A stretch of 64,000 nt of DNA from a bacterium. Lineage in GTDB: Bacteria; Patescibacteriota; Minisyncoccia; UBA6257; UBA9933. The stretch covers positions 71,189 to 135,188 of the forward strand of contig JAUYBE010000006.1 in assembly GCA_030693235.1 (NCBI GenBank). Reading direction: 5' to 3'. Below, piece by piece: positions 1 to 64,000 of this stretch (positions within the stretch are counted from its first letter, which is position 1; every line of letters begins with the position of its first letter). The notes below the pieces were generated by a model. It saw only the letters and a list, made by a program, of their open reading frames with translations. It ran no database searches and was not told the DNA's origin. The position numbers were made by a program, and so were the translations under genes.

Positions 1-203
1 TTCCGGCGGCGTATTTGATTTCTAAAGCCGGACTTAATGGAGTTTCGTGCGGCGGCGCGATGATTTCGCCAAAACATCCGAATTTTATCGTTAATGTTTT
101 AAATGCCACCGCCAGTGATGTTAAAAATTTAATCGCGCTCGTTAAAAAAGAAGTTTATAAAAAATTTAGAATAGATTTGGAGGAAGAAATAGAAATTTTA
201 TAG
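1..203 (+). CDS. murB: UDP-N-acetylenolpyruvoylglucosamine reductase MurB, C-terminal fragment (gene starts upstream of window)
   Basis: ORF track 15..203. The C-terminal sequence GGAMISPKHPNFIVN...DV.NLI..VK..V fits MurB C-termini. Partial gene. Confidence 0.55.
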   Translation, partial: PAAYLISKAGLNGVSCGGAMISPKHPNFIVNVLNATASDVKNLIALVKKEVYKKFRIDLEEEIEIL

Positions 204-429
204 AAAATTTTTTAACGGCTGGGCGAGCGAGACCGCATTTTTTCGAAAATAACTTGCGGAGTGAGTTATCCACAGTTGCAAATAAATTTAGTTGTTCTAA
301 AATTTAATTATAAGAGTATAAAAAAAGTTGGCATGATTGGTTGGTCGACAATCCAACGCCAACTATGAAATAATTTTTCCCGATAACTTTCTTTTTCAGG
401 AAAAAGAAAGTATTATCGGGAACGCCAAA

Positions 430-477
430 ATGGCAGCAAAGAAAAAAGCAAAAGCAAAAGCAAAGAAAAAGAGATAA
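430..477 (+). CDS. 15-aa Lys/Ala-rich micro-ORF (MAAKKKAKAKAKKKR). It lies between a 20-bp perfect hairpin and an intrinsic terminator, and could be a leader peptide or small basic protein
   Basis: ATG at 430 and TAA at 475, read directly from the sequence. Flanked by a hairpin at 374-420 and a terminator at 496-524. Confidence 0.25.
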   Translation: MAAKKKAKAKAKKKR

Positions 478-495
478 ACTTTCTTTTTCCTGAAA

Positions 496-524
496 ACCGT
501 CCCGCTTCAGCGGGACGGTTTTTA
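496..524 (+). terminator. Rho-independent terminator
   Basis: Stem accgtcccgc / gcgggacggt with loop ttca, followed by a TTTTT tract. Confidence 0.7.
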
Positions 525-578
525 TAATTATAAATAAATTTCTTGCGTTTTTGCTTAGAAATTTATATAATTAAATGT

Positions 579-911
579 ATGAAAATCAACATTAAAGCCA
601 CTAATTTGGAATTGACGCCGCCGATTCGCGAATATATAGAAAATAAAATCGGTTCGCTTAACCGTTTTTTGAAAAGATTCGAAAATAAAAGCGAAGTTGA
701 AGTATTTGTTGAAATTGCCCGCACTACCAAACATCATCGTCACGGCAATGTTTTATACGCGGAAGCCACTGTTCCGATTGGTAAAAAAATTTTAAGAGCC
801 GAGCATTTTGATTGGGATATCAGAGTGGCGATTGATAAAGTAAAAGATAAATTACAGAAGGAGATTAAAAAATATAAAGAGAAAAAAATAGTGAAAAGAA
901 GGAATGTTTAA
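579..911 (+). CDS. hpf: Ribosome hibernation promoting factor / RaiA family
   Basis: The sequence MKINIKATNLELTPPIREYIENKIGSLNRF...EVEVFVEIA matches the HPF/YfiA fold pattern. An internal ATG at 579 was chosen over the upstream TTG at 543. Confidence 0.8.
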   Translation: MKINIKATNLELTPPIREYIENKIGSLNRFLKRFENKSEVEVFVEIARTTKHHRHGNVLYAEATVPIGKKILRAEHFDWDIRVAIDKVKDKLQKEIKKYKEKKIVKRRNV

Positions 912-3279
912 TTTTTTAAAACAATTTTTCGGCAAATATGATTTTGAACCGCTAATTAAAAAAATTAATTCTTTAGAACCGGAACTGGAAAAATTAACAG
1001 ACGAAGAATTAAAAAACAAGAGCCTTGATTTGAAAAAAGCGGTTCAATCAAAAAGCCTCGATGATATTTTGCCCGAGGCTTTTGCGTTGGTAAGGGAAGC
1101 CGCCAAAAGGACATTGGGCCAGCGGCCTTTTGATGTTCAATTAATGGGCGGCGTTGTTTTGCATCAAGGAAAAATCGCCGAGATGAAAACCGGTGAAGGA
1201 AAAACTCTGGCAGCTGTTATGCCGGCTTATCTTAACGCTTTAACCGGCAAAGGCGTTCATATTATTACGGTTAACGATTATTTGGCGCGAAGAGACGCGA
1301 TTTGGATGGGGCAAATTTATCACGCTTTGGGATTGTCAATTGGATGTTTGACGCATGAAGCGGCGCTTTTATACGACCCAATGTATACCGAAAAAGATAA
1401 AGAACGCGATATTTTGGGAGGTTTTAAAATAGTTCACGAATTTCTTCGGCCGGTTTCAAGAAAAGAAGCTTATTTAGCCGATATTACTTACGGCACCAAT
1501 CACGAATTCGGTTTTGATTATCTTCGCGATAATTTGGTTTATGATTTAGGACAACAAGCTCAAAGGGGCAATCATTTCGCCATTATTGACGAGGTTGACA
1601 GTATTTTAATCGATGAGGCGCGCACTCCTTTGATTATCGCGGCGCCGGATACCGAATCCAGCGAGTATTATAAAATTTTCGCTAAAATTGTTGACAGACT
1701 TCGCAAAGATGATGATTATTTGGTTGATGAAAAATTAAAAACCGTCAGCATTACCGATGAGGGAATTGATAAAATAGAGAAGACGCTGAACATTAAAAAT
1801 CTTTACGGGCCGGAAAATTTTCGGATGGTTCATTATTTGGAAGAATCGCTTAAAGCTAAAACTTTATTTCATCTGGATAAAAATTATGTAGTTAAAAACG
1901 GCGAGGTGATTATTGTGGATGAATTTACCGGCCGGATGATGTATGGCCGAAGATATAGCGCCGGACTCCATCAGGCGATTGAAGCCAAAGAAAACGTCGC
2001 AATTAATCAGGAATCAAAAACTTTTGCCCAGATTACCATTCAGAATTATTTTCGGTTGTATGAAAAAATCAGCGGTATGACCGGCACGGCTCAGACATCG
2101 GCCGAGGAGTTTCATAAAGTTTACAATTTGGAAGTGATTAGCGTGCCGTCCAATAAACCGACGGTTCGCAATGATCTGTCGGATCTTATTTATAAAAATA
2201 CGGAAGCGAAATATCAAGCCGTGATTGAGGAAGTAAGAAAACGCCATTTAAGCGGCCAGCCGGTTCTCATCGGCACCGCTTCCATTACTCATAACGAAAT
2301 TTTATCGGATTTATTGAATCGAGCCGGCGTTTCGCACGAAGTTTTGAACGCCAAGAATCATGAATGCGAAGGATTGATTATCGCTCAGGCCGGAAAATTA
2401 GGAGCGGTTACCGTGGCGACTAACATGGCTGGCAGGGGAGTCGATATTGTTTTCGGCGGCAATCCTCCCGAGCCGGCAGAAGCGCGAAAAATCAGAGAAT
2501 TGGGCGGGTTGCATATTATCGGCACTGAAAGGCATGAAGCCAGAAGAATTGATAATCAGTTGCGCGGCAGAGCGGGACGGCAAGGAGATCCCGGTTCTTC
2601 GCAATTTTTTCTGTCTTTGGAAGACGATTTATTGCGGATTTTCGGCGGCGAAAGAATAAAAAGTTTAATGGAAGCGTTTAATTTGCCAGAGGATCAGCCG
2701 ATTGAATCGCGATTAGTTTCCAAAGTCGTTAATGAGGCCCAGAAAAAAGTTGAGGGAATGAATTTTGACGGCAGAAAACATTTATTGGAATACGACGATG
2801 TTTTGAACAAGCAACGGACGGCTTTTTATAAAAAAAGGCGGGAATTTTTATCTCCCTACGAGAGATCCCCCGAAGGGGGAGAACAAAAATCAAATCCGCA
2901 GGTTTTGGCGATGTTGGATATTTTATGGATGAACCATTTGGAAAATTTGGAAGCTTTGAGAGAGTCGGTTGGGATGCGGGCTTACGGCCAGCACGACCCT
3001 TTGGTGGAATATCGGCGGGAAAGTTTTTCGATGTTTAGAGAAATGATGGCGAATTTTGACAAATGGCTAAGCGAAAACGCAGAGCGTTTATCGCAACCAA
3101 CAACCAACGACCAACAATCAGCAAAAGAAAATAATTTAGGAAATGTCGTGGGTCGTGGGTCGTTAGTCGTCGGTCAGACCAAAGTCGGTCGCAATGATCC
3201 CTGCCCGTGCGGCAAAAAAAATCCACTTGCCAATAAACCAATGAAATACAAAAAATGTTGTTATCCAAAATTTGAATAA
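904..3279 (+). CDS. secA: Preprotein translocase ATPase SecA. It ends in the C-terminal zinc-binding tail CPCGKKNPLANKPMKYKKCCY and contains in-frame repeat insertions
   Basis: 791 aa. SecA DEAD-motor motifs are present: MKTGEGKTL, DEVDSILIDEARTPLII, TGTA, NMAGRGVDI. The start overlaps the hpf stop. Confidence 0.95.
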   Translation: MFNFLKQFFGKYDFEPLIKKINSLEPELEKLTDEELKNKSLDLKKAVQSKSLDDILPEAFALVREAAKRTLGQRPFDVQLMGGVVLHQGKIAEMKTGEGKTLAAVMPAYLNALTGKGVHIITVNDYLARRDAIWMGQIYHALGLSIGCLTHEAALLYDPMYTEKDKERDILGGFKIVHEFLRPVSRKEAYLADITYGTNHEFGFDYLRDNLVYDLGQQAQRGNHFAIIDEVDSILIDEARTPLIIAAPDTESSEYYKIFAKIVDRLRKDDDYLVDEKLKTVSITDEGIDKIEKTLNIKNLYGPENFRMVHYLEESLKAKTLFHLDKNYVVKNGEVIIVDEFTGRMMYGRRYSAGLHQAIEAKENVAINQESKTFAQITIQNYFRLYEKISGMTGTAQTSAEEFHKVYNLEVISVPSNKPTVRNDLSDLIYKNTEAKYQAVIEEVRKRHLSGQPVLIGTASITHNEILSDLLNRAGVSHEVLNAKNHECEGLIIAQAGKLGAVTVATNMAGRGVDIVFGGNPPEPAEARKIRELGGLHIIGTERHEARRIDNQLRGRAGRQGDPGSSQFFLSLEDDLLRIFGGERIKSLMEAFNLPEDQPIESRLVSKVVNEAQKKVEGMNFDGRKHLLEYDDVLNKQRTAFYKKRREFLSPYERSPEGGEQKSNPQVLAMLDILWMNHLENLEALRESVGMRAYGQHDPLVEYRRESFSMFREMMANFDKWLSENAERLSQPTTNDQQSAKENNLGNVVGRGSLVVGQTKVGRNDPCPCGKKNPLANKPMKYKKCCYPKFE

Positions 3280-3845
3280 AAAGATTGTAACATTTTTAGA
3301 ATTTTTTTACGAATTTTGGAGATATCATTTCGACTATTTAAGGTGAATTTTTTTCTGGTAATAAGCGCATGACAGTTTGGACAGACTAACATTAAATTAT
3401 CTATCTCATGTAGCCCTCCTTTGTTTTTGGGTACGATATGATGAGTATCAAGAGACAGTTCATAGCCACAAAATTCACATTTATCCCCATATTTTTTAAT
3501 CGCTTGCGCGCGAATCCAGGCTTTATGCTTTTTGATTTCGCCATATAAATACTTCTTTATTCCTAGTTTTCTACGGCGATATCTAACCGTCCATTGATTA
3601 GCCCTTTTAAATCCCATTTTCCTTAATTCTTTTGCAATTTCTTTATCAATCATTTTATGGAAATTTTTATTAATGAAATCGTCAACAACGGCATGGGGTA
3701 ATTTTTCAAGTGATTGATAAGCATCTTTCTTTAATTCAGGATAACCATGACGTCTAATTCTAGCCAAATGCATTGGGCAATAAATTTGCTTAGTATTCTT
3801 ATATAATGTAAACTTATTACATCCTTTTATTTTACACTCTGGCAT
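3261..3845 (-). CDS. HNH endonuclease domain protein (stand-alone, Cys-rich N-terminus)
   Basis: The C-terminal CEFCGYELSLDTHHIVPKNKGGLHEIDNLMLVCPNCH is a canonical HNH motif. The N-terminus has CxxC...CPMH. Confidence 0.8.
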   Translation of the reverse strand: MPECKIKGCNKFTLYKNTKQIYCPMHLARIRRHGYPELKKDAYQSLEKLPHAVVDDFINKNFHKMIDKEIAKELRKMGFKRANQWTVRYRRRKLGIKKYLYGEIKKHKAWIRAQAIKKYGDKCEFCGYELSLDTHHIVPKNKGGLHEIDNLMLVCPNCHALITRKKFTLNSRNDISKIRKKILKMLQSFYSNFG

Positions 3846-3984
3846 ATTTTAATTATAGGATTTTTAATCTAAAACCGCAACGAACCTTATCCACAAAAAA
3901 TATAAAAAGTGCCATGGGAAATAGGGATGACCGAAAAGGCTTGACCGTACAACATACTTTCAAACTTAAGAATGTTGGTATATT

Positions 3985-4680
3985 TTGTATATAGTGAGGA
4001 TGAATAAAATTATAAACCCAGTCGTTCATTTTGAGATACCGTACGACGACCGCGAGCGGATGGCGAAGTTTGCCGTTTTTGAAATAACTCTGGAGTCAGA
4101 GGCGTCGGACGCAATAAAGTATGCGCCAGACGAAGATGACGGGTGGCTTAAAGTTATACTGGAAGATAATAAATCAAAAGTAGATTTACCAGCGTTCTTA
4201 AAAGTCAAAATAGAAAGATCAGATACTAAACGAGAATACTTCACAATTTTAGAGGGTCCGTATCGTGGTAAACTGGCATCGGTTGCATTGAGGAATGATG
4301 GCTCTTCTTGGTTCATCACCGGAGTTCAACACGAGCCGATGGTGCGGGCGAAATATTCTATTTCTCAAAAAACATTTATTTTAAATGGTAAAAAATATAA
4401 AACAGTTGATTATCCTGAAGCTCCTTGGAGAAAGGGATTATATGACATTGAAATTCCAGATCATCCTCACCGGGGCGGAGCAAATTATCCTGAGGCCCAG
4501 AGAGCTAAAACCTGGTTCAAGATTGGACATTCTGGCGAGAGATACTTACATACCGGCGGTCGATCGCTTGGTTGCATGACCGTTATTGAAACAAAACGCT
4601 GGATGGAAATTTATAACGCATTAATCAAGGTGCACAAAGGCGATTTTATGAGCGTCGGCGTACTTGAGGTAATTGATTAA
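3985..4680 (+). CDS. Hypothetical protein. It may have an N-terminal VOC/glyoxalase-like segment (HFEIPYDDRERMAKF) and a C-terminal YkuD-like motif (HSGERYLHTGGRSLGCMTV)
   Basis: ORF track entry. The motif resemblance is weak. The true start may be the ATG at 4000 (MNKIINP). Confidence 0.4.
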   Translation: MYIVRMNKIINPVVHFEIPYDDRERMAKFAVFEITLESEASDAIKYAPDEDDGWLKVILEDNKSKVDLPAFLKVKIERSDTKREYFTILEGPYRGKLASVALRNDGSSWFITGVQHEPMVRAKYSISQKTFILNGKKYKTVDYPEAPWRKGLYDIEIPDHPHRGGANYPEAQRAKTWFKIGHSGERYLHTGGRSLGCMTVIETKRWMEIYNALIKVHKGDFMSVGVLEVID

Positions 4681-4682
4681 AT

Positions 4683-5213
4683 ATGAAATTTGGTTTTTGG
4701 AGCAAGACAAAAATCGTTCTCGTTGTTTTTATAGCGATATCTGCAACTGTTGGTTTGTTTGTTTGGCAAGAATATCCTTTTGGAGTCAAGAAATACAAAA
4801 CCATTACCCTTGGCATGCAAGCCGCGGAAGGCGCTGGCACTCCTACCGCCTGGGCTCCACCCTACCATATCGTACCGGAAGAATCCAAATTGTATGTGTA
4901 TTCGCTGGGCGATATAACTATGTGCATCGGATCAGATTGCGGTATAGGCGGATACTTTGTTGAATGTCTCGGCGGCTGGGTTTCCGGATATAAAGATATG
5001 GGCGATGTATTTGACTATGGATTGCGTGGCGTTGGAGTAAACATAAATAAGCAAAAAGTCATAACGGTCGCCGACAAGGACGCAAAAATCGTAGGCATTT
5101 ACCCTGGTGCCAGTATCAGAAATCTTCCCTATATTATGCGCAACCATCGCGATCTTGTTTCAGAAGATCAGTTTAAGCACTGTTGGGATTTAATGCCTCG
5201 GCGATGGAAATAA
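4683..5213 (+). CDS. Hypothetical secreted/membrane-anchored protein (N-terminal TM helix)
   Basis: ORF track entry. A hydrophobic segment IVLVVFIAISATVGLFV follows the N-terminus. The start overlaps the stop of the upstream gene. Confidence 0.5.
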   Translation: MKFGFWSKTKIVLVVFIAISATVGLFVWQEYPFGVKKYKTITLGMQAAEGAGTPTAWAPPYHIVPEESKLYVYSLGDITMCIGSDCGIGGYFVECLGGWVSGYKDMGDVFDYGLRGVGVNINKQKVITVADKDAKIVGIYPGASIRNLPYIMRNHRDLVSEDQFKHCWDLMPRRWK

Positions 5214-5341
5214 CATTTTTTGGTAAACGTTATTCTTAAATGGGAAGAAGTTTAAAGGGAAATTTATTTTCGGCGAATCGGATATTATTCTTGAGCAAGA
5301 ATTAGTAGAGGTTGAAAAGGTATAATTCTTGTATAAAAACT

Positions 5342-5644
5342 ATGAAATATAATAAATTGGTAAGAGATAAAATTCCAGAAATAATAAAAAATAAAGGCGA
5401 GGAGTGTAAAATTCACATAGCCGATAATGAAGAATATTGGCAGAAATTAAAAGAGAAATTGCAAGAGGAAATTGATGAATTTATGAAAGCAGAAAACATT
5501 GAAGAATTGGCGGATATTTCAGAGGTAATGGACGCGATATACAGCCATAAGAGATTTGATAAAAAAAAGATAGAGACGGCAAAGAAAAAGAAAATAAAAG
5601 AACGGGGAGGATTTAAGAAAAGAATTATTTTGGAAGAATCATGA
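5342..5644 (+). CDS. MazG-like / phosphoribosyl-ATP pyrophosphohydrolase-like nucleotide pyrophosphohydrolase
   Basis: The [13 protein letters not shown]...EE..EL.DI.EVM..I pattern is typical of the HisE/MazG all-alpha NTP-PPase family. An internal ATG at 5342 was chosen. Confidence 0.65.
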
Positions 5645-5667
5645 AATTTTTAAAGCAAATAAATAAT

Positions 5668-5700
5668 AAAAAATCCCCGCTATAAACGGGGATTTTTTAT
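5668..5700. terminator. Bidirectional intrinsic terminator between the MazG-like gene (+) and the 5S rRNA (-)
   Basis: Hairpin atccccg-ctataaa-cggggat flanked by A-run and T-run on both sides. Confidence 0.6.
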
Positions 5701-5741
5701 TTTCTCCAATTTTTTCGCTTTCCCGAAATTGCCGGCGTATC

Positions 5742-5858
5742 ATACTTTCCCGTTCGCCGAAGCAAATAGTATCATCTGATTCAAGCGCTTTTACTTTTCT
5801 GTTCGGAATGGGAAGAAGTAGGGCACGCTTAAGTAAAACACCGGCAAATTCGGGGAAG
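5742..5858 (-). rRNA. rrf: 5S ribosomal RNA
   Basis: The reverse complement contains cccattccgaacagaaaagtaaaagcgc...gatgatactatttgc...gggaaagta, matching the conserved 5S loop B/C and helix IV patterns. It lies just downstream of the 23S 3' end. Ends are approximate. Confidence 0.75.
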
Positions 5859-6022
5859 CGAAATTCACAATTATTATCAGAATCTTCAAATCCCAAAAGG
5901 GGAATGAGATAAATTATTTATGACTTATTAGTACTTCTTGGCTTAATCCGTTGCCGGACTTACACCTAAAGCCTATCAACGTGGTAATCTTCCACGAGTC
6001 TAAGATGTCTAATCTTGGGAGG

Positions 6023-6055
<33 letters not shown>

Positions 6056-6196
6056 CTGCCGAACATAGCTACCCGGCGCTTCACCTGGTGGCAAAGCCGG
6101 TAGACCAGAGGTTCGTTCAGCCTGATCCTCTCGTACAAAGGCCAACTTCCCTCAAACATCAACGCCTCTAGCAGATAGAGACCAACCTGTCTCACG

Positions 6197-6894
6197 CATA
6201 ATTTCAACTATTACTAATTGATTGGACTATACCACCTTCTTTTTTTATTAAGAAGATCGACGTTTTATAAAATCTTTAAAGATTTTATCTCTCCGACATA
6301 AGTCGAAGAAGTCTCTACGGGGTTAATGTACGCTTTTTTCGTTTCTTAGAATAATTTAAATCCCGAAAACTATCTACTAATTTTGCGAGTTTAATAAAAT
6401 CATTCTTATTTTTTATATTTTCTTTCATATTTAGAATTTTTATCATCAGATTAACTTGTTCTTTTTTAAGAATTACAAATGGTTTTACCATTTTCAAAAA
6501 ATCGCGCAACGCGTCGGTTCTTCCAATTATATATTCAAGAATACCGTCTTTGCGTATTCTTAAATAACCTAAACCAATTAAATTACAAATCTTTTGAAAA
6601 TTAACCCGATCTTTCTGAGATTGAAATAAAACAATATATGGCGATACTTGAAAACCATACCGATAAGTTCGATTTGGTTTTAATCGCACATAAATACTTC
6701 CATCTCCGTCTAAAAATCCTGCGATATATGATTTTTGAATTTGATTAAGCATACACAACTTCCCTCGGTATTATCCTAACATTTGACAGGTTAAAAATCA
6801 ATATTAGGATTTCACCGATATGAGTCGATTTATGCATTTTGACATCACTGTCGAAAGCCGCCGTGTTCGATGGTCATAAAGGGTTCTTTCTTTG
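6197..6894 (-). mobile_element. Group I intron in 23S rRNA, inserted in the ...GGGTTyArAmCGU|CGUGAGACAG context (near E. coli position 2593, the I-CreI-type site). It carries a LAGLIDADG ORF
   Basis: Exon sequence gggttcaaaccgt is interrupted before cgtgagacag. The 5' exon ends in U and the intron ends in G (omega-G). The span is about 698 nt with the ORF inside. Confidence 0.75.
6315..6758 (-). CDS. LAGLIDADG homing endonuclease encoded in the 23S intron
   Basis: 147 aa with the N-terminal motif IAGFLDGDGSI (LAGLIDADG). It sits wholly inside rRNA sequence. Confidence 0.85.
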   Translation of the reverse strand: MCMLNQIQKSYIAGFLDGDGSIYVRLKPNRTYRYGFQVSPYIVLFQSQKDRVNFQKICNLIGLGYLRIRKDGILEYIIGRTDALRDFLKMVKPFVILKKEQVNLMIKILNMKENIKNKNDFIKLAKLVDSFRDLNYSKKRKKRTLTP

Positions 6895-7027
6895 ACGGTT
6901 TGAACCCAGCTCGCGTATCACTTTAATTGGCGAACAGCCAAACGCTTGGGACCTTCTTCAGCCCCGCGCTGTGATGAGCCGACATCGAGGTGCCGAGCGA
7001 GATCGTCGATAAGAACTCTCGGATCTC

Positions 7028-7063
<36 letters not shown>

Positions 7064-8860
7064 ATCTCCGGCCTTTCTATAAAGGACCGTCGGGTCACTA
7101 AGTTCTGCTTTCGCACCGGCGCGGCTTGTCAGCCTTGCCGTTAAGCCGGCTTTTGCCTTTACGCGTCCAGCTCGATTTCCATCCGAGCTAAGCCGACCTT
7201 AATAAACTCCTCCGTTACTCTTTAGGAGGATTCCGCCCCAGAAAAACTGCCCGCCAGACACTGTCCCCGAACGTTTTTGCCGTTCAGGTTAGTTTTTAAA
7301 ATTTAAAAGATGGGTGTTTCATTGTCGGCTCCATCCCGACCGAGATCGAAACTTCAAAGCCTCCCCACTACGCTACGCATTTAAATTCTAAAAACAATAT
7401 CAAGCTACAGTAAAGCTCCCGGGGTCTTTTCGTCCCGCTAGAGGTATCCCGCGTCTTCACGGGAATCGCATTTTCACCGAGCTCCTCGTTGAGACAGTTC
7501 CCCAGTCGTTACACCTTTCGTGCGCTTCGGAACTTACCCGAAAAGGAATTGCGCTACCTTAGAACGATTATAGTTATCGCTGACATTGACGAGGGCTTGA
7601 GTCACTCAGCTGCGCATATTGCTACACGCAACCGGCAACCTTGACCTTCTCGCATCGGTCAGGTGTCACCCCCTATACCTCCTCTTACGAGTTTGCAGGG
7701 AGCTGTGTTTTTGTTAAACAGTCGCTAGGGATACTTTCGCTGCGACCCGAAAAATGCCTTGCGGCATCTCGGGTAGGCCTTATTGCTAACTTACGGCCGC
7801 TTTTTTGCCGAGTTCCTTAACGAGGAATCACTCGTTTCCCTGAGGCTACTCGCCTCATCCACCTGTGTCGGTTTACGGTACGGACCCAACATTTCTAATC
7901 TTAGAGGTTTTTCTCGGAGATTTGCTCGACAAACTTTATCCGGTAAAACCAGACATCGCCTCTACTCTGGGATTTGCTATTAAAAGCATCCCGACAGATT
8001 TTCTAGTCGGGAATCCTCGATCAAGGACGTCAAACCATTAAGACGCTTTATCTACTAAACCTCGTCACCCCATCGAAAAATATTGAGGGACTGGAATATT
8101 AACCAGTTGTCCATTAACTCCGGCTTTCGCCATTGCCTTAGGACCGCCTAACCCTCCGTTGATTTACATTGCGGAGGAAACCTTGGATTTGCGGGAGTCC
8201 GAGTTCTCATCGGACTTGCGGTTACTCATGCCAACATTCTCTCTTCCGTACGCTCCAGTTGCCCTCGCGGGTCAACCTTCAGCGCGTACGAAATGCTCTC
8301 CTACCACCCCCGACGTGAAGTCGGGGATTCGTGTTTTCGGTAATTTGCTTAGCCCCGGTAAATTTTCGGCGCAACCCGCCGTCGAATAGTGAGCTGTTAC
8401 GCACTCTTTAAAGGATGGCTGCCTCTAAGCCAACCTCCTATCTGTTTATGGCGGATAACTGCCTTTAACACTTAGCAAATATTTAGGGACCTTAAACGAC
8501 GATCAAGGGCTGTTTCCCTTTCGAACATGGAGCTTAGCCCCCACGTTCTAACTGCCGAGCCGTGCTTTTCCGTATTCGGAGTTTGACTGAGAAGTCGAGA
8601 TTTCTCCCTTTACTTCTTAACCAGTAGCTCTACCCCAGAAAAGTTTTTACTCGACGCCAGTCCTAAAACTGTTTCGGAGAGAACCAGCTATTACCAGGCT
8701 CGATTAGCTTTTCACTTCTTACCTCAGCTCATCCGAAGATTTTGCACAATCAACCGGTTCGGACCTCCATCCCGCTTTCGCGGGACTTCATCCTGGCCAA
8801 GGCAAGCTCGCCTGGCTTCGGGTCTTACACAAACCGTTAACCTCGCGCTCCGCGCGAGAA

Positions 8861-8998
8861 ATTTCTAATTTCTAATTTCTAATTTCTAAATAAATCCCAA
8901 TTTCCCAAATCCCAATAACCAAATATAATTGTGGTCATTTAGTGCTTGGTCATTGGTCATTATTTAGGTCAATTAGAAATTAGGTCAATTAGGAATTC
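8861..8998 (-). repeat. Palindromic repeat-built expansion, possibly an intervening sequence, inside 23S domain I/II. It is made of tctaatt / aattaga and tggtcat / tgaccaa type repeats
   Basis: About 140 nt of tandem and inverted ctaatt, cccaat and ggtcatt repeats replace a short variable helix between the conserved gggaaaccgagt and gtgtaagacccgaa blocks. The same repeat family occurs at 18287-18398 and 52770-52795. Confidence 0.6.
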
Positions 8999-9186
8999 CT
9001 TGTGCGAAGCACAAGGTGGCGCGCTTTTAACACTCGGTTTCCCTTTGCCTCCGCCCCGTAGGACTTAGACAAACGATTTATATAAACTCGTTGGCTCATT
9101 CTTCAATAGGCACACGGTCGTCCTTGCGGACTTCCGTTCCTTGTAGACATATGGTTTCAGATTCTATTTCATCGGCCTTGCCGGCC

Positions 9187-9225
<39 letters not shown>

Positions 9226-9962
9226 ATCATCAGATGTATTTAGCCTTTCCGGATAGTGCCGGATGATTCCCTCGAAGCATTCTGTCCTCGAGGTACTCAA
9301 GATCAAAGAAAATTGGTTAACTTATTTTCGCCTACGGGATTATCACCCTCTTTGATCAGTCTTTCCAGACTGTTTGGCTAACAAGTTAATTTGTAACCAA
9401 TCTTACTATAAATAGTAAATTTCTCTGTCTTACAACCCCCATCAAAATTTTCTTGCGAAAATTTTGACAGGTTTGGGCTTTTCCCTTTTCGCTCGCCGCT
9501 ACTTGGGGAATAAAATTTTTCTCTTTTCCTCCGCTTACTGAGATGTTTCACTTCAGCGGGTTAGCATCATACTACTTATAAGCATGATAGCGCGGGTTTA
9601 CCGCGCTGGGTTTTCCCATTCGGAAATCTCCGGATCATAGGTTGCTAAGCACCTCCCCGAAGCTTATCGCAGCTACGCCACGTCCTTCATCGCCATCTGA
9701 TGTCAAGGCATCCACCATACGCCCTTATTTTAAACTGTCTCAATCCCTTTCGGGATTTGAGGATTCGAATAATTGTTTTTATTATTTAATTTTCAAGGAA
9801 CTATCAAATCAACCGTTTCAGAAAAATCAAAAACCGCGTTTCGCGCGGCTTTTAAATCAACAAAAATTTTGCTGATTTTTCAGCCACTTTTTGTATTCAT
9901 TAATTTCATCATTTTCATTATTAAGTATAGATGGTGGGAAAAGTATGTCAAGAGCCAAATTT

Positions 9963-10036
9963 TGGGTGGCCAACGGGATTCGAACCCGCGATGAGAGTTC
10001 CACAAACTCTAGTGTTGCCGCTACACTATGGCCACC
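9963..10036 (-). tRNA. tRNA-His (GTG), with G-1 and encoded CCA
   Basis: Manual fold: anticodon loop ttGTGga. An extra 5' G pairs with C73. The acceptor pairing is perfect. Confidence 0.8.
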
Positions 10037-10057
10037 ATAAATAGCGAAAATTTTATG

Positions 10058-10129
10058 TGCCGCGGGGGTGAATCGAACACCCGACGCCTACTTCTTCAGA
10101 GTAGCGCTCCACCACTGAGCTACCGCGGC
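10058..10129 (-). tRNA. tRNA-Phe (GAA)
   Basis: Manual fold with perfect 7-bp acceptor gccgcgg/ccgcggc. Anticodon loop ctGAAga; T-loop ttcgatt. Confidence 0.8.
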
Positions 10130-10184
10130 ATTATTTATTTTTGATAAAATTCTATCAAAAATAAATAAAATTGCAACAATTTTG

Positions 10185-10256
10185 TGCCCCCGCGAGGAAT
10201 CGAACCTCGATCTACTCCTTAGAAGGGAGTCGTTTTATCCATTAAACTATGGGGAC
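10185..10256 (-). tRNA. tRNA-Arg (TCT)
   Basis: Manual fold: anticodon stem actcc/ggagt with loop ctTCTaa. T-arm cgagg-ttcgatt-cctcg. One A-C mismatch in the acceptor. Confidence 0.65.
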
Positions 10257-10297
10257 ATGCGTTGCTTTTCCGCTTATTTTCCGATATTATAATTATA

Positions 10298-10798
10298 ATG
10301 AAAAAAGAAGAAAAGAAAACCTCTGCAATCCAATGGCAGGCGCCGGAATTTGAATATCGGCCGAAAGACGTTTCTTGGTATTGGTTAAGTTTGATTGTCG
10401 GGATTGTTTTAATCGCTTTGGCGGTCTGGCAGAAAAATTTTTTATTTGCGATTTTTGTGGTAATTGCTTGGCTGGTGATTACCACTTTGTCTAATCGTTT
10501 TCCGGCTGTCTGGGAATTTAAAATTGACGAAAAGGGGATTAATATCTCTTTGCCGAAAGAAAAATCCAACGCTAAGTTTTATTCTTACGCCGAAATAGAG
10601 GGATTCGATATCCATACCGGCGGAGAAGATTATCAAGAATTAATATTAAAAACCAAATCAAAACTTTCGCCGTATTTGAAAATCAACATTCATTCTGCCG
10701 ACGAAGAAAAAATCAAGGATTTTTTATTGAAAATTTTAGCCAAAGAAGAATATAATCAGTCACTGGTTGATTCCTTTTCAAAATTGATAAGATTTTAA
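10298..10798 (+). CDS. Hypothetical membrane protein (two TM helices near the N-terminus)
   Basis: ORF track 10262..10798. An internal ATG at 10298 (MKKEEKK) is preferred. Hydrophobic stretch WYWLSLIVGIVLIALAV. Confidence 0.5.
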   Translation: MKKEEKKTSAIQWQAPEFEYRPKDVSWYWLSLIVGIVLIALAVWQKNFLFAIFVVIAWLVITTLSNRFPAVWEFKIDEKGINISLPKEKSNAKFYSYAEIEGFDIHTGGEDYQELILKTKSKLSPYLKINIHSADEEKIKDFLLKILAKEEYNQSLVDSFSKLIRF

Positions 10799-10804
10799 AA
10801 TATT

Positions 10805-10880
10805 GTCCCCGTAGCTCAACGGATAGAGCGCTTCCCTGCGAAGGAAGAGGTTGCAGGTTCGATTCCTGCCGAGGACACCA
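10805..10880 (+). tRNA. tRNA-Arg with the unusual anticodon GCG (CCA encoded)
   Basis: Manual fold: D-arm gctc-aacggata-gagc. Anticodon stem cttcc/ggaag with loop ctGCGaa. T-arm gcagg-ttcgatt-cctgc. One acceptor mismatch. Confidence 0.6.
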
Positions 10881-10986
10881 ATGTCTTTCTTTTCTAAGTT
10901 ATCAACATTGATTTTTATTTTCATATGTTGTAGAAAAAACAATAGTCGGAAATTTGGTTTGAATTTATGAATTTGCTCAATTTAAA

Positions 10987-11376
10987 ATGGAAGAACAAAA
11001 AATGAATTTTGGCGTTCATCTTACTATTGACGGTTACGGAGGCGATAAAGAAAAATTAAATAATTTTGAATTGGTTTACAAAATTTTGAATAATCTGCCG
11101 GAAGAAATAGAAATGCATAAGTTGATGCCGCCATACGTCGTCATCGCGCCGGCAATTACCGAAAAAGACCAAGGGGGAATTTCTGGCTTCGTGATGATAG
11201 CGGAAAGCCACATAAGCATTCATACTTTTCCGGAAAAAGAATTTGTGAGCGCGGATGTTTATACTTGCCGAAATGATATGAATAAAGAAAAAATTTTGAA
11301 TTATTTTAAAGAAGCTTTTTCTTTAAAAGAACTTGAGACAAATTTCATTGAAAGGGGAAAGAACTTTTTTGTTTAA
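10987..11376 (+). CDS. speH: S-adenosylmethionine decarboxylase proenzyme, class 1b (SpeH-type)
   Basis: FGVHLTIDGYG plus the self-processing and active-site signature AESHISIHTFPE. Confidence 0.75.
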   Translation: MEEQKMNFGVHLTIDGYGGDKEKLNNFELVYKILNNLPEEIEMHKLMPPYVVIAPAITEKDQGGISGFVMIAESHISIHTFPEKEFVSADVYTCRNDMNKEKILNYFKEAFSLKELETNFIERGKNFFV

Positions 11377-13626
11377 ATGCCGAGAGTTATAAATTTAAAC
11401 GACTCGTTGGAAAACCTTTACGGCGTAGGTCCGAAATTCGCCGAACGCCTTGGAAAATTCAGCATCAAAACCGTAATGGATTTACTTTGGCATTTTCCTT
11501 TTCGCTACGAGGATTTTTCCAATATCTCCAAAATCGGCGATTTGAAAATCGGACAGCACGCCGTGATTCGCGGCGAAATCGTTTCGGTGAAGATGTGGAA
11601 AAGTTGGAAAAAGAGAATGTTTGTCATTGAGGCCTTGGTGAGCGACGGCAGCGGTTCAATTCGGGCGGTTTGGTTTAACCAGAGATTTTTAATAACAGTC
11701 ATTAAAAAAGGAATAACGGTTAATTTGGCCGGAAAAATAATTGAGACGAAAGGAGGATTAACAATTTCGCATCCGATTCATGAAATAATTACGTCTTTGA
11801 AAAAAGACGCCGGCGATTTAAGGCATACCGGCAGAATTGTGCCGGTGTATCCGGAAACAAGAGGTCTGACTTCAAAAATGCTTCGGTTTCTGATTCAGCC
11901 GCTCTTGAAAAATATCGGTTCTTTGGAAGACCCTTTGCCCGAAGAAATTTTAAAATCATCAAATTTGCCCGATTTAGAAACCAGCCTTCAGGCGATTCAT
12001 TTTCCCGAAACCCTTCGGCAAGCTCAGGCTGCCCAAAAGCGTTTCGCTTTTGAGGATTTATTTTTCTTGCAACTTGTCAATTTTCGCCAGCGTTTGCGTT
12101 TGGCGCGGGAAAAAGCGTATTCCGCGGAAATTGATTTGGAAGAAATAAAAGAAATGCTTAAAAAACTCCCGTTTGAATTGACGCGTTCCCAGAAAAAATC
12201 ATTATGGGAAATTTTACGGGATTTGAAAAAGTCCCATCCGATGAACAGGTTGTTGCAGGGCGATGTCGGTTCCGGAAAAACAATCGTGGCGATTTTAGCC
12301 GCTTTATCGATAATTAAAGACAACAAACAAGTCGCTTTTATGGTTCCGACCGAAGTATTGGCTCAACAGCATTACAACACTTTCAAAAAAATCTTTTCCG
12401 GTTTTAATAAAGGCGCCGGCATTATTACTTCTTCAATCGCGAAAGTTTTTTACGGCGACGGTTTGGAAAGCGACATTAAAAAAAGCGAAATTATCAAAAA
12501 AATAAAGAACGGAGAGATAAAAATCGTATTCGGCACCCATTCGCTTATTCAGAAATACATAAAATTCAGCAGTTTGGCTTTTGCGGTTATTGACGAACAG
12601 CATAGATTTGGCGTTCGCCAACGAGCAGACCTTTTAAAAAATAATAAATCCGGGATTGAGATTCCTCATTTATTATCAATGTCGGCGACGCCGATTCCGC
12701 GCACTTTAACTTTGACGGTTTTCGGCGACTTGGATTTGTCCATTATTGATGAATTGCCCAAAGGCAGAAAAGAGATAATTACTAAAATCGTTAGCCCGTT
12801 AAATCGAGATAAAGCTTACGCGTTTATTCGGGATCAGGTTAAAAAAGGACGGCAGATTTTTGTGATTTGTCCAAGAATAGATGCCGATAGCTCCGCCAAC
12901 CTGCCTGACGGAACCGGTCGTTCGTCCGCTCCAGCGGCGGACGACGACCTTGACTCTCGCGCCACCGACTTCTCGCTATCGCTCGGAGACCAAGCTCGGT
13001 GGCGCTCCGAGACATTCCGCGCGGCAGATTGGCGGAGCGAAATAAAAGCAGTCAAAGAAGAATACGAAAAACTATCGCAAAAAATCTTTCCGGATTTAAA
13101 AGTAGCGATGCTGCATGGTAAAATGAAAGCTAAAGAAAAAACTGAAATAATGAAAAAGTTCAAAGACGGCGAAATTGATATTTTGGTTTCAACCTCGGTG
13201 GTGGAAGTCGGCGTTGACGTGCCGAACGCCACCATTATGATGATTGAAGGTTCTGACAAATTCGGTTTGGCCCAGCTTTATCAGTTTCGGGGCCGGGTGG
13301 GCAGGGGAGAGCATCAATCCTTTTGTTTTCTTTTTACGGATTCTTCTTCGCAAACAACTCGTAAGAGACTTCATTCTTTAATAGAAGCCAAAAACGGTTT
13401 CGAGCTTGCCGAGAAAGATTTGGCTATTCGCGGGCCCGGAGAATTCTTGGGAGAATCGCAAACCGGCATACCCGATTTGGCAATGAAGGCGGTTCAAAAT
13501 CCGGAATTGGTTAAATCTGGTCGCGAAGCCGCGGAAATGATTTTAAAAAAAGACCCTGAACTGAAAAATTATCCCTTGCTCAAAAAACGGTTGGATAGTT
13601 TTGAAAAAAAAGTGCATTTGGAGTAG
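11377..13626 (+). CDS. recG: ATP-dependent DNA helicase RecG, with a GC-rich in-frame insertion of about 150 nt (about 12886-13040)
   Basis: Helicase motifs LLQGDVGSGKT, DEQHRFGV, SATPIPRTL and QFRGRVGRG. The N-terminal wedge domain is present. Confidence 0.9.
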   Translation: MPRVINLNDSLENLYGVGPKFAERLGKFSIKTVMDLLWHFPFRYEDFSNISKIGDLKIGQHAVIRGEIVSVKMWKSWKKRMFVIEALVSDGSGSIRAVWFNQRFLITVIKKGITVNLAGKIIETKGGLTISHPIHEIITSLKKDAGDLRHTGRIVPVYPETRGLTSKMLRFLIQPLLKNIGSLEDPLPEEILKSSNLPDLETSLQAIHFPETLRQAQAAQKRFAFEDLFFLQLVNFRQRLRLAREKAYSAEIDLEEIKEMLKKLPFELTRSQKKSLWEILRDLKKSHPMNRLLQGDVGSGKTIVAILAALSIIKDNKQVAFMVPTEVLAQQHYNTFKKIFSGFNKGAGIITSSIAKVFYGDGLESDIKKSEIIKKIKNGEIKIVFGTHSLIQKYIKFSSLAFAVIDEQHRFGVRQRADLLKNNKSGIEIPHLLSMSATPIPRTLTLTVFGDLDLSIIDELPKGRKEIITKIVSPLNRDKAYAFIRDQVKKGRQIFVICPRIDADSSANLPDGTGRSSAPAADDDLDSRATDFSLSLGDQARWRSETFRAADWRSEIKAVKEEYEKLSQKIFPDLKVAMLHGKMKAKEKTEIMKKFKDGEIDILVSTSVVEVGVDVPNATIMMIEGSDKFGLAQLYQFRGRVGRGEHQSFCFLFTDSSSQTTRKRLHSLIEAKNGFELAEKDLAIRGPGEFLGESQTGIPDLAMKAVQNPELVKSGREAAEMILKKDPELKNYPLLKKRLDSFEKKVHLE

Positions 13627-13641
13627 AATATAAGGCATATT

Positions 13642-14511
13642 ATGAAAACTTTAAAACAAATTATACAAGAAGCCGAGAAAAATAAAGTCGCCATCGGGCA
13701 TTTTAATATTTCGGAATGCGCCGGATTGAAAGGAATTTTTAAAGCGGCCCAGGAATTAAATTTGCCTGTAATCATCGGTGTTTCCGAGGGCGAGGCGGGA
13801 TTTATCGGTTATCGACAAGTGGCTGGCTTGGTGAAAAGTTTAAGGGAAGAATATAATTATCCGATTTTTTTGAATCTTGACCACGCTAAATCGCTCGAAA
13901 AAATTAAGGAGGCGGTTGAAGCGGGTTTTGACGCGGTAATGTTTGATGGAGGCGGATTGTCTTTTGAAGAAAATATAAAAAAAACAAAAGAAGTGGTTGA
14001 ATATGTCAAAAATTTTTCCGCCAGCAGACAAACTGAAATTTTAGTTGAAGCCGAAATCGGTTATCTTAAGGGCAGTTCAACTTTATTAGCCGAAACAATA
14101 ATCATTAAAGAAGAGGATTTAACGAAAACGGAAGAAGCAGCCCAATTCGTTAAAGAAACCGGCGTTGATTTGCTGGCGCCGTCGGTGGGCAATATTCACG
14201 GAATGTTCAAGAACGCGCCGAATCCGAATTTAAACATCGAAAGAATTAAAGAAATTAAAAACGTGGCAGGCATTCCCTTGGTTCTTCATGGCGGTTCCGG
14301 AATAATCGACGACGATTTTTTAAAAGCCATTGACGCCGGCATTTCAATCATCCATATTAATACAGAACTTCGTTTGGCGTGGAGAAAAGGAATGGATAAA
14401 GCCTTAAAAGAAAATCCCGAAGAAATCGTGCCGTATAAATTATTGCCGATAGTGATTGAAGAAATAAGAAAAGCGGCGTATAATAGATTGAAATTGTTTA
14501 ATAAGTTATAA
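13642..14511 (+). CDS. fba: Fructose-bisphosphate aldolase, class II
   Basis: Sequence VAIGHFNI...LDHAKS...LVLHGGSG, matching class II FBA/tagatose-bisphosphate aldolase family motifs. Confidence 0.8.
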   Translation: MKTLKQIIQEAEKNKVAIGHFNISECAGLKGIFKAAQELNLPVIIGVSEGEAGFIGYRQVAGLVKSLREEYNYPIFLNLDHAKSLEKIKEAVEAGFDAVMFDGGGLSFEENIKKTKEVVEYVKNFSASRQTEILVEAEIGYLKGSSTLLAETIIIKEEDLTKTEEAAQFVKETGVDLLAPSVGNIHGMFKNAPNPNLNIERIKEIKNVAGIPLVLHGGSGIIDDDFLKAIDAGISIIHINTELRLAWRKGMDKALKENPEEIVPYKLLPIVIEEIRKAAYNRLKLFNKL

Positions 14512-14514
14512 ATT

Positions 14515-15183
14515 ATGGAATTAAGCGTTCAAAAAAGAGAAATATTCGGGAAAAAAGTTAAGTCTTTGCGGGGGCAAGGTTTGATTCCGGCCGAACTTTA
14601 CGGCCGTGATTTTGAGAATATTCATTTAAGCGTTCCGGCTAAGGATTTTTTAGCTGTTTTCAAAAAAGCCGGCGAAAGCACAATTATTAAACTTGTTTTG
14701 AGCGGCGCCGAAGGATTAAAAGGCGGAAATGAGTTTAATGTTTTAATTAATGATTTTCAGAAGAGTCCATTAACCAATGAGATTTCTCATGTTGATTTTT
14801 ATTCCGTGAGAATGGATGAAAAAATCACCGCTATGGTTCCGTTGGAATTTATCAATGAGTCGCCGGCGGTTAAAGAAAAAGTCGGAATTTTAATTAAGGC
14901 AATGAAAGAAATTGAAGTGGAATCTTTGCCGGCTGATTTGCCTCACCATATAGAAGTTGATATCGGCAATCTTTCCGATATCGGAATGAGCATTCGCGTT
15001 AAAGATTTAAAGATTAATAAAGGAGCGAAACTTTTGGTTGACCAGGAAACGGTTGTGGCTACTGTTGCTGAAATGGCAAAAGAAGAAGAGGTTGTCGCGC
15101 CGGTAAGCGTGGAGGAAGTGAAAGTTGAAGGAGAAGAAAAACGAGAGGAAAAGAGAGAAGAAAAGAAAAAAGAAGAAAAATGA
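14515..15183 (+). CDS. rplY: Ribosomal protein bL25 / general stress protein Ctc, with an acidic/lysine-rich C-terminal tail
   Basis: Sequence RGQGLIPAELYG...HLSV...F matches the bL25 N-domain pattern. Confidence 0.8.
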   Translation: MELSVQKREIFGKKVKSLRGQGLIPAELYGRDFENIHLSVPAKDFLAVFKKAGESTIIKLVLSGAEGLKGGNEFNVLINDFQKSPLTNEISHVDFYSVRMDEKITAMVPLEFINESPAVKEKVGILIKAMKEIEVESLPADLPHHIEVDIGNLSDIGMSIRVKDLKINKGAKLLVDQETVVATVAEMAKEEEVVAPVSVEEVKVEGEEKREEKREEKKKEEK

Positions 15184-16622
15184 AAACTCGCCTCCTTGTC
15201 GACATAAACCCCGTTAGAAAACCATATTTTTCTAACGGGGTAAAAAGGAGAAATAGCGTCAAACTCAATTTAAGTTTTAGTCCATGGATTACGATTCCTT
15301 TTAAAAATCTGCTTAGGGCGGTTTTTATTTTGCCGGTTGTTTTATTTTTTGTTTTCGGTTCGGTGACGGCTCCTGTTTCCGGCGGCGCCCGAGCCGCTCA
15401 AAACGAAGAAGAGAGAAAAGTTTTAGAATCAGAACTTGTTAAATACGAAAAAGAGATAGAACAGCACGAAGCCGCAATTGCTTTATTAAAAAAACAAGGC
15501 AAAACCCTGACATCAGAAATCAATCAGCTAAACAATAAAATCGCCAAACTTAATCTTCAAATAAAAGCCGTTAATTTGACTTTAAACAAATTAGACTCGG
15601 AGATTTCCAATACCCAGGGGCAGATAAGCCTGACAGAAAGCGAGATAGTTTTAAATAAAAAAAACCTTTCCCAATTGCTTCAGGTTTTATATGAGAATGA
15701 CAATCAGTCCTTAGTGGAAGTTCTTTTTAAAAATCCCCAGCTTTCGGATTTTTTCGGCGATATGAATAATATGTTGGCGGTTCAAGATAATCTAAGGGCA
15801 GTTATTGTCAAGGTTATTGAAGCGCGTCAAAAATTGGTTGACCAGAAAGAAGTTTTGGCTTTGGAGCGGGAGGACGCGGTTGCCTTAAAATCCTATCAAG
15901 ACGCTCAAAGAGCGAGTGTTCAAAAAACTCAATCGGATAAAAATAGTCTTTTAAAAGTTACCAAGGGTAAGGAATCGGAATATCAAAAGCTTTTAATTGA
16001 AACTAAAAAAACCGCCGCTGAAATCAGAAAACAAATCTTTAAATTTTTGGGCGGCGGTCAATTAGAATTTGGCGACGCTTATAATTTGGCGAAAATAGCC
16101 GAACAGGCGACTGGGGTTCGGGCTGCTTTGATTTTGGCGGTTTTAGACAGGGAATCGGCTTTGGGGAAAAATGTCGGACAATGCGATTATAAAACCGCCA
16201 CGCACCCGACGCGCGATATTCCGATTTTTCTTGAGATTATCAAAGAATTGGGATTTGAAAAAAAACTGGAAGATGGCTTGATTAAAGTGTCTTGCGCGAT
16301 CAGTTCCGATGGCGCCTACGGCGGAGCTATGGGTCCGGCGCAATTTATTCCCTCAACGTGGAATATTTATAAAGATAGGATTGCCAAATTAACCGGCAAC
16401 AATCCCGCTAATCCATGGAATAACGAAGACGCTTTTATGGGCACTGCTTTGTATCTTAAAGATTCCGGCGCCGGCGCCGGCGCTTCATTGGCCGACGAAA
16501 GAAAAGCCGCGGCCAAATATTACGCCGGTTCGCGTTGGAGTCGTTATCTTTCAACTTACGGTTCCCGGGTAGTCGCTCAGGCGCAGAAATTTGAAGAAGA
16601 CATAGCGATTCTAAGTTCGTAG
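15180..16622 (+). CDS. Coiled-coil protein with a C-terminal lytic transglycosylase (SLT/lysozyme-like) domain. The annotated N-terminus overlaps a palindromic element, so the true start may be downstream
   Basis: The C-terminal LAVLDRESALG...MGPAQFIPSTW is SLT-like, with a catalytic Glu in RES and an AQF.PSTW box. A long heptad-rich central region is present. A palindrome at 15207-15239 lies in the N-terminus. Confidence 0.65.
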   Translation: MKTRLLVDINPVRKPYFSNGVKRRNSVKLNLSFSPWITIPFKNLLRAVFILPVVLFFVFGSVTAPVSGGARAAQNEEERKVLESELVKYEKEIEQHEAAIALLKKQGKTLTSEINQLNNKIAKLNLQIKAVNLTLNKLDSEISNTQGQISLTESEIVLNKKNLSQLLQVLYENDNQSLVEVLFKNPQLSDFFGDMNNMLAVQDNLRAVIVKVIEARQKLVDQKEVLALEREDAVALKSYQDAQRASVQKTQSDKNSLLKVTKGKESEYQKLLIETKKTAAEIRKQIFKFLGGGQLEFGDAYNLAKIAEQATGVRAALILAVLDRESALGKNVGQCDYKTATHPTRDIPIFLEIIKELGFEKKLEDGLIKVSCAISSDGAYGGAMGPAQFIPSTWNIYKDRIAKLTGNNPANPWNNEDAFMGTALYLKDSGAGAGASLADERKAAAKYYAGSRWSRYLSTYGSRVVAQAQKFEEDIAILSS

Positions 16623-16662
16623 TTGACAACGTTTTTTTATTCAGTTAATATTAAAACCATTA

Positions 16663-16884
16663 ATGTTAGAAAAGAAAAAAGAAAAACTGGTTCCGGTTGA
16701 AGGAATTATTATAGAATCTTTGCCGTCGGCCACTTTTAAAGTGAAAATTGCCGAGGGCGAAGAAGTTCTCGCTTACCCCGCCGGAAAAATGCGTTTGTAC
16801 CATATTAAAATTTTACCGGGCGATCGGGTGTTGATGGAATTAAGCCCGGACAAAAAAATAGGAAGGATAACCAGAAGGTTATAA
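16663..16884 (+). CDS. infA: Translation initiation factor IF-1
   Basis: 73 aa. The sequence G.I.E.LP.A.F.V.......L....GKMR...I.IL.GD.V..E.SPYD..KGRI matches the S1-like fold. Confidence 0.9.
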   Translation: MLEKKKEKLVPVEGIIIESLPSATFKVKIAEGEEVLAYPAGKMRLYHIKILPGDRVLMELSPDKKIGRITRRL

Positions 16885-16896
16885 AGTTTAAATTTA

Positions 16897-17151
16897 ATGA
16901 AGAAAAAAATAACCACAATTGAAGATTTGGCGGTTTTGGTTCAGGGAGAATTTTTAAATGTTGATAAAAATTTTAAAGAATTACGCAATGAAATGGGTAA
17001 TGGATTTAGAAGTTTAAGAAATGAAATTTTAGAGATTAAATCTGATTTGGAAGATCTTAAATTGAGAATGGGCGAAATGGTTTTTAGATTTGAAATTCAA
17101 GATGTTGAAAGAAGATTAAAGAGAGTAGAGGAAAAAATTGGGTTAAAATAA
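16897..17151 (+). CDS. Hypothetical small coiled-coil protein
   Basis: ORF track entry. Charged heptad-like sequence, no recognisable family. Confidence 0.4.
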   Translation: MKKKITTIEDLAVLVQGEFLNVDKNFKELRNEMGNGFRSLRNEILEIKSDLEDLKLRMGEMVFRFEIQDVERRLKRVEEKIGLK

Positions 17152-17155
17152 ACAA

Positions 17156-17272
17156 TGAAAGTGCGAGCATCCGTAAAAAAAATTTGTAAAGATTGTAAAA
17201 CCGTCCGAAGACAAGGACGGATTTATGTGATTTGCAAGAAAAATCCGAAACATAAACAGCGTCAGGGGTAGA
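17156..17272 (+). CDS. rpmJ: Ribosomal protein bL36
   Basis: Translated by hand: [38 protein letters not shown]. This is the canonical L36 zinc-ribbon. It is absent from the ORF track because it is under 60 aa. Confidence 0.9.
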
Positions 17273-17355
17273 TAATCAGGTTTTAGTTTTTAGTTTTTAG
17301 GTTTTAGATAATTTTTTTCTAACACCTAACACCTAACACCTAACACCTAAAAACT

Positions 17356-17739
17356 TTGAGACTAATAGGCATCAACATTCCAGATAATAAAAGAATAGAA
17401 ATCGCTTTAACCTATGTGTACGGCATCGGCCGTTCTTTGGCGAATGACATTTTAAAAACGACAAAAATCGATTTCAACAAGCGGGCGAAAGATTTAAGTC
17501 CCGAAGAAATCAGCCGCCTTAAGCAGGAAATTGAAAAAAGTTATAAAATTGAAGGAGAATTGCGCCAGTCAATAAAACAAAACATCGTTCGTCTTAAAGA
17601 AATTCAATGCTATCGAGGAAGCAGGCATTTAAAAAAATTACCGATAAGAGGTCAGCGGACCAAAACCAATTCCCGGACCGTCAGAGGCAATGTCAGAAAA
17701 ACGGTCGGCAGCGGAAAGAGAAAAGCGGACTTGAAGTAA
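17356..17739 (+). CDS. rpsM: Ribosomal protein uS13 (TTG start)
   Basis: Sequence RLIGINIPDNKRIEIALTYVYGIGRSLANDIL... matches S13. Confidence 0.9.
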   Translation: MRLIGINIPDNKRIEIALTYVYGIGRSLANDILKTTKIDFNKRAKDLSPEEISRLKQEIEKSYKIEGELRQSIKQNIVRLKEIQCYRGSRHLKKLPIRGQRTKTNSRTVRGNVRKTVGSGKRKADLK

Positions 17740-17826
17740 GTTCATAAAGTTCATAAAGTTCATAAAGTTTGTAAAGTTTAACGAATTCAACTTTATAACT
17801 TCCAACTTTATAAACTTTTAACTAAA

Positions 17827-18282
17827 ATGGGTAAGAAAAAAGTTATTAAAAAAACAGAAGAAGAGGTTTTAAAAGAGAAAGATAAATTGGAAACGGCGAT
17901 GACAAAAGCCGCCGGGAAAGGCACGGTCATAAAAAAAATAGACAGCGGTCGGATTTATATTAACGCCAGTTATAATAATACCGTTTTAACCGTCGCCGAC
18001 AGAAAAGGCGATGTTATTGCCTGGGCATCGGCCGGTTCGTTGGGTTTTTCCGGACCCAAAAAATCAACCCCTTTCGCGGCTTCAAAAGTTGTTGCCGCTG
18101 TCGCCGAGAAATTAAAAAAAATCGGAATTGTTAATTTTGAAGTTATCGTTAAGGGCGTCGGCTCGGGAAGAGATTCGTCTATCAGATCTTTGGCTAATCA
18201 AGGATTTAATATTTTATCAATTAAAGATGTTACCCCTATTCCTCATAACGGTCCGCGGCCGCCGAAAGTGAGAAGAGTGTAA
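17827..18282 (+). CDS. rpsK: Ribosomal protein uS11
   Basis: Sequence GRIYINASYNNTVLTVADRKGDVIAWASAGSLGFSGPKKSTPFAA matches S11. Confidence 0.9.
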   Translation: MGKKKVIKKTEEEVLKEKDKLETAMTKAAGKGTVIKKIDSGRIYINASYNNTVLTVADRKGDVIAWASAGSLGFSGPKKSTPFAASKVVAAVAEKLKKIGIVNFEVIVKGVGSGRDSSIRSLANQGFNILSIKDVTPIPHNGPRPPKVRRV

Positions 18283-18399
18283 ATATAAAAATTATTCTAA
18301 TTAGTCTAATTTCTAATTATTCTAAAACCTGGGCATTAGGGTTTAGGGTTTATTTAGGTAAATTAGAATAATTAGGTTAATTAGAGTAATTTATAAAGC

Positions 18400-19089
18400 G
18401 TGATTCAAGATCTAAATAAATTAGAGCAGAAACTCGGAACACAATTTAAAAATAAGGATTTTCTCAAGGAGGCCATTACTCATCGTTCTTATCTTAACGA
18501 AAATCCTTCTTGGGGCGTGCCCCATAATGAGCGCTTAGAATTTTTAGGAGACGCGGTTTTGGAATTGGCGGTAACGGAAAATCTTTTTAACCAGTTTCCG
18601 GATTTTTCCGAAGGACAATTGACGAGTTTGCGGGCGGCTTTGGTGAATTATCAAACAATGGCTAATGCGGCTCGCAATATAGATCTAGGAAATTTTATTT
18701 TATTGTCGCGAGGCGAAGCCAAGGATATCGGCCGGGCCCGGGAAGTGATTTTGGCCAACGCGATGGAGGCGTTAATTGGCGCGGTTTATTTGGACGCCGG
18801 ATACGCAAAGACAAAAGAATTAGTGGAAAAATTCGTTATTAATCTTTATTTGGAGCAGATTATCAAGAACAATCTTTATAAAGATCCAAAAAGTCATCTT
18901 CAGGAAATTGCTCAGGAAAAATTGAAACTGACTCCGACTTATCAATTGCTTGAAGAATGGGGTCCGGATCATAAGAAAATATTTAAGATGGGAGTTTTTT
19001 TTGGAGATAAATTAATTGCCCAAGGCGAGGGCTATTCCAAACAAGAGGCGGAAATCGAAGCGGCGAGGAACGCTCTGAAGAGTTTTTAG
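18400..19089 (+). CDS. rnc: Ribonuclease III (GTG start)
   Basis: RNase III signature ERLEFLGDAVLEL and a C-terminal dsRBD (QE...P.Y......GP.H...F). Confidence 0.9.
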   Translation: MIQDLNKLEQKLGTQFKNKDFLKEAITHRSYLNENPSWGVPHNERLEFLGDAVLELAVTENLFNQFPDFSEGQLTSLRAALVNYQTMANAARNIDLGNFILLSRGEAKDIGRAREVILANAMEALIGAVYLDAGYAKTKELVEKFVINLYLEQIIKNNLYKDPKSHLQEIAQEKLKLTPTYQLLEEWGPDHKKIFKMGVFFGDKLIAQGEGYSKQEAEIEAARNALKSF

Positions 19090-19159
19090 GTTTTAGTTTT
19101 TAGGTTTTAGATGAATTTTTTTCTAACACCCAACACCCAACACCTGACACCTAAATATT

Positions 19160-21412
19160 TTGTTTTTAAAATCATTAGAACTCAACGGTTTTAAATCTTT
19201 TGCCCAAAAGACGATTTTGGATTTTCCGGCCGGCATTACGGCGATCGTTGGGCCGAACGGCAGCGGCAAGTCGAATATCATTGACGCGATTCGCTGGCTT
19301 TTTGGCGAAAGAGAAGCGAAGAATTTAAGAAGCGCCAAAGCCGAAGATTTGATTTTTGGCGGCACGCCTTCCAAACCGAGAGTGGCGATGGCTTCCGCCG
19401 GCCTTCATTTTAATAATAATTCCGGTTTTTTTCCGGTTGATTTTAAAGAAGTTTCCGTTGTTCGCCGCGTTGGCCGGGACGGTTTTTCGCAATATTTTCT
19501 TAATAAAGCCGAAGTAAAACTCAAAGAAATAATCGATTTTTTCAGTCGTTCACGGCTTGGGACGAAAGGATTGACGGTTATCAATCAAGGCGAGGCAGAT
19601 TTATTCGTCAGGGCTTCAACCGAAGAGCGCCGAATAATGATTGAAGAAATCTTGGGTCTTAGAGAATATCAGATTAAAAAAACCGAAGCCGAACGCAAAT
19701 TAAAAAACACTTTTATTAATTTGGAAAAAGTCAGGGCGATGGTTGAAGAAGTAATTCCCCGGCTTCGAACGCTTAAGCGCCAAACCAATAAATGGGAGAA
19801 AAGAGCGGCAGTTCAAAAAGAATTGAACGATTTTGAAAATGAATATTTTTCCAGAAAATTAAATGAAATCAAAAACAGCCGAAAAGAATTTGAGCAGTTG
19901 CTTATTTCTTTGGAAAATCAAATTAAGGAGAGAGAGGGGGAATTGAAAATTTTGGAATCGGAGCTGAAAAAAGCGGAATTTCAGCCGCAAGAGCGTCAGG
20001 AAATCAATCCTTCGGCGTTGCTCAGGGTTGAGAAGCAAAAATTATTAACGGAACGTTTTTATATTCAAAAAGAATTGGGGCGAATTGAAGCGAAATTGGA
20101 ATTTTTGGCAATGCCTAAAATGTCAGACAGACCGGTTTTTGAAAATGCCTCCCTGCGGGAGGTCTCCCGTAGGGAGAAAGATTTACTTGATCTTATTAAT
20201 GAAACCAAAAAAATTCTCGGCGATTGTTTAATATGTTCGGATTTTGAAGATTTAAAAAAGACAATCAATGAATTGGCCGCGAAAATAGATAAGTTTTTGA
20301 GTTCCAAAAAAGAACCGGTTCTTTTGTCTCATAAGCCAATCGAGTCGAGTTTAAGGGATTTGGAAAACAGCAAAAATAATCTGGAAGCGAAATTAAATAT
20401 TATTGAAGCGGAATTTAAAAAATTTGAAGAGCAAGAAACGAAAATTACCGTTGGTTTGGAAGAGTTTAACAAGAAATTTCAAAAAGCTTTTGAATTGGTG
20501 GAATCGAAAAGAAAAGAATTGAGAGAATTGGACGGGAATAAAAACAGGATTCTTTTTGAAGGGGAAAAATCGAATTTGAAACTTCAAGATTTGGAAAATC
20601 AATTAAGTCAGATTGGGAAAACGACCAACGATCTACGACCAACGACTAACGATCAACGACTTACTGAGGTTGAGCTTGCTGAAATGGAGCGGAAGATGTT
20701 TAAATTAAGAACGGAATTGGCAGCTATCGGCGAGATTGATGAATCTCTGATAAAAGAAGCCCAAGAAGTTGAGGCGCATTATAATTTTTTGACAAATCAA
20801 TCGCAGGATTTGGAAAAAGCCATTATTGATTTAAAAAATCTTATTAAAGAATTGAGCGAAAAAATTCATTTTGAATTTAATGCTTCGCTTAAGTCCATTA
20901 ATGACGAGTTTAATAAATTTTTTAAATTGATGTTTGGCGGCGGAAACGCGAAGCTCAAAATAAAAAAACAAAAATTAAAAATAAAAAATATTGAAGATAT
21001 TGAAGACGGCGCTATCACGCGTGATAGTATTGAAAATTCTGGCGATAATGAAAATAACGATGAAATTCCGGTGGGCGTTGATATTGATCTTAATTTGCCG
21101 AAAAAAAGAATTACCAGTTTGGAAATGCTTTCCGGCGGGGAAAAAAGTTTGGTTTCAATCGCCGCGCTTTTCGCTTTGATTTCCATCAGCCCGCCGCCAT
21201 TTTTGGTTTTAGACGAGATTGACGCGGCTTTGGATGAAAATAATTCCGGAAGGTTTGCCGATTTAATTAAGGAATTTTCCAAGAAGACGCAATTTATCGT
21301 GGTTACTCATAACCGAGCGGTAATGGAAGTCGCCAACGCGTTATATGGAGTAACAGTAGGAGAGGATGGAACATCAAAAATACTTTCATTAAAACTTGAC
21401 ACTAAAAACTAA
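19160..21412 (+). CDS. smc: SMC-family chromosome segregation ATPase (short form, TTG start), with in-frame repeat insertions
   Basis: N-terminal Walker A GPNGSGKSNIIDAIRWLFGE. C-terminal signature LSGGEKSLVSIA and Walker B LVLDEIDAALD. Long coiled coils. Confidence 0.85.
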   Translation: MFLKSLELNGFKSFAQKTILDFPAGITAIVGPNGSGKSNIIDAIRWLFGEREAKNLRSAKAEDLIFGGTPSKPRVAMASAGLHFNNNSGFFPVDFKEVSVVRRVGRDGFSQYFLNKAEVKLKEIIDFFSRSRLGTKGLTVINQGEADLFVRASTEERRIMIEEILGLREYQIKKTEAERKLKNTFINLEKVRAMVEEVIPRLRTLKRQTNKWEKRAAVQKELNDFENEYFSRKLNEIKNSRKEFEQLLISLENQIKEREGELKILESELKKAEFQPQERQEINPSALLRVEKQKLLTERFYIQKELGRIEAKLEFLAMPKMSDRPVFENASLREVSRREKDLLDLINETKKILGDCLICSDFEDLKKTINELAAKIDKFLSSKKEPVLLSHKPIESSLRDLENSKNNLEAKLNIIEAEFKKFEEQETKITVGLEEFNKKFQKAFELVESKRKELRELDGNKNRILFEGEKSNLKLQDLENQLSQIGKTTNDLRPTTNDQRLTEVELAEMERKMFKLRTELAAIGEIDESLIKEAQEVEAHYNFLTNQSQDLEKAIIDLKNLIKELSEKIHFEFNASLKSINDEFNKFFKLMFGGGNAKLKIKKQKLKIKNIEDIEDGAITRDSIENSGDNENNDEIPVGVDIDLNLPKKRITSLEMLSGGEKSLVSIAALFALISISPPPFLVLDEIDAALDENNSGRFADLIKEFSKKTQFIVVTHNRAVMEVANALYGVTVGEDGTSKILSLKLDTKN

Positions 21413-21434
21413 AAGCCATAAACTAAACTTTGTT

Positions 21435-21719
21435 ATGTTAGCCATTAAATTAAAAAGAATCGGTAAAAAACATCAGCCGTCATATAGGATTGTCGTGGCG
21501 GAGAAGCGGTCAAAATTAAACGGCCGTTATGTTGAAGATCTCGGCTGGTTGAATCCCGGCGCCAATGAACTTAATATTAAAAAAGATCGGGCAGAGTATT
21601 GGCTGAAAGTTGGGGCTCAGCCGACCGACACGGTTCATAATTTACTGGTTAAATCTGGAGTGATTGACGGTCCGAAAAGACCGAAACACAGAACAAAAAA
21701 GGTCGAAAAAGAAAAGTAG
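21435..21719 (+). CDS. rpsP: Ribosomal protein bS16
   Basis: Sequence MLAIKLKRIGKKHQPSYRIVVAEKRSKLNGRYVEDLGWLNP matches S16. An internal ATG at 21435 was chosen over the track start at 21396. Confidence 0.85.
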   Translation: MLAIKLKRIGKKHQPSYRIVVAEKRSKLNGRYVEDLGWLNPGANELNIKKDRAEYWLKVGAQPTDTVHNLLVKSGVIDGPKRPKHRTKKVEKEK

Positions 21720-21736
21720 ATTTGTAAAATTAAGAC

Positions 21737-22045
21737 ATGACAGAAGCAAAAGATCAGGAATTTCTTGAATTTCTCATTAAGGCAATCGTTGACCATCCGG
21801 AAGACGTTACTGTTGATCGTAAAGTGGACGAGATGGGAGTTCTTCTTTCTTTAAAAGTCAATGCGTTGGATATGGGGCAGGTGGTTGGCAGGGGAGGCGC
21901 AACCGCTCAGTCAATCCGGTCGCTTTTAAGAATTGTCGGCATTAAAAATAATGCCCGAGTAAACTTAAAAATCGTTGAACCGGAAGGCGGAATCAGAGCG
22001 GACAGGGGATTGATGGATAAAGCGATTGACGATGTAAAGATATAA
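21737..22045 (+). CDS. KH-domain RNA-binding protein (KhpA/UPF0109-like)
   Basis: GxxG-type KH core VVGRGGATAQSIRSLL. It occupies the position of the KH protein in the rpsP-KH-rimM-trmD cluster. Confidence 0.75.
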   Translation: MTEAKDQEFLEFLIKAIVDHPEDVTVDRKVDEMGVLLSLKVNALDMGQVVGRGGATAQSIRSLLRIVGIKNNARVNLKIVEPEGGIRADRGLMDKAIDDVKI

Positions 22046-22092
22046 TATAGAAGCGGACAAGTCCGAAATTAAATCCATAAAGCCTCGACGAA

Positions 22093-22116
22093 AGTCGGGG
22101 TTTTTATGTTATAATA
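22093..22116 (+). terminator. Intrinsic terminator after the KH gene
   Basis: Hairpin cctcgac-gaaa-gtcgggg followed by a TTTTT tract. Confidence 0.55.
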
Positions 22117-22126
22117 AAAGATAGAT

Positions 22127-22861
22127 ATGAAGTTTGATATCATCACAATTTTCCCTGATATTTTTTCCGCCAAGGGCGGATCTTATTTAAACGAGTCAAT
22201 TTTAAAGCGCGCGCGGGCCAAAAAATTAATTCAAATTAAAATCCATAATTTACGGGATTTTGCCGTTGGCAGCAGACTTATGCAGACTGAACGCGGACTT
22301 ACGCAGAAAAATGGATATCGTAAAGTAGATGATAAACCTTACGGTGGGGGACCGGGAATGGTGCTCAAACTTGAACCGCTCGTAAAAGCGGTTTCAAGTT
22401 TGAAGTCAAAAGTCAAAAGTCAAAGGTCAAAGGTTATAATATTCACGCCGGCGGGAAAACAGTTTGACAATAAAATTGCAGGGCAGTTGGCAAAAAATTA
22501 CAATAATTTAATTTTAATTTGCGGCCGCTATGAAGGCATTGACGCTCGCTTAATGCCGGTTCTTAAAACTTTAAAACTTTCAACTTTAGAACTTTCTGTT
22601 GGTCCCTATGTTTTAACCGGAGGTGAATTGGCGTCAATGGTTTTAATAGACGCGGTTTCGCGGCAAATTCCCGGCGTTCTTGGCAAAGAAGAATCGCTTG
22701 AGGAAAAACGTTTCGGTATTGGCGCGCCGGCTTATACCCGGCCGGAAACGTTTGTTTATGGGAATAAGAAATATAAAGTCCCGAAAGTTTTACTTTCCGG
22801 CAATCATAAAAAAATAGAAGATTGGAGAAGGAAGAAATCCCTTGAGATTCTTACAAGTTAG
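22127..22861 (+). CDS. trmD: tRNA (guanine37-N1)-methyltransferase TrmD, with in-frame repeat insertions
   Basis: Sequence FDIITIFPDIF...ICGRYEGIDARL...LTGGELASMVLIDAVSR matches TrmD. Extra segments RLMQTERGLTQKNG and KSKVKSQRSKV coincide with DNA repeats. Confidence 0.85.
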   Translation: MKFDIITIFPDIFSAKGGSYLNESILKRARAKKLIQIKIHNLRDFAVGSRLMQTERGLTQKNGYRKVDDKPYGGGPGMVLKLEPLVKAVSSLKSKVKSQRSKVIIFTPAGKQFDNKIAGQLAKNYNNLILICGRYEGIDARLMPVLKTLKLSTLELSVGPYVLTGGELASMVLIDAVSRQIPGVLGKEESLEEKRFGIGAPAYTRPETFVYGNKKYKVPKVLLSGNHKKIEDWRRKKSLEILTS

Positions 22862-22880
22862 GTTATAATTAAACAAAGTA

Positions 22881-24137
<1,257 letters not shown>

Positions 24138-24289
24138 ACCAAAAAATCATTCATTGTATTTATAACGATTGTATTTACGGCGTTCATAATTAAGAAGACG
24201 ACGAGTTATTCCGCTATGACATGTCATAGCGCTATGCTATAGCATAGCGCCGCAGTTCTTGCTGTCATACGAGATAATTTGAATTTATA

Positions 24290-24378
24290 TGCCGTGGACA
24301 GTCTCATCGATGACGTCCGCATTTACAACCGGGCTTTATCTCCAGCCGAAATCTCTGCTATATATAACGCGACTAAAT
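24290..24378 (+). pseudogene. Orphan duplicate of the pilin LamG C-terminal coding end (...VDSLIDDVRIYNRALSPAEISAIYNATK*)
   Basis: About 75% identical at DNA level to 24055-24137. It has no start or upstream ORF and is preceded by palindromes. Confidence 0.55.
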
Positions 24379-24928
24379 AAAACCCCAAACCCTAAACTCT
24401 TACGACTATTGTCGGTGTTAAAGCGCTCTAACCGATTAGAGCGGTCGAGCTAACTCGACCGCTCTCCGCTATTGCGCTTAATACATCTATAATGCGCCTA
24501 AAAAGTTTAGTTGATTAATTGTAAATCAGCGGATTTTAACAGCTCGCCTGTTTTTATGAGCTGAGCCGTTAAAAAACCAATTTGAGATTGCTTCGCTTCG
24601 TTCGCAATGACAAAACGACAGTCGTCATTGTGAACCCCGCTAAGCGGGGCGCGGCAATCTTTATAGATTGCTTCGCCTTCGGCTCGCAATGACAGAATTG
24701 GATTGCCGCCATCTATAACGCGACAAAGTAGTAAAGCAAATAAAATAGTAAAGCGAATAGTAAATGAAAATCATTACAACATAGCGGTAGAGATTGCCGC
24801 GCTCCCTTCGGTCGCTCGCAATGACATCTCGGCTCGCAATGACAAAAGCATCAATCAGTATATGCGATAAGATTGCTTGGCATTAAGCTATTGACGATGG
24901 CAATAAAATTTGATATTTTTATTAAATT

Positions 24929-25711
24929 ATGGAAACACAAGATTTACAATCGTTCGGTGCGGCTCACGATTGCCCTGAGCCTGCCGAAGGGCAACAAGAA
25001 TCGGTTGTCGTTCCGGCAAGCGAAGCGGATTTAAAAATTGTCGGAGAAATGATGACGGTTGGTTTGATGTACGGTCATAAAAAATCCAAGACCAATCCGA
25101 AATTTAAACAGTATATTTTTGCCACCAGAAATGGGATTGAAATTATTGATTTAGCCCAAACTTTATCCGCTTTGGAATCGGCGGTTGAATTTCTTAAGAA
25201 TCAAATTAATAACAAGGGATTGGTTTTGGTGGTTGCCAGTCAGTCGGCGGCGAGAGAAGCTGTGGAAAATTTGGCGGGAAAATTCAATTTCGCCTATATT
25301 AATGATAGATGGGTCGGCGGTTTATTGACCAATTTCAAGGTTTTGTCTCAGCGAATTGAATATTTCAAAAAAGTCCAGTCCGGTCTTGAGAAAGGCGAAT
25401 TTGAAAAATACACGAAAAAAGAGCGATTAATGATTAATCGAAATATCCAACGGATGGAAAAAATGTTTTCCGGATTGAAAAATTTAATAAAATTGCCGGA
25501 CGCTATTTTAATGATAGACCCTTCATTAAAAGGTCATGTGGCGGCGGTTCGGGAAGCCAAAAGAATGGGAATTCCGTTAGTTGCCATTATTGACAGCGAT
25601 GATAACCCGGATTTGATTGATTATCCGATTCCGGCGAATGACCACGCGAAAATGAGCATTGATTGGATTGTTAATAAAATTTCTGAAAAATTATCAGACG
25701 CGCATGCTTAA
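24929..25711 (+). CDS. rpsB: Ribosomal protein uS2 (N-terminal extension or alternative start)
   Basis: Sequence MMTVGLMYGHKKSKTNPKFKQYIFATRNGIEIIDL...NDRWVGGLLTNF matches S2. About 40 extra N-terminal residues relative to typical S2. Confidence 0.85.
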   Translation: METQDLQSFGAAHDCPEPAEGQQESVVVPASEADLKIVGEMMTVGLMYGHKKSKTNPKFKQYIFATRNGIEIIDLAQTLSALESAVEFLKNQINNKGLVLVVASQSAAREAVENLAGKFNFAYINDRWVGGLLTNFKVLSQRIEYFKKVQSGLEKGEFEKYTKKERLMINRNIQRMEKMFSGLKNLIKLPDAILMIDPSLKGHVAAVREAKRMGIPLVAIIDSDDNPDLIDYPIPANDHAKMSIDWIVNKISEKLSDAHA

Positions 25712-26144
25712 CAATATTCAAAAACTTCGCGATATTACCGGCGCCGGCGTAATGGAATGTAAAAAGTCGTTGGAGGAAGCGAGCGGTGATTTTAATAAGG
25801 CGATAGCAATTATTCATAAACGAGGATTGGTAAAAGCCGAGAAAAAGAGCGAAAGAATAACCGGCGCCGGAATTTTGGAATCTTATATTCATAATGAGAG
25901 AGCGGGGGTTATGCTTGATCTTCGTTGCGAAACCGATTTTGTCGCTAAAAATCCCGCGTTTAAGGAATTGGCCCGCAATTTATCAATGCAAATCGTGGCG
26001 ATGAATCCGGCAAACATTGAGGATTTATTGCAACAAGAGTACATTAAAGATGAATCATTGACGGTGGAAAATTTCATTAAACAGACAATCGCGAAATTTG
26101 GGGAAAATATTCGAGTCGAGAGATTTTGTAGATACGAAATTTAG
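25704..26144 (+). CDS. tsf: Elongation factor Ts (short form)
   Basis: UBA-like sequence LRDITGAGVMECKKSLEEASGDFNKAI and dimerisation motif LDLRCETDFVAKN. Overlaps the rpsB stop. Confidence 0.85.
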   Translation: MLNNIQKLRDITGAGVMECKKSLEEASGDFNKAIAIIHKRGLVKAEKKSERITGAGILESYIHNERAGVMLDLRCETDFVAKNPAFKELARNLSMQIVAMNPANIEDLLQQEYIKDESLTVENFIKQTIAKFGENIRVERFCRYEI

Positions 26145-26490
26145 CATGCATCTTTTCATTCTTCAAATTATTTTAATGTTGAGCCTCGGAACAATGATTT
26201 ATCTGATTGCCCGGGCAGTGCCGCGGGTGAGCGATGAAGTGGCCGGCGAAATCATTAAAAAGCAGACTAAATTAGATCATTTATTTTCTTTTTTATGGAT
26301 TGAGAAAATAGATCCGTTATTGCATAATTTTTTGGAAAAATTTTTAAGAAAAATGAAACTTGTTTTGATGAAGCTTGATAATATCGCAAGTAATTATCTG
26401 AACAAAGTTAAAAAATACAAATCCGGCAATAGCGGCAAAAATGGAGAAGAAAAGCAGAATTTATTTGATTCAAATATTGATGATAAATAG
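26098..26490 (+). CDS. Hypothetical membrane protein
   Basis: ORF track entry. One TM helix FILQIILMLSLGTMIYLIA. Confidence 0.4.
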   Translation: MGKIFESRDFVDTKFSMHLFILQIILMLSLGTMIYLIARAVPRVSDEVAGEIIKKQTKLDHLFSFLWIEKIDPLLHNFLEKFLRKMKLVLMKLDNIASNYLNKVKKYKSGNSGKNGEEKQNLFDSNIDDK

Positions 26491-26573
26491 CGCAGGTGGC
26501 AGAGCGGCCAATTGCATCAGACTGTAAATCTGACGCCCTTTGGGCTACGGGGGTTCGAATCCCTCCCTGCGCA
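26490..26573 (+). tRNA. tRNA-Tyr (GTA), long variable arm
   Basis: Manual fold: acceptor gcgcagg/cctgcgc, anticodon loop ctGTAaa, extra arm present. Confidence 0.75.
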
Positions 26574-26583
26574 CACAGATTTG

Positions 26584-26655
26584 GCCAGCGTAGCTCAGTG
26601 GCAGAGCAACTGTTTTGTAAACAGTAGGTCGTCGGTTCAAATCCGACCGCTGGCT
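26584..26655 (+). tRNA. tRNA-Thr (TGT)
   Basis: Manual fold: acceptor gccagcg/cgctggc perfect, anticodon loop ttTGTaa. Confidence 0.8.
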
Positions 26656-26669
26656 CAAATGTCAACATT

Positions 26670-26741
26670 GCCAGAGTAGTTCAGTGGTAGAACGCAAACT
26701 TGGTAAGTTTGAAGTCGGGAGTTCAATTCTCCCCTCTGGCT
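26670..26741 (+). tRNA. tRNA-Thr (GGT)
   Basis: Manual fold: acceptor gccagag/ctctggc, anticodon stem caaac/gtttg, loop ttGGTaa. Confidence 0.75.
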
Positions 26742-26805
26742 CAAGCGGGTTGACCAAAAAATTTTATGGAGTAAAATTTTTAAATCGGTCAACGGGCGAA
26801 AATCC

Positions 26806-26877
26806 GGGCGTTTAGCTCAGTGGTAGAGCGTTTCGTTGACATCGAAAAGGTCGGAGGTCCGATCCCTCCAACGCCCA
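26806..26877 (+). tRNA. tRNA-Val (GAC)
   Basis: Manual fold: acceptor gggcgtt/aacgccc, anticodon loop ttGACat. Confidence 0.75.
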
Positions 26878-26880
26878 CAT

Positions 26881-27048
26881 ATGGCAAAATCAAAATTCAG
26901 CGAAAATTTAATAAAGATGAAATGCTCTGTTTGCAAACGGGCGAATTATTATACGCGAAAGAAAAAATCTCTAGAGCGGAAGTTGCAACTTTCTAAATAT
27001 TGCAAATGGTGCCGGAAGCATACCGTTCATAAGGAGGCGAAGAAATAA
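26881..27048 (+). CDS. rpmG: Ribosomal protein bL33
   Basis: Sequence MAKSKFSENLIKMKCSVCKRANYYTRKKKSLERKLQLSKYCKWCRKHTVHKEAKK, with C..C...C..C zinc-ribbon and the conserved L33 pattern. The internal ATG at 26881 of track ORF 26836.. was chosen. Confidence 0.85.
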   Translation: MAKSKFSENLIKMKCSVCKRANYYTRKKKSLERKLQLSKYCKWCRKHTVHKEAKK

Positions 27049-27055
27049 TTTCTTG

Positions 27056-27126
27056 GGGAGCTTAGTTAAGTGGCATAACTGTTGTCTCCAAAACAACGGT
27101 CGGGGGTTCGATTCCCTCAGCTCCCG
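27056..27126 (+). tRNA. tRNA-Trp (CCA)
   Basis: Manual fold: acceptor gggagct/agctccc perfect, anticodon loop ctCCAaa. It follows rpmG, the classical position. Confidence 0.8.
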
Positions 27127-27138
27127 CAAAAAATAAAA

Positions 27139-27172
27139 CCCGTTGATTTTTTTAAGATCAGCGGGTTTTTTG
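27139..27172 (+). terminator. Intrinsic terminator after tRNA-Trp
   Basis: Hairpin cccgttgat-(loop)-atcagcggg followed by TTTTTT. Confidence 0.6.
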
Positions 27173-27328
27173 TGATTAATTCATATTTCTGCTTACATCA
27201 CAGAAGTAGGCAGATTTGGCCAATTTCGTGGAAGTTTTTTCATCTCCACTTTAAAGCGGAGACTCTTCTTTTTCTCGGCCAATTCAAACGCTTCTTTTTC
27301 GGGAAGGATTTCCTTCCCTCTGTAATTT

Positions 27329-27520
27329 CTATTCTTTCTCCACTCCACTATCCACAACTTTGTTGGCATTATTCCTCCTGATTAATTGTTTCTGAAATCT
27401 TTTTCCAACCCGGCCAGCGATTTTTGTTTCTCTTTTTTCTGTCAGCGCTTTAATTGAAACCTTCGCTGTTTTTCCGCTACCTTCAAAATTATGAAGGTAT
27501 ACATATAATCTTTTCGCCAT
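27329..27520 (-). CDS. Hypothetical small basic protein (63 aa)
   Basis: ORF track entry. Lys/Arg-rich with no family assignable. An SD-like ggaggga lies upstream on the minus strand. Confidence 0.4.
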   Translation of the reverse strand: MAKRLYVYLHNFEGSGKTAKVSIKALTEKRETKIAGRVGKRFQKQLIRRNNANKVVDSGVEKE

Positions 27521-27599
27521 ACCTCCCTCCTTATTAAAAAATTAATGTTCTAAAAATTGGCAATTTAATCCAATTTTAGTTATAATATTAACTAAACTA

Positions 27600-28283
27600 A
27601 TGGATATTGTCAACCCCGAATACGAAAATTTAATAGATTCTCTAATAAGAGATGGTTATCTTAAGACGCCGGAAATTATTGAGGCGCTTAAAGCGATTGA
27701 CCGGGCGGATTTTGTGCCCGAAGAATATAAATCCGAGGCCTATGTCAACGCGCCTTTACCCATTGATTTTAATCAAACAATTTCTCAACCGTTGACCGTG
27801 GCGTTTATGCTGGAATTATTAGAGCCAAAGCCAGGCGAAAAAATTTTAGATATCGGCGCCGGCTCGGGCTGGGTCAGCGCTATTTTAGCGCAAATTGTCG
27901 GTAATCCGCCGGCTGGCGGAGGTAAGGTTGTGGCGATTGAACGGATTCCTGAATTAAAAGAAATGGCGGAGAAGAATATTTCCAAATATAATTTTTTTGA
28001 AAAGGGGATTGTTAAAATTATTTTGGGCGACGGCTTCAAAGGCTATAAAAAAGAAGCGCCTTATGATAAAATAATAGCGGCGGCGGCGGCAACAGGAGAT
28101 GTGCCGATTTATTGGAAAAGGCAGTTAAAAATTGGCGGTCGCATCGTAGCGCCGGTTGAAAACAGTATTATCATTATTGACAAAACCGGCAGAAACAAAT
28201 ATAATCAAAAGGAATATTTCGGATTTAGTTTCGTGCCGTTGATAACCAACGACCAACGACTAACAACTCAGACGCATAAGTAA
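27600..28283 (+). CDS. pcm: Protein-L-isoaspartate O-methyltransferase, with a C-terminal in-frame TTNDQR-type repeat
   Basis: Sequence TISQPLTVAFMLELL...ILDIGAGSGWVSAILA matches PCMT motifs I and pre-I. Confidence 0.8.
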   Translation: MDIVNPEYENLIDSLIRDGYLKTPEIIEALKAIDRADFVPEEYKSEAYVNAPLPIDFNQTISQPLTVAFMLELLEPKPGEKILDIGAGSGWVSAILAQIVGNPPAGGGKVVAIERIPELKEMAEKNISKYNFFEKGIVKIILGDGFKGYKKEAPYDKIIAAAAATGDVPIYWKRQLKIGGRIVAPVENSIIIIDKTGRNKYNQKEYFGFSFVPLITNDQRLTTQTHK

Positions 28284-28327
28284 AGACTCAAAAGGTCGGA
28301 ATAGAGAAGCTTATTACAATATTATTT

Positions 28328-28636
28328 ATGAAAACAATTTTACAAAAAAACATTATAAAAGATTTAGGTTTAGATAAATTATCGGAAAAAGAACAGGAAG
28401 AATCTTTGCTAAGTATCGGCAGAATTATTTTTCAGTCGGTTTTGATAAGGGTAATGGAAGAGTTGGACGAAGCGGGTAAAGATGAATTTGAAAAAATTTT
28501 AGAAGAGAAACCGAATGACGAAGAAGCGATTTTGAATTTCTTGCGCTCTAAATTGCCGAATTTAGACGAAATCGTTGACGAAGAGGTGGCAAAATTTAAG
28601 CAGGAAAGCGTCGGCTTTATGAATAAGATAAAATAA
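28328..28636 (+). CDS. Hypothetical acidic protein
   Basis: ORF track entry only. Confidence 0.35.
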   Translation: MKTILQKNIIKDLGLDKLSEKEQEESLLSIGRIIFQSVLIRVMEELDEAGKDEFEKILEEKPNDEEAILNFLRSKLPNLDEIVDEEVAKFKQESVGFMNKIK

Positions 28637-28668
28637 ATTAAACCTCATTAAAGGTAAATTGATAAACT

Positions 28669-31626
28669 ATGGCAAAAAATTCATTTGAAGGGCCAAAAAT
28701 ACAAGAAACATCGGGCGAGAAGGAGTCAAAAATATCTGAGGAATCAATAATAGATAAGTCAATAAAGGAAGACAAAGATCTTCGCGCGGAGTTTTTTGAA
28801 CTCAGAGAAAAATTTAAGGAAGGGAAAATATCTCAAGAAGAAACAAAACGGATTAAAGAAAGATTGGAAGAAATAAATAAAAAATGCGAGCCAATAAGCA
28901 AAGACTTAAATTCCAAAAGTGAAGGTTTTTATTCTGAAATAATGGATATACCAGTTAGAAAAGGAAAAAGAATGAGCGAGAAAAAATGGGAAGATATAGT
29001 AAAAAAGAGCGGAGAAACTTTAAAAAAAGCAGAAGAAAAATTAGGAAATATGGAAAATGTGGCTCCGAATATAAAAAAATATCTTGAGGAAAGAATAAAA
29101 CAAAAAAGAGAACAATTAGGGATAAGAGAGGAGGCAATGGAAAAACCAGAGAAATTAGAAGAATCAAAATTAGAAGAACTAAAACCAAAGAAAAAAATTT
29201 CTCCAGAAGAAAAAATTATAGAGAAGGCCAAGAAAGGGAAGTATCTTTCTAAAGAAGATATAGAACTTTGGCAGAAAATTAAATCTCAGAAGGCATTGAA
29301 GGCATCAGAAGAAATGAAAAGTGAAATTAGGGAATTGAGAGAGAAAAAACAGCAAGGAGAGATTCTCTCCGAAGAGGAGGCAAGACGATTGGAAATATTT
29401 AGATTAGGGTTAGATATAATTCAGAGAAGTCGTGAAGAAAAAAAAGAAGCGTCAGAGGCGTCAGAAGCACCAAAAGAAAAAACTCTTGGAGAAATTCAGG
29501 CGGATCTTAAATACAGAAGAGTAAATTATATTGGCGCCTACACAGCACACCGCCTTTTTGGTAGAAAGTTTGGTAGAAAGAAAGAAGAGGATTCGGAAGA
29601 GTTTGAAAAAACAATTGAGTTGGCGAAGCAAAATTTGCGATTAGGAGATGCTGAAAAATTGAGAATATACGATTTAGCGATGCCCGGTTCTATTCTGACC
29701 CCACTTCCTCCTCTACCAGATTATCTCCCTCAATCAGGGGACGACCAGCAAACAAAAACCAGGTTAAGGGTATTAGAATCATTAAAATTGGAAGATAGGA
29801 TGAAATTTTTAGAAGGAGCATCTGCGGATGATAGAAAAGAAGCCTTTATTAAAAGATTTGTAAGTAATGGCATAAGATATGAACAAGCAGAGATGATTTA
29901 TAATAGTGAATCAGCAAAGCTTGAATATGAAAATTCAAAATTAGAAATAGGCAAAAAAATGGCGGAGCAAAGTGTTCCGCCAGCCGAAATTTTCAAAAAA
30001 CTGGTTTTGGAAGAGCGAGAGCTTTTGAATCAGGCAAAAGTAGAATCCTGGCCGCCGAAAGAAAAAAACATTTTCAAAAAGGGAATGGAGTGGTATATGA
30101 AGCGTGGCACTGCCACACGTTTAATTATTTCTACTGGTCTAATTACCGGTGTAGTTGCCAGTGTTGGCGGTTTTGGCGCGGCGGCGGCCGCTACTTTTGC
30201 CGGCTATCGTTTTGTCCGCGGATTTGGTTCTGTGATGGTTGGCAAATTGGCGGGTATGGGCGTGGATAGTGTGATGTCGCGTAGTATTGAAGCACAAAAA
30301 GAGGTAGCTTTGGAAAAATTAAAATCAGGTTTTGACTTAAATAAACTAAAAGAAACAGAAAAAGAATTGGAAAAAATTTTTGAGGAAACGGCCAAAAAAG
30401 AACGAAGAAAACTTCTTGTTAAAGCTGTAGCAAGCGCGATGGCTGGCGCTGGCACTGCCATGGGCATGGGTATGTTGGAGCAGGCTTGGGCTGGCGGAGG
30501 AGTAAAAGTTTCTCCTGAAGCAATAAAGCCAAAAGTGGTGGTTCCTGAATCAACATCGCAGGTGCCGGAGTCGCCAGCGCCAGCAACAAGAGTTTTACCG
30601 ACCGAAGCGCTTCCTTCTGCGCCTCAATCAACACCGGAAGCGCCTGTTGAAAAACCGAAAACTTTGTTTTTTGGAAAAGATTTGGATTATCAAGGCGAGA
30701 AATCAATTTGGCAGGAAGCGAGGAAACAATGGGAGGGAAGATTCAAGGAATTTGCCGATTTGGGCGGAAATGACAGCGAAGCAGCAGAAGCTTTAAAAAC
30801 TTACAACATTGATAGAATAAAAGATACCGTTGCGGGCGTTATTAAAAGCGGCGATAAAAATTTAATTGAAAAATATGGTTTAATTGGCATTGATGATCCA
30901 GATAAATTAACCGTTAAACAATTGAAAGGCATAAAATGGGGCAATATTTTTGAGGATACATTAAAAGAAGAAGGATTAACTGAAAATTTGTCTCCAGAGC
31001 GAATTGAAAACATTGTTGATAATAATAAAACTTTTAGAGAATTTTTCAAAGAAAATTCCAAAGCGCCGAGAACAAGCGAGAATTATGAAAATATTTTAAG
31101 AGGAAAAGGCGATACCGGAATTGTTTCTGAAACGCCATGGAAAGTTGTCCCCGAAACAACTTCAGAAATTGTTTTTGAAACGCCATTGCCAAAAGCGCCT
31201 ACAATACCTATTGATACTGAGAATCTTTTAAAACAAGAAGTAATCCCCGGAGATTTTAAGGCCTCCTATGTTGTTGGTTTTGACCAAGTTTTTAACAAAG
31301 GAAAAGTGGTTGAGGGGCTTAAGAATATGTTTGGTTCAGATGTTTTTGGAGAAAAAGGCATTAAGGGTGTTTTAATAGACAGAGGAGATGGCGTAACGGT
31401 TATTAAAAACGCTTTTGGTCAGAAAAATTTTGATTTGTTGCTTACTGATAAGACAATTGCCGTTGATGGTCCGGCTGGTTGGAATTGGGGGAGTAAAGGC
31501 GCTTTTCTTGGTTTTGGTAATCGGATACCAACAGAAAAATTAAGTCCGGAAACAATTAAAACAGCCAAAAATTATATTTTAGAAAGCGTTAAAGAATTTA
31601 GTAAGAAAGAAGCATTAGGGCATTGA
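28669..31626 (+). CDS. Large hypothetical protein (985 aa). It has an N-terminal Lys/Glu-rich coiled-coil, a central Gly/Ala-rich hydrophobic (TM) region and a Pro-rich linker
   Basis: ORF track entry. Composition-based; no recognisable catalytic motifs. Confidence 0.5.
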   Translation: MAKNSFEGPKIQETSGEKESKISEESIIDKSIKEDKDLRAEFFELREKFKEGKISQEETKRIKERLEEINKKCEPISKDLNSKSEGFYSEIMDIPVRKGKRMSEKKWEDIVKKSGETLKKAEEKLGNMENVAPNIKKYLEERIKQKREQLGIREEAMEKPEKLEESKLEELKPKKKISPEEKIIEKAKKGKYLSKEDIELWQKIKSQKALKASEEMKSEIRELREKKQQGEILSEEEARRLEIFRLGLDIIQRSREEKKEASEASEAPKEKTLGEIQADLKYRRVNYIGAYTAHRLFGRKFGRKKEEDSEEFEKTIELAKQNLRLGDAEKLRIYDLAMPGSILTPLPPLPDYLPQSGDDQQTKTRLRVLESLKLEDRMKFLEGASADDRKEAFIKRFVSNGIRYEQAEMIYNSESAKLEYENSKLEIGKKMAEQSVPPAEIFKKLVLEERELLNQAKVESWPPKEKNIFKKGMEWYMKRGTATRLIISTGLITGVVASVGGFGAAAAATFAGYRFVRGFGSVMVGKLAGMGVDSVMSRSIEAQKEVALEKLKSGFDLNKLKETEKELEKIFEETAKKERRKLLVKAVASAMAGAGTAMGMGMLEQAWAGGGVKVSPEAIKPKVVVPESTSQVPESPAPATRVLPTEALPSAPQSTPEAPVEKPKTLFFGKDLDYQGEKSIWQEARKQWEGRFKEFADLGGNDSEAAEALKTYNIDRIKDTVAGVIKSGDKNLIEKYGLIGIDDPDKLTVKQLKGIKWGNIFEDTLKEEGLTENLSPERIENIVDNNKTFREFFKENSKAPRTSENYENILRGKGDTGIVSETPWKVVPETTSEIVFETPLPKAPTIPIDTENLLKQEVIPGDFKASYVVGFDQVFNKGKVVEGLKNMFGSDVFGEKGIKGVLIDRGDGVTVIKNAFGQKNFDLLLTDKTIAVDGPAGWNWGSKGAFLGFGNRIPTEKLSPETIKTAKNYILESVKEFSKKEALGH

Positions 31627-31770
31627 CAAGAAAAATACATAGATTATTATAAATAATAATCCGCGGACAACAGGCATTTAAGACCTGTCGAGGATGGCGA
31701 TTTTTGTCTGCGGCATTCTGCCGTATTTTTGTTACTAAAACCTAACACCTAAAACCTATAACCTAACTTT

Positions 31771-32268
31771 ATGTTAACCAAACAGCAAAAAATTGAATCA
31801 GTTGGAGAAGCGGAGAAAATTCTTGACCAAAATAAGACTTTGGTTTTTGTCGATTTCAGCGGGACCAAGGTTGAGGATTTAAGAAAATTAAAACGGACAT
31901 TAAAGGAATTCGGCAGCCAGCTTAAAATAATAAAGAAGAAATTGCTTAGGATCGCTTTTCAGAACAAAAAAATTGATTTTAATCCGGAACAGTTTGATTT
32001 TCAGCTTGGCGCGGTTTTTAGCGATAGGGACATTTCGGAAGTCAGCGGGCCCGTTTATAAATTTTTCAAGGAGGTGGAGAAAAAAGGTTTTAAAATTTTA
32101 GGCGCTTATGATTTGTCGGAAAAAAATTTTTTGGATGCCGAGACGGTGAAAAAAATCGGTCAATTGCCGTCAAGAGAAATTTTATTGGCTCAGTTGATTG
32201 GTGCAATCGCGTCACCAATCAGGATGTTGATGTATATGTTGCAAGAACGGGGTAAAAAGGTCGGGTAA
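31771..32268 (+). CDS. rplJ: Ribosomal protein uL10
   Basis: Position directly upstream of rplL. L10-like N-terminal domain (K..V..V...L....T.....G.....LR...R). Confidence 0.8.
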   Translation: MLTKQQKIESVGEAEKILDQNKTLVFVDFSGTKVEDLRKLKRTLKEFGSQLKIIKKKLLRIAFQNKKIDFNPEQFDFQLGAVFSDRDISEVSGPVYKFFKEVEKKGFKILGAYDLSEKNFLDAETVKKIGQLPSREILLAQLIGAIASPIRMLMYMLQERGKKVG

Positions 32269-32269
32269 T

Positions 32270-32388
32270 AAAAATGTAAAATTTAAAAATCAAAAATCAA
32301 AATGACAGTGTAAAATGTAAAAATGAATTAAAAACAATTTTAACATTTTGATTTGTCATTTTACATTTTGATATTTACACTTTAAATT
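32270..32388. repeat. Long AT-rich imperfect palindrome (about 120 nt) in the rplJ-rplL intergenic region
   Basis: aaaatgtaaaat...gacagtgtaaaatgtaaaa is mirrored by ttttacattttga...tgtcattttacatttt. Confidence 0.6.
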
Positions 32389-32751
32389 ATGAATAAGTTT
32401 GATGATATTATTCAAAAAATTGAATCTTTAACCGTTGTTGAGATTGCCGAATTGGTTAAGGTGCTGGAAGAAAAATTCGGTATTTCAGCGGCGATGCCGA
32501 TGGCAACTGGCGCTGTTGCAGGAGCTGTGGCTGAAGAAAAAACTTCATTTGATGTTATTCTTAAAGCCGTTGGCGACCAAAAAATCAATGTGATTAAAGC
32601 GGTTAAAGAAGCGACCGGTTTGGGTTTGAAAGAATCCAAGGATTTGGTTGATGCCGCGCCAAAACAGATAAAACAGGGGCTTAAAAAAGAAGAAGCCGAT
32701 GAATTAAAAGCAAAATTGGAAGCAGTCGGAGCGGTGGTGGAGATACAATAA
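32389..32751 (+). CDS. rplL: Ribosomal protein bL12 (L7/L12)
   Basis: Sequence ...[18 protein letters not shown]...AA plus the C-terminal domain [24 protein letters not shown] matches L7/L12. Confidence 0.9.
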
Positions 32752-32825
32752 ATCAACGAATAGCGAATTTTTTGTACGAATATACGAATTCGTAAATTCG
32801 TAATTGATTCGTTATTCGGTGATTT

Positions 32826-32900
32826 GGGCGCTTAGTTCAGTGGCAGAACGTTCGATTCACATTCGAAAGGTCGGAAGTTCGATCCTTCCAGCGCCCACCA
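32826..32900 (+). tRNA. tRNA-Val (CAC), CCA encoded
   Basis: Manual fold: acceptor gggcgct/agcgccc, anticodon stem ttcga/tcgaa, loop ttCACat. Confidence 0.75.
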
Positions 32901-32905
32901 AAAAA

Positions 32906-32932
32906 TCATCCCGTACGGGGTGATTTTTTGGT
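32906..32932 (+). terminator. Intrinsic terminator
   Basis: Hairpin atcatcccg-tac-ggggtgat followed by TTTTTT. Confidence 0.6.
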
Positions 32933-33071
32933 GTGTGAATAATCTGTTGATAATTCCAGCCAAAGATTTTTAAAAATCCGCTTAAATAAAGGTTTTTTTA
33001 AATCTTTATCGGTTGTAAAATCGGTTTTTAGGTTATTGACTCAAATTAAATTGTGGAGCAGAATGTAATGG

Positions 33072-33125
33072 AAGTGGGGAAATGTGGATAACTATGGGGA
33101 TAAGTAGTCAAAGTGGGGGATAACT
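33072..33125 (+). promoter_or_regulatory. Putative MraZ operator: four direct GTGGGGA(A/T)AA-like repeats at roughly 10-nt spacing upstream of mraZ
   Basis: gtggggaaat gtggataact atggggataa ... gtgggggataac, read directly from the sequence. MraZ is known to bind direct GTGGG/TGGGN repeats in its own promoter. Confidence 0.5.
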
Positions 33126-33128
33126 ATT

Positions 33129-33560
33129 ATGTTCATCGGAGAATTTCAACACAATTTAGACAACAAAGGAAGAATTGCCATACCGGCAAAATTTAGAAAT
33201 AAATTAACCGGCGGCGCGATTGTTACGCGCGGACTGGATCATTGTCTTTTTGTTTTCAGCAATAAAGACTGGGAAGTTTTGGCGCAGAAATTAATCGCTT
33301 TGCCGTTGGCTCAGGCTAATTCCCGGGCTTTTGCTAGATTGATGTTGGCGGGCGCCGTTGACGCGGAATTAGATAAACAGGGAAGAATTTTAATTCCCGA
33401 TTATCTGAGAGAATATGCCGGGTTAAAAAAACAGACGACGGTTACCGGACTTTATAATCGGATTGAAATTTGGGACAGCGAAAATTGGAAGCAATACAAG
33501 AGCAAGACAGAAGCGTCATCTGATGAGATTGCGGAGAAACTGGGAGAGTTAGGGATTTAA
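33129..33560 (+). CDS. mraZ: Transcriptional regulator MraZ
   Basis: Duplicated SpoVT/AbrB-like halves with DxxGR motifs (LDNKGRIAIP and LDKQGRILIP). Confidence 0.9.
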   Translation: MFIGEFQHNLDNKGRIAIPAKFRNKLTGGAIVTRGLDHCLFVFSNKDWEVLAQKLIALPLAQANSRAFARLMLAGAVDAELDKQGRILIPDYLREYAGLKKQTTVTGLYNRIEIWDSENWKQYKSKTEASSDEIAEKLGELGI

Positions 33561-33653
33561 GTTAAAAGTTCGTAAAGTTCGTAAAGTTTATAAAGTCCGT
33601 AAAATTTAAAAAATTCAACTTTATAACTTTCAACTTTATAACTTTACAAACTG

Positions 33654-34613
33654 ATGCATAAGCCTGTTCTTTTAAAAGAAGTTATTGAAATTTTAAATCC
33701 ACAGTCCGGAGAATTTTTTATTGATGGAACATTGGGCAGTGGCGGGCACGCGGTTGAAATTATTAAAAAAATTTCGCCGAACGGAATATTTTTGGGAGTT
33801 GATTGGGATAAGGATGTAATAGAGAATTTCAAATCAAACCTAAAACCTAAAAGCTATAACCTAAAAGCTATTAGGTTGGTTCACGGCAATTACGCGGATT
33901 TGCCGGAAATTTTGTCTGCCTACGGCAGATCTCCCGAAGGGAGAAAAAAATACAAATTGCCGAAAGCCGACGGATTGCTCATTGATTTGGGATTTTCTTC
34001 CGAGCAGTTGGAGAAATCGGGCAGGGGATTCAGTTTTTTAAGAGATGAACCGCTGGATATGAGATATGACACGAAAGTTGAAAGTTTAACCGCGGCGGAA
34101 GCGGTAAACAGTTTCAACGAAAAAGATTTGGCGGATATTTTTTGGAAATACGGCGAAGAAAGATTTTCCCGAAGAATCGCCAAAAAGATTGTTGAAGAAA
34201 GGAAGAAAAAAAGAATTTTAATAACATTTGATTTAGTGGAAGTAATCAAAAGAGCTGTACCGAAAAGTTATGAAAAAGGCAGAATTCACCCCGCCACTCG
34301 CGTTTTTCAAGCCCTGCGGATTTATGTCAATGACGAATTGGGCAATTTGGAAAAATTATTAAAAAATCTGGAGAAAATTATAAAACCTAAAGGTCGAGTC
34401 GCTATAATTTCATTTCATTCATTGGAAGATCGCTTGGTTAAAAACTATTTTCGGGAGATGGCGAAACCTGCCCGCATTGCTACGCAAAGCGTTGCAGGCG
34501 GGAAAGGAATGGCGGAAATTTTAACCAAGAAACCGATAACGGCGACGCTGGAGGAAATTAGAAGCAATCCAAGGTCGCGATCGGCGAAAATGAGAGCAAT
34601 AAAACTTCTATGA
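33654..34613 (+). CDS. rsmH: 16S rRNA (cytosine1402-N4)-methyltransferase RsmH (MraW), with three in-frame repeat insertions
   Basis: Sequence HKPVLLKEVIE...FIDGTLGSGGHA...DLGFSSEQL...ISFHSLEDRLVK matches RsmH. Confidence 0.9.
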   Translation: MHKPVLLKEVIEILNPQSGEFFIDGTLGSGGHAVEIIKKISPNGIFLGVDWDKDVIENFKSNLKPKSYNLKAIRLVHGNYADLPEILSAYGRSPEGRKKYKLPKADGLLIDLGFSSEQLEKSGRGFSFLRDEPLDMRYDTKVESLTAAEAVNSFNEKDLADIFWKYGEERFSRRIAKKIVEERKKKRILITFDLVEVIKRAVPKSYEKGRIHPATRVFQALRIYVNDELGNLEKLLKNLEKIIKPKGRVAIISFHSLEDRLVKNYFREMAKPARIATQSVAGGKGMAEILTKKPITATLEEIRSNPRSRSAKMRAIKLL

Positions 34614-34915
34614 CCATTATTCAATTAAATAAAAACAATCACAAGAAAAACTTTTTGATTTCAATTTTAATGATGGTTTCGGTTGTTATGGCTGTTTTTG
34701 GAATATTTATTTATAATCAATTGGTGAGTTTTCGGCACGAAGTAAAAAAACAGGAAAATAATATTCAGCAAGCCGAAGTTCAGAACGCCGAACTGAAAAA
34801 TAATCTTTACAGTATTCTAAACGAAAAAAACATTGAATCGTTGATTAATCAGCAATCGTTAATTTTGGAAAAAAATCCGAACTACGTAAAAACCGCTAAA
34901 CTGACGCTAAATTAA
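34610..34915 (+). CDS. FtsL-like small bitopic membrane protein (cell division)
   Basis: Position between rsmH and ftsI. Single TM followed by a coiled-coil. Confidence 0.55.
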   Translation: MTIIQLNKNNHKKNFLISILMMVSVVMAVFGIFIYNQLVSFRHEVKKQENNIQQAEVQNAELKNNLYSILNEKNIESLINQQSLILEKNPNYVKTAKLTLN

Positions 34916-34936
34916 GCGCCAAACTAACGCTAAAAC

Positions 34937-36547
34937 ATGAAATGGAGAATTACAAGTTTATTTTTTCTTTTTGGAATTTTATATTTATCTTTAATTTTTA
35001 ACATTTATCGTCTTCAAATTGAAAAAGGAGATTTTTATTTAGCAAGAGCGGAGTTTTTAAGGCGATTAAGCGGCGTTTTTCAAACGCCGAGAGGCGCTAT
35101 CTATCTTACCGACAGGAATAATAATTCTAATATTGCCGCTTTCAATAAAGATTATCCGGTAATTTACGCCGTGCCCAAGGAAATTCAGGAAAATAACAAT
35201 AGCAATAACAATAACAATGACAATAACAATACGCGGAATTACGCGGAAAAATTAAGTACGATTCTTAATGTTTCGGTTGAAGAGCTTGAAAAAAAATTCA
35301 ACAAACCCAACGATGAGTATGAGATTTTAATTCAAAAAGCCGGCGTCGAACAGGTTGAAAAAGTGAAAAATCTCAATCTAAAAGGAATATATATAGACAG
35401 CCAGCTTTTGCGTTTTTATCCTTTCGGCGGTTTGGCTTCTCATTTGTTGGGATTCACCGCGAACGGCGATGAAGGCGGAGGCCGTTACGGCGCGGAGCTC
35501 TATTTTGATAAATCGCTTAATAATGGAGAAAATCTGGTTTTAACCATTGACCGCGTTATTCAAGGACAGGCAGAGGAAATTTTAAAAAATCTCATTGACC
35601 GTTATCAGGCGGTTGGCGGAACGGTTATTGTTCAGGAACCGAAAACCGGAAAAATTTTAGCGATGGGAAGTTTTCCGAATTTTGACCCCAATGATTATTC
35701 AAAATTTAAAGTGGAAAATTTTCTTAATCCGGCGGTTCAGTTGGTTTACGAGCCGGGTTCGGTTTTTAAAGTAATCACTATGGCGGCCGGCATAGACAGC
35801 GGAAAAATTACTCCGGAAACGACTTACATCGACACCGGCTCGGTTACTTTTAACGGCATGACGATAAAAAATTGGGATTTGAAAGCTCATGGCCAGCAGA
35901 CAATGACCGGCGTGATTGAACAGTCTATCAATACCGGCGCGGTTTTTGCCCAGCGGAAAATCGGCCAGGATATTTTTTATAATTATTTGATAAAATTCGG
36001 TTTTAACGAGTCGACAAACATTGTTTTGCCCGGCGAGGTTAGAGGAAAAATTAATAATCTTAAACAAGGGAAGGATATTGATTTTGCCACTGCTTCTTTC
36101 GGCCAAGGCGTTTCGGTAACGCCGATTGAATTAATCAGCGCGATTTCCGCCATTGCCAACGACGGCGTTCTGATGAAACCGATTATTTCAGGAAGTGAAA
36201 AATCGCAAGTTGTCAGACGGGTAATTTCCTCTGAAACTTCCAAAAAAGTCGCTCAAATGATGGTTTCCGCGGTTGATAAAAACAAAATCGCGGTAATTTC
36301 CAATTATTCAATCGCCGGAAAAACCGGAACCGCTTTTGTGCCGGATTTCGGGAAAAACGGTTATACTGATGAAGTGATTAATACTTATATGGGTTTTGCT
36401 CCGGCTTTTGATCCGAAATTCGTGATTTTGATAAAATTAGATAAACCAAAGGGCAGTCCCTTGGCTGGCCAGACAGTGGTGCCGGCTTTCCGCGAACTGG
36501 CGCAATTTATTTTAAACTACTATAATATAGCGCCGGATAGATTATAA
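34937..36547 (+). CDS. ftsI: Penicillin-binding protein / peptidoglycan D,D-transpeptidase FtsI
   Basis: N-terminal TM. Transpeptidase motifs SVFK (SxxK), SNY? and KTGT. dcw cluster context. Confidence 0.8.
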   Translation: MKWRITSLFFLFGILYLSLIFNIYRLQIEKGDFYLARAEFLRRLSGVFQTPRGAIYLTDRNNNSNIAAFNKDYPVIYAVPKEIQENNNSNNNNNDNNNTRNYAEKLSTILNVSVEELEKKFNKPNDEYEILIQKAGVEQVEKVKNLNLKGIYIDSQLLRFYPFGGLASHLLGFTANGDEGGGRYGAELYFDKSLNNGENLVLTIDRVIQGQAEEILKNLIDRYQAVGGTVIVQEPKTGKILAMGSFPNFDPNDYSKFKVENFLNPAVQLVYEPGSVFKVITMAAGIDSGKITPETTYIDTGSVTFNGMTIKNWDLKAHGQQTMTGVIEQSINTGAVFAQRKIGQDIFYNYLIKFGFNESTNIVLPGEVRGKINNLKQGKDIDFATASFGQGVSVTPIELISAISAIANDGVLMKPIISGSEKSQVVRRVISSETSKKVAQMMVSAVDKNKIAVISNYSIAGKTGTAFVPDFGKNGYTDEVINTYMGFAPAFDPKFVILIKLDKPKGSPLAGQTVVPAFRELAQFILNYYNIAPDRL

Positions 36548-36647
36548 TCATTATTTTACGGTCATTGCGAGGAGCGAAGCGACGAAGCAATCTCTATGAA
36601 TCAATAAGATTGCTTCACTGCGTTCGCAATGACAAGGCCACAGCATT

Positions 36648-38015
36648 ATGAAACATCTTTTATTGAAAATTTTACAATTAATTTTAAAGCAATTAGCTAA
36701 GCTGACGATTTGGCGTTTTCAGCCGCGGGTTATCGCCATTACTGGCAGTGTCGGGAAAACTTCCGCCAAAGAGGCGATTTACGCGGTTTTATCCGCCTCG
36801 GGCGGAAAAAATCATCGTCGGGTGAGAAAATCCGAGGGCAACTTAAATAATGAATTGGGTGTGCCGCTTGCCATAATCGGAGAATGGAAAGAAGAGGAAT
36901 TAAAATTGGTTAGTCGCGATACGCCGTCCGGCAAGAAAAAAATTAGAAAATTATTATTTTGGCTAAAAGTAATTTTTTATGGCTTAGCTCAGTCCCTTTT
37001 TCTTAAAAAATCCGTTTATCCTGAAATTTTAATATTAGAATACGCGGCAGACCGGCCAGGAGATATTAAAGAGCTTTTGGAAATCGCCAAGCCCTATATC
37101 GGAATTATTACAGCTATTGGCGAAATACCCGTACATATAGAATTTTTCAGCGGTCCGGAAGCGATAGTTCGAGAAAAGGCGAGAGTCGTTGAAAATTTAT
37201 CGGCAAATGGTTTTGCCGTATTGAATTTTGACAACGAAGCAATAATAAATATGAAAGAACGAACCCGCGCCAAAATTATCACTTTCGGTTTTAATGAAGG
37301 CGCGGATGTGAAAATCAGCGGTTTTGATTATGCGCAGACCAACGCAAACAGTCAGCGTGAGTCCGCGTTAAGTCCGCGTGAGTCAGCGTGGCGCGAAGCG
37401 CCAATGGGCGTTTCTTTTAAGATTGAATACGCCGGCAGTTTTGTGCCGGTAGTTTTAAAGAATGTTTTCGGGAAAGCTCAGGCTTATGCCGCTGCGGTTG
37501 CCGCCTGCGTTGGTTTGATTTTTGATTTAAATTTGGTGGAAATTTCCGAGGCGCTTTCAATAAATTACCGGCCGGCCAAAGGAAGAATGAATTTATTAAA
37601 AGGAATCAAGGATACTTATATTATCAACGACGCCTACAACGCTTCGCCGATTTCAATGGAAGAAGCTTTAACAACGCTCGGCGATTTGTCGGCTGAAAGA
37701 AAAATCGCGGTTCTGGGAGATATGCTGGAATTGGGAAAATATTCGGTTGAAGCTCACGAATCAATCGGCCGATTAGCCGGGAAAATAGTTGATGTTTTAA
37801 TTACCGTCGGTCCGCGGGCGAAATTTATCGCCGAATCAGCGGAAGCCGTTGGGCTGGACAAAAACAAAATTTTGAGTTTTGATACGACGACGGAAGCTTG
37901 TCGGGCGGTTCAGGACTTGATTAAAAAAGGCGATTTGATTTTAATAAAAGCGTCAAGAGCAATAGGATTGGAAGAGATAGTGGAGGAAATTAAAGAAATT
38001 GCCGCTTTCGTCTAG
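36648..38015 (+). CDS. murF: Mur ligase family protein, probably UDP-MurNAc-tripeptide--D-Ala-D-Ala ligase MurF, with an in-frame repeat insertion
   Basis: P-loop AITGSVGKTSAKE. Mur ligase middle and C-domains present. dcw cluster context. Confidence 0.7.
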   Translation: MKHLLLKILQLILKQLAKLTIWRFQPRVIAITGSVGKTSAKEAIYAVLSASGGKNHRRVRKSEGNLNNELGVPLAIIGEWKEEELKLVSRDTPSGKKKIRKLLFWLKVIFYGLAQSLFLKKSVYPEILILEYAADRPGDIKELLEIAKPYIGIITAIGEIPVHIEFFSGPEAIVREKARVVENLSANGFAVLNFDNEAIINMKERTRAKIITFGFNEGADVKISGFDYAQTNANSQRESALSPRESAWREAPMGVSFKIEYAGSFVPVVLKNVFGKAQAYAAAVAACVGLIFDLNLVEISEALSINYRPAKGRMNLLKGIKDTYIINDAYNASPISMEEALTTLGDLSAERKIAVLGDMLELGKYSVEAHESIGRLAGKIVDVLITVGPRAKFIAESAEAVGLDKNKILSFDTTTEACRAVQDLIKKGDLILIKASRAIGLEEIVEEIKEIAAFV

Positions 38016-38040
38016 TGGTTAGGACACCCGCCAAAATTTA
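38014..38040 (+). pseudogene. 5' fragment of tRNA-Glu (acceptor 5' strand, D-arm, start of anticodon stem). It overlaps the murF stop, immediately upstream of the intact tRNA-Glu
   Basis: gctttcgtctagtggttaggacacccgcc is near-identical to nt 6-35 of the downstream tRNA-Glu and has no T-arm. Confidence 0.6.
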
Positions 38041-38041
38041 T

Positions 38042-38113
38042 GGCGCATTCGTCTAGTGGTTAGGACGCGTGATTCTCAATCACGCAACAGGGGTTCGATT
38101 CCCCTATGCGCTA
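38042..38113 (+). tRNA. tRNA-Glu (CTC)
   Basis: Manual fold: U8C9. D-arm gtc-tagtggttag-gac typical of Glu. Anticodon stem gcgtga/tcacgc with loop ttCTCaa. G1-U72 wobble. Confidence 0.7.
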
Positions 38114-38210
38114 CAAAAAATTTAGGCGGGGAGCACGGGTTCTCTGCCCGCTTTCGCCTTCGGCGAAGCCGATGGCAGGCGGGGATTCCCATAAGCGGCA
38201 CCATAAATAA

Positions 38211-38585
38211 ATGTTATTAGCTAATATTATAAAAGATAAATATCTCAGAGTGGTGGGCGTTCTCAGTGTTTTGGTCGTATTTTTGGCGGGAGCGGTTTTT
38301 TATTCTCAGCCAGAGGCTGATCCGCTTCAGGCGGAAAAACTCGGGCAAACGACAACGCCTTTAATTATTCGTTTTGAGGCCGATAAAGATATTGATTTTT
38401 TGGCCGGCCGGATGGAAGTTCTCGGAATTTTATTGTCCGCTTTGACAATAATTTTAATTAATTTCTTTTTAGCTAATTTTCTTTATCGTCGCGAAAGATT
38501 TCTTTCTTATATTTTCAGTTTTGCCAGCTTGGTTATCGCGGTATTGATTTTAATAATAATATCTGTTATTGTTTCTGTAAATTGA
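38211..38585 (+). CDS. Hypothetical membrane protein
   Basis: ORF track entry. Three hydrophobic helices. Confidence 0.4.
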   Translation: MLLANIIKDKYLRVVGVLSVLVVFLAGAVFYSQPEADPLQAEKLGQTTTPLIIRFEADKDIDFLAGRMEVLGILLSALTIILINFFLANFLYRRERFLSYIFSFASLVIAVLILIIISVIVSVN

Positions 38586-38593
38586 ACAAAAAT

Positions 38594-38902
38594 ATGGCAT
38601 TCGCTATTATCCAAACTGGAGGAAAGCAGTATAAAATTTCTGCCGGACAAAAAATCAAGATTGAAAAATTAAACGCCAATGAAGGCGAAAATTTTATTTT
38701 TAACGAAGTTTTATTATCAGCCGACGCTGAAGATGTTAAAATCGGCAGTCCTTATATTGAAGGAGCGAAAGTAGAAGCTAAAATCTTGAAACAAGGGAAA
38801 AGCAGAAAAAAAATAGTCTTTAAATATCATTCAAAGACAAGATACAGAAAGAAAAAAGGACACAGGCAACAGTATACGGAAGCGGAAATAATTAAAATTT
38901 AA
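38594..38902 (+). CDS. rplU: Ribosomal protein bL21
   Basis: Sequence MAFAIIQTGGKQYKISAGQKIKIEKL...K.HSKTRYRKKKGHRQ matches L21. Confidence 0.9.
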   Translation: MAFAIIQTGGKQYKISAGQKIKIEKLNANEGENFIFNEVLLSADAEDVKIGSPYIEGAKVEAKILKQGKSRKKIVFKYHSKTRYRKKKGHRQQYTEAEIIKI

Positions 38903-39579
38903 TTTCTGCGCTCTAATGCAGAAGTAAGTGTTTCTTCGTCGGCGAATTCTATTTCTCCGCCGGTCGGAATGCCGCGTCCCAAGCGAGTGATTTTTTTGGC
39001 GAAAGGCGAAAGTTCTTTGGCAATCACTGAAAAATTGAGATCGCCGTATGTGGTGGGGTTGAAAGCGATAATAATTTCTTCGGCTTGCCCGAATTCTTTC
39101 TTAATCCGATTTTTAAGATGGTTCAGCCGAAGTTTCTGGCTGCTTTCCAAAAATCCGGTTTTGGCGAATTCGCCCAAAATCAAATAATGGCCTTTAAACT
39201 TCTTGGTCCGTTCCAAAGAAATCAAATCAGTTTCTTTTTCAATGATGGCAATGATATCTTTTTGACGGTTTTGGTCTAAACAAATATTACAAAGATTAAT
39301 TCCGCGTTTATCCGCGTTCAGTCTGCGCGAGTCTGCGTCGTATACGAAAAAACATTCAGAACAGATTTTTAAATATTTCAAATCAGAAATCGCTTTGGCG
39401 GTTTCTTCAATTCGGTTCCGACCGCTGTTGATTAATTTAAAAGCCAAGCGAGTCGCTTGACGAATGCCGATGCCCGGCAAAGTTGAGAAAATTTGAATAA
39501 ATGTTTTAATTGGATCAGGTAGCATATAATAATAATAATGAATATTCGCAATTTTGTCATCATTGCGCACATAGACCAC
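38899..39579 (-). CDS. recR: Recombination protein RecR, with an in-frame repeat insertion
   Basis: HhH sequence LPGIGIRQATRLAF. C4 zinc finger C..C...C. Toprim domain with a DxD-like pattern. Confidence 0.85.
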   Translation of the reverse strand: MVYVRNDDKIANIHYYYYMLPDPIKTFIQIFSTLPGIGIRQATRLAFKLINSGRNRIEETAKAISDLKYLKICSECFFVYDADSRRLNADKRGINLCNICLDQNRQKDIIAIIEKETDLISLERTKKFKGHYLILGEFAKTGFLESSQKLRLNHLKNRIKKEFGQAEEIIIAFNPTTYGDLNFSVIAKELSPFAKKITRLGRGIPTGGEIEFADEETLTSALERRN

Positions 39580-41355
39580 GGGAAATCGACTTTAGCCGAC
39601 CGGTTTTTGGAATTAACCGGTGCCGTTGAATTGCGTCAGATGAAAGCGCAATATCTCGACCAATTGGAGCTTGAAAGAGAGCGGGGGATTACGATAAAAA
39701 TGGCGCCTGTGCGAATGACCTATACCCTAAACGCTATACCCTATACCCTAAACTTAATTGATACGCCAGGACATAGTGATTTTTCTTACGAAGTTTCTCG
39801 GGCTTTGGCCGCGGTTGAGGGCGCGATTTTATTGGTGGACGCCGTTCAGGGAGTTCAGGCGCAAACTTTGGCTAATTTGGAAAACGCCAAAAAAGTCGGT
39901 TTGACCGTTATCGGCGCGGTTAATAAAATCGACGTCGCTTCTCCCGAGCAGATTAAAAATTCAATAAACGAATTGACGCGGCTTTTGAATGTCGGTCCCG
40001 AAGAAATTTTTAAAATTTCCGGCAAAACCGGAGAAGGTGTGGAGGAATTATTAGAAGCAATAATAAGAGAAATTCCTCCACCGAAATTTCCGCGTGAGTC
40101 CGCGTTAAGTCCGCGAGATTTCGCGATCAATGCGCGAGCATTGATATTTGATTCCCTCTACGACGAGCATAAAGGCGTTATCGCTTTTGTTCGGGTTTTT
40201 AACGGCGAATATAAAGCCGGCGACGAAACAAAACTTGTCGTTGCCAATGAAAAATTCAAAATCAAAGAAGTCGGCGTTTTTTCTCCGCAATTAAAATCAA
40301 CGGATAAATTATCAGCCGGCGAAATCGGTTATATCGCCACTGGCATTAAAAATCCAGATAAATTAAAAATCGGCGACACTGTTGGAGAAAGCGCTTTGCT
40401 TGGCTATCAAGAACCCAAGTCGGTGGTTTTCGTTTCTCTTTATCCGGACGAAGAATCGCAGTACGATGATTTAAAAATCGGCCTTCAAAAATTGAAACTT
40501 AATGACTCCAGTTTGACTTTTTCTCCGGACACCAACGAAGTTTTGGGCAGGGGATTTAAATGCGGTTTTTTGGGAAAACTTCATTTTGAAATTGCCGCCG
40601 AAAGATTGGAAAGGGAATTTAACATAAAAACAGTTTCAACGTTTCCGTCTGTCGCTTATAAAATAATCACGAAACAAGGAGAAAGAATTATCGAAAACGC
40701 CGATGAATTGCCAGCCGATTATTTGGAAATTTTTCAGCCGATGATAAAAATTGAAATTATCGCGCCGTTGAAATATTTAAGCAATGTTTTGCGTCTTAAA
40801 GAATCTTTCAAAATGGAAAATATCAAAACCGAAAATTTGCCTGCCCGCATTGCTACGCAAAGCGTTGCGGGCGGGGAAGACAAAATTTTAATAAGATTGA
40901 ATATGCCGCTTTCAAGTTTGATCGCCGATTTTGACGACCGGCTGAAATCAATTTCCGAAGGAATGGTTTCTTTCAGTTATGAACTGGGCGATTATCAAAA
41001 AGCCGAATTGGAAAAAGTGGAAATTTTGGTCGCCGGTCTTCCCGTGCCCGGTCTGACCAGGCTTATTTATAAAGATGAATTAGAAATAAAGCCCCGGCAA
41101 TTGCTCCAGAAACTAAAAGAATTTTTGCCGCGCCAGCAATTTGTTCAAGCTCTTCAAGCGGTGGCCGGAAGCAAAATTATCGCTCGCGAAACGATTCCGG
41201 CGATGAAAAAAGACGTGACGGGCTATTTATACGGCGGCGACCGGACCAGAAAAATGAAGCTTTGGCAGAAACAAAAGAAAGGCAAGAAAAAACTGTTGCA
41301 AAGGACTTCCGGAGTCAAAATCCCTGTAAAAATCTTCAAGGATTTGTTAAAGTAA
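39538..41355 (+). CDS. lepA: Elongation factor 4 (LepA), with at least three in-frame repeat insertions
   Basis: Sequence IRNFVIIAHIDHGKSTLADR...DTPGHSDF...NKID plus the LepA C-terminal domain. Confidence 0.9.
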   Translation: MNIRNFVIIAHIDHGKSTLADRFLELTGAVELRQMKAQYLDQLELERERGITIKMAPVRMTYTLNAIPYTLNLIDTPGHSDFSYEVSRALAAVEGAILLVDAVQGVQAQTLANLENAKKVGLTVIGAVNKIDVASPEQIKNSINELTRLLNVGPEEIFKISGKTGEGVEELLEAIIREIPPPKFPRESALSPRDFAINARALIFDSLYDEHKGVIAFVRVFNGEYKAGDETKLVVANEKFKIKEVGVFSPQLKSTDKLSAGEIGYIATGIKNPDKLKIGDTVGESALLGYQEPKSVVFVSLYPDEESQYDDLKIGLQKLKLNDSSLTFSPDTNEVLGRGFKCGFLGKLHFEIAAERLEREFNIKTVSTFPSVAYKIITKQGERIIENADELPADYLEIFQPMIKIEIIAPLKYLSNVLRLKESFKMENIKTENLPARIATQSVAGGEDKILIRLNMPLSSLIADFDDRLKSISEGMVSFSYELGDYQKAELEKVEILVAGLPVPGLTRLIYKDELEIKPRQLLQKLKEFLPRQQFVQALQAVAGSKIIARETIPAMKKDVTGYLYGGDRTRKMKLWQKQKKGKKKLLQRTSGVKIPVKIFKDLLK

Positions 41356-41359
41356 GCAG

Positions 41360-41620
41360 ATGAGATTCGTAATAATCATAATTTTATCAATAATTTTAAT
41401 CGCCGTTTTAATTCAGGCGTATTTTATTTTAAAAGAGCGCGACCAATTAAAAATCAAAATGGACGATTTAAATAGCCGCTTCAGCGCTTTATCGAAAGAA
41501 AATTCTCACATTCAATCCGAGATTGAATATTTTTCCTATCCGGAAAATTTGGAAAAAGAATTAAGAGCCAGATTTAATTATAAAAAACCCGGCGAAAAAA
41601 TGATAATTATTACGCCATGA
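41360..41620 (+). CDS. FtsB/DivIC-like septum formation initiator family protein
   Basis: N-terminal TM, then a short coiled-coil LKERDQLKIKMDDLNSRFSALSKEN. Confidence 0.5.
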   Translation: MRFVIIIILSIILIAVLIQAYFILKERDQLKIKMDDLNSRFSALSKENSHIQSEIEYFSYPENLEKELRARFNYKKPGEKMIIITP

Positions 41621-42195
41621 ATAAAAAGAAAATTATTTTTATAATATCGTCTGTCATTGTCATTGTCATAGTCATTGTCATTTTTACTCAATCCTATCCC
41701 ATTGTTTTGGTAAATTGGCGGCCGATTAGTTTAAAGTCTTTCAAAAAAGACGTTTTAATCGCCGTAAGTTATTACCGAAAGGCTTTGGAAACTTATGATA
41801 AAAATCAGGCGGCGGTTATGAATTCAAAAGAAGTAAAACAAAAAATCGAACGCGCGGTTTTGGATAAACTAATTGAAGACAATCTGATTCAAAGGGAATT
41901 GGAAAAACGGCTTAAAAATAACGAACTTGAGAAAATGGTGAATGATAAAATCGAAGAGGCGCTTAAAGGAAAGGATATCAGGAAAGAAGTTGAAACGCTT
42001 TTCGGCGTTTCTCTATACGAGCTTAAAGAACGATTCTTAAAACCGCGAGCAAGGTGGGAAATTTTTGAATCAAGATTGGCATTGGAGAATAAAAATATTA
42101 ACGATTGGTTAAAAGAAATAAAATCAGAAGCCGGCGTGATGATTTTTTTCCCGGGTTTTGAGTGGAACGGAGAAGGGGTTATAATTAAAAAGTAG
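41617..42195 (+). CDS. Hypothetical membrane-anchored protein
   Basis: ORF track entry. N-terminal TM. Weak SurA-N-like helical character. Confidence 0.4.
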   Translation: MNKKKIIFIISSVIVIVIVIVIFTQSYPIVLVNWRPISLKSFKKDVLIAVSYYRKALETYDKNQAAVMNSKEVKQKIERAVLDKLIEDNLIQRELEKRLKNNELEKMVNDKIEEALKGKDIRKEVETLFGVSLYELKERFLKPRARWEIFESRLALENKNINDWLKEIKSEAGVMIFFPGFEWNGEGVIIKK

Positions 42196-42203
42196 AAAAT
42201 AAT

Positions 42204-43208
42204 ATGAAAAAAATATTGAACAAAGACAATAGAGGCGAGATTGTTATTTATAAGACCGCAAAAAATGAGGTTAGATTGGATGTGCGATTAGAAGCGGAGA
42301 CGGTATGGCTGACACAAAAGCAAATGGCTTTTCTTTTTGATAAGGACATAAGAACAGTAAACGAGCATATTAAAAATATTTTTATAGAAGGAGAATTAAA
42401 GAAAAATTCAGTTGTCCGGAATTTCCGGATAACTGCCCCTGATGGAAAAAAATATGATACGAATTTTTATAATCTTGATGTTATTATTTCTATTGGTTAT
42501 AGAATTAAATCCCGAAGAGGCACTCAATTCCGCATCTGGGCGACTAAAACATTAAAAAACCACCTGATCAAAGGCTACACTATCAATGAAAAGCGACTCC
42601 TGGAAGCGCGGGGAAAATTCCGCGAACTTCAAACTGCCATCGCTTTTTTACGAGAGAAATCTAAAAAGGAATTATTACAGGGACAAGAAGGAGAAATTTT
42701 AAGCCTTTTGGCGAATTACGCCAAAACTCTAACTTTATTGGAAGAATATGACAAAGGAAAACTAAAAGATGGAAAAGGCGCGAGAACTAAATTTATTTTG
42801 ACTTACGAAAATTGCTTGCGGGTGGTGGGAGAATTAAAAAAAGAATTGATTATTAAAAAAGAAGCGGGGAACCTTTTTGGCGCCTTGCGAGACAATAGTT
42901 TCGAAGGAATTATTAAAGGACTTTATCAATCTTTTGGCGGAAGACAATTATATTCGACAATCGAAGACAAAGCGTCTCATATACTCTATTTGATTATTAA
43001 GGACCATCCTTTTTCCGACGGCAATAAACGCTCGGGAGCGTTTTTGTTCGTCTATTTTTTGGATAAGGCAAATTATTTACATCGCGAAAACGGGGAGAGA
43101 AAAATCAATGACAACGCCTTAACAGCGCTGGCGCTTTTAATTGCCGAAAGCGATCCAAAAGAAAAAGAAGTGATGATAAAAATAATTAAAAATTTAATCG
43201 CAAAATAA
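42204..43208 (+). CDS. RhuM-family N-domain fused to a Fic/Doc domain (putative AMPylation/toxin-type protein)
   Basis: N-terminus VWLTQKQMAFLF...NLDVIISIGYRIKSRRGTQFRIWATKTLK is RhuM-like. The C-terminal HPFSDGNKRSGAF is the Fic motif HPFx[DE]GNxR. Confidence 0.8.
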   Translation: MKKILNKDNRGEIVIYKTAKNEVRLDVRLEAETVWLTQKQMAFLFDKDIRTVNEHIKNIFIEGELKKNSVVRNFRITAPDGKKYDTNFYNLDVIISIGYRIKSRRGTQFRIWATKTLKNHLIKGYTINEKRLLEARGKFRELQTAIAFLREKSKKELLQGQEGEILSLLANYAKTLTLLEEYDKGKLKDGKGARTKFILTYENCLRVVGELKKELIIKKEAGNLFGALRDNSFEGIIKGLYQSFGGRQLYSTIEDKASHILYLIIKDHPFSDGNKRSGAFLFVYFLDKANYLHRENGERKINDNALTALALLIAESDPKEKEVMIKIIKNLIAK

Positions 43209-43223
43209 TCGCGTTAGGAATTC

Positions 43224-43262
43224 GCGGATGTAGTACAGTGGCAGTATATGACATTTTTCACG
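43224..43262 (+). pseudogene. 5' fragment of a tRNA (acceptor gcggatg plus D-arm gtac-agtggca-gtat) with no anticodon or T-arm
   Basis: Resembles the 5' third of the adjacent tRNA-Gly and then diverges. Confidence 0.5.
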
Positions 43263-43279
43263 CAATCCCATTCAATTTT

Positions 43280-43350
43280 GCGAGAGTAGTATAGTGGCAA
43301 TACGCTAGCTTCCCAAGCTAGGAACGCGGGTTCGATTCCCGTCTCTCGCT
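43280..43350 (+). tRNA. tRNA-Gly (CCC)
   Basis: Manual fold: acceptor gcgagag/ctctcgc perfect. Anticodon stem ctagc/gctag, loop ttCCCaa. T-arm gcggg-ttcgatt-cccgt. Confidence 0.8.
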
Positions 43351-43366
43351 CAGATTAAGCAAAATT

Positions 43367-43450
43367 GCTGCGGGACCAAGGTTGAGACGCGGGCTCGCCC
43401 CGTAATTCAATTAATTGAATTTACGGGGTTCGATTCCCATTACCCGCTCA
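43367..43450 (+). ncRNA. tRNA-like element with a T-arm (ggggttcgattccc) and a 27-nt perfect palindrome (ccgtaattcaatt-a-attgaatttacgg). It could not be folded into a canonical tRNA
   Basis: T-loop consensus and a GC-rich 5' segment gcgggac..gcgggctcgcc. The acceptor pairing is imperfect. Confidence 0.3.
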
Positions 43451-43505
43451 AAATAATAAAAAATTCCAAGCTTTTGGCGAGTATTAGAAAGTGGTAGAAT
43501 AAAGT

Positions 43506-44174
43506 ATGAAAATAAAGGATTTACCAAAAATTGAGCGGCCGCGAGAAAAACTAATCGCGAAAGGAGCCGAGAATTTGAAGGACTCGGAACTTTTGGCGAT
43601 TCTCTTACGGACCGGTAAAACCGGGAAAAATGTGATTGAAATCGCTTCCCAGATTTTAACTAAGCATTCCAAGAAACGGCTTTTGCAAATGACCTATGAG
43701 GATTTATTGAAAATCGGCGGAATTGATTCCGCAAAAGCCACGACACTTCTTGCCGCTTTTGAGCTATCCAAGCGCGCGATTGAAGTTAATGACACGAATT
43801 TACCGACCATCGTTACCTCTAAAGATGTCGTGGCTCAATTGACCGAACTGCGCCACAACAAAAAAGAGCATTTTATCGCTCTGTACCTAAACGCCAGAAA
43901 TCAGCTGGTGCATAAAGAAACGATTTCAATAGGAACTCTGAATGCTAATCTCGTCCATCCGCGCGAAGTTTTCGAGCCGGCCATTAGGCATTCGGCCGCC
44001 AATATTATAGTTGCGCATAATCATCCTTCCGGAGATCCGAAACCGTCAGAAGACGATTTGGAGATTACAAAGCGATTAACGGAGGCAGGCAAGATAATGG
44101 GCGTTGAACTTTTGGATCATGTCATTATCGCGACAAACAGCGTTTTTAGTTTTAAGGATGAAAAGTTGTTATGA
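43506..44174 (+). CDS. radC: RadC-family JAB/MPN domain protein
   Basis: N-terminal HhH-like region. The C-terminal JAMM-like motif HNHPSGDPKPSEDD is diagnostic for RadC/UPF0758. Confidence 0.85.
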   Translation: MKIKDLPKIERPREKLIAKGAENLKDSELLAILLRTGKTGKNVIEIASQILTKHSKKRLLQMTYEDLLKIGGIDSAKATTLLAAFELSKRAIEVNDTNLPTIVTSKDVVAQLTELRHNKKEHFIALYLNARNQLVHKETISIGTLNANLVHPREVFEPAIRHSAANIIVAHNHPSGDPKPSEDDLEITKRLTEAGKIMGVELLDHVIIATNSVFSFKDEKLL

Positions 44175-45742
44175 GCACCAATATAAAAGATTTGGAAAAT
44201 AGATTATGGGAGGCGGCGGATCATATGCGCGCTAATTCACCGTTGCGCCTCAACGAATTTGCCGAGCCGGTCTTGGGTTTGATTTTCCTTAAGTTCGCGG
44301 GAGTAAGACACAATAAAGTCGCCGAAGAAATAGCCGAGGAAAGAAAAAAGAAAACCAAATCCTATGGCAGGGCTTCGGTTTCTCGCGAGCGGCCGGTATC
44401 ATCTGCCGATTATCATGCGCGTGGTGTATTGTTTGTTCCGGAAAAAGCTCGATTTTCATATCTCATAGAGTTGCCGGAAGGAGCGGACATGGGCAAGGCC
44501 GTTAATGACGCGATGAAAGAGATTGAAGCGGAAAATAAAGAGCTTGCCGGTATCTTGCCGAAAACATTTCAAAAACTTGATAATCGATCCATAATCGCGC
44601 TTCTAAAAAATTTCAATCAGATTCCAGACAATATTGAGGGCGATGCGTTCGGGAGAATCTACGAATACTTTCTTGGCAAATTCGCGTTAGCGGACGGCTC
44701 GCGCGGAGGCGAATTTTTTACGCCGACAAGTATAGTTAAACTCATCGTAGAAATCATTGAGCCGTATCAAGGCAGAATTTACGATCCGGCTTGCGGCTCC
44801 GGCGGGATGTTTGTGCAGTCGCACGAATTTGTAAAGCGGCACCTTGAGAACGGACAGAAGACAAGAGCTTCGCGTAAGATTGCGATTTACGGCCAAGAAA
44901 AAACAGACCAGACCGTTCGCATCGCAAAAATGAACCTTGCGATTCACGGCCTTTCTGGAGACATTCGCGAAGGTAATACCTATTACGAGGATCGCCATAA
45001 GAGTTTGGGCAAATTTGATTTCACGATGGCCAATCCTCCTTTTAATGTGAGCGGAATTGATTATGAACGGATAAAAGATGACCCTCGTTTTCCGTATGGC
45101 CTACCTAAGTCGGGAAATAAAGGAACAGACAATGGTAATTATCTTTGGATACAAATATTTTTAAGTTCGTTGAATAAAAATGGACGGACTGGTTTTGTGA
45201 TGTCTAATGCGGCAGGTGACGCTGGGCACAGAGAAAAAGAAATTCGTCAAAAATTAATTGAAGATGGGGTTGTGGACGTAATGGTCGCTGTTGGCCCTAA
45301 TATGTTTTACAATGTTCCACTTTCGGTAACCTTGTGGTTTTTGGACAGAGGCAAAAATAAGACAAATAGAAAGGATAAAATTCTTTTTATTGACGCGCGG
45401 AATATTTTTACTCCAATCCCAGACGACAGAGTAAAAAGATATTGGACCGATGAGCAAATAGAGCAAATCGCAAGCATTGTCCGAAGTTATCGCGGCGAGA
45501 ACGGAAAGAAATATCAAAATGTTAAGGGGCTTTGCAAAATAGCAACGATTGATGAAGTTAAAAAAGCCGGCTACTCACTCAACCCCGGCCGTTATGTTGG
45601 CGCTACCGACAACGGAAATGGAGACGACGGAAATTTCAAAGAAAAGGTTGAAAACCTTCACGGCGAATTTAAGGAACTAACCGACGACGCGCACAAACTG
45701 GAGAAAAACATTTTTGATAATTTGAAGAAATTAGATATATGA
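44171..45742 (+). CDS. hsdM: Type I restriction-modification system, DNA methyltransferase subunit M
   Basis: N6-adenine MTase motifs: motif I DPACGSGGM, motif IV NPPFN, and the HsdM N-terminal domain. The start overlaps the radC stop (ATGA). Confidence 0.9.
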   Translation: MSTNIKDLENRLWEAADHMRANSPLRLNEFAEPVLGLIFLKFAGVRHNKVAEEIAEERKKKTKSYGRASVSRERPVSSADYHARGVLFVPEKARFSYLIELPEGADMGKAVNDAMKEIEAENKELAGILPKTFQKLDNRSIIALLKNFNQIPDNIEGDAFGRIYEYFLGKFALADGSRGGEFFTPTSIVKLIVEIIEPYQGRIYDPACGSGGMFVQSHEFVKRHLENGQKTRASRKIAIYGQEKTDQTVRIAKMNLAIHGLSGDIREGNTYYEDRHKSLGKFDFTMANPPFNVSGIDYERIKDDPRFPYGLPKSGNKGTDNGNYLWIQIFLSSLNKNGRTGFVMSNAAGDAGHREKEIRQKLIEDGVVDVMVAVGPNMFYNVPLSVTLWFLDRGKNKTNRKDKILFIDARNIFTPIPDDRVKRYWTDEQIEQIASIVRSYRGENGKKYQNVKGLCKIATIDEVKKAGYSLNPGRYVGATDNGNGDDGNFKEKVENLHGEFKELTDDAHKLEKNIFDNLKKLDI

Positions 45743-46404
45743 AGAAGAAAGAAATAAAGACATATACTCCCGATGAGGTACGACAAAAAATCTTGTTGTA
45801 TTTGGGAGAGTGCCGTAGAAAGGCGCGCGGCCTGGATTCTTTGATGGCTTCCAGTTCGGACGTAAAAAAAGCGATGGCTAAAGAAGATATTAGCCAAAAC
45901 GATGCGGTGCAAAATTTGGACTACCTCGTTCAACATGGTTGGGTGGACGAAAAGATTATAAAGCGTCCATATAAAACCCCAAAAGGTTTTGAGGTACCAA
46001 ACGAAAAACATCTGTTCGGTCTGTCAGAGATAGGTCTTAAGTACAACGAAGGAGAATCCGAATTTGACCGCACCAGCGTCTTTTCAGGTATCAATATTAA
46101 TACCATTGGTGGAGTAACGGTGGTGGGATCGAATAATGTTGTCAGAAACGAATTCGTCGATGTACTTCGCGCTTTTAATCAGTTAGAGGGTGTTGTGAAA
46201 ATATCTGACAAGCTTTCCGAAGAACAAAAGCTTAATGTACAGGCGGACATCCAAACGATTAAAAATCAGTTGTCCAAATCGCAACCAGATAAAACTATTG
46301 TGCAAAAAGTAATGGAGAGTATTTCGTTCGTCGGTTCACTGCCTGGAGCCGTCGAAGTTTTTAAGGTTGCGACACAAGCCGTGCAAAGGATTTTAGGTTT
46401 ATGA
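45739..46404 (+). CDS. Hypothetical protein X (221 aa), embedded between hsdM and hsdS with overlapping stop/start codons on both sides
   Basis: ORF track entry. Its ATG overlaps the hsdM TGA, and its TGA overlaps the hsdS ATG. No recognisable motif; the N-terminus could be winged-helix-like. Confidence 0.6.
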   Translation: MKKKEIKTYTPDEVRQKILLYLGECRRKARGLDSLMASSSDVKKAMAKEDISQNDAVQNLDYLVQHGWVDEKIIKRPYKTPKGFEVPNEKHLFGLSEIGLKYNEGESEFDRTSVFSGININTIGGVTVVGSNNVVRNEFVDVLRAFNQLEGVVKISDKLSEEQKLNVQADIQTIKNQLSKSQPDKTIVQKVMESISFVGSLPGAVEVFKVATQAVQRILGL

Positions 46405-47660
46405 ACACGCAAATCAAAACAACTTGGCGGAAGGTGAAATTAGGAGATGTTGCAAATGTCTTGCCAGGTTTTGCATTTAAGAGTTCGGAGTTTAAAAAGG
46501 ACGGCGACATACCAGTTATTAAGATCAAAAATATTACTGACGATCTAAATGTTTCTATGGAAAACGGGGAGTATCTTGATGAATCTGCTTTGAATGAAAA
46601 AACCAAAAAATATTTGATTAGCAATAGCGACATATTAGTTGCGATGACGGGGGCGACGGCGGGGAAAGTTGGCAAGTTTCGATCAAATAAAAAAGCGTTA
46701 CTGAACCAGCGTGTCGCAAAAATCAGCCCCAAAAATATTGATGCGAATTTTTTATGGATTCTGTTGGGCAATAAAGATGCAATCAATCTTTTATATCGAC
46801 TTGCCGATGGAGCCGCACAACCGAACATGAGTGGTGGACAGATAGAAAATCTTGAGTTCAGAATACCTGCACGGATTGAGGATCAAAAACAAATCGCCGA
46901 TGTTCTTTCCGCATACGACGATCTGATCGAAAACAACACGAAGCGGATTAAGATTTTGGAACAAATCGCGCAGGCGATTTATAAGGAGTGGTTTGTTTCT
47001 CCAGTGAATGGTGGCAATCTGCCAAATGGATGGAAAAATGTCGCTCTCCGAGATGCTATTGAATCCTATATAGGTGGTGGATGGGGCAAAGAAGAACCTG
47101 ATGATAATTATCCAAGTCCCGCATATGTTATCCGCGGTACGGATATACCAAACGCGGCAATGGGTAACATCTCTACTTGCCCACTTAGATATCACAAGCC
47201 TTCGAATTTGCGCGTCAGGGTTTTGCAAGGTGGTGATTTAGTGTTTGAGGTGTCGGGCGGTAGCAAGGGACAACCGGTAGGGCGATCTCTATTAATAACA
47301 ACCAATCTTCTTGGTCAATTTAAGCAAAATGTAATTTGCGCAAGTTTTTGTAAATTGATCCGGCCAAATCGAAGCAAGATTTCGCCATTCCAACTATATG
47401 AACAGATACTGAGCTGGTACGAAAATGGAGTTATTGAAAAATATCAGGTTCAATCTACGGGCATAAGCAACTTTAAGTTTGAATCGTTTATTGAGGAGGA
47501 GAAAATTACATTACCGCCAGATGGGATAAGAGAAAAATTTGATCATTCAATATCCCCTTTGTTTGATGAAATTTATTCACTGGGAAATCAAAATCAAAAC
47601 CTCCGCCAAGCCCGAGATTTGCTTTTGCCGAAGTTAGTAAGTGGGGAAATAAAAGTATGA
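46401..47660 (+). CDS. hsdS: Type I restriction-modification system, specificity subunit S (two target-recognition domains)
   Basis: Duplicated TRD architecture with conserved central and C-terminal coiled-coil spacers (LLPKLVSGEI-type ending). Sits between hsdM and hsdR. Confidence 0.85.
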   Translation: MNTQIKTTWRKVKLGDVANVLPGFAFKSSEFKKDGDIPVIKIKNITDDLNVSMENGEYLDESALNEKTKKYLISNSDILVAMTGATAGKVGKFRSNKKALLNQRVAKISPKNIDANFLWILLGNKDAINLLYRLADGAAQPNMSGGQIENLEFRIPARIEDQKQIADVLSAYDDLIENNTKRIKILEQIAQAIYKEWFVSPVNGGNLPNGWKNVALRDAIESYIGGGWGKEEPDDNYPSPAYVIRGTDIPNAAMGNISTCPLRYHKPSNLRVRVLQGGDLVFEVSGGSKGQPVGRSLLITTNLLGQFKQNVICASFCKLIRPNRSKISPFQLYEQILSWYENGVIEKYQVQSTGISNFKFESFIEEEKITLPPDGIREKFDHSISPLFDEIYSLGNQNQNLRQARDLLLPKLVSGEIKV

Positions 47661-55765: not shown

Positions 55766-55860
55766 CTTGCCGGTTTTTTATTTTTTTAAAATATGTTATT
55801 ATTCAACAAAAGGTCGATTTGCTAATTGTTATATTATTATAATAATAATATAATAAAACT

Positions 55861-56298
55861 ATGTTTAATATCAAATTCAACATCAATAAAATTTTACTTG
55901 CCATTGTTATTATTTTATTGATTGCCTTAGGGGCTGTTGTTTATTGGCAAAGAAGCGGTTTTGAAAAATCTTATTGGGCGGTTTATTTGGATACCGGCGA
56001 TCTTTATTTCGGAAAATTAAGCAGTTTCCCGAAGTTGTCGCTTAGCGATGTTTGGTTTCTCCAAAGAAATCCTCAAGATACTCAAAATCCTTTAAGTTTG
56101 ACGAAATTTGGAAATGCTTTTTGGGGACCGGAAGATAAAATTTATCTCAACGAAAAAAGCGTTGCTTGGAAGACTAAATTAAGAGAAGACAGCCAGGTTG
56201 TCCAATTTATCAAAAATCCTCAAACTGTCCAGCCGCAAACTCAATCGCAAACCCAGCCGCCAATTCAAGAGTCGACAATAACCCCTTCAACTCAGTAA
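55861..56298 (+). CDS. Hypothetical membrane-anchored protein with a Gln/Pro-rich C-terminus
   Basis: ORF track entry. N-terminal TM LLAIVIILLIALGAVVYW. Confidence 0.4.
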   Translation: MFNIKFNINKILLAIVIILLIALGAVVYWQRSGFEKSYWAVYLDTGDLYFGKLSSFPKLSLSDVWFLQRNPQDTQNPLSLTKFGNAFWGPEDKIYLNEKSVAWKTKLREDSQVVQFIKNPQTVQPQTQSQTQPPIQESTITPSTQ

Positions 56299-56307
56299 AT
56301 AAAAAAT

Positions 56308-56745
56308 ATGCCAAAAATTAAAGCCGCCGCCACTCTGCCTGTTGTTCTTTTGATTGGCGGGTTAATAGTGGAAATCGGGATCGCCGGCGCTTTTATGGCA
56401 TACTATTTGGCTCAGAGCGGTTTGGGAGTAAAATTATCAGAAGAAGCTTTAGCAGCGGGCCGCGCCGGAATTCAGGACGCTAAGATAAGAATTGTCCGGA
56501 ATAAAAGTTTTGCTCCCAGCCCAAATCCTTATACTTTAACCGTTGGCAATCGGATGGCTCAGATTACGGTTTGTAAAGAATTGAAAACTGTTTCCACTGC
56601 TTGCGATACGGCAATGACCGGCAAATACGAAATTACTTCTTTGGGCATGGCTTTAACTAAGCGCCGTCAAGTCCAGTCAATAATTTCCGTGGACAGTCTT
56701 ACCGGAGAAGTAAAAATAGAATCGGAAAAAGAAATCGCAATATGA
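56308..56745 (+). CDS. Hypothetical membrane-anchored protein, possibly a pseudopilin-like minor pilin
   Basis: N-terminal hydrophobic helix LPVVLLIGGLIVEIGIAGAFMAYYL. Sits upstream of pilM-like gene. Confidence 0.35.
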   Translation: MPKIKAAATLPVVLLIGGLIVEIGIAGAFMAYYLAQSGLGVKLSEEALAAGRAGIQDAKIRIVRNKSFAPSPNPYTLTVGNRMAQITVCKELKTVSTACDTAMTGKYEITSLGMALTKRRQVQSIISVDSLTGEVKIESEKEIAI

Positions 56746-58238
56746 AGATTAAAAAAATATTAAATATTTTGAATCCTCAGCCGCAGATCGGCGGATTGGA
56801 AATAAGCGATTCCGAATTGCGTTTTTTTCTTGTTAAAGGAAAAAGTTTTGTTTTGGCGTCGGTAAAGCTGCCTGACAAAAACAATCTTAAAACCGCTCTT
56901 TTCAAACTTCATTCCCAAATTGTTTCAAAATTAAAGAAAAAAATTTATGTCGTCTTAAGCATTCCGGATGTTAACGCTTACGTTCAGGTTTTTAATTTGC
57001 CGATGATGGCAGCTGAAAATTTTGACGAAGCGGCAAAATTGAATCTTCAAATGATTACGCCGACCGATTTTTCCGGCGTTTACGCTGACTGGCAGAAAGT
57101 CGGGGAAGTTAAAATTGACGGTGGACAATTTGAAATTTTAGGCGCGTTTGCCCAGCGTCAGATTATTGACGAATTCGTTGAATGCCTGAAAGAAACAAAT
57201 TTTGTCGTAACGGCGGTAGAGTTTTCAAGTTTGGCCGCCAGCCGATTGATTTCCGGATTGAAAAACGCGAGTGAAACGTGTCTTTTATTGCGCTTGGACG
57301 CCGGCGGTTTAAGTTTCAGTCTTATTAAAAATTATAATTTATATTTTAATCATTTTGTCCCATGGCCGGTATCGGAAGAGCGGCAGATTTCCATGGATGC
57401 TTTAAAAGATTTGATTATCAGGGAGACTCAAAAAGTTTTAAATTTTTCAAACAAGCATTGGCCCGAAGCGGTTTTTAACAATATGCTGTTGATTGCCCCG
57501 GCTTTGGAGGAAAAAATTTCCCAAATTATCGCGGAAAATTTTTCGCTTTCGGTCCAAAAAATAACCTTGCCGCCAGAATTAATAAGTCCTGACGGTCAAT
57601 GGTCAATAGTTAACAGCCGATTGCCGTCATTAACTTCCGATTGGTTCAGCGTATTGGGTTCGGCCGCCAGAGGATTAATACCCCGCGCCAAAGATATTAT
57701 TATCAGTTTGGCCGGCACCGGCACCGAAGAAGAATTCCGCCAGCACCGGACAATTAATTTTATTAAAATTTGGAGAAACGCCGTTTTAACTTCTTTGTTT
57801 TTTGTTTTAATCGCTTTTATCGCCATTGACGCTTTTCTTGTAAAAACCGTTAATTCTTTGAATAATCAAACGGCGAATTTTATAAATCAGCCGGGACAGG
57901 AAGTGTTTAATAAAATTCAAGAAGAAGCAAAAAATTTTAACGCCAAAATAGAATTGGCGCTTCAGGCGAAAAGCCAGGTTTCCGACCAGACTCTTTTGCT
58001 TGAAAAAATAAAAAATTTGGCCGGCCAAGATATTGCGATTGACAGAATTTTTATTCAATCGCCGGATTTGCCGATTTTATTCAATGGCCTGGCCGTCAGC
58101 GAAAAAGCGATAATTGATTTTAAAACCGCGCTGGAAAAAAGTTCTGAATTCAAAGAAATCAATTTTCAACTGTCCAGCATTGCTTCAGCTTCCGGCGGTT
58201 TATTTAATTTTAGTATTACGTTTAAATATCACCAATAA
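56742..58238 (+). CDS. Type IV pilus assembly PilM-like (actin-fold) protein fused to a PilN-like TM/periplasmic segment
   Basis: N-terminal actin-like ATPase fold pattern (GLEISDSELRF..., GGLSFSLI). A C-terminal single TM WRNAVLTSLFFVLIAFIAIDAFLV is followed by a coiled-coil. Confidence 0.55.
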   Translation: MKIKKILNILNPQPQIGGLEISDSELRFFLVKGKSFVLASVKLPDKNNLKTALFKLHSQIVSKLKKKIYVVLSIPDVNAYVQVFNLPMMAAENFDEAAKLNLQMITPTDFSGVYADWQKVGEVKIDGGQFEILGAFAQRQIIDEFVECLKETNFVVTAVEFSSLAASRLISGLKNASETCLLLRLDAGGLSFSLIKNYNLYFNHFVPWPVSEERQISMDALKDLIIRETQKVLNFSNKHWPEAVFNNMLLIAPALEEKISQIIAENFSLSVQKITLPPELISPDGQWSIVNSRLPSLTSDWFSVLGSAARGLIPRAKDIIISLAGTGTEEEFRQHRTINFIKIWRNAVLTSLFFVLIAFIAIDAFLVKTVNSLNNQTANFINQPGQEVFNKIQEEAKNFNAKIELALQAKSQVSDQTLLLEKIKNLAGQDIAIDRIFIQSPDLPILFNGLAVSEKAIIDFKTALEKSSEFKEINFQLSSIASASGGLFNFSITFKYHQ

Positions 58239-58252
58239 TTCAGAATTCAATA

Positions 58253-60715
58253 ATGTTCAACCATCGAAAAATTGAAAAAAAATGGCAAAAAATTTGGGAG
58301 AAGAATAAGTTTTATCAAGCAGAAGATTTTTCAAAAAAACCTAAATATTATTGTCTTATAGAATTTCCTTATCCTTCGGGCGATGGGCTGCATGTTGGGC
58401 ATACGAGGAGCCTTACTGCTATGGATGTAATCGCCAGAAAGCGCCGAATGGAAGGATATAATGTCCTTTATCCGATTGGTTGGGACGCGTTCGGTTTGCC
58501 GACCGAGAATTATGCTATTAAGACGGGCATTCATCCGAAAGTCGTAACAAAAAAAAATACAGATATTTTCAGACGCCAACTTAAATCGCTTGGTTTTTCT
58601 TTTGATTGGAGCAGGGAAATAAACACCACTGACCCGGAGTATTATAAATGGACCCAGTGGATATTTTTACAATTTTATAAAAAAGGATTGGCTTATAAAA
58701 AGAAAATGCCGATTAACTGGTGTCTTTCCTGTAAAATCGGTTTGGCGAATGAGGAGGTTGTTGATGGTAAATGCGAACGGTGCGGCGGAGAAACCGAAAA
58801 AAGAGAAAAAGAACAATGGATGTTGGCGATAACAAAATATGCCGACAGATTATTAAAGGATTTGGATAAAGTTGATTATCTTGAAAAAATAAAAATTCAG
58901 CAGAGAAATTGGATAGGACAATCTCAGGGCGCTGAGATTGAATTCAAAATTAAGAATTCAGAATTTAGAATTAACGTATTCACAACGCGACTGGATACGA
59001 TTTTCGGTTGTACTTATTTAGTGGTTGCGCCGGAGCATCTGTTAATTAAGAATTTAGAATCTAGAATTAAGAATTTAGGAGAAGTAAAAAAATATATTGA
59101 ACAATCAAAAAAGAAATCCGATTTACAAAGGACAGATTTGGCGAAAGATAAAACAGGGTTTGAATTGGAGGGAATTAAGGCGGTTAATCCTTTCAATAAT
59201 CAAGAAGTGACGGTTTTTGTCACGGATTATGTTTTGGGCAGCTATGGTACGGGAGCGATTATGGCGGTTCCGGCGCATGATGAACGGGATTGGGATTTTG
59301 CCAAGAAATATAAACTTCCAATCAGAAAAGTAATTTTACCAAAACCATTACTATCAATTGCGCGCAATGCCAACGATGTCGCTATCGGGGCTCGAAGTTT
59401 TTTGAGGGTAGAGGCAGAATGTTTTATAGGAGATGGAGAATTAGTTGATTCCGGCCAGTTTACCGGATTAACTTCGGAAAAAGCCCGCGTAGAAATGGTG
59501 AAATGGCTTGAGAAAAATAAATTCGGTAAAAAAACAATTCAGTACAAACTTCGCGATTGGATTTTTTCCAGACAGCATTATTGGGGCGAGCCGATTCCCA
59601 TTATTCATTGCGATAAGTGCGGTGAAGTTTCGGTTCCGGAAAATGACTTACCGGTTAAATTGCCGGATGTGAAAAAATATGAGCCGACAGACACGGGCGA
59701 ATCGCCTTTGGTGAATATTAAAAAATGGGTGAACGTAAAATGTCCGAAATGCAAAGGCCAAGCGAAAAGAGAAACCGATACAATGCCAAATTGGGCTGGT
59801 TCGTCTTGGTATTTTTTGCGCTACACTGACTCAAAAAATAAAAAGTTTTTGGCAGATGAGAGAAAATTAAAATATTGGACGCCTGTTGACTGGTACAACG
59901 GCGGAATGGAACATACCACGCTTCATCTTTTATATTCCCGTTTTTGGAATAAGTTTCTTTATGATATTGGAGTTATTCCGACAAGCGAACCGTATAAAAA
60001 AAGAACATCCCACGGAATGATTTTGGGCGAGGATGGCGAAAAAATGTCAAAATCAAAAGGTAATGTTGTTAATCCCGATGATGTAGTTGTTAATTTTGGC
60101 GCCGACGCTTTTCGACTGTATCAGATGTTTATAGGGCCGTTTGACCAGGCGATTCCTTGGGATTCACGCGGCATAGAAGGGACAAAGCGGTTTCTTGGAA
60201 AAGTTTGGAATCTGCAGAATAGAATTGTGAATCATGAATCAGGAATTATGGATAAAAAAATTGAATCGCTTTTGCATAAGACCATTAAAAAAGTCGGCGA
60301 TGACATTGAAAAAATGAGATTTAATACGGCTGTTTCCACATTGATGATTTTAGCGAATGAATTAGAAAAAGAAAAAGAGATTTCCCTAATTCATTATTCC
60401 AAATTCCTAATTTTATTAAGCCCGTTCGCGCCTTTTGTCGCGGAAGAGCTTTGGGAGAAACTTAGCAATAAAAAATCCATTCATTTAGAATCTTGGCCGA
60501 AATACAATCCAAAACTGATAAAAGAAGAAAAATTTGAACTGGTGATTCAGATTAACGGTAAAATTCGGGATAAAGTTTTGGTTGAAATAGGCATTGTTCA
60601 AAAAGAAGCCGAAGAGATAGTTTTAAAGTTGGAAAAAATAAAGAAATTGATCGCCGGCCGGAAAATAAAAAAAATTATTTACGTTCAGGACAGACTAATT
60701 AATATCGTCGTCTAA
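58253..60715 (+). CDS. leuS: Leucyl-tRNA synthetase
   Basis: HIGH sequence FPYPSGDGLHVGHTRS. KMSKS sequence KMSKSKGNVV. Zinc knuckles CxxC are present. Confidence 0.95.
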   Translation: MFNHRKIEKKWQKIWEKNKFYQAEDFSKKPKYYCLIEFPYPSGDGLHVGHTRSLTAMDVIARKRRMEGYNVLYPIGWDAFGLPTENYAIKTGIHPKVVTKKNTDIFRRQLKSLGFSFDWSREINTTDPEYYKWTQWIFLQFYKKGLAYKKKMPINWCLSCKIGLANEEVVDGKCERCGGETEKREKEQWMLAITKYADRLLKDLDKVDYLEKIKIQQRNWIGQSQGAEIEFKIKNSEFRINVFTTRLDTIFGCTYLVVAPEHLLIKNLESRIKNLGEVKKYIEQSKKKSDLQRTDLAKDKTGFELEGIKAVNPFNNQEVTVFVTDYVLGSYGTGAIMAVPAHDERDWDFAKKYKLPIRKVILPKPLLSIARNANDVAIGARSFLRVEAECFIGDGELVDSGQFTGLTSEKARVEMVKWLEKNKFGKKTIQYKLRDWIFSRQHYWGEPIPIIHCDKCGEVSVPENDLPVKLPDVKKYEPTDTGESPLVNIKKWVNVKCPKCKGQAKRETDTMPNWAGSSWYFLRYTDSKNKKFLADERKLKYWTPVDWYNGGMEHTTLHLLYSRFWNKFLYDIGVIPTSEPYKKRTSHGMILGEDGEKMSKSKGNVVNPDDVVVNFGADAFRLYQMFIGPFDQAIPWDSRGIEGTKRFLGKVWNLQNRIVNHESGIMDKKIESLLHKTIKKVGDDIEKMRFNTAVSTLMILANELEKEKEISLIHYSKFLILLSPFAPFVAEELWEKLSNKKSIHLESWPKYNPKLIKEEKFELVIQINGKIRDKVLVEIGIVQKEAEEIVLKLEKIKKLIAGRKIKKIIYVQDRLINIVV

Positions 60716-60716
60716 A

Positions 60717-60965
60717 ATGCCGAATTTTATCAAAATAATTTTATTTTTGATAGTTGCCGCCGGAATAGGAATTTATTTTTTCGTTCAGTCGCCGGAGATT
60801 TTTAAAATGCCGTCTTTTGAAAGCGGTGTTTTGAAAAAAATTTTTCCGCAACCGTTCGCGCCTAAAACAAATTCATACGCTCCGTCGTATCCGCCTTCGT
60901 ATTTATATTCGCCGACTTTTCCAATCGTGCCCGCCGTTCCCGCTCCGACAATTTCCGGCGAATAG
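60717..60965 (+). CDS. Hypothetical Pro-rich membrane-anchored peptide. It is first of three ORFs in one reading frame separated only by single stop codons
   Basis: ORF track entry. TM IKIILFLIVAAGIGIYFFV. A TAG stop is immediately followed by the ATG of the next ORF in the same frame. Confidence 0.4.
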   Translation: MPNFIKIILFLIVAAGIGIYFFVQSPEIFKMPSFESGVLKKIFPQPFAPKTNSYAPSYPPSYLYSPTFPIVPAVPAPTISGE

Positions 60966-61172
60966 ATGATTCCCGATTATTTAATTCCTTCCGGATTAAC
61001 CCGGGAACAGCTTTCTCCTTATTTCAAGAAAGTGAAAATTTTTTCAGCGTACGTCTCTTCTTGGTCTATCACGCCTTCGCAAATCAGCCTTTCTTCTTCG
61101 CTTAAAGGAGAAACAATTAATATCACCGGTTGGAAAATCAAAAGCAACCGCCGGGAAATTATTATTCTTTAA
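60966..61172 (+). CDS. Hypothetical protein (second in-frame segment)
   Basis: ORF track entry in the same frame as 60717..60965. It ends with TAA, followed by 27 nt with no stop before a TTG start. Confidence 0.35.
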   Translation: MIPDYLIPSGLTREQLSPYFKKVKIFSAYVSSWSITPSQISLSSSLKGETINITGWKIKSNRREIIIL

Positions 61173-61199
61173 GCGGTTAATATTTACGAACCCTCTGGC

Positions 61200-61664
61200 T
61201 TGGCGCCGCAGGAAAATATTATTATTTCAGGGAATAGTGTGATAAATATCTATAGCAATAAAAGTCCGTTTAACAGAAATTTGCGGCTTAACAAATGCAT
61301 TGGTTATTTGGAAGAAAATTATGATTTTAATTCAGCATTGCCCCAAAATTGTCCATCAATTCCTCGTTCAGAATTTGCTCATCTTTCGGGCCAGTGTCAA
61401 TCCTATATTCTGTCTTTGTGGGGGTGTAAATTACCGGATGTTTCTTTTTATAATTTTCTGCCGGGAACTGATGAGGGCAATGCCTGCCGGCAGTTTTTAA
61501 ATACCATTAGCCATGGTTCTTGTTATCGAAAACATCGATATGATCTTGATTTTTTATCAAATGAATGGCGGGTTTGGATTGATTATGATATTTTAGACAA
61601 ATATCACGACCGACTTCGGCTTTTGGATAAAAATGGATTATTGGTAGACGAGTATATTTATTAG
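61200..61664 (+). CDS. Hypothetical Cys-rich protein (third in-frame segment, TTG start)
   Basis: ORF track entry. Eight Cys in 154 aa; no known motif. Confidence 0.4.
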   Translation: MAPQENIIISGNSVINIYSNKSPFNRNLRLNKCIGYLEENYDFNSALPQNCPSIPRSEFAHLSGQCQSYILSLWGCKLPDVSFYNFLPGTDEGNACRQFLNTISHGSCYRKHRYDLDFLSNEWRVWIDYDILDKYHDRLRLLDKNGLLVDEYIY

Positions 61665-61762
61665 TCTTTTTTTATTTTTTACTTTATCAACTTTTTATGC
61701 GATCGCAAATGGATTGCTAAAGTAAAAAATCTGTAAATCTGTATTTGCAAAATTTCAACTGG

Positions 61763-61850
61763 CGGAAGGGGTGGGATTCGAACCCACGGGCTCCTTGCGG
61801 AGCAAACGGTTTTCGAGACCGTCCCGTTATGACCACTTCGGTACCCTTCC
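61763..61850 (-). tRNA. tRNA-Ser (CGA), long variable arm
   Basis: Manual fold: acceptor ggaaggg/cccttcc. Anticodon stem acggt/accgt with loop ctCGAaa. Extra arm tgctccgcaaggagc. Confidence 0.7.
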
Positions 61851-61875
61851 TTATTATTTGTACATTTTTTGAATG

Positions 61876-61947
61876 TGCCCTCGCGAGGAATCGAACCTCG
61901 ATTTGAGATTTAGGAAATCCCTGTCCTATCCGTTGAACGACAAGGGC
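61876..61947 (-). tRNA. tRNA-Arg (CCT)
   Basis: Manual fold: acceptor gcccttg/cgagggc. Anticodon stem gggat/atctc with loop ttCCTaa. T-arm cgagg-ttcgatt-cctcg. Confidence 0.7.
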
Positions 61948-62003
61948 TATTTTAACTTATAGCTTATATCTTTTAGTTAAAATTTACAAGAAAAGTTTTA
62001 TTA

Positions 62004-62723
62004 TTGAACATTGAATTATTCTATGGTACAATTATTTTAATGAAATCAAATTTTTATCATTTTAAAAACAAAGCGATAAAATTGCGGAAATCTGGAAAAA
62101 CATATGGAGAGATTAAGCGTATTTTAAATATTAGTATTTCTAAAAGTACTTTGTCTTATTGGTTTAAAAATATAAATTTAACTTTAAAACAAAAACAAAT
62201 TATTCAAAAAAGAATTAAAAATAATATTGAAAGGGCGCAAAAACTATCGCTAATTAAAAATAAAATAAAAAGAAATCTATATCTGAATTCAATAGATGAT
62301 CGCATTTTTCATCTAAAAAAATTTATTGAAAATAAAGATATTTCTAAAATTGCTCTGGCTATGCTATATTTAGCAGAAGGACGGAAAAAAAATACAGGAT
62401 CATTAATGTTCGGTAATTCAAATCAGGATATTATTAATTTATTTTTTTATTTATTGAGATATTGTTATAATATTGATGAAAAAAAATTTCGTTGCACTGT
62501 TCAATGTAGAGCCGATCAAGATATGCAAAGATTAGAAAAATATTGGTCTAAAATTACTAAAGTGTCGTTAAAGCAATTCTATAAGTCACGGATAGATCCG
62601 CGAACCATTGGAAAACCATCTAAAAAACTTGACTACAAAGGTGTTTGCCGTGTGGATTATTTTTCATCAGATATAGATATTGAATTAAAAAAAATTGCTA
62701 AAATAATATATGAGGGCCTGTAG
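62004..62723 (+). CDS. Hypothetical very AT-rich protein with an N-terminal HTH-like segment. It may be a degenerate homing-endonuclease or mobile-element-derived gene, and its stop lies inside tRNA-Ala
   Basis: HTH-like sequence KSGKTYGEIKRILNISISKSTLSYWFKN. A LAMLYLAEGRKK segment weakly recalls a LAGLIDADG helix. The 3' end overlaps the tRNA-Ala 5' end by 10 nt. Confidence 0.45.
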   Translation: MNIELFYGTIILMKSNFYHFKNKAIKLRKSGKTYGEIKRILNISISKSTLSYWFKNINLTLKQKQIIQKRIKNNIERAQKLSLIKNKIKRNLYLNSIDDRIFHLKKFIENKDISKIALAMLYLAEGRKKNTGSLMFGNSNQDIINLFFYLLRYCYNIDEKKFRCTVQCRADQDMQRLEKYWSKITKVSLKQFYKSRIDPRTIGKPSKKLDYKGVCRVDYFSSDIDIELKKIAKIIYEGL

Positions 62724-62785
62724 CTTAGAGGAAAAGCGTTAGTATGGCATACTAAAGATCGCGGGTTCGAGTCCCGCCAGGTCCA
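62714..62785 (+). tRNA. tRNA-Ala (GGC)
   Basis: Manual fold: acceptor gggcctg/caggtcc with the G3-U70 Ala identity pair. Anticodon stem ttagt/actaa with loop atGGCat. Confidence 0.75.
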
Positions 62786-62846
62786 CAAAAGACGATTTTC
62801 TCGTTCTTTAATAATTTAAAATAAATAATTCGCAAGGAGGTGAATT

Positions 62847-63938
62847 ATGTCATCTATTTTGACTAAACCGCTTAAAATTGGCGATATAATCGCCAAATTG
62901 CCCATTGTTCAGGGAGGAATGTCCGTAGGAATCTCTTTATCAGGGTTGTCAGCGGCTATTGCTAATGAAGACGGTATTGGAACTATCGGAACGGCCGATA
63001 TCGGAATGAATGAGCCGGATTTTTATTCAAATTTTCTCGAAGCGAATATTCGCGCGCTAAGAAATGAGATTAGAAAAGCCAGAGAATTAACTAAAGGAAT
63101 AATTGGTGTCAATATTATGGTAGCGCTTACCAACTTTGCCGATCTGGTAAGAACTGCTGTCGAAGAAAAGATAGACATAATTTTTTCCGGAGCCGGACTG
63201 CCGCTAAATCTTCCTGAATTTTTGCAAGGCGCTACGAAAACAAAGTTGGTGCCGATTGTTTCATCCGGGAGGGCAGCTGGGATAATCGCGAAAAAATGGT
63301 CAGAAAAATACAACCGTCTCCCTGACGCTATTGTTGTAGAGGGGCCGCTGGCAGGAGGACATCTCGGTTTTAAAGAACAGATGATTGACGACCCGGAGTA
63401 TTCATTGGAAAAACTTATTCCCGAAGTGATTCAAGTAATGAAACCATTTGAAGAAAAATATGGAAAACCAATTCCGGTAATCGCGGCTGGCGGAATCTAT
63501 ACCGGAGCGGATATTTTTCGGTTTATCCAATTAGGCGCGGCGGGCGGGCAAATGGCAACGAGATTTGTTACCACTCACGAATGTGACGCGAATATCAGAT
63601 TTAAACAAGCATATCTGAATGCCAAAGAATCTGATATAATAATTATCAAAAGTCCGGTGGGGCTTCCTGGAAGAGCAATCAAAAATAAATTTCTTGATGA
63701 AGTGAGTCAGGGGAAAAGGAAACCTTTTAAGTGCCCTTATCACTGCTTAAAAACATGCGCATTAGAAAAAAGTCCCTATTGCATTTCTTATGCTTTAATA
63801 AACGCGAAAAAAGGAAACCTTAACCATGGCTTCGCCTTTTGCGGATCAAATGCCTGGAGAGCAGAGAAAATAATTTCCGTGAAGGAATTAATAGAAACTC
63901 TTCAGAAGGAGTATGAGATTGTTTCTCGGGGAAAGTAA
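62847..63938 (+). CDS. NAD(P)H-dependent flavin oxidoreductase of the nitronate monooxygenase / FabK enoyl-ACP reductase II family
   Basis: SD ggagg lies 8 nt upstream. N-terminal IVQGGMSVGIS...GIGTIG and TIM-barrel FMN-binding pattern GAAGG. Confidence 0.7.
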   Translation: MSSILTKPLKIGDIIAKLPIVQGGMSVGISLSGLSAAIANEDGIGTIGTADIGMNEPDFYSNFLEANIRALRNEIRKARELTKGIIGVNIMVALTNFADLVRTAVEEKIDIIFSGAGLPLNLPEFLQGATKTKLVPIVSSGRAAGIIAKKWSEKYNRLPDAIVVEGPLAGGHLGFKEQMIDDPEYSLEKLIPEVIQVMKPFEEKYGKPIPVIAAGGIYTGADIFRFIQLGAAGGQMATRFVTTHECDANIRFKQAYLNAKESDIIIIKSPVGLPGRAIKNKFLDEVSQGKRKPFKCPYHCLKTCALEKSPYCISYALINAKKGNLNHGFAFCGSNAWRAEKIISVKELIETLQKEYEIVSRGK

Positions 63939-64000
63939 TAAGATTGATTTTTTTAATTGGCCTGTTGCAAATTCTGCGACAGGCCAAAATTTTTTATTGA

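Follow-up and report, generated by a model that had tools for sequence, protein, structure and literature searches.

Tandem-unit repeats lying in frame in six Patescibacteria genes are probably the terminal arms of a small mobile-element family

Short units built on the heptamer GTCCGCG recur in tandem within protein-coding genes of a Patescibacteria (CPR) metagenome-assembled genome, of which a single stretch of 64 kb from a 228-kb contig, referred to here as the window, was analyzed. How did the same short DNA come to lie in several unrelated genes, and what kind of sequence is it? Replication slippage, selection for the encoded peptide, a role in RNA, and binding by a host factor were each weighed against a mobile origin. 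Our answer is that the eight copies in the window are probably the terminal arms of a small mobile-element family that is common in Patescibacteria.

RESULTS

The window holds eight copies of a fixed four-unit arm

The heptamer GTCCGCG occurs 15 times in the window compared to 4.9 ± 2.4 times in shuffled sequences, and 15 was reached in 0 of 100 shuffles. Pairs of the core motif (TC[ACT]GCG or CGC[AGT]GA) lying 10 to 11 nt apart on the same strand were found 17 times, whereas 0.13 were expected and 100 Markov-1 simulations gave at most one. All 17 fell within the seven sites at which the initial annotation had placed one repeat family, and across the 64 kb, tandem units of the core motif were confined to seven clusters. 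In addition, an nhmmer profile made from 65 arms, all from other genomes and none from the window, returned exactly eight matches, at the same seven sites (E values from 3.7e-13 to 2e-3; Table 1). Seven of the eight span nearly the whole profile (model positions 1-2 to 34-39); the exception is the ftsI copy, which spans half of it. The murF and lepA copies have one 20-mer, GAGTCCGCGTTAAGTCCGCG, exactly in common, where none was expected. The view that this is one family was thus upheld, since every site is present and the outside profile finds eight copies. The copies, which might have aligned no better than chance, align far better than that.

However, the units do not form open-ended tandem arrays, as had been supposed. 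The copies are instead fixed arms, 38 nt long, in which four units stand at 10-11-10 intervals (consensus tTCnGCGTnaGTCnGCGTnaAGTCnGCGTnagTCnGCG; unit core GTCnGCG). This spacing and a single consensus are common to 69 unique arms. The unit of the window subfamily is AGTCCGCG and that of locus L124 is AATCTGCG, so the subfamilies are genome specific. One hairpin, in pgk, and six solo or partial arms make up the window content.

Table 1. Arms and adjoining palindromes in the window
Feature	Gene	Position	Strand	Evidence and reading
Weak flank palindrome TGCC-GTT-GGCA	trmD	22261-22271		sequence
Four-unit arm	trmD	22272..22308	-	nhmmer E 2.6e-9; antisense reading RLMQTERGLTQ
Half arm, two units (ACGCGGAAT x2)	ftsI	35229..35248	-	nhmmer E 1.9e-3, model positions 2-21
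Two degenerate R-orientation units, GCGCAGAC and ACGCAAAC	murF	37332..37349	+	direct sequence reading
Four-unit F arm, 10-11-10	murF	37351..37388	+	nhmmer E 5.2e-12; reads QRESALSPRESA
Flank palindrome GGCGC-GAA-GCGCC, adjoining the arm	murF	37390..37402	+	holds GCGAAGC mini-hairpin motif
Four-unit arm	recR (minus-strand gene)	39299..39337	+	nhmmer E 1.3e-8; antisense reading ADSRRLNADKRG
TCGTA/TACGA, 3' of the arm	recR	39338-39347		sequence
F arm, fourth unit degenerate	lepA	40087..40126	+	nhmmer E 1.4e-9 (match 40087-40120); reads FPRESALSPRDFA
Flank palindrome ATCAATGC-GCGA-GCATTGAT	lepA	40126..40145	+	sequence
Four-unit arm	pgk	53456..53494	-	nhmmer E 1.6e-5; antisense reading ADLRGQIRGLTR
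Flank palindrome TGCCGCC-TTTCA-GGCGGCA	pgk	53738..53756	+	left arm = native codons ET-TAA after GGGET
Complete nuclease-less element	pgk	53758..53837	+	R arm 53758-53796 (nhmmer, -, E 2e-3), then directly F arm 53800-53837 (nhmmer, +, E 3.7e-13); reads RNYAEKHAELRGKSLRQSASSLRKSA

All eight copies lie in frame in their host genes (TrmD, FtsI, MurF, RecR, LepA, and PGK), and the frames and the Pfam-confirmed identities agree with the initial annotation, including the antisense reading in recR. The arm can indeed be read on either strand, but where different phases had been proposed, the three sense copies (murF, lepA, and pgk) share one. The other two phases of the murF and lepA arms contain TGA or TAA; one alternative phase of the pgk sense arm is open, yet unused. 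The inserted loops are hydrophilic, as had been noted, but not Lys rich: Lys accounts for only 3% of the residues, and the peptides are rich in Arg (19%), Ala (13%), Leu, and Ser (11%).

Ordinary microsatellite-like repeats, arising by local replication slippage under weak repair and filtered for frame by selection, would be one candidate source of such units. The window is rich in short tandem arrays with periods of 6 to 11, in open reading frames, spacers, and 23S rRNA, and some of these resemble local duplications of native codons, for instance TYTLNAIPYTLNL in lepA at 39719-39750. However, slippage predicts variable copy numbers and locally derived units, whereas the arms keep to 10-11-10 and never exceed four units. 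Nor does it predict a single consensus across distant CPR lineages, arms in murF and lepA that have 24 identical bases in common and are both missing from the nearest relative, or arms that flank a conserved nuclease gene (see below). We consider slippage a very unlikely origin of the arms.

The 10- to 11-nt period equals the helical repeat, and the units are short and conserved. Both traits would suit signals in the genome to which a host factor binds, with no mobile element involved, such as DNA-uptake, nucleoid, or helical-turn-phased regulator sites. CPR bacteria are believed to rely on DNA uptake, which also speaks for such a signal. However, uptake sequences occur as single copies at about one per kb, whereas the arms of the window are clustered and number only eight over 64 kb, and close relatives have none (zero units in 11 kb of L127 and in 7.6 kb of L125). 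The units also differ between genomes and between nuclease subfamilies, and the arms form inverted pairs around a nuclease gene. A signal sequence of this kind is extremely improbable.

The copies are loop insertions that relatives lack

Comparison with orthologs, which the initial annotation had suggested, showed that close relatives do without the insertions, which are missing at 70 to 79% identity. Aligned to solved homologues, the copies proved to be loop insertions: 14 amino acids in TrmD (compared to 3ky7), 22 in MurF (3zl8), 12 in RecR (3vdp), and 9 in LepA (5imq). The murF insertion is 51 nt long and is missing in L125 to L128, whose MurF proteins are 70 to 77% identical. In L124 it is present, built of AATCTGCG-type units, and two R units equivalent to the degenerate pair in the window stand at the matching place; this pair is the remnant of the partner arm. 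The recR arm lies in the zinc-finger loop between the CxxC pairs. It is missing in L126 and L127, and L124 has an array of opposite orientation at that site. The lepA arm, between the G domain and domain II, is missing in L124, L126, and L127. The ftsI half arm, which reads TRNYAE, is directly preceded by an Asn-rich (AATAAC)x6.7 array at 35192-35231 (detected with TRF).

In pgk, the minus-strand arm is common to P0002 and P0004, and the sequence at this place in other PGKs is unrelated. The complete element is missing in the closest PGK (P0002/L005), which has a heptamer array in its place. As a whole, the PGK of the window is 459 amino acids long compared to about 380 in relatives. An AlphaFold model of it (15-sequence alignment) had several inserted segments of low confidence; with a mean pLDDT of 61.6, it could not be used to locate the insertions in the fold.

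Certain positions are occupied repeatedly. The lepA site before YxLNLIDTPGH is filled in L027, L070, L105, L124, and L098, and the leuS site before VFTTRPDT in L039 and L077; depending on the genome, these two sites and the STGGG site of pgk hold full elements, hairpins, or other repeats. The element is also found within 23S, 16S, and RNase P RNA genes, and one RNase P RNA gene has two copies, about 95% identical, at two positions. No clean junction between an empty and a filled site was found, native residues being replaced as well as added. Comparison of filled and empty sites in murF, lepA, and recR revealed no direct target-site duplication. Instead, one or both flanks were duplicated in inverted orientation.

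Palindromes beside the arms copy the native flank

Short perfect palindromes adjoin 21 of 60 arms (35%) compared to 38 of 1,200 control positions (3.2%), and 15 of 22 complete elements have one on at least one side, compared to 3.9% of controls. The distal half of the palindrome consists of native codons, and synonymous differences in these codons are mirrored in the copy. A good example is lepA, where the distal half, GCATTGAT, corresponds to the native codons for ALI in the conserved motif ALIFDS and the proximal half is their inverted copy, encoding the extra residues INAR; in L124, L126, and L127, the native ALIF codons are all that is present. Likewise, the pgk genes of L002 and L003 have differing palindromes at the same place, each derived from its own native codons. 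With native codons in its outer half, the palindrome is the target flank duplicated in inverted form, which points to repair through a hairpin or fold-back intermediate.

These palindromes bear on the idea that the inserted Arg/Ser/Ala-rich, disordered loops are themselves the selected product and have a cellular function. The tandem repeats of Borgs create disordered regions for which such a function has been proposed (PMC9879509). The idea gains from the in-frame position of every copy, from the hydrophilic peptides, and from the low confidence of the PGK model over several inserted segments. However, the same DNA, read on both strands, encodes the unrelated peptides ESALSPR, ADLRGQ, RNYAEK, and NADKRG. 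The same element is found in rRNA and RNase P RNA genes, close relatives do without the insertions, and the palindromes follow synonymous codon differences and not the peptide sequence. For all these reasons, conservation is at the level of the nucleic acid, and selection for the peptide is a highly doubtful explanation.

The same arms enclose GxxExxY nuclease genes in other Patescibacteria

In other Patescibacteria, the inverted pair of arms encloses a gene for a 125-amino-acid PD-(D/E)XK nuclease (TIGR04256 GxxExxY, PF13366). Six such genes (in L027, L035, L070, L077, L082, and L105), 56 to 69% identical to one another, are each preceded by an R arm and followed by an F arm. All six lie in frame in a host, namely, LeuRS, SecA, an unknown open reading frame, and three LepA genes, and the full in-frame elements, of about 500 nt, are free of stops. 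Fusions of LepA with PF13366 were seen in about 22 of 56 database relatives. Three stand-alone and three distant GxxExxY genes also have inverted arms of about four units, with other unit sequences. Pfam found only PF13366 between the host domains and no Hint/intein domain, and Rfam gave no match to an intron ribozyme at these inserts. The PDB contained no sequence relative of the nuclease, and the function of PF13366 is listed as unknown (PMC3424549).

In the window itself, neither Pfam nor tblastn with four GxxExxY queries found PF13366 in the 64 kb. Among about 50 open reading frames of the window, Pfam detected HNH, LAGLIDADG, type I restriction-modification, Shedu-like, RadC, and Fic domains and no transposase or reverse transcriptase.

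A single arm consensus is found in distant CPR lineages, and the family is apparently widespread in Patescibacteria. Exactly four units per arm were counted in 24 to 25 of 32 complete hairpins and more than four in none; these frequencies are not an unbiased census, because the loci were gathered by searching for the repeat itself. Matches in Streptomyces and similar high-GC genomes were perfect simple repeats and were set aside as unrelated. A phage source was also considered, and blastn with the pgk hairpin as query gave zero matches among 50,697 phage records. The 10 matches of a pattern scan in viral contigs were all uniform, iteron-like arrays without the 10-11-10 arm structure.

A role at the RNA level was also weighed: the arms and their hairpins might be processing or stability elements, intervening sequences cut out by RNase III like those of 23S rRNA, or sites of ribosome pausing between domains. 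The predicted hairpins are strong (-55.1 kcal/mol and z -7.3 for the pgk element), similar tandem-arm hairpins are found in 23S rRNA and operon spacers, and the element resides in rRNA and RNase P RNA genes. [quoted passage not shown] However, all copies in protein genes are in frame and free of stops, and excision would need neither. Across six PGK loci, the sense strand had no consistent advantage in folding energy. The central base of the unit is not complementary between the arms (24 Watson-Crick pairs compared to 32 expected), and with no such compensation the hairpin is therefore not obviously kept by selection. No Rfam family matched the arrays at gathering thresholds. A permissive search of 53700-53900 gave only an sX4 match, which was dismissed as being at chance level (E 0.45). 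An RNA role is unlikely as the explanation of the family.

DISCUSSION

[quoted passage not shown] The full element consists of an R arm, a gene of about 375 nt for the 125-amino-acid GxxExxY nuclease, and an inverted F arm. Within genes it is in frame over its whole length, and the host protein would carry its translation as an internal domain. When the nuclease gene is lost, an 85-nt hairpin would remain, made up of the R arm, a short A/T loop, and the F arm; when one arm is lost, a solo arm would remain. The survivors would be those insertions that keep the frame, are free of stops, and sit in tolerant surface loops beside conserved motifs. This may be why all copies look designed to be in frame, because only insertions of this kind survive. 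We infer that spread, whether by homing or by transposition, is driven by the nuclease, which would bind the four repeated units and act through a DNA break. The break may then be repaired by hairpin or fold-back synthesis, yielding an inverted duplicate of the flank. As for the copies in the window, they would be passive relics or would be mobilized in trans. Other models, namely, telomerase- or retron-like addition, diversity-generating retroelements, integron attC sites, and IS200/IS605-REP systems, were set aside, as they fit poorly with a fixed arm, a PD-(D/E)XK gene, and target-derived palindromes, and no supporting gene was seen for any of them.

A broader proposal is put forward tentatively, as one that could well be right but falls a little short of an even chance. 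It holds that GxxExxY (PF13366) proteins are the putative nucleases of a separate and so far undescribed class of mobile elements in prokaryotes, with subfamily-specific, four-unit inverted arms. Elements of this class would enter conserved sites in essential protein genes and in rRNA and RNase P RNA genes, be expressed unspliced within the host protein, duplicate their flanks in inverted orientation, and decay to hairpins and arrays. If so, most of the heptamer-to-undecamer arrays in the window would be relics of sister subfamilies.

The mobile origin of the arms, if correct, has several consequences. First, it would explain many odd short insertions in the housekeeping proteins, rRNAs, and RNase P RNA of Patescibacteria. 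Second, it would give the widespread family PF13366/TIGR04256, of unknown function, its first biological context; fusions such as those with LepA are currently annotated as "GxxExxY protein, partial." Third, it would represent a mobile element that survives in essential genes by being translated and not by being spliced, and a parallel to the RPEs of Rickettsia with a candidate driver nuclease attached. Fourth, the insertions inflate CPR marker-gene alignments and the phylogenies derived from them. Finally, the inverted flank duplication is a testable sign of unusual break repair in organisms with minimal repair. The element is apparently undescribed; the searchable literature offered nothing on this repeat or on the mobility of GxxExxY proteins and only the literature on RPEs.

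Comparison with known systems

Several known systems share part of this picture. Like the present copies, Borg repeats lie in open reading frames, never break the frame, are hydrophilic and probably disordered, and evolve fast (PMC9879509). However, Borg units within open reading frames are divisible by three, perfect, unique to their locus, and variable in number (PMC9879509), whereas the units here are 10 to 11 nt long, come four to an arm, are shared between loci and genomes, and form inverted pairs. The coding palindromes of Nematomorpha mitochondria are likewise inverted repeats in protein genes with both arms translated, but they are long, perfect, specific to their locus, and mitochondrial, with no shared family of units and no nuclease gene (PMC6649704). 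The Coxiella IVS is another small, selfish, open reading frame-bearing element in 23S rRNA (PMC4990558); the present one is found in both 23S and 16S rRNA genes. The Coxiella open reading frame encodes S23p and not a GxxExxY nuclease, the ends are not four tandem units, and the location is helix 45 of the 23S rRNA precursor, with no report of the element in protein genes.

Homing endonuclease genes, inteins, and group I introns resemble the element in occupying the same position in distant lineages and in carrying a small nuclease. Homing endonucleases of the PD-(D/E)XK type exist, for example, I-Ssp6803I. The occupied sites lie directly beside strongly conserved motifs in essential genes (LIDTPGH in LepA, VFTTRPDT in LeuRS, and STGGG in PGK). 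Unlike in these systems, the insert seems to be retained in the mature protein, and inteins and introns have neither inverted four-unit arms nor nuclease-less derivatives.

RNA genes, too, have been reported to contain RPEs, and we know of no autonomous partner gene identified for these elements. They were described by Ogata et al. (2000, 2002), as summarized in PMC10969869. They are short palindromic repeats dispersed in a reduced genome, in frame in unrelated housekeeping genes, translated, and thought to be tolerated in surface loops. The window likewise has eight in-frame copies in six genes and a complete hairpin in pgk. However, RPEs are about 100 to 150 bp long, with family-specific peptides and no internal tandem units, and are confined to Rickettsia, whereas the host here is a Patescibacteria MAG. 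The four 10- to 11-nt units, the link to a PD-(D/E)XK gene, and the inverted flank duplication also set the present element apart. Filing the window copies as RPEs was therefore rejected on the comparison of descriptions, the unit structure being unlike that of RPEs and the host being a member of the Patescibacteria.

MITEs and their parent elements differ in three ways: no direct target-site duplication was seen here, the internal gene encodes a 125-amino-acid PD-(D/E)XK protein and not a DDE, HUH, or recombinase transposase, and the full element, lying in frame, is translated as part of the host protein. The likeness lies in the architecture. As with MITEs, there is a multicopy family with genome-specific subfamilies, in which arm-loop-arm copies stand beside longer, gene-carrying copies with the same inverted arms (reviewed in PMC10969869). 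Here, the R and F arms are adjacent in the pgk hairpin and enclose the nuclease gene elsewhere.

GTCCGCG repeats of the window belong to one family of arms

The window has a G+C content of ~40% and carries nearly all of its genes on the plus strand; 5S rRNA, RNase P RNA, and 15 tRNA genes are also present. Relatives of its PGK are Patescibacteria (Paceibacterota and Wolfebacteria). GTCCGCG occurs 15 times, compared to 4.9 ± 2.4 times in shuffles, and one 20-mer is identical between murF and lepA. TC[ACT]GCG or CGC[AGT]GA cores spaced 10 to 11 nt apart on the same strand were seen 17 times (0.13 expected), and all 17 were located at the seven sites that the initial annotation had assigned to a single in-frame family: murF, lepA, recR, pgk (two sites), trmD, and ftsI. 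That assignment was borne out by a search profile of 65 arms (38-nt modules of four units) taken from other genomes only. The profile gave exactly eight matches in the window, all at these sites, with pgk 53758-53837 counted twice and the ftsI copy being a half arm.

The gene names were also correct (Pfam: Mur ligase, LepA, RecR, PGK, TrmD, and PBP transpeptidase), and every window copy lies in frame. The loops had been described as rich in Lys, Arg, Ser, and Ala; this is true of Arg, Ala, and Ser, together with Leu, but not of Lys (only 3%). The arms can be read on either strand, but the three in sense orientation (murF, lepA, and pgk) all use one phase. In murF and lepA, TGA or TAA occurs in each of the two remaining phases; for the sense arm of pgk, one alternative phase is open yet unused. 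The only complete hairpin is in pgk. Solo arms are found in lepA, recR, trmD, pgk, and murF, where two units of the partner arm remain. There is no PF13366 gene in the 64-kb window, and its eight arms are therefore nuclease-less.

The arm has a fixed architecture

One genome per GTDB species was scanned for three consecutive units. Matches came from many Patescibacteria and one Nanoarchaeota; matches in high-GC genomes were perfect repeats and unrelated. The 69 unique arms from low-GC loci have a spacing of 10-11-10 and the consensus tTCnGCGTnaGTCnGCGTnaAGTCnGCGTnagTCnGCG. Among 32 complete hairpins, there were exactly four R units in 24, exactly four F units in 25 (R and F being opposite orientations), and more than four in none. 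The repeat in these loci is a fixed arm, not an open-ended array. Replication slippage as the maker of the arrays is contradicted by the fixed number of units and by the shared consensus. R arm, A/T loop, and F arm always came in this order: of 60 F arms, 21 had R units upstream and none had them downstream. The central base of the units varies freely and shows no compensation between arms (24 Watson-Crick pairs, compared to 32 expected).

Copies are in-frame loop insertions with quick turnover

Compared to solved homologues, the arrays add 22, 9, 14, and 12 loop residues to MurF, LepA, TrmD, and RecR, respectively, those of RecR lying between the CxxC pairs. Orthologues without insertions were found among syntenic metagenome loci (70 to 79% identity). 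The 51-nt murF insertion was missing from four relatives and the recR insertion from two, and the lepA insertion, after IPPPK, was found in the window alone. The copies are lineage specific in their presence, and subfamilies are genome specific. For instance, one relative (L124) has the murF insertion with AATCTGCG-type units and the recR insertion in reversed orientation; it contains 28 units, compared to none in 11 kb of the nearest relative (L127). Window PGK is 459 aa long versus ~380 aa in relatives, with about four more in-frame insertions of other repeat or palindrome families besides its three decamer arms.

Arms flank predicted GxxExxY nuclease genes

Arm-bearing open frames in other genomes encode housekeeping proteins (Pfam): LepA (six cases), LeuRS, IleRS/ValRS-type synthetases, ThrRS, SecA, UvrA, TsaD, cysteine-desulfurase-type aminotransferases, ParB, and PPDK. 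Several have an internal PF13366 domain, identified as TIGR04256, "GxxExxY protein" (E value, 5e-34). A tblastn search across all collected loci found six arm-associated GxxExxY genes; all six were arm flanked and all six were in frame with the host, three of them in lepA at one common site. Their pairwise identity was 56 to 69%, with no grouping by host gene. PF13366 and an EF-Tu GTPase domain occur together in ~22 of 56 database relatives, which are LepA fragments, some annotated "GxxExxY protein, partial." The strict frame and the avoidance of stops over up to ~500 nt contradict RNA excision of the inserts. A role as uptake or regulatory signals is contradicted by the clustering of units, their absence from relatives, and the nuclease linkage.

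In three stand-alone genes, an array of about four tandem units immediately precedes the ATG, and inverted units overlap or follow the stop codon; distant paralogues in three loci (L035, L105, and L112) have an equal arrangement of inverted unit arrays. Each stand-alone or distant gene has its own unit: ACGCTGAT, ACACGAAT, CCGGAT-like, TCCGAAT, TACAAAT, or ACGAAT.

Inverted duplication of the target flank

Of 60 F arms, 21 had a perfect palindrome (stem of ≥6 bp) on their downstream side (offset, 0 to 8), compared to 38 of 1,200 control positions. Of 22 complete elements, 15 were bordered by at least one such palindrome (controls, 3.9%) and 6 by one at each end. Read on the strand of the F arm, many of the loops are GNA. 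The palindrome sequence varies from copy to copy. Its outer half, away from the element, consists of the gene's own codons, namely, those for ALI of ALIFDS in window lepA, for ET(T/V)(A/S) following GGGET in PGK, and for EV preceding FTTRP in LeuRS. The same holds for the ILNL codons of YILNLIDTPGH in four loci (L124, L098, L105, and L070), and there the copy reproduces synonymous differences. The duplication of the target flank is therefore an inverted one, unlike a direct target-site duplication. It suggests a hairpin or fold-back intermediate, or else ongoing correction of the palindrome.

RNA genes and reused sites

Genes for 23S rRNA, 16S rRNA, and RNase P RNA in other genomes contain the same decamer element as well. 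One RNase P RNA gene holds two ~95% identical copies, and the RNase P RNA of L027 is 639 nt long owing to inserted decamer hairpins. Selection on the inserted peptide is contradicted by these copies in RNA genes, by the reading of both strands, and by palindromes that track codons.

In other genomes, full GxxExxY elements or decamer hairpins occupy sites that correspond exactly to those of the heptamer arrays in window lepA and at leuS 58940-58982; the array at 59044-59078 lies farther downstream, ~60 nt from the leuS site. The lepA array, which leaves net length unchanged and gives TYTLNAIPYTLNL, appears to have overwritten native codons. The shared positions fit a turnover of several sister families at few permissive sites beside conserved motifs.

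Aminoacyl-tRNA synthetases of other Patescibacteria contain whole domains of foreign type in frame (NUDIX, His_Phos_1, Ser_hydrolase, and alpha/beta hydrolase), some near decamer arms. A second palindromic family of ~90 nt (GTCATTGCGAG..GAAGCAATCT..AGATTGCTTC..CTCGCAATGAC) has at least five copies in the window, some intergenic and two in frame, with peptides such as SLRGVPQSGTTKQS..EIASPSARNDT.

Features of the window and of comparison loci (L numbers)
Feature	Location	Strand	Remarks
In-frame arrays	3094-3175 (secA); 20620-20661, 20957-20990 (smc); 33836-33871 (rsmH); 34894-34934		units CAACCAA/GTCGTGG, AACGACC, AAAATAA, AAACCTA, CGCTAAACTAA; periods not divisible by three
HNH endonuclease ORF	3261-3845	minus	overlaps secA end
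LAGLIDADG endonuclease ORF	6315-6758	minus	between 5S and 23S rRNA (gap ~940 nt)
23S rRNA	6788-9735	minus	
~145-nt hairpin in 23S rRNA gene	8855-9000	minus	-47.6 kcal/mol, z -7.8; arms built of heptamers to nonamers in tandem (AATTTCT, ATCCCAAT, TTGGTCA, TTAGGTCAA)
Operon-spacer hairpins	17275-17355, 18285-18395, 19081-19144, 31735-31766, 33562-33650		z -4.6 to -6.5; ribosomal-protein and mraZ-rsmH operons; both arms tandem 7-9-nt repeats, with (TTTAGGG)n-like units in one
(AAAGTCA)x4, in frame	22403-22431 (trmD); 53348-53377 (pgk)		peptides KSKVKSQ, KVKCQKSKV; probably a sister repeat family; related array at the pgk position in PGK homologues P0005, P0007
Perfect (GA)14.5 run	22914-22942		near start of ORF 22881-24137 (Laminin_G_3 domain protein); possible slippage-prone frame switch
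~90-nt palindromic family	24580-24870, 36561-36630, 52869-52958 (pgk), 54932-54997 (RNase H ORF 54852-55346)		
Heptamer array CCTATAC	39719-39750 (lepA)		
Heptamer arrays GAATTAA and AATTTAG	58940-58982 / 59044-59078 (leuS)		
RhuM/Fic protein	42204-43208		
RadC	43506-44174		precedes type I operon
Type I restriction-modification operon	44171-51879		hsdM, unknown ORF, hsdS, hsdR
Shedu-like SduA_C protein	47657-48760		between hsdS and hsdR
Perfect 14-bp inverted repeat ATCCCGTTAGAAAT..ATTTCTAACGGGAT	53089-53137 (pgk)		around hairpin GTCCCGC-tcg-GCGGGAC; in frame (YPVRNSPARRDAISNG); missing from P0002, the most similar PGK found (75%, BLASTP)
RNase P RNA	55392-55695		reduced, because all 367 model positions are spanned in only 304 nt
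L077 LeuRS	R arm aa 262-275; nuclease 283-396; F arm 405-417		
L035 unknown ORF	R arm aa 361-373; nuclease 380-485; F arm 501-513		
L082 SecA	nuclease aa 209-322; F arm 331-343		R arm below nhmmer cutoff, four R-type units by eye
Stand-alone GxxExxY genes with arrays	L143, L144 (Omnitrophota), L145		L145 between gap and pgk
Synthetases with foreign domains	L079 (LeuRS aa 573-689); L049 and L083 (IleRS-type, aa ~475-662); L077 and L083		

Possible mechanism and known systems

From this arrangement, we infer that the predicted nuclease may recognize the four phased units and promote spread via a DNA break, which could be repaired by fold-back synthesis. In a genome that is ~90% coding, the survivors would be copies that preserve the frame, lack stops, and lie in loops. 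The window copies may be relics or may be mobilized in trans. Recurrence at identical conserved sites is homing-like, and the fact that the nuclease sequences do not group by host gene is transposition-like.

PF13366 is given as of unknown function (PMC3424549). In the open-access literature, we found neither this repeat nor GxxExxY mobility described; the only related match was work on Rickettsia palindromic elements. These elements and MITE/parent pairs (PMC10969869) are closest in behavior, site choice of the decamer element being homing-like. The rRNA copies recall the Coxiella 23S rRNA IVS, an ORF-bearing element (PMC4990558). The decamer element stands apart from all of these in its four-unit arm and PD-(D/E)XK gene, in the translation of the full element as a domain of the host protein, and in a flank duplication that is inverted, not direct.

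Follow-up and report, generated by a model that had tools for sequence, protein, structure and literature searches.

The Ssn nucleases, GIY-YIG enzymes with a single domain, cut single-stranded DNA next to a cognate hairpin repeat (Chenal et al., Nat Commun 2025, PMC11893778). The repeats, formerly part of dRS3, are now called Ssn-related motifs (SRM/NTS), and Rickettsia is among the SRM-rich genera; the SsnA/NTS pair modulates transformation in Neisseria, and the authors point out both an IS-like 'repeat-gene-repeat' architecture and an analogy with REP/RAYT (PMC11893778). Of the known systems Ssn/SRM is the closest to the 36-nt repeat described here from the Candidate Phyla Radiation (CPR), followed by REP/RAYT and by the Rickettsia palindromic elements (RPE). 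The last are reportedly the subject of Ogata et al. 2000, 'Selfish DNA in protein-coding genes of Rickettsia', and like the present element they are palindromic repeats lying in frame in unrelated, often essential, genes of reduced-genome symbionts, where they are translated as additional surface peptides. Whereas RPE measure ~100-150 bp (30-50 aa) and are largely those of one genus, the CPR element is 36 nt (12 aa) long, keeps the same sequence in many CPR classes and can be assigned a partner gene.

With REP/BIME-RAYT and IS200/IS605-PATE the element shares the form of a short, imperfect, dispersed hairpin without target-site duplication that flanks the gene for an ssDNA-recognising enzyme, and gene-less derivatives that outnumber the gene-bearing unit. 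It differs in that its partner is a GIY-YIG hydrolase, not an HUH tyrosine transposase; in the absence of a 5' GTAG/guide, a conserved target tetranucleotide and a strand bias; and in its presence within genes, REPs being extragenic by definition. Classical MITEs such as the Correia elements of Neisseria are likewise small, non-autonomous and palindromic, but they have terminal inverted repeats, and their DDE transposase duplicates the target site; the CPR element shows no such duplication. The GC clusters and double-hairpin elements of fungal mitochondria are also small non-autonomous palindromes, and yeast GC clusters lie in frame in var1; these are organellar, and we know of no enzyme identified for GC clusters.

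The 36-nt repeat in lepA and rsmH

The window, that is, the whole 64-kb stretch of DNA analysed, contains the 36-mer CCTGCCCGCATTGCTACGCAAAGCGTTGC(G/A)GGCGGG exactly twice (Table 1), while 100 dinucleotide-preserving shuffles gave 0 matches. A sequence-only reading had claimed that the same 36-nt DNA is present in lepA and rsmH, in a shared reading phase and with a single nucleotide difference, and each of these points was reproduced: the copies differ only at element position 30, where G (lepA) and A (rsmH) make a silent GCG/GCA alanine change, and both stand in codon phase 0, at offsets from the ATG of 1302 in lepA and 813 in rsmH. Certain particulars needed correction. The position given for the rsmH copy was right, but that for lepA (40839-40876) was off by one at each end; the same inserted peptide does occur in both proteins, though with 12 residues (P-ARIATQSVAGG), not 11; and the hosts are indeed two different conserved housekeeping proteins, for which 'essential' is an overstatement, since LepA and RsmH are dispensable in E. 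coli.

Table 1. Positions in the window of the repeat copies, their host genes and the nuclease cassette
Feature	Position	Strand	Remarks
rsmH (16S rRNA m4C1402 methyltransferase), host gene	33654..34613	+	319 aa; E 4e-58 to MraW/RsmH structures
Hairpin copy 2	34467..34502	+	consensus A at position 30; in frame in rsmH; encodes PARIATQSVAGG
Variant family member	38143..38183	+	arms TCTGCCCGC ... GCAGGCGGG kept, 23-nt interior differs; intergenic
lepA (EF4), host gene	39538..41355	+	605 aa; E 7e-152 to EF4 structures
Hairpin copy 1	40840..40875	+	G at position 30; in frame in lepA; LepA residues 435-446
Single-domain GIY-YIG nuclease gene	54555..54818	+	87 aa from second ATG; ORF from 54534; HMM E 3.5e-30
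IS-like cassette	54538..54848		inverted repeats CCAGTAATTCAACTTCAA (54538-54555) and TTGAAGTTGAATTAACTG (54831-54848) around the nuclease gene
Gene-less (MITE-like) copy of the cassette ends	55688..55764		identical 18-nt left arm and right arm, 39 nt apart

The rsmH gene belongs to an mraZ-rsmH-ftsL-ftsI-murF cluster. As RNA, the lepA copy folds with -28.3 kcal/mol (z -4.2). An exact-protein lookup returned no protein identical to the LepA of the window. The variant family member, which brings the content of the 64 kb to two canonical copies and one variant, lies within an 87-nt insertion (38116-38202) adjoining a tRNA at 38042-38113. A second short insertion in lepA, at 40089-40125 (RESALSPRDFA), is unrelated to the hairpin.

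At both sites, precisely the 36 nt are missing from a syntenic relative of ~88% nucleotide identity (L120). Its empty site in rsmH reads gcgaaa^aaagga and that in lepA aaattt(g)^(g)gaagac, with no target-site duplication at either, bar a 1-nt alignment ambiguity. LepA homologues of 92% and 96% identity are without exactly the 12 residues. The sequence-only reading had proposed mapping the inserts onto structures, and the solved LepA structures have an alignment gap exactly at the insert; so do the RsmH proteins of T. maritima and T. thermophilus, while that of E. coli has a longer, unrelated loop. In LepA the insert lies in a loop between two β-strands of domain V; the AlphaFold model of LepA (13-sequence alignment), of low confidence as a whole (mean pLDDT 58), was used for local secondary structure near the insert only. 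Since empty sites, gaps in close homologues and gaps in structures agree, and the element recurs in at least 119 unrelated contexts, it is supported that a mobile 36-nt element was inserted recently and in frame into two unrelated genes, as had been claimed in place of vertical descent. 'Transposition' is a reasonable term for this, the chemistry of insertion being proposed by analogy below.

That the repeat might be an assembly or sequencing artefact, from chimeric reads or adapter-like sequence, is hardly conceivable. Identical short sequences in many MAGs could in principle be contaminants, and the window is a single assembly; yet more than 100 assemblies, which come from independent projects and platforms, have the element mid-contig and in frame, and it has natural variants with compensatory changes, nested copies and a specific gene association. 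The assembly chimera about which the sequence-only reading had itself been cautious is effectively answered by in-frame recurrence across more than 100 assemblies that are independent and in part long-read.

The repeat family and its copies inside genes

The exact 25-nt core of the element was found at at least 119 places, in many Patescibacteria lineages and CPR classes and in one genuine Verrucomicrobiota genome, whose label was checked and holds. At least four copies occur in a Kazan MAG and at least eight in a CAZKRU MAG; an Ssn/SRM system would be expected to have tens to hundreds of repeats per genome. The labels 'Gammaproteobacteria', 'Pseudomonadales' and 'archaeon' of some TPA MAGs are doubted; one 'archaeon' contig and a Blackburnbacteria contig have the same flank. 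IMG/VR viral contigs gave no match to the 25-mer and hence no indication of a phage vector. No earlier description of the element was found in the literature searched, including by literal DNA and peptide strings.

Copies have sharp borders and unrelated flanks, conservation of 93-100% dropping to background exactly at the borders of the 36 nt; the exceptions are positions 3 (85%) and 30 (81%). These two positions pair with each other, as T-A in 94 copies, A-T in 8, C-G in 3 and T.G in 8, with 6 non-pairs (Fisher p = 1.6e-9). The arms of the family, CCTGCCCGC and GCAGGCGGG, are GC-rich and enclose the canonical interior ATTGCTACGCAAAGCGTT, and interior variants carry compensatory changes. Base-pair covariation thus shows the predicted hairpin to be under selection; it favours the register CCTGC/GCAGG, while the minimum-energy ssDNA fold of the consensus is CCCGC/GCGGG.

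Five copies are nested, each splitting a copy of opposite orientation exactly in half (18|18), and some lie inside tandem heptamer arrays with the repeat phase kept and no duplication. A search of the flanks revealed neither a target motif nor a palindromic target, with only 38% complementarity at ±1; base composition there is near background, with only T depleted at -1, and the commonest 3-mers occur in at most 9/119. There is no GTAG or guide tetranucleotide at the 5' foot of the hairpin. Orientation relative to GC skew is 62:62, giving no replication-strand bias, and a bias relative to transcription was tested and rejected (67:57). Two hairpins that seemed to lie in functional tRNA genes (L060 and L083) were placed by ARAGORN and by sequence in pseudo-copies instead; these are truncated to the 5' half, hold the hairpin in the D-loop and immediately precede the intact tRNAs. 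Assignment to known classes of repeat was likewise dropped: for CRISPR repeats there are no arrays, integron attC sites fail on size, DNA uptake sequences on density and BHB introns on structure.

Most copies are intergenic, and about a quarter (~27%) lie in ORFs. The genic hosts are unrelated housekeeping proteins, namely aaRS, NrdD, FtsH, DnaG, IF-2, FtsZ, PBP, TsaD and S1. The element comprises 12 codons and is stop-free in five of its six frames. The further copies and their frames, to which the sequence-only reading had also looked, follow the pattern of the window: 22/34 genic copies are in the PARIATQSVAGG frame and 0/34 in the stop-containing frame (p = 2e-8). Because genic copies are mostly in one frame, this bias points to selection on the translated peptide. 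The same bias bears on the proposal that the 36 nt are removed from RNA as a mini-intron or processed hairpin, leaving the proteins unaltered: excision would lift any constraint on frame, and the canonical element is a whole number of codons long. The hairpin would be very stable in mRNA, and rRNA genes of CPR bacteria are known for intervening sequences (PMC11270868); even so, with no Rfam family covering the element and no known self-splicing core in a 36-nt hairpin, removal from RNA is very improbable. Copies landing in genes would instead be kept only where harmless, the survivors overwhelmingly giving small, hydrophilic PARIATQSVAGG in surface loops. This preference among surviving copies for a harmless frame and for surface loops suggests that the peptide is a translated passenger rather than a functional module.

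Association with a single-domain GIY-YIG nuclease

All-against-all clustering of 1,961 neighbouring ORFs gave a GIY-YIG protein as the top recurrent neighbour family of the hairpin, which lies 8-41 nt upstream of the gene in 10/10 members of that subfamily. When 80 nuclease loci were retrieved by protein alone, the hairpin stood 8-52 nt upstream in 27 (expected 0.07, p = 1e-61) and downstream only in 9 more, and only 3 stray hairpins occurred elsewhere in ~200 kb of those flanks. It is present on both sides of the gene at three loci (L127, L129 and L155). The proteins have 78-87 aa (that of L077 begins MFYTYVLKSQKDNELYIGW...), against the ~90-100 aa expected of an Ssn nuclease, PF01541 is their sole significant domain (E 5e-14 to 5e-19), and their nearest solved structures, by weak PDB matches, are single-domain UPF0213 proteins; NCBIfam has no family for them. 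The 36-nt hairpin is, on this evidence of position, the predicted cognate repeat of single-domain GIY-YIG nucleases of ~80-87 aa. No nuclease gene was found beside the hairpin-bearing Verrucomicrobiota loci in the flanks examined.

The association could be incidental if the hairpin were REP- or PATE-like and moved by an HUH (Y1) transposase of IS200/IS605/RAYT type. A single imperfect hairpin of REP size, with no target-site duplication and no terminal inverted repeats beyond the hairpin itself, has features that the literature gives as typical of ssDNA 'peel and paste' elements. Such movement is improbable, given that the top neighbour is GIY-YIG and that no transposase-like family was seen by eye among the 25 largest clusters (neighbour identities were checked against Pfam for the GIY-YIG cluster and ten genic host proteins only); nor is there a conserved 4-5-nt target 5' of the insertion, a GTAG/guide tetranucleotide or a replication-strand bias.

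What the CPR system shares with Ssn/SRM is a small (~80-94 aa) monomeric GIY-YIG protein with a single domain, together with a hairpin repeat of 20-50 nt that flanks its gene and is also dispersed in the genome; gonococcal SsnA, for example, has 94 aa and is flanked by 7 perfect NTS repeats. A profile of 9 CPR nucleases matched SsnA with an hhalign probability of 97.9% and 42% identity, and B. subtilis YazA (UPF0213) with 98.3% and 42%, so that the CPR nuclease is equally close to SsnA, which stands for the Ssn clade (CDD cd10448), and to YazA, whereas SsnA and YazA are only 26% identical. The published SRM search motif, HGTCWYN(0-2)YYVSBRHN(0-5)WNVSBRGN(0-2)RNCYNB, is matched by the NTS positive control and by all 7 gonococcal NTS repeats but by 0/125 hairpin copies (±15 nt, both strands), and the CPR hairpin lacks a conserved non-palindromic 5' flank. 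It is mostly upstream and rarely on both sides (3 loci), against 42% for SRM (PMC11893778); NTS are genic in 2%, as against the ~27% of CPR hairpin copies that lie in ORFs and are translated. The CPR hairpin shows precise insertions, nesting at the apex and identity across phyla directly, and Patescibacteria and in-frame insertions go unmentioned in PMC11893778.

Among loci whose adjacent hairpin is 36/36 identical, the nucleases share 58-72% of their residues. Co-variation between hairpin interior and nuclease sequence is weak (Mantel r 0.18, 11/2000 permutations) and could be simple co-inheritance. It has also to be weighed whether mobility, by homing, belongs to the nuclease gene, with the hairpin no more than a landing or recognition site kept for some host function, whether control of transformation, as with NTS/SsnA in Neisseria, or a DNA-uptake-type signal, the repeat then spreading by recombination of incoming DNA. 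The effect of SsnA/NTS on transformation in Neisseria would fit this, as would the far stronger conservation of the hairpin than of the adjacent nuclease, which suggests functional constraint, and the occasional placement of the nuclease gene in the hairpin apex, as expected of a homing gene; moreover, dependence on DNA uptake has been proposed for CPR bacteria. But in lepA and rsmH only the 36 nt themselves were inserted, with neither homology in the flanks nor any accompanying DNA; copies are nested in each other and within tandem repeats; the density, 2-3 per 64 kb, is low when DNA uptake sequences occur at ~1 per kb; and insertions in coding loops offer no plausible host benefit. Homing to a host-maintained site is accordingly unlikely.

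Mechanism and significance

The best explanation overall, with a probability of roughly 0.7, is a non-autonomous hairpin element that serves as the cognate repeat of a GIY-YIG nuclease, is inserted by a nick-driven process and carries its peptide as a passenger. The 36-mer would be a short, hairpin-forming mobile DNA element without a gene of its own. In this Patescibacteria genome, which is Wolfebacteria-like, it entered lepA and rsmH recently, precisely and with no target-site duplication. Nuclease genes either have the hairpin 8-52 nt upstream or lie between its half-arms, in the manner of an IS with its terminal inverted repeats. On the model of Ssn/NTS and REP/RAYT, the nuclease may recognise the folded hairpin in single-stranded DNA and nick at or beside it, and these nicks may lead to new insertions, for which the apex of an existing hairpin is one demonstrable target. 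To our knowledge GIY-YIG enzymes hydrolyse DNA and none joins strands, which leaves the insertion step with no enzyme known to catalyse it; and because there is no target motif and orientation to GC skew is 62:62, a mechanism on single-stranded or lagging-strand DNA has no direct support.

Sites that occur both filled and empty, nested copies, and forms with and without the gene together give direct sequence-level evidence of mobility for hairpin repeats associated with small GIY-YIG nucleases; in the 2025 Ssn paper this could be no more than a hypothesis. The phenomenon of 'selfish DNA inside protein-coding genes', known from Rickettsia, is thereby extended to the CPR, and with a candidate enzyme named, the old question of RPE-type mobility becomes testable in vitro. 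In CPR aaRS, FtsZ, DnaG, IF-2 and LepA, 12-aa inserts without phylogenetic signal can mislead alignments, trees and structure prediction. The 36-nt site and a predicted ssDNA nuclease of ~80 aa are, as a pair, candidates for inclusion among the Ssn tools for manipulating ssDNA.

A more far-reaching interpretation, tentative and on balance doubtful, is that nuclease and hairpin together make up a minimal kind of DNA transposon that has so far escaped notice. A half-hairpin, the gene and a second half-hairpin would form an autonomous unit of only ~300 bp, and its 36-nt 'empty' form would leave and re-enter the DNA as a folded single strand, preferably at exposed loops such as hairpin apices, with host ligation or repair in place of a transposase; it would have spread horizontally across phyla, from Patescibacteria to Verrucomicrobiota. 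If true, this would mean that surface loops of core proteins are remodelled across the CPR, and it would answer the question left open in the Ssn paper of how SRM repeats multiply.

A gene lying inside the hairpin or between inverted repeats was found at four loci (L160, L149, L156 and L004) and in the window. There, no nuclease gene adjoins a canonical hairpin; the one homologue, 52% identical to the subfamily whose genes bear the 36-nt hairpin upstream, has its own, different inverted repeat (Table 1), with 14 nt that are 100% complementary, where no shuffle attains 11 nt. The gene-less copy of these ends forms a long ssDNA hairpin, with a DNA fold of -23.2 kcal/mol (z -8.7).

The 36-nt insert in lepA and rsmH

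The sequence-only reading had reported the same short DNA element, differing at one nucleotide and translated in the same phase, in two unrelated proteins, and had attributed this to recent transposition into coding sequence. The shared sequence was reproduced in the window: the copies in lepA and rsmH are one silent base apart, at element position 30 (G vs A), and no dinucleotide-preserving shuffle gave a match. The position reported in rsmH was exact, while that in lepA (40839-40876) was off by one; and the peptide, identical in LepA and RsmH as claimed, has 12 residues (PARIATQSVAGG) rather than 11, both copies starting at a codon boundary.

The closest relative's contig, L120 (ENA ERZ1286166 contig_112), is syntenic from mraZ to lepA at ~88% nucleotide identity, and global alignment with it revealed empty sites in both genes (gcgaaa^aaagga in rsmH; aaattt(g)^(g)gaagac in lepA), a clean and exact 36-nt presence/absence; no target-site duplication (TSD) was found at either site in this alignment. 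The 12-residue insert is missing from 12 of 12 close LepA homologs, two of them 92% and 96% identical, the junction reading TENL-PARIATQSVAGG-EDKILI in the window vs TENL-EEKILI in the homologs. Solved homologs of LepA and RsmH likewise show alignment gaps precisely where the peptide falls, which in RsmH is a loop of species-variable length. In a low-confidence AlphaFold model of LepA the insert lies between domain V β-strands predicted at 427-434 and 449-457, with pLDDT <50 at residues 437-446, and this placement would fit a surface hairpin loop. The empty sites in L120 and the gapped close LepA homologs support the proposal of recent mobile-element insertion into two unrelated genes, and the 36 nt in each gene are a recent insertion.

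Features located in the window (window positions)
Feature	Position	Strand	Remarks
lepA	39538-41355	+	E 7e-152 vs solved EF4 structures
rsmH	33654-34613	+	E 4e-58 vs MraW/RsmH structures
Element copy in lepA	40840-40875	+	36 nt; G at element position 30
Element copy in rsmH	34467-34502	+	36 nt; A at element position 30
Variant hairpin copy	38143-38183		within 87-nt intergenic insertion missing from L120
GIY-YIG homolog	54555-54818		52% identical; bracketed by 14-18-nt inverted repeat, cassette 54538-54848
Gene-less copy of cassette ends	55688-55764		77 nt; 840 nt downstream
~10-nt-unit insertion	37328-37390		murF
~10-nt-unit insertion	39299-39328	-	recR
~10-nt-unit insertion	40089-40125		lepA
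~10-nt-unit insertion	35225-35251		ftsI
~10-nt-unit insertions	53460-53497; 53751-53837		pgk
~10-nt-unit insertion	22285-22311
Palindromic intergenic insertion	36557-36643		87 nt (TACGGTCATTGCGAGGAGCGAAGCGACGAAGCAATC...GATTGCTTCACTGCGTTCGCAATGAC); missing from L120
GC-rich hairpin-like in-frame insertion vs L120	33914-33935		22 nt, rsmH
GC-rich hairpin-like in-frame insertion vs L120	36791-36805		15 nt, murF (ATCCGCCTCGGGCGG)
GC-rich hairpin-like in-frame insertion vs L120	38306-38335		30 nt, ORF 38211-38585 (TCAGCCAGAGGCTGATCCGCTTCAGGCGGA)

A hairpin family, its hosts and its targets

The search for more copies and their frames, proposed earlier, recovered the exact 25-nt core in at least 119 stretches of a species-representative genome collection. 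Among the matches listed, it occurs in Saccharibacteria, Kazan and Dojkabacteria, in Microgenomates (Gottesman-, Woese-, Roizman-, Levy- and Blackburnbacteria) and in Parcubacteria (Moran-, Nealson-, Staskawicz-, Portnoy-, Buchanan- and Komeilibacteria), and several copies per genome are common. Conservation across 121 aligned copies (consensus CCTGCCCGCATTGCTACGCAAAGCGTTGCAGGCGGG) is 93-100% over exactly 36 positions, except positions 3 (85%) and 30 (81%), and background base composition starts directly outside these borders. No Rfam family matches the element, the core is absent from IMG/VR viral contigs, and no description was found in the searchable literature.

At least eight exact-core copies (L006, L043, L047, L058, L066, L081, L097 and L111), embedded in a bigger 140-330-nt repeat, lie in the CAZKRU metagenome-assembled genome. 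Its GC content is 52%, and the HtpG sharing a contig with an element copy best matches Verrucomicrobiota (75% identity); the host is a genuine Verrucomicrobiota outside the Candidate Phyla Radiation (CPR), so the element has crossed phylum boundaries. These hairpin loci showed no nuclease gene in the flanks examined. The CAZKRU repeat also holds a 39-nt variant hairpin, CCTGCCCGCAATGCCTACGGCATAGCCGTTGCAGGCGGG.

RNA and DNA folds of the element are far more stable than those of shuffles. Positions 3 and 30 covary in 119 distinct copies (T-A 94, A-T 8, C-G 3, T.G 8, non-pairs 6; Fisher p = 1.6e-9), and this covariation supports pairing of CCTGC with GCAGG. The minimum-energy single-stranded DNA fold of the consensus pairs CCCGC with GCGGG; internal repetition in the GC-rich arms allows several pairing registers. 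Variants keep the arms while the interior changes in a compensatory manner, for example from TTGC/GCAA to ATGC/GCAT. The hairpin is under structural selection.

Only 34 of 124 copies (~27%) lie well within long ORFs, the remainder appearing intergenic; since CPR genomes are ~90% coding, this is a strong depletion. The genic hosts encode housekeeping proteins with no relation to one another: Ile- and Leu-type aminoacyl-tRNA synthetases, NrdD, FtsH, DnaG, IF-2, FtsZ, a PBP transpeptidase, TsaD and ribosomal protein S1. Five of the six frames of the element are stop-free, yet among the 34 genic copies the PARIATQSVAGG frame is found in 22, the reverse-strand PACNALRSNAGR frame in six and the stop-containing frame in none (p = 2e-8). 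Orientation is otherwise unbiased (62:62 vs GC skew, 67:57 vs gene direction), and the frame bias is therefore best accounted for if the copies that survive are those with the most innocuous translation product; it also argues against removal of the element from mRNA.

No target motif was found in the flanks, and flank complementarity is weak. Five copies (L018, L040, L050, L091, L113) sit at the exact centre (18/18) of a reverse-oriented copy, an arrangement in which the apex of another hairpin evidently served as the insertion target, and other copies break into tandem heptamer arrays, leaving the array phase undisturbed. Intergenic arrays of 7-9-nt units (TTTTAGG.../CTAACAC..., AAGTTCATA...) differ between the window (17281-17358, 19085-19162, 31728-31766, 17729-17822, 33566-33650) and L120 (9006-9058), and elsewhere sometimes contain hairpin copies. 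A truncated tRNA 5'-half pseudo-copy at 38005-38041, directly upstream of the intact tRNA (38042-38113), represents 39 nt duplicated with respect to L120 and overlaps the murF stop codon. At two loci from other genomes, L060 267-345 (tRNA-Cys) and L083 6433-6361, minus strand (tRNA-Thr), the 36-nt hairpin lies in the D-loop of a pseudo-half upstream of an intact tRNA.

The GIY-YIG nuclease partner

When 1,961 ORFs from hairpin-bearing loci were clustered all against all, the top recurrent neighbour was one small protein, in which Pfam finds a GIY-YIG catalytic domain and no other. In 10 of 10 members of this nuclease subfamily the canonical hairpin, in either orientation, precedes the start codon by 8-41 nt. 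To avoid ascertainment through the hairpin, 80 metagenome loci were fetched by the nuclease alignment (A2) alone: an arms-family hairpin lies 8-52 nt upstream in 27, where the background density of these loci predicts 0.07 (p = 1e-61), and downstream only in nine more, with just three stray copies elsewhere. About three quarters of the 24 closest nuclease homologs have the upstream hairpin. At many of the other loci the arm family is represented by more divergent hairpins. Covariation between hairpin interior and nuclease sequence is weak (Mantel r 0.18, 11/2000 permutations). Some genes lie between half-arms, as in L160 (CCCGCCCGCCTCGCCTGAGC-gene-GCTCAACTCGCGATGGCGGGCAGG), L149 and L156, and 8-10% of the nuclease genes are bracketed by exact inverted repeats of 11 nt or more; no shuffle attains this length. 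In the window, the homologous cassette and its gene-less copy form an autonomous/non-autonomous transposable-element pattern.

The window cassette is IS-like, with a DEDD-type exonuclease gene on one side and an RNase H gene on the other. Palindromes of the form (A)CCCCGTTAGAAA...TTTCTAACGGGG(T) occur at 15208-15241, 53089-53137 (within pgk) and 32896-32933. The same CCCCGT(T/G)(A/G)... motif lies ~20 nt upstream of genes of a different GIY-YIG subgroup in metagenome loci L153, L164, L173, L174, L178, L189 and L196, and in L149, L156 and L171 it occurs as inverted repeats in the flanks. The sequences suggest that several nuclease/hairpin pairs coexist in CPR genomes.

The closest described system is Ssn/SRM, in which single-domain GIY-YIG nucleases of ~94 aa cleave only single-stranded DNA beside a cognate hairpin repeat (NTS/SRM) that is found both in the flanks of the nuclease gene and as hundreds of dispersed copies (PMC11893778). 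Its authors point out the IS-like repeat-gene-repeat layout and the analogy to REP/RAYT, with mobility not demonstrated there; NTS are rarely genic (2%) and Patescibacteria are unmentioned (PMC11893778). The CPR partner shares the domain architecture and gene-repeat adjacency, but the published SRM motif matches none of 125 element copies, whereas positive controls match. The bona fide gonococcal ssnA was recovered, with a 94-aa product and seven perfect flanking NTS repeats; the CPR nuclease profile is 42% identical to gonococcal SsnA and 42% to UPF0213 YazA, SsnA and YazA being 26% identical. (The ssnA locus came from PLSDB entries NZ_CP119140.1 and NZ_CP119142.1, nearly unannotated complete 2.17-Mb Neisseria gonorrhoeae chromosomes misfiled as 'plasmids'.) REP/RAYT and IS200/IS605-PATE elements have hairpins of similar size and likewise lack a TSD but differ in enzyme, guide/target tetranucleotide and strand bias, and a classical MITE would be expected to have a TSD. 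Rickettsia palindromic elements also reside in-frame within genes but are three to four times longer. The element is probably best filed as an Ssn/SRM-like nuclease-associated hairpin repeat with a genic lifestyle like that of the Rickettsia elements.

At the sequence level, precise TSD-free insertion, tight nuclease-gene association, gene-bearing and gene-less forms, and a frame filter in genes are all evident. By analogy with Ssn biochemistry, the nuclease, a hydrolytic enzyme, would recognise the folded element in single-stranded DNA and nick at or beside the hairpin; the excised hairpin oligonucleotide might then, we speculate, be re-inserted at non-homologous sites by host ligation or repair. 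The main rival holds that the nuclease gene itself homes and that the hairpins have a role for the host, for instance in controlling transformation; it is improbable, and the bare 36-nt insertions in coding loops speak against it. The element provides direct evidence for mobility of nuclease-associated hairpin repeats and a testable enzyme-site pair in the GIY-YIG nuclease and its hairpin; it also shows that non-homologous 12-aa inserts enter CPR core proteins in a systematic way.

Other small insertions in the window

A second, unrelated short-insertion family consists of ~10-nt periodic units (GTCCGCGTNA, complement ACGCGGA) translated in-frame, the MurF peptide for instance being RESALSPRESA and the LepA one PRESALSPRDFA. 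L120 lacks several of these insertions or has shorter versions. LepA homologs of other genomes carry similar inserts (NADTDADKR etc.) at other positions. Several mini-insertion families pepper the genes of the window's lineage. Sequence of a 'CGAAGCAATC' type, related to the palindromic insertion at 36557-36643, appears in translated form within pgk (LSLRGVPQSGTTKQS) and in an RNase H-like ORF at 54852-55346.
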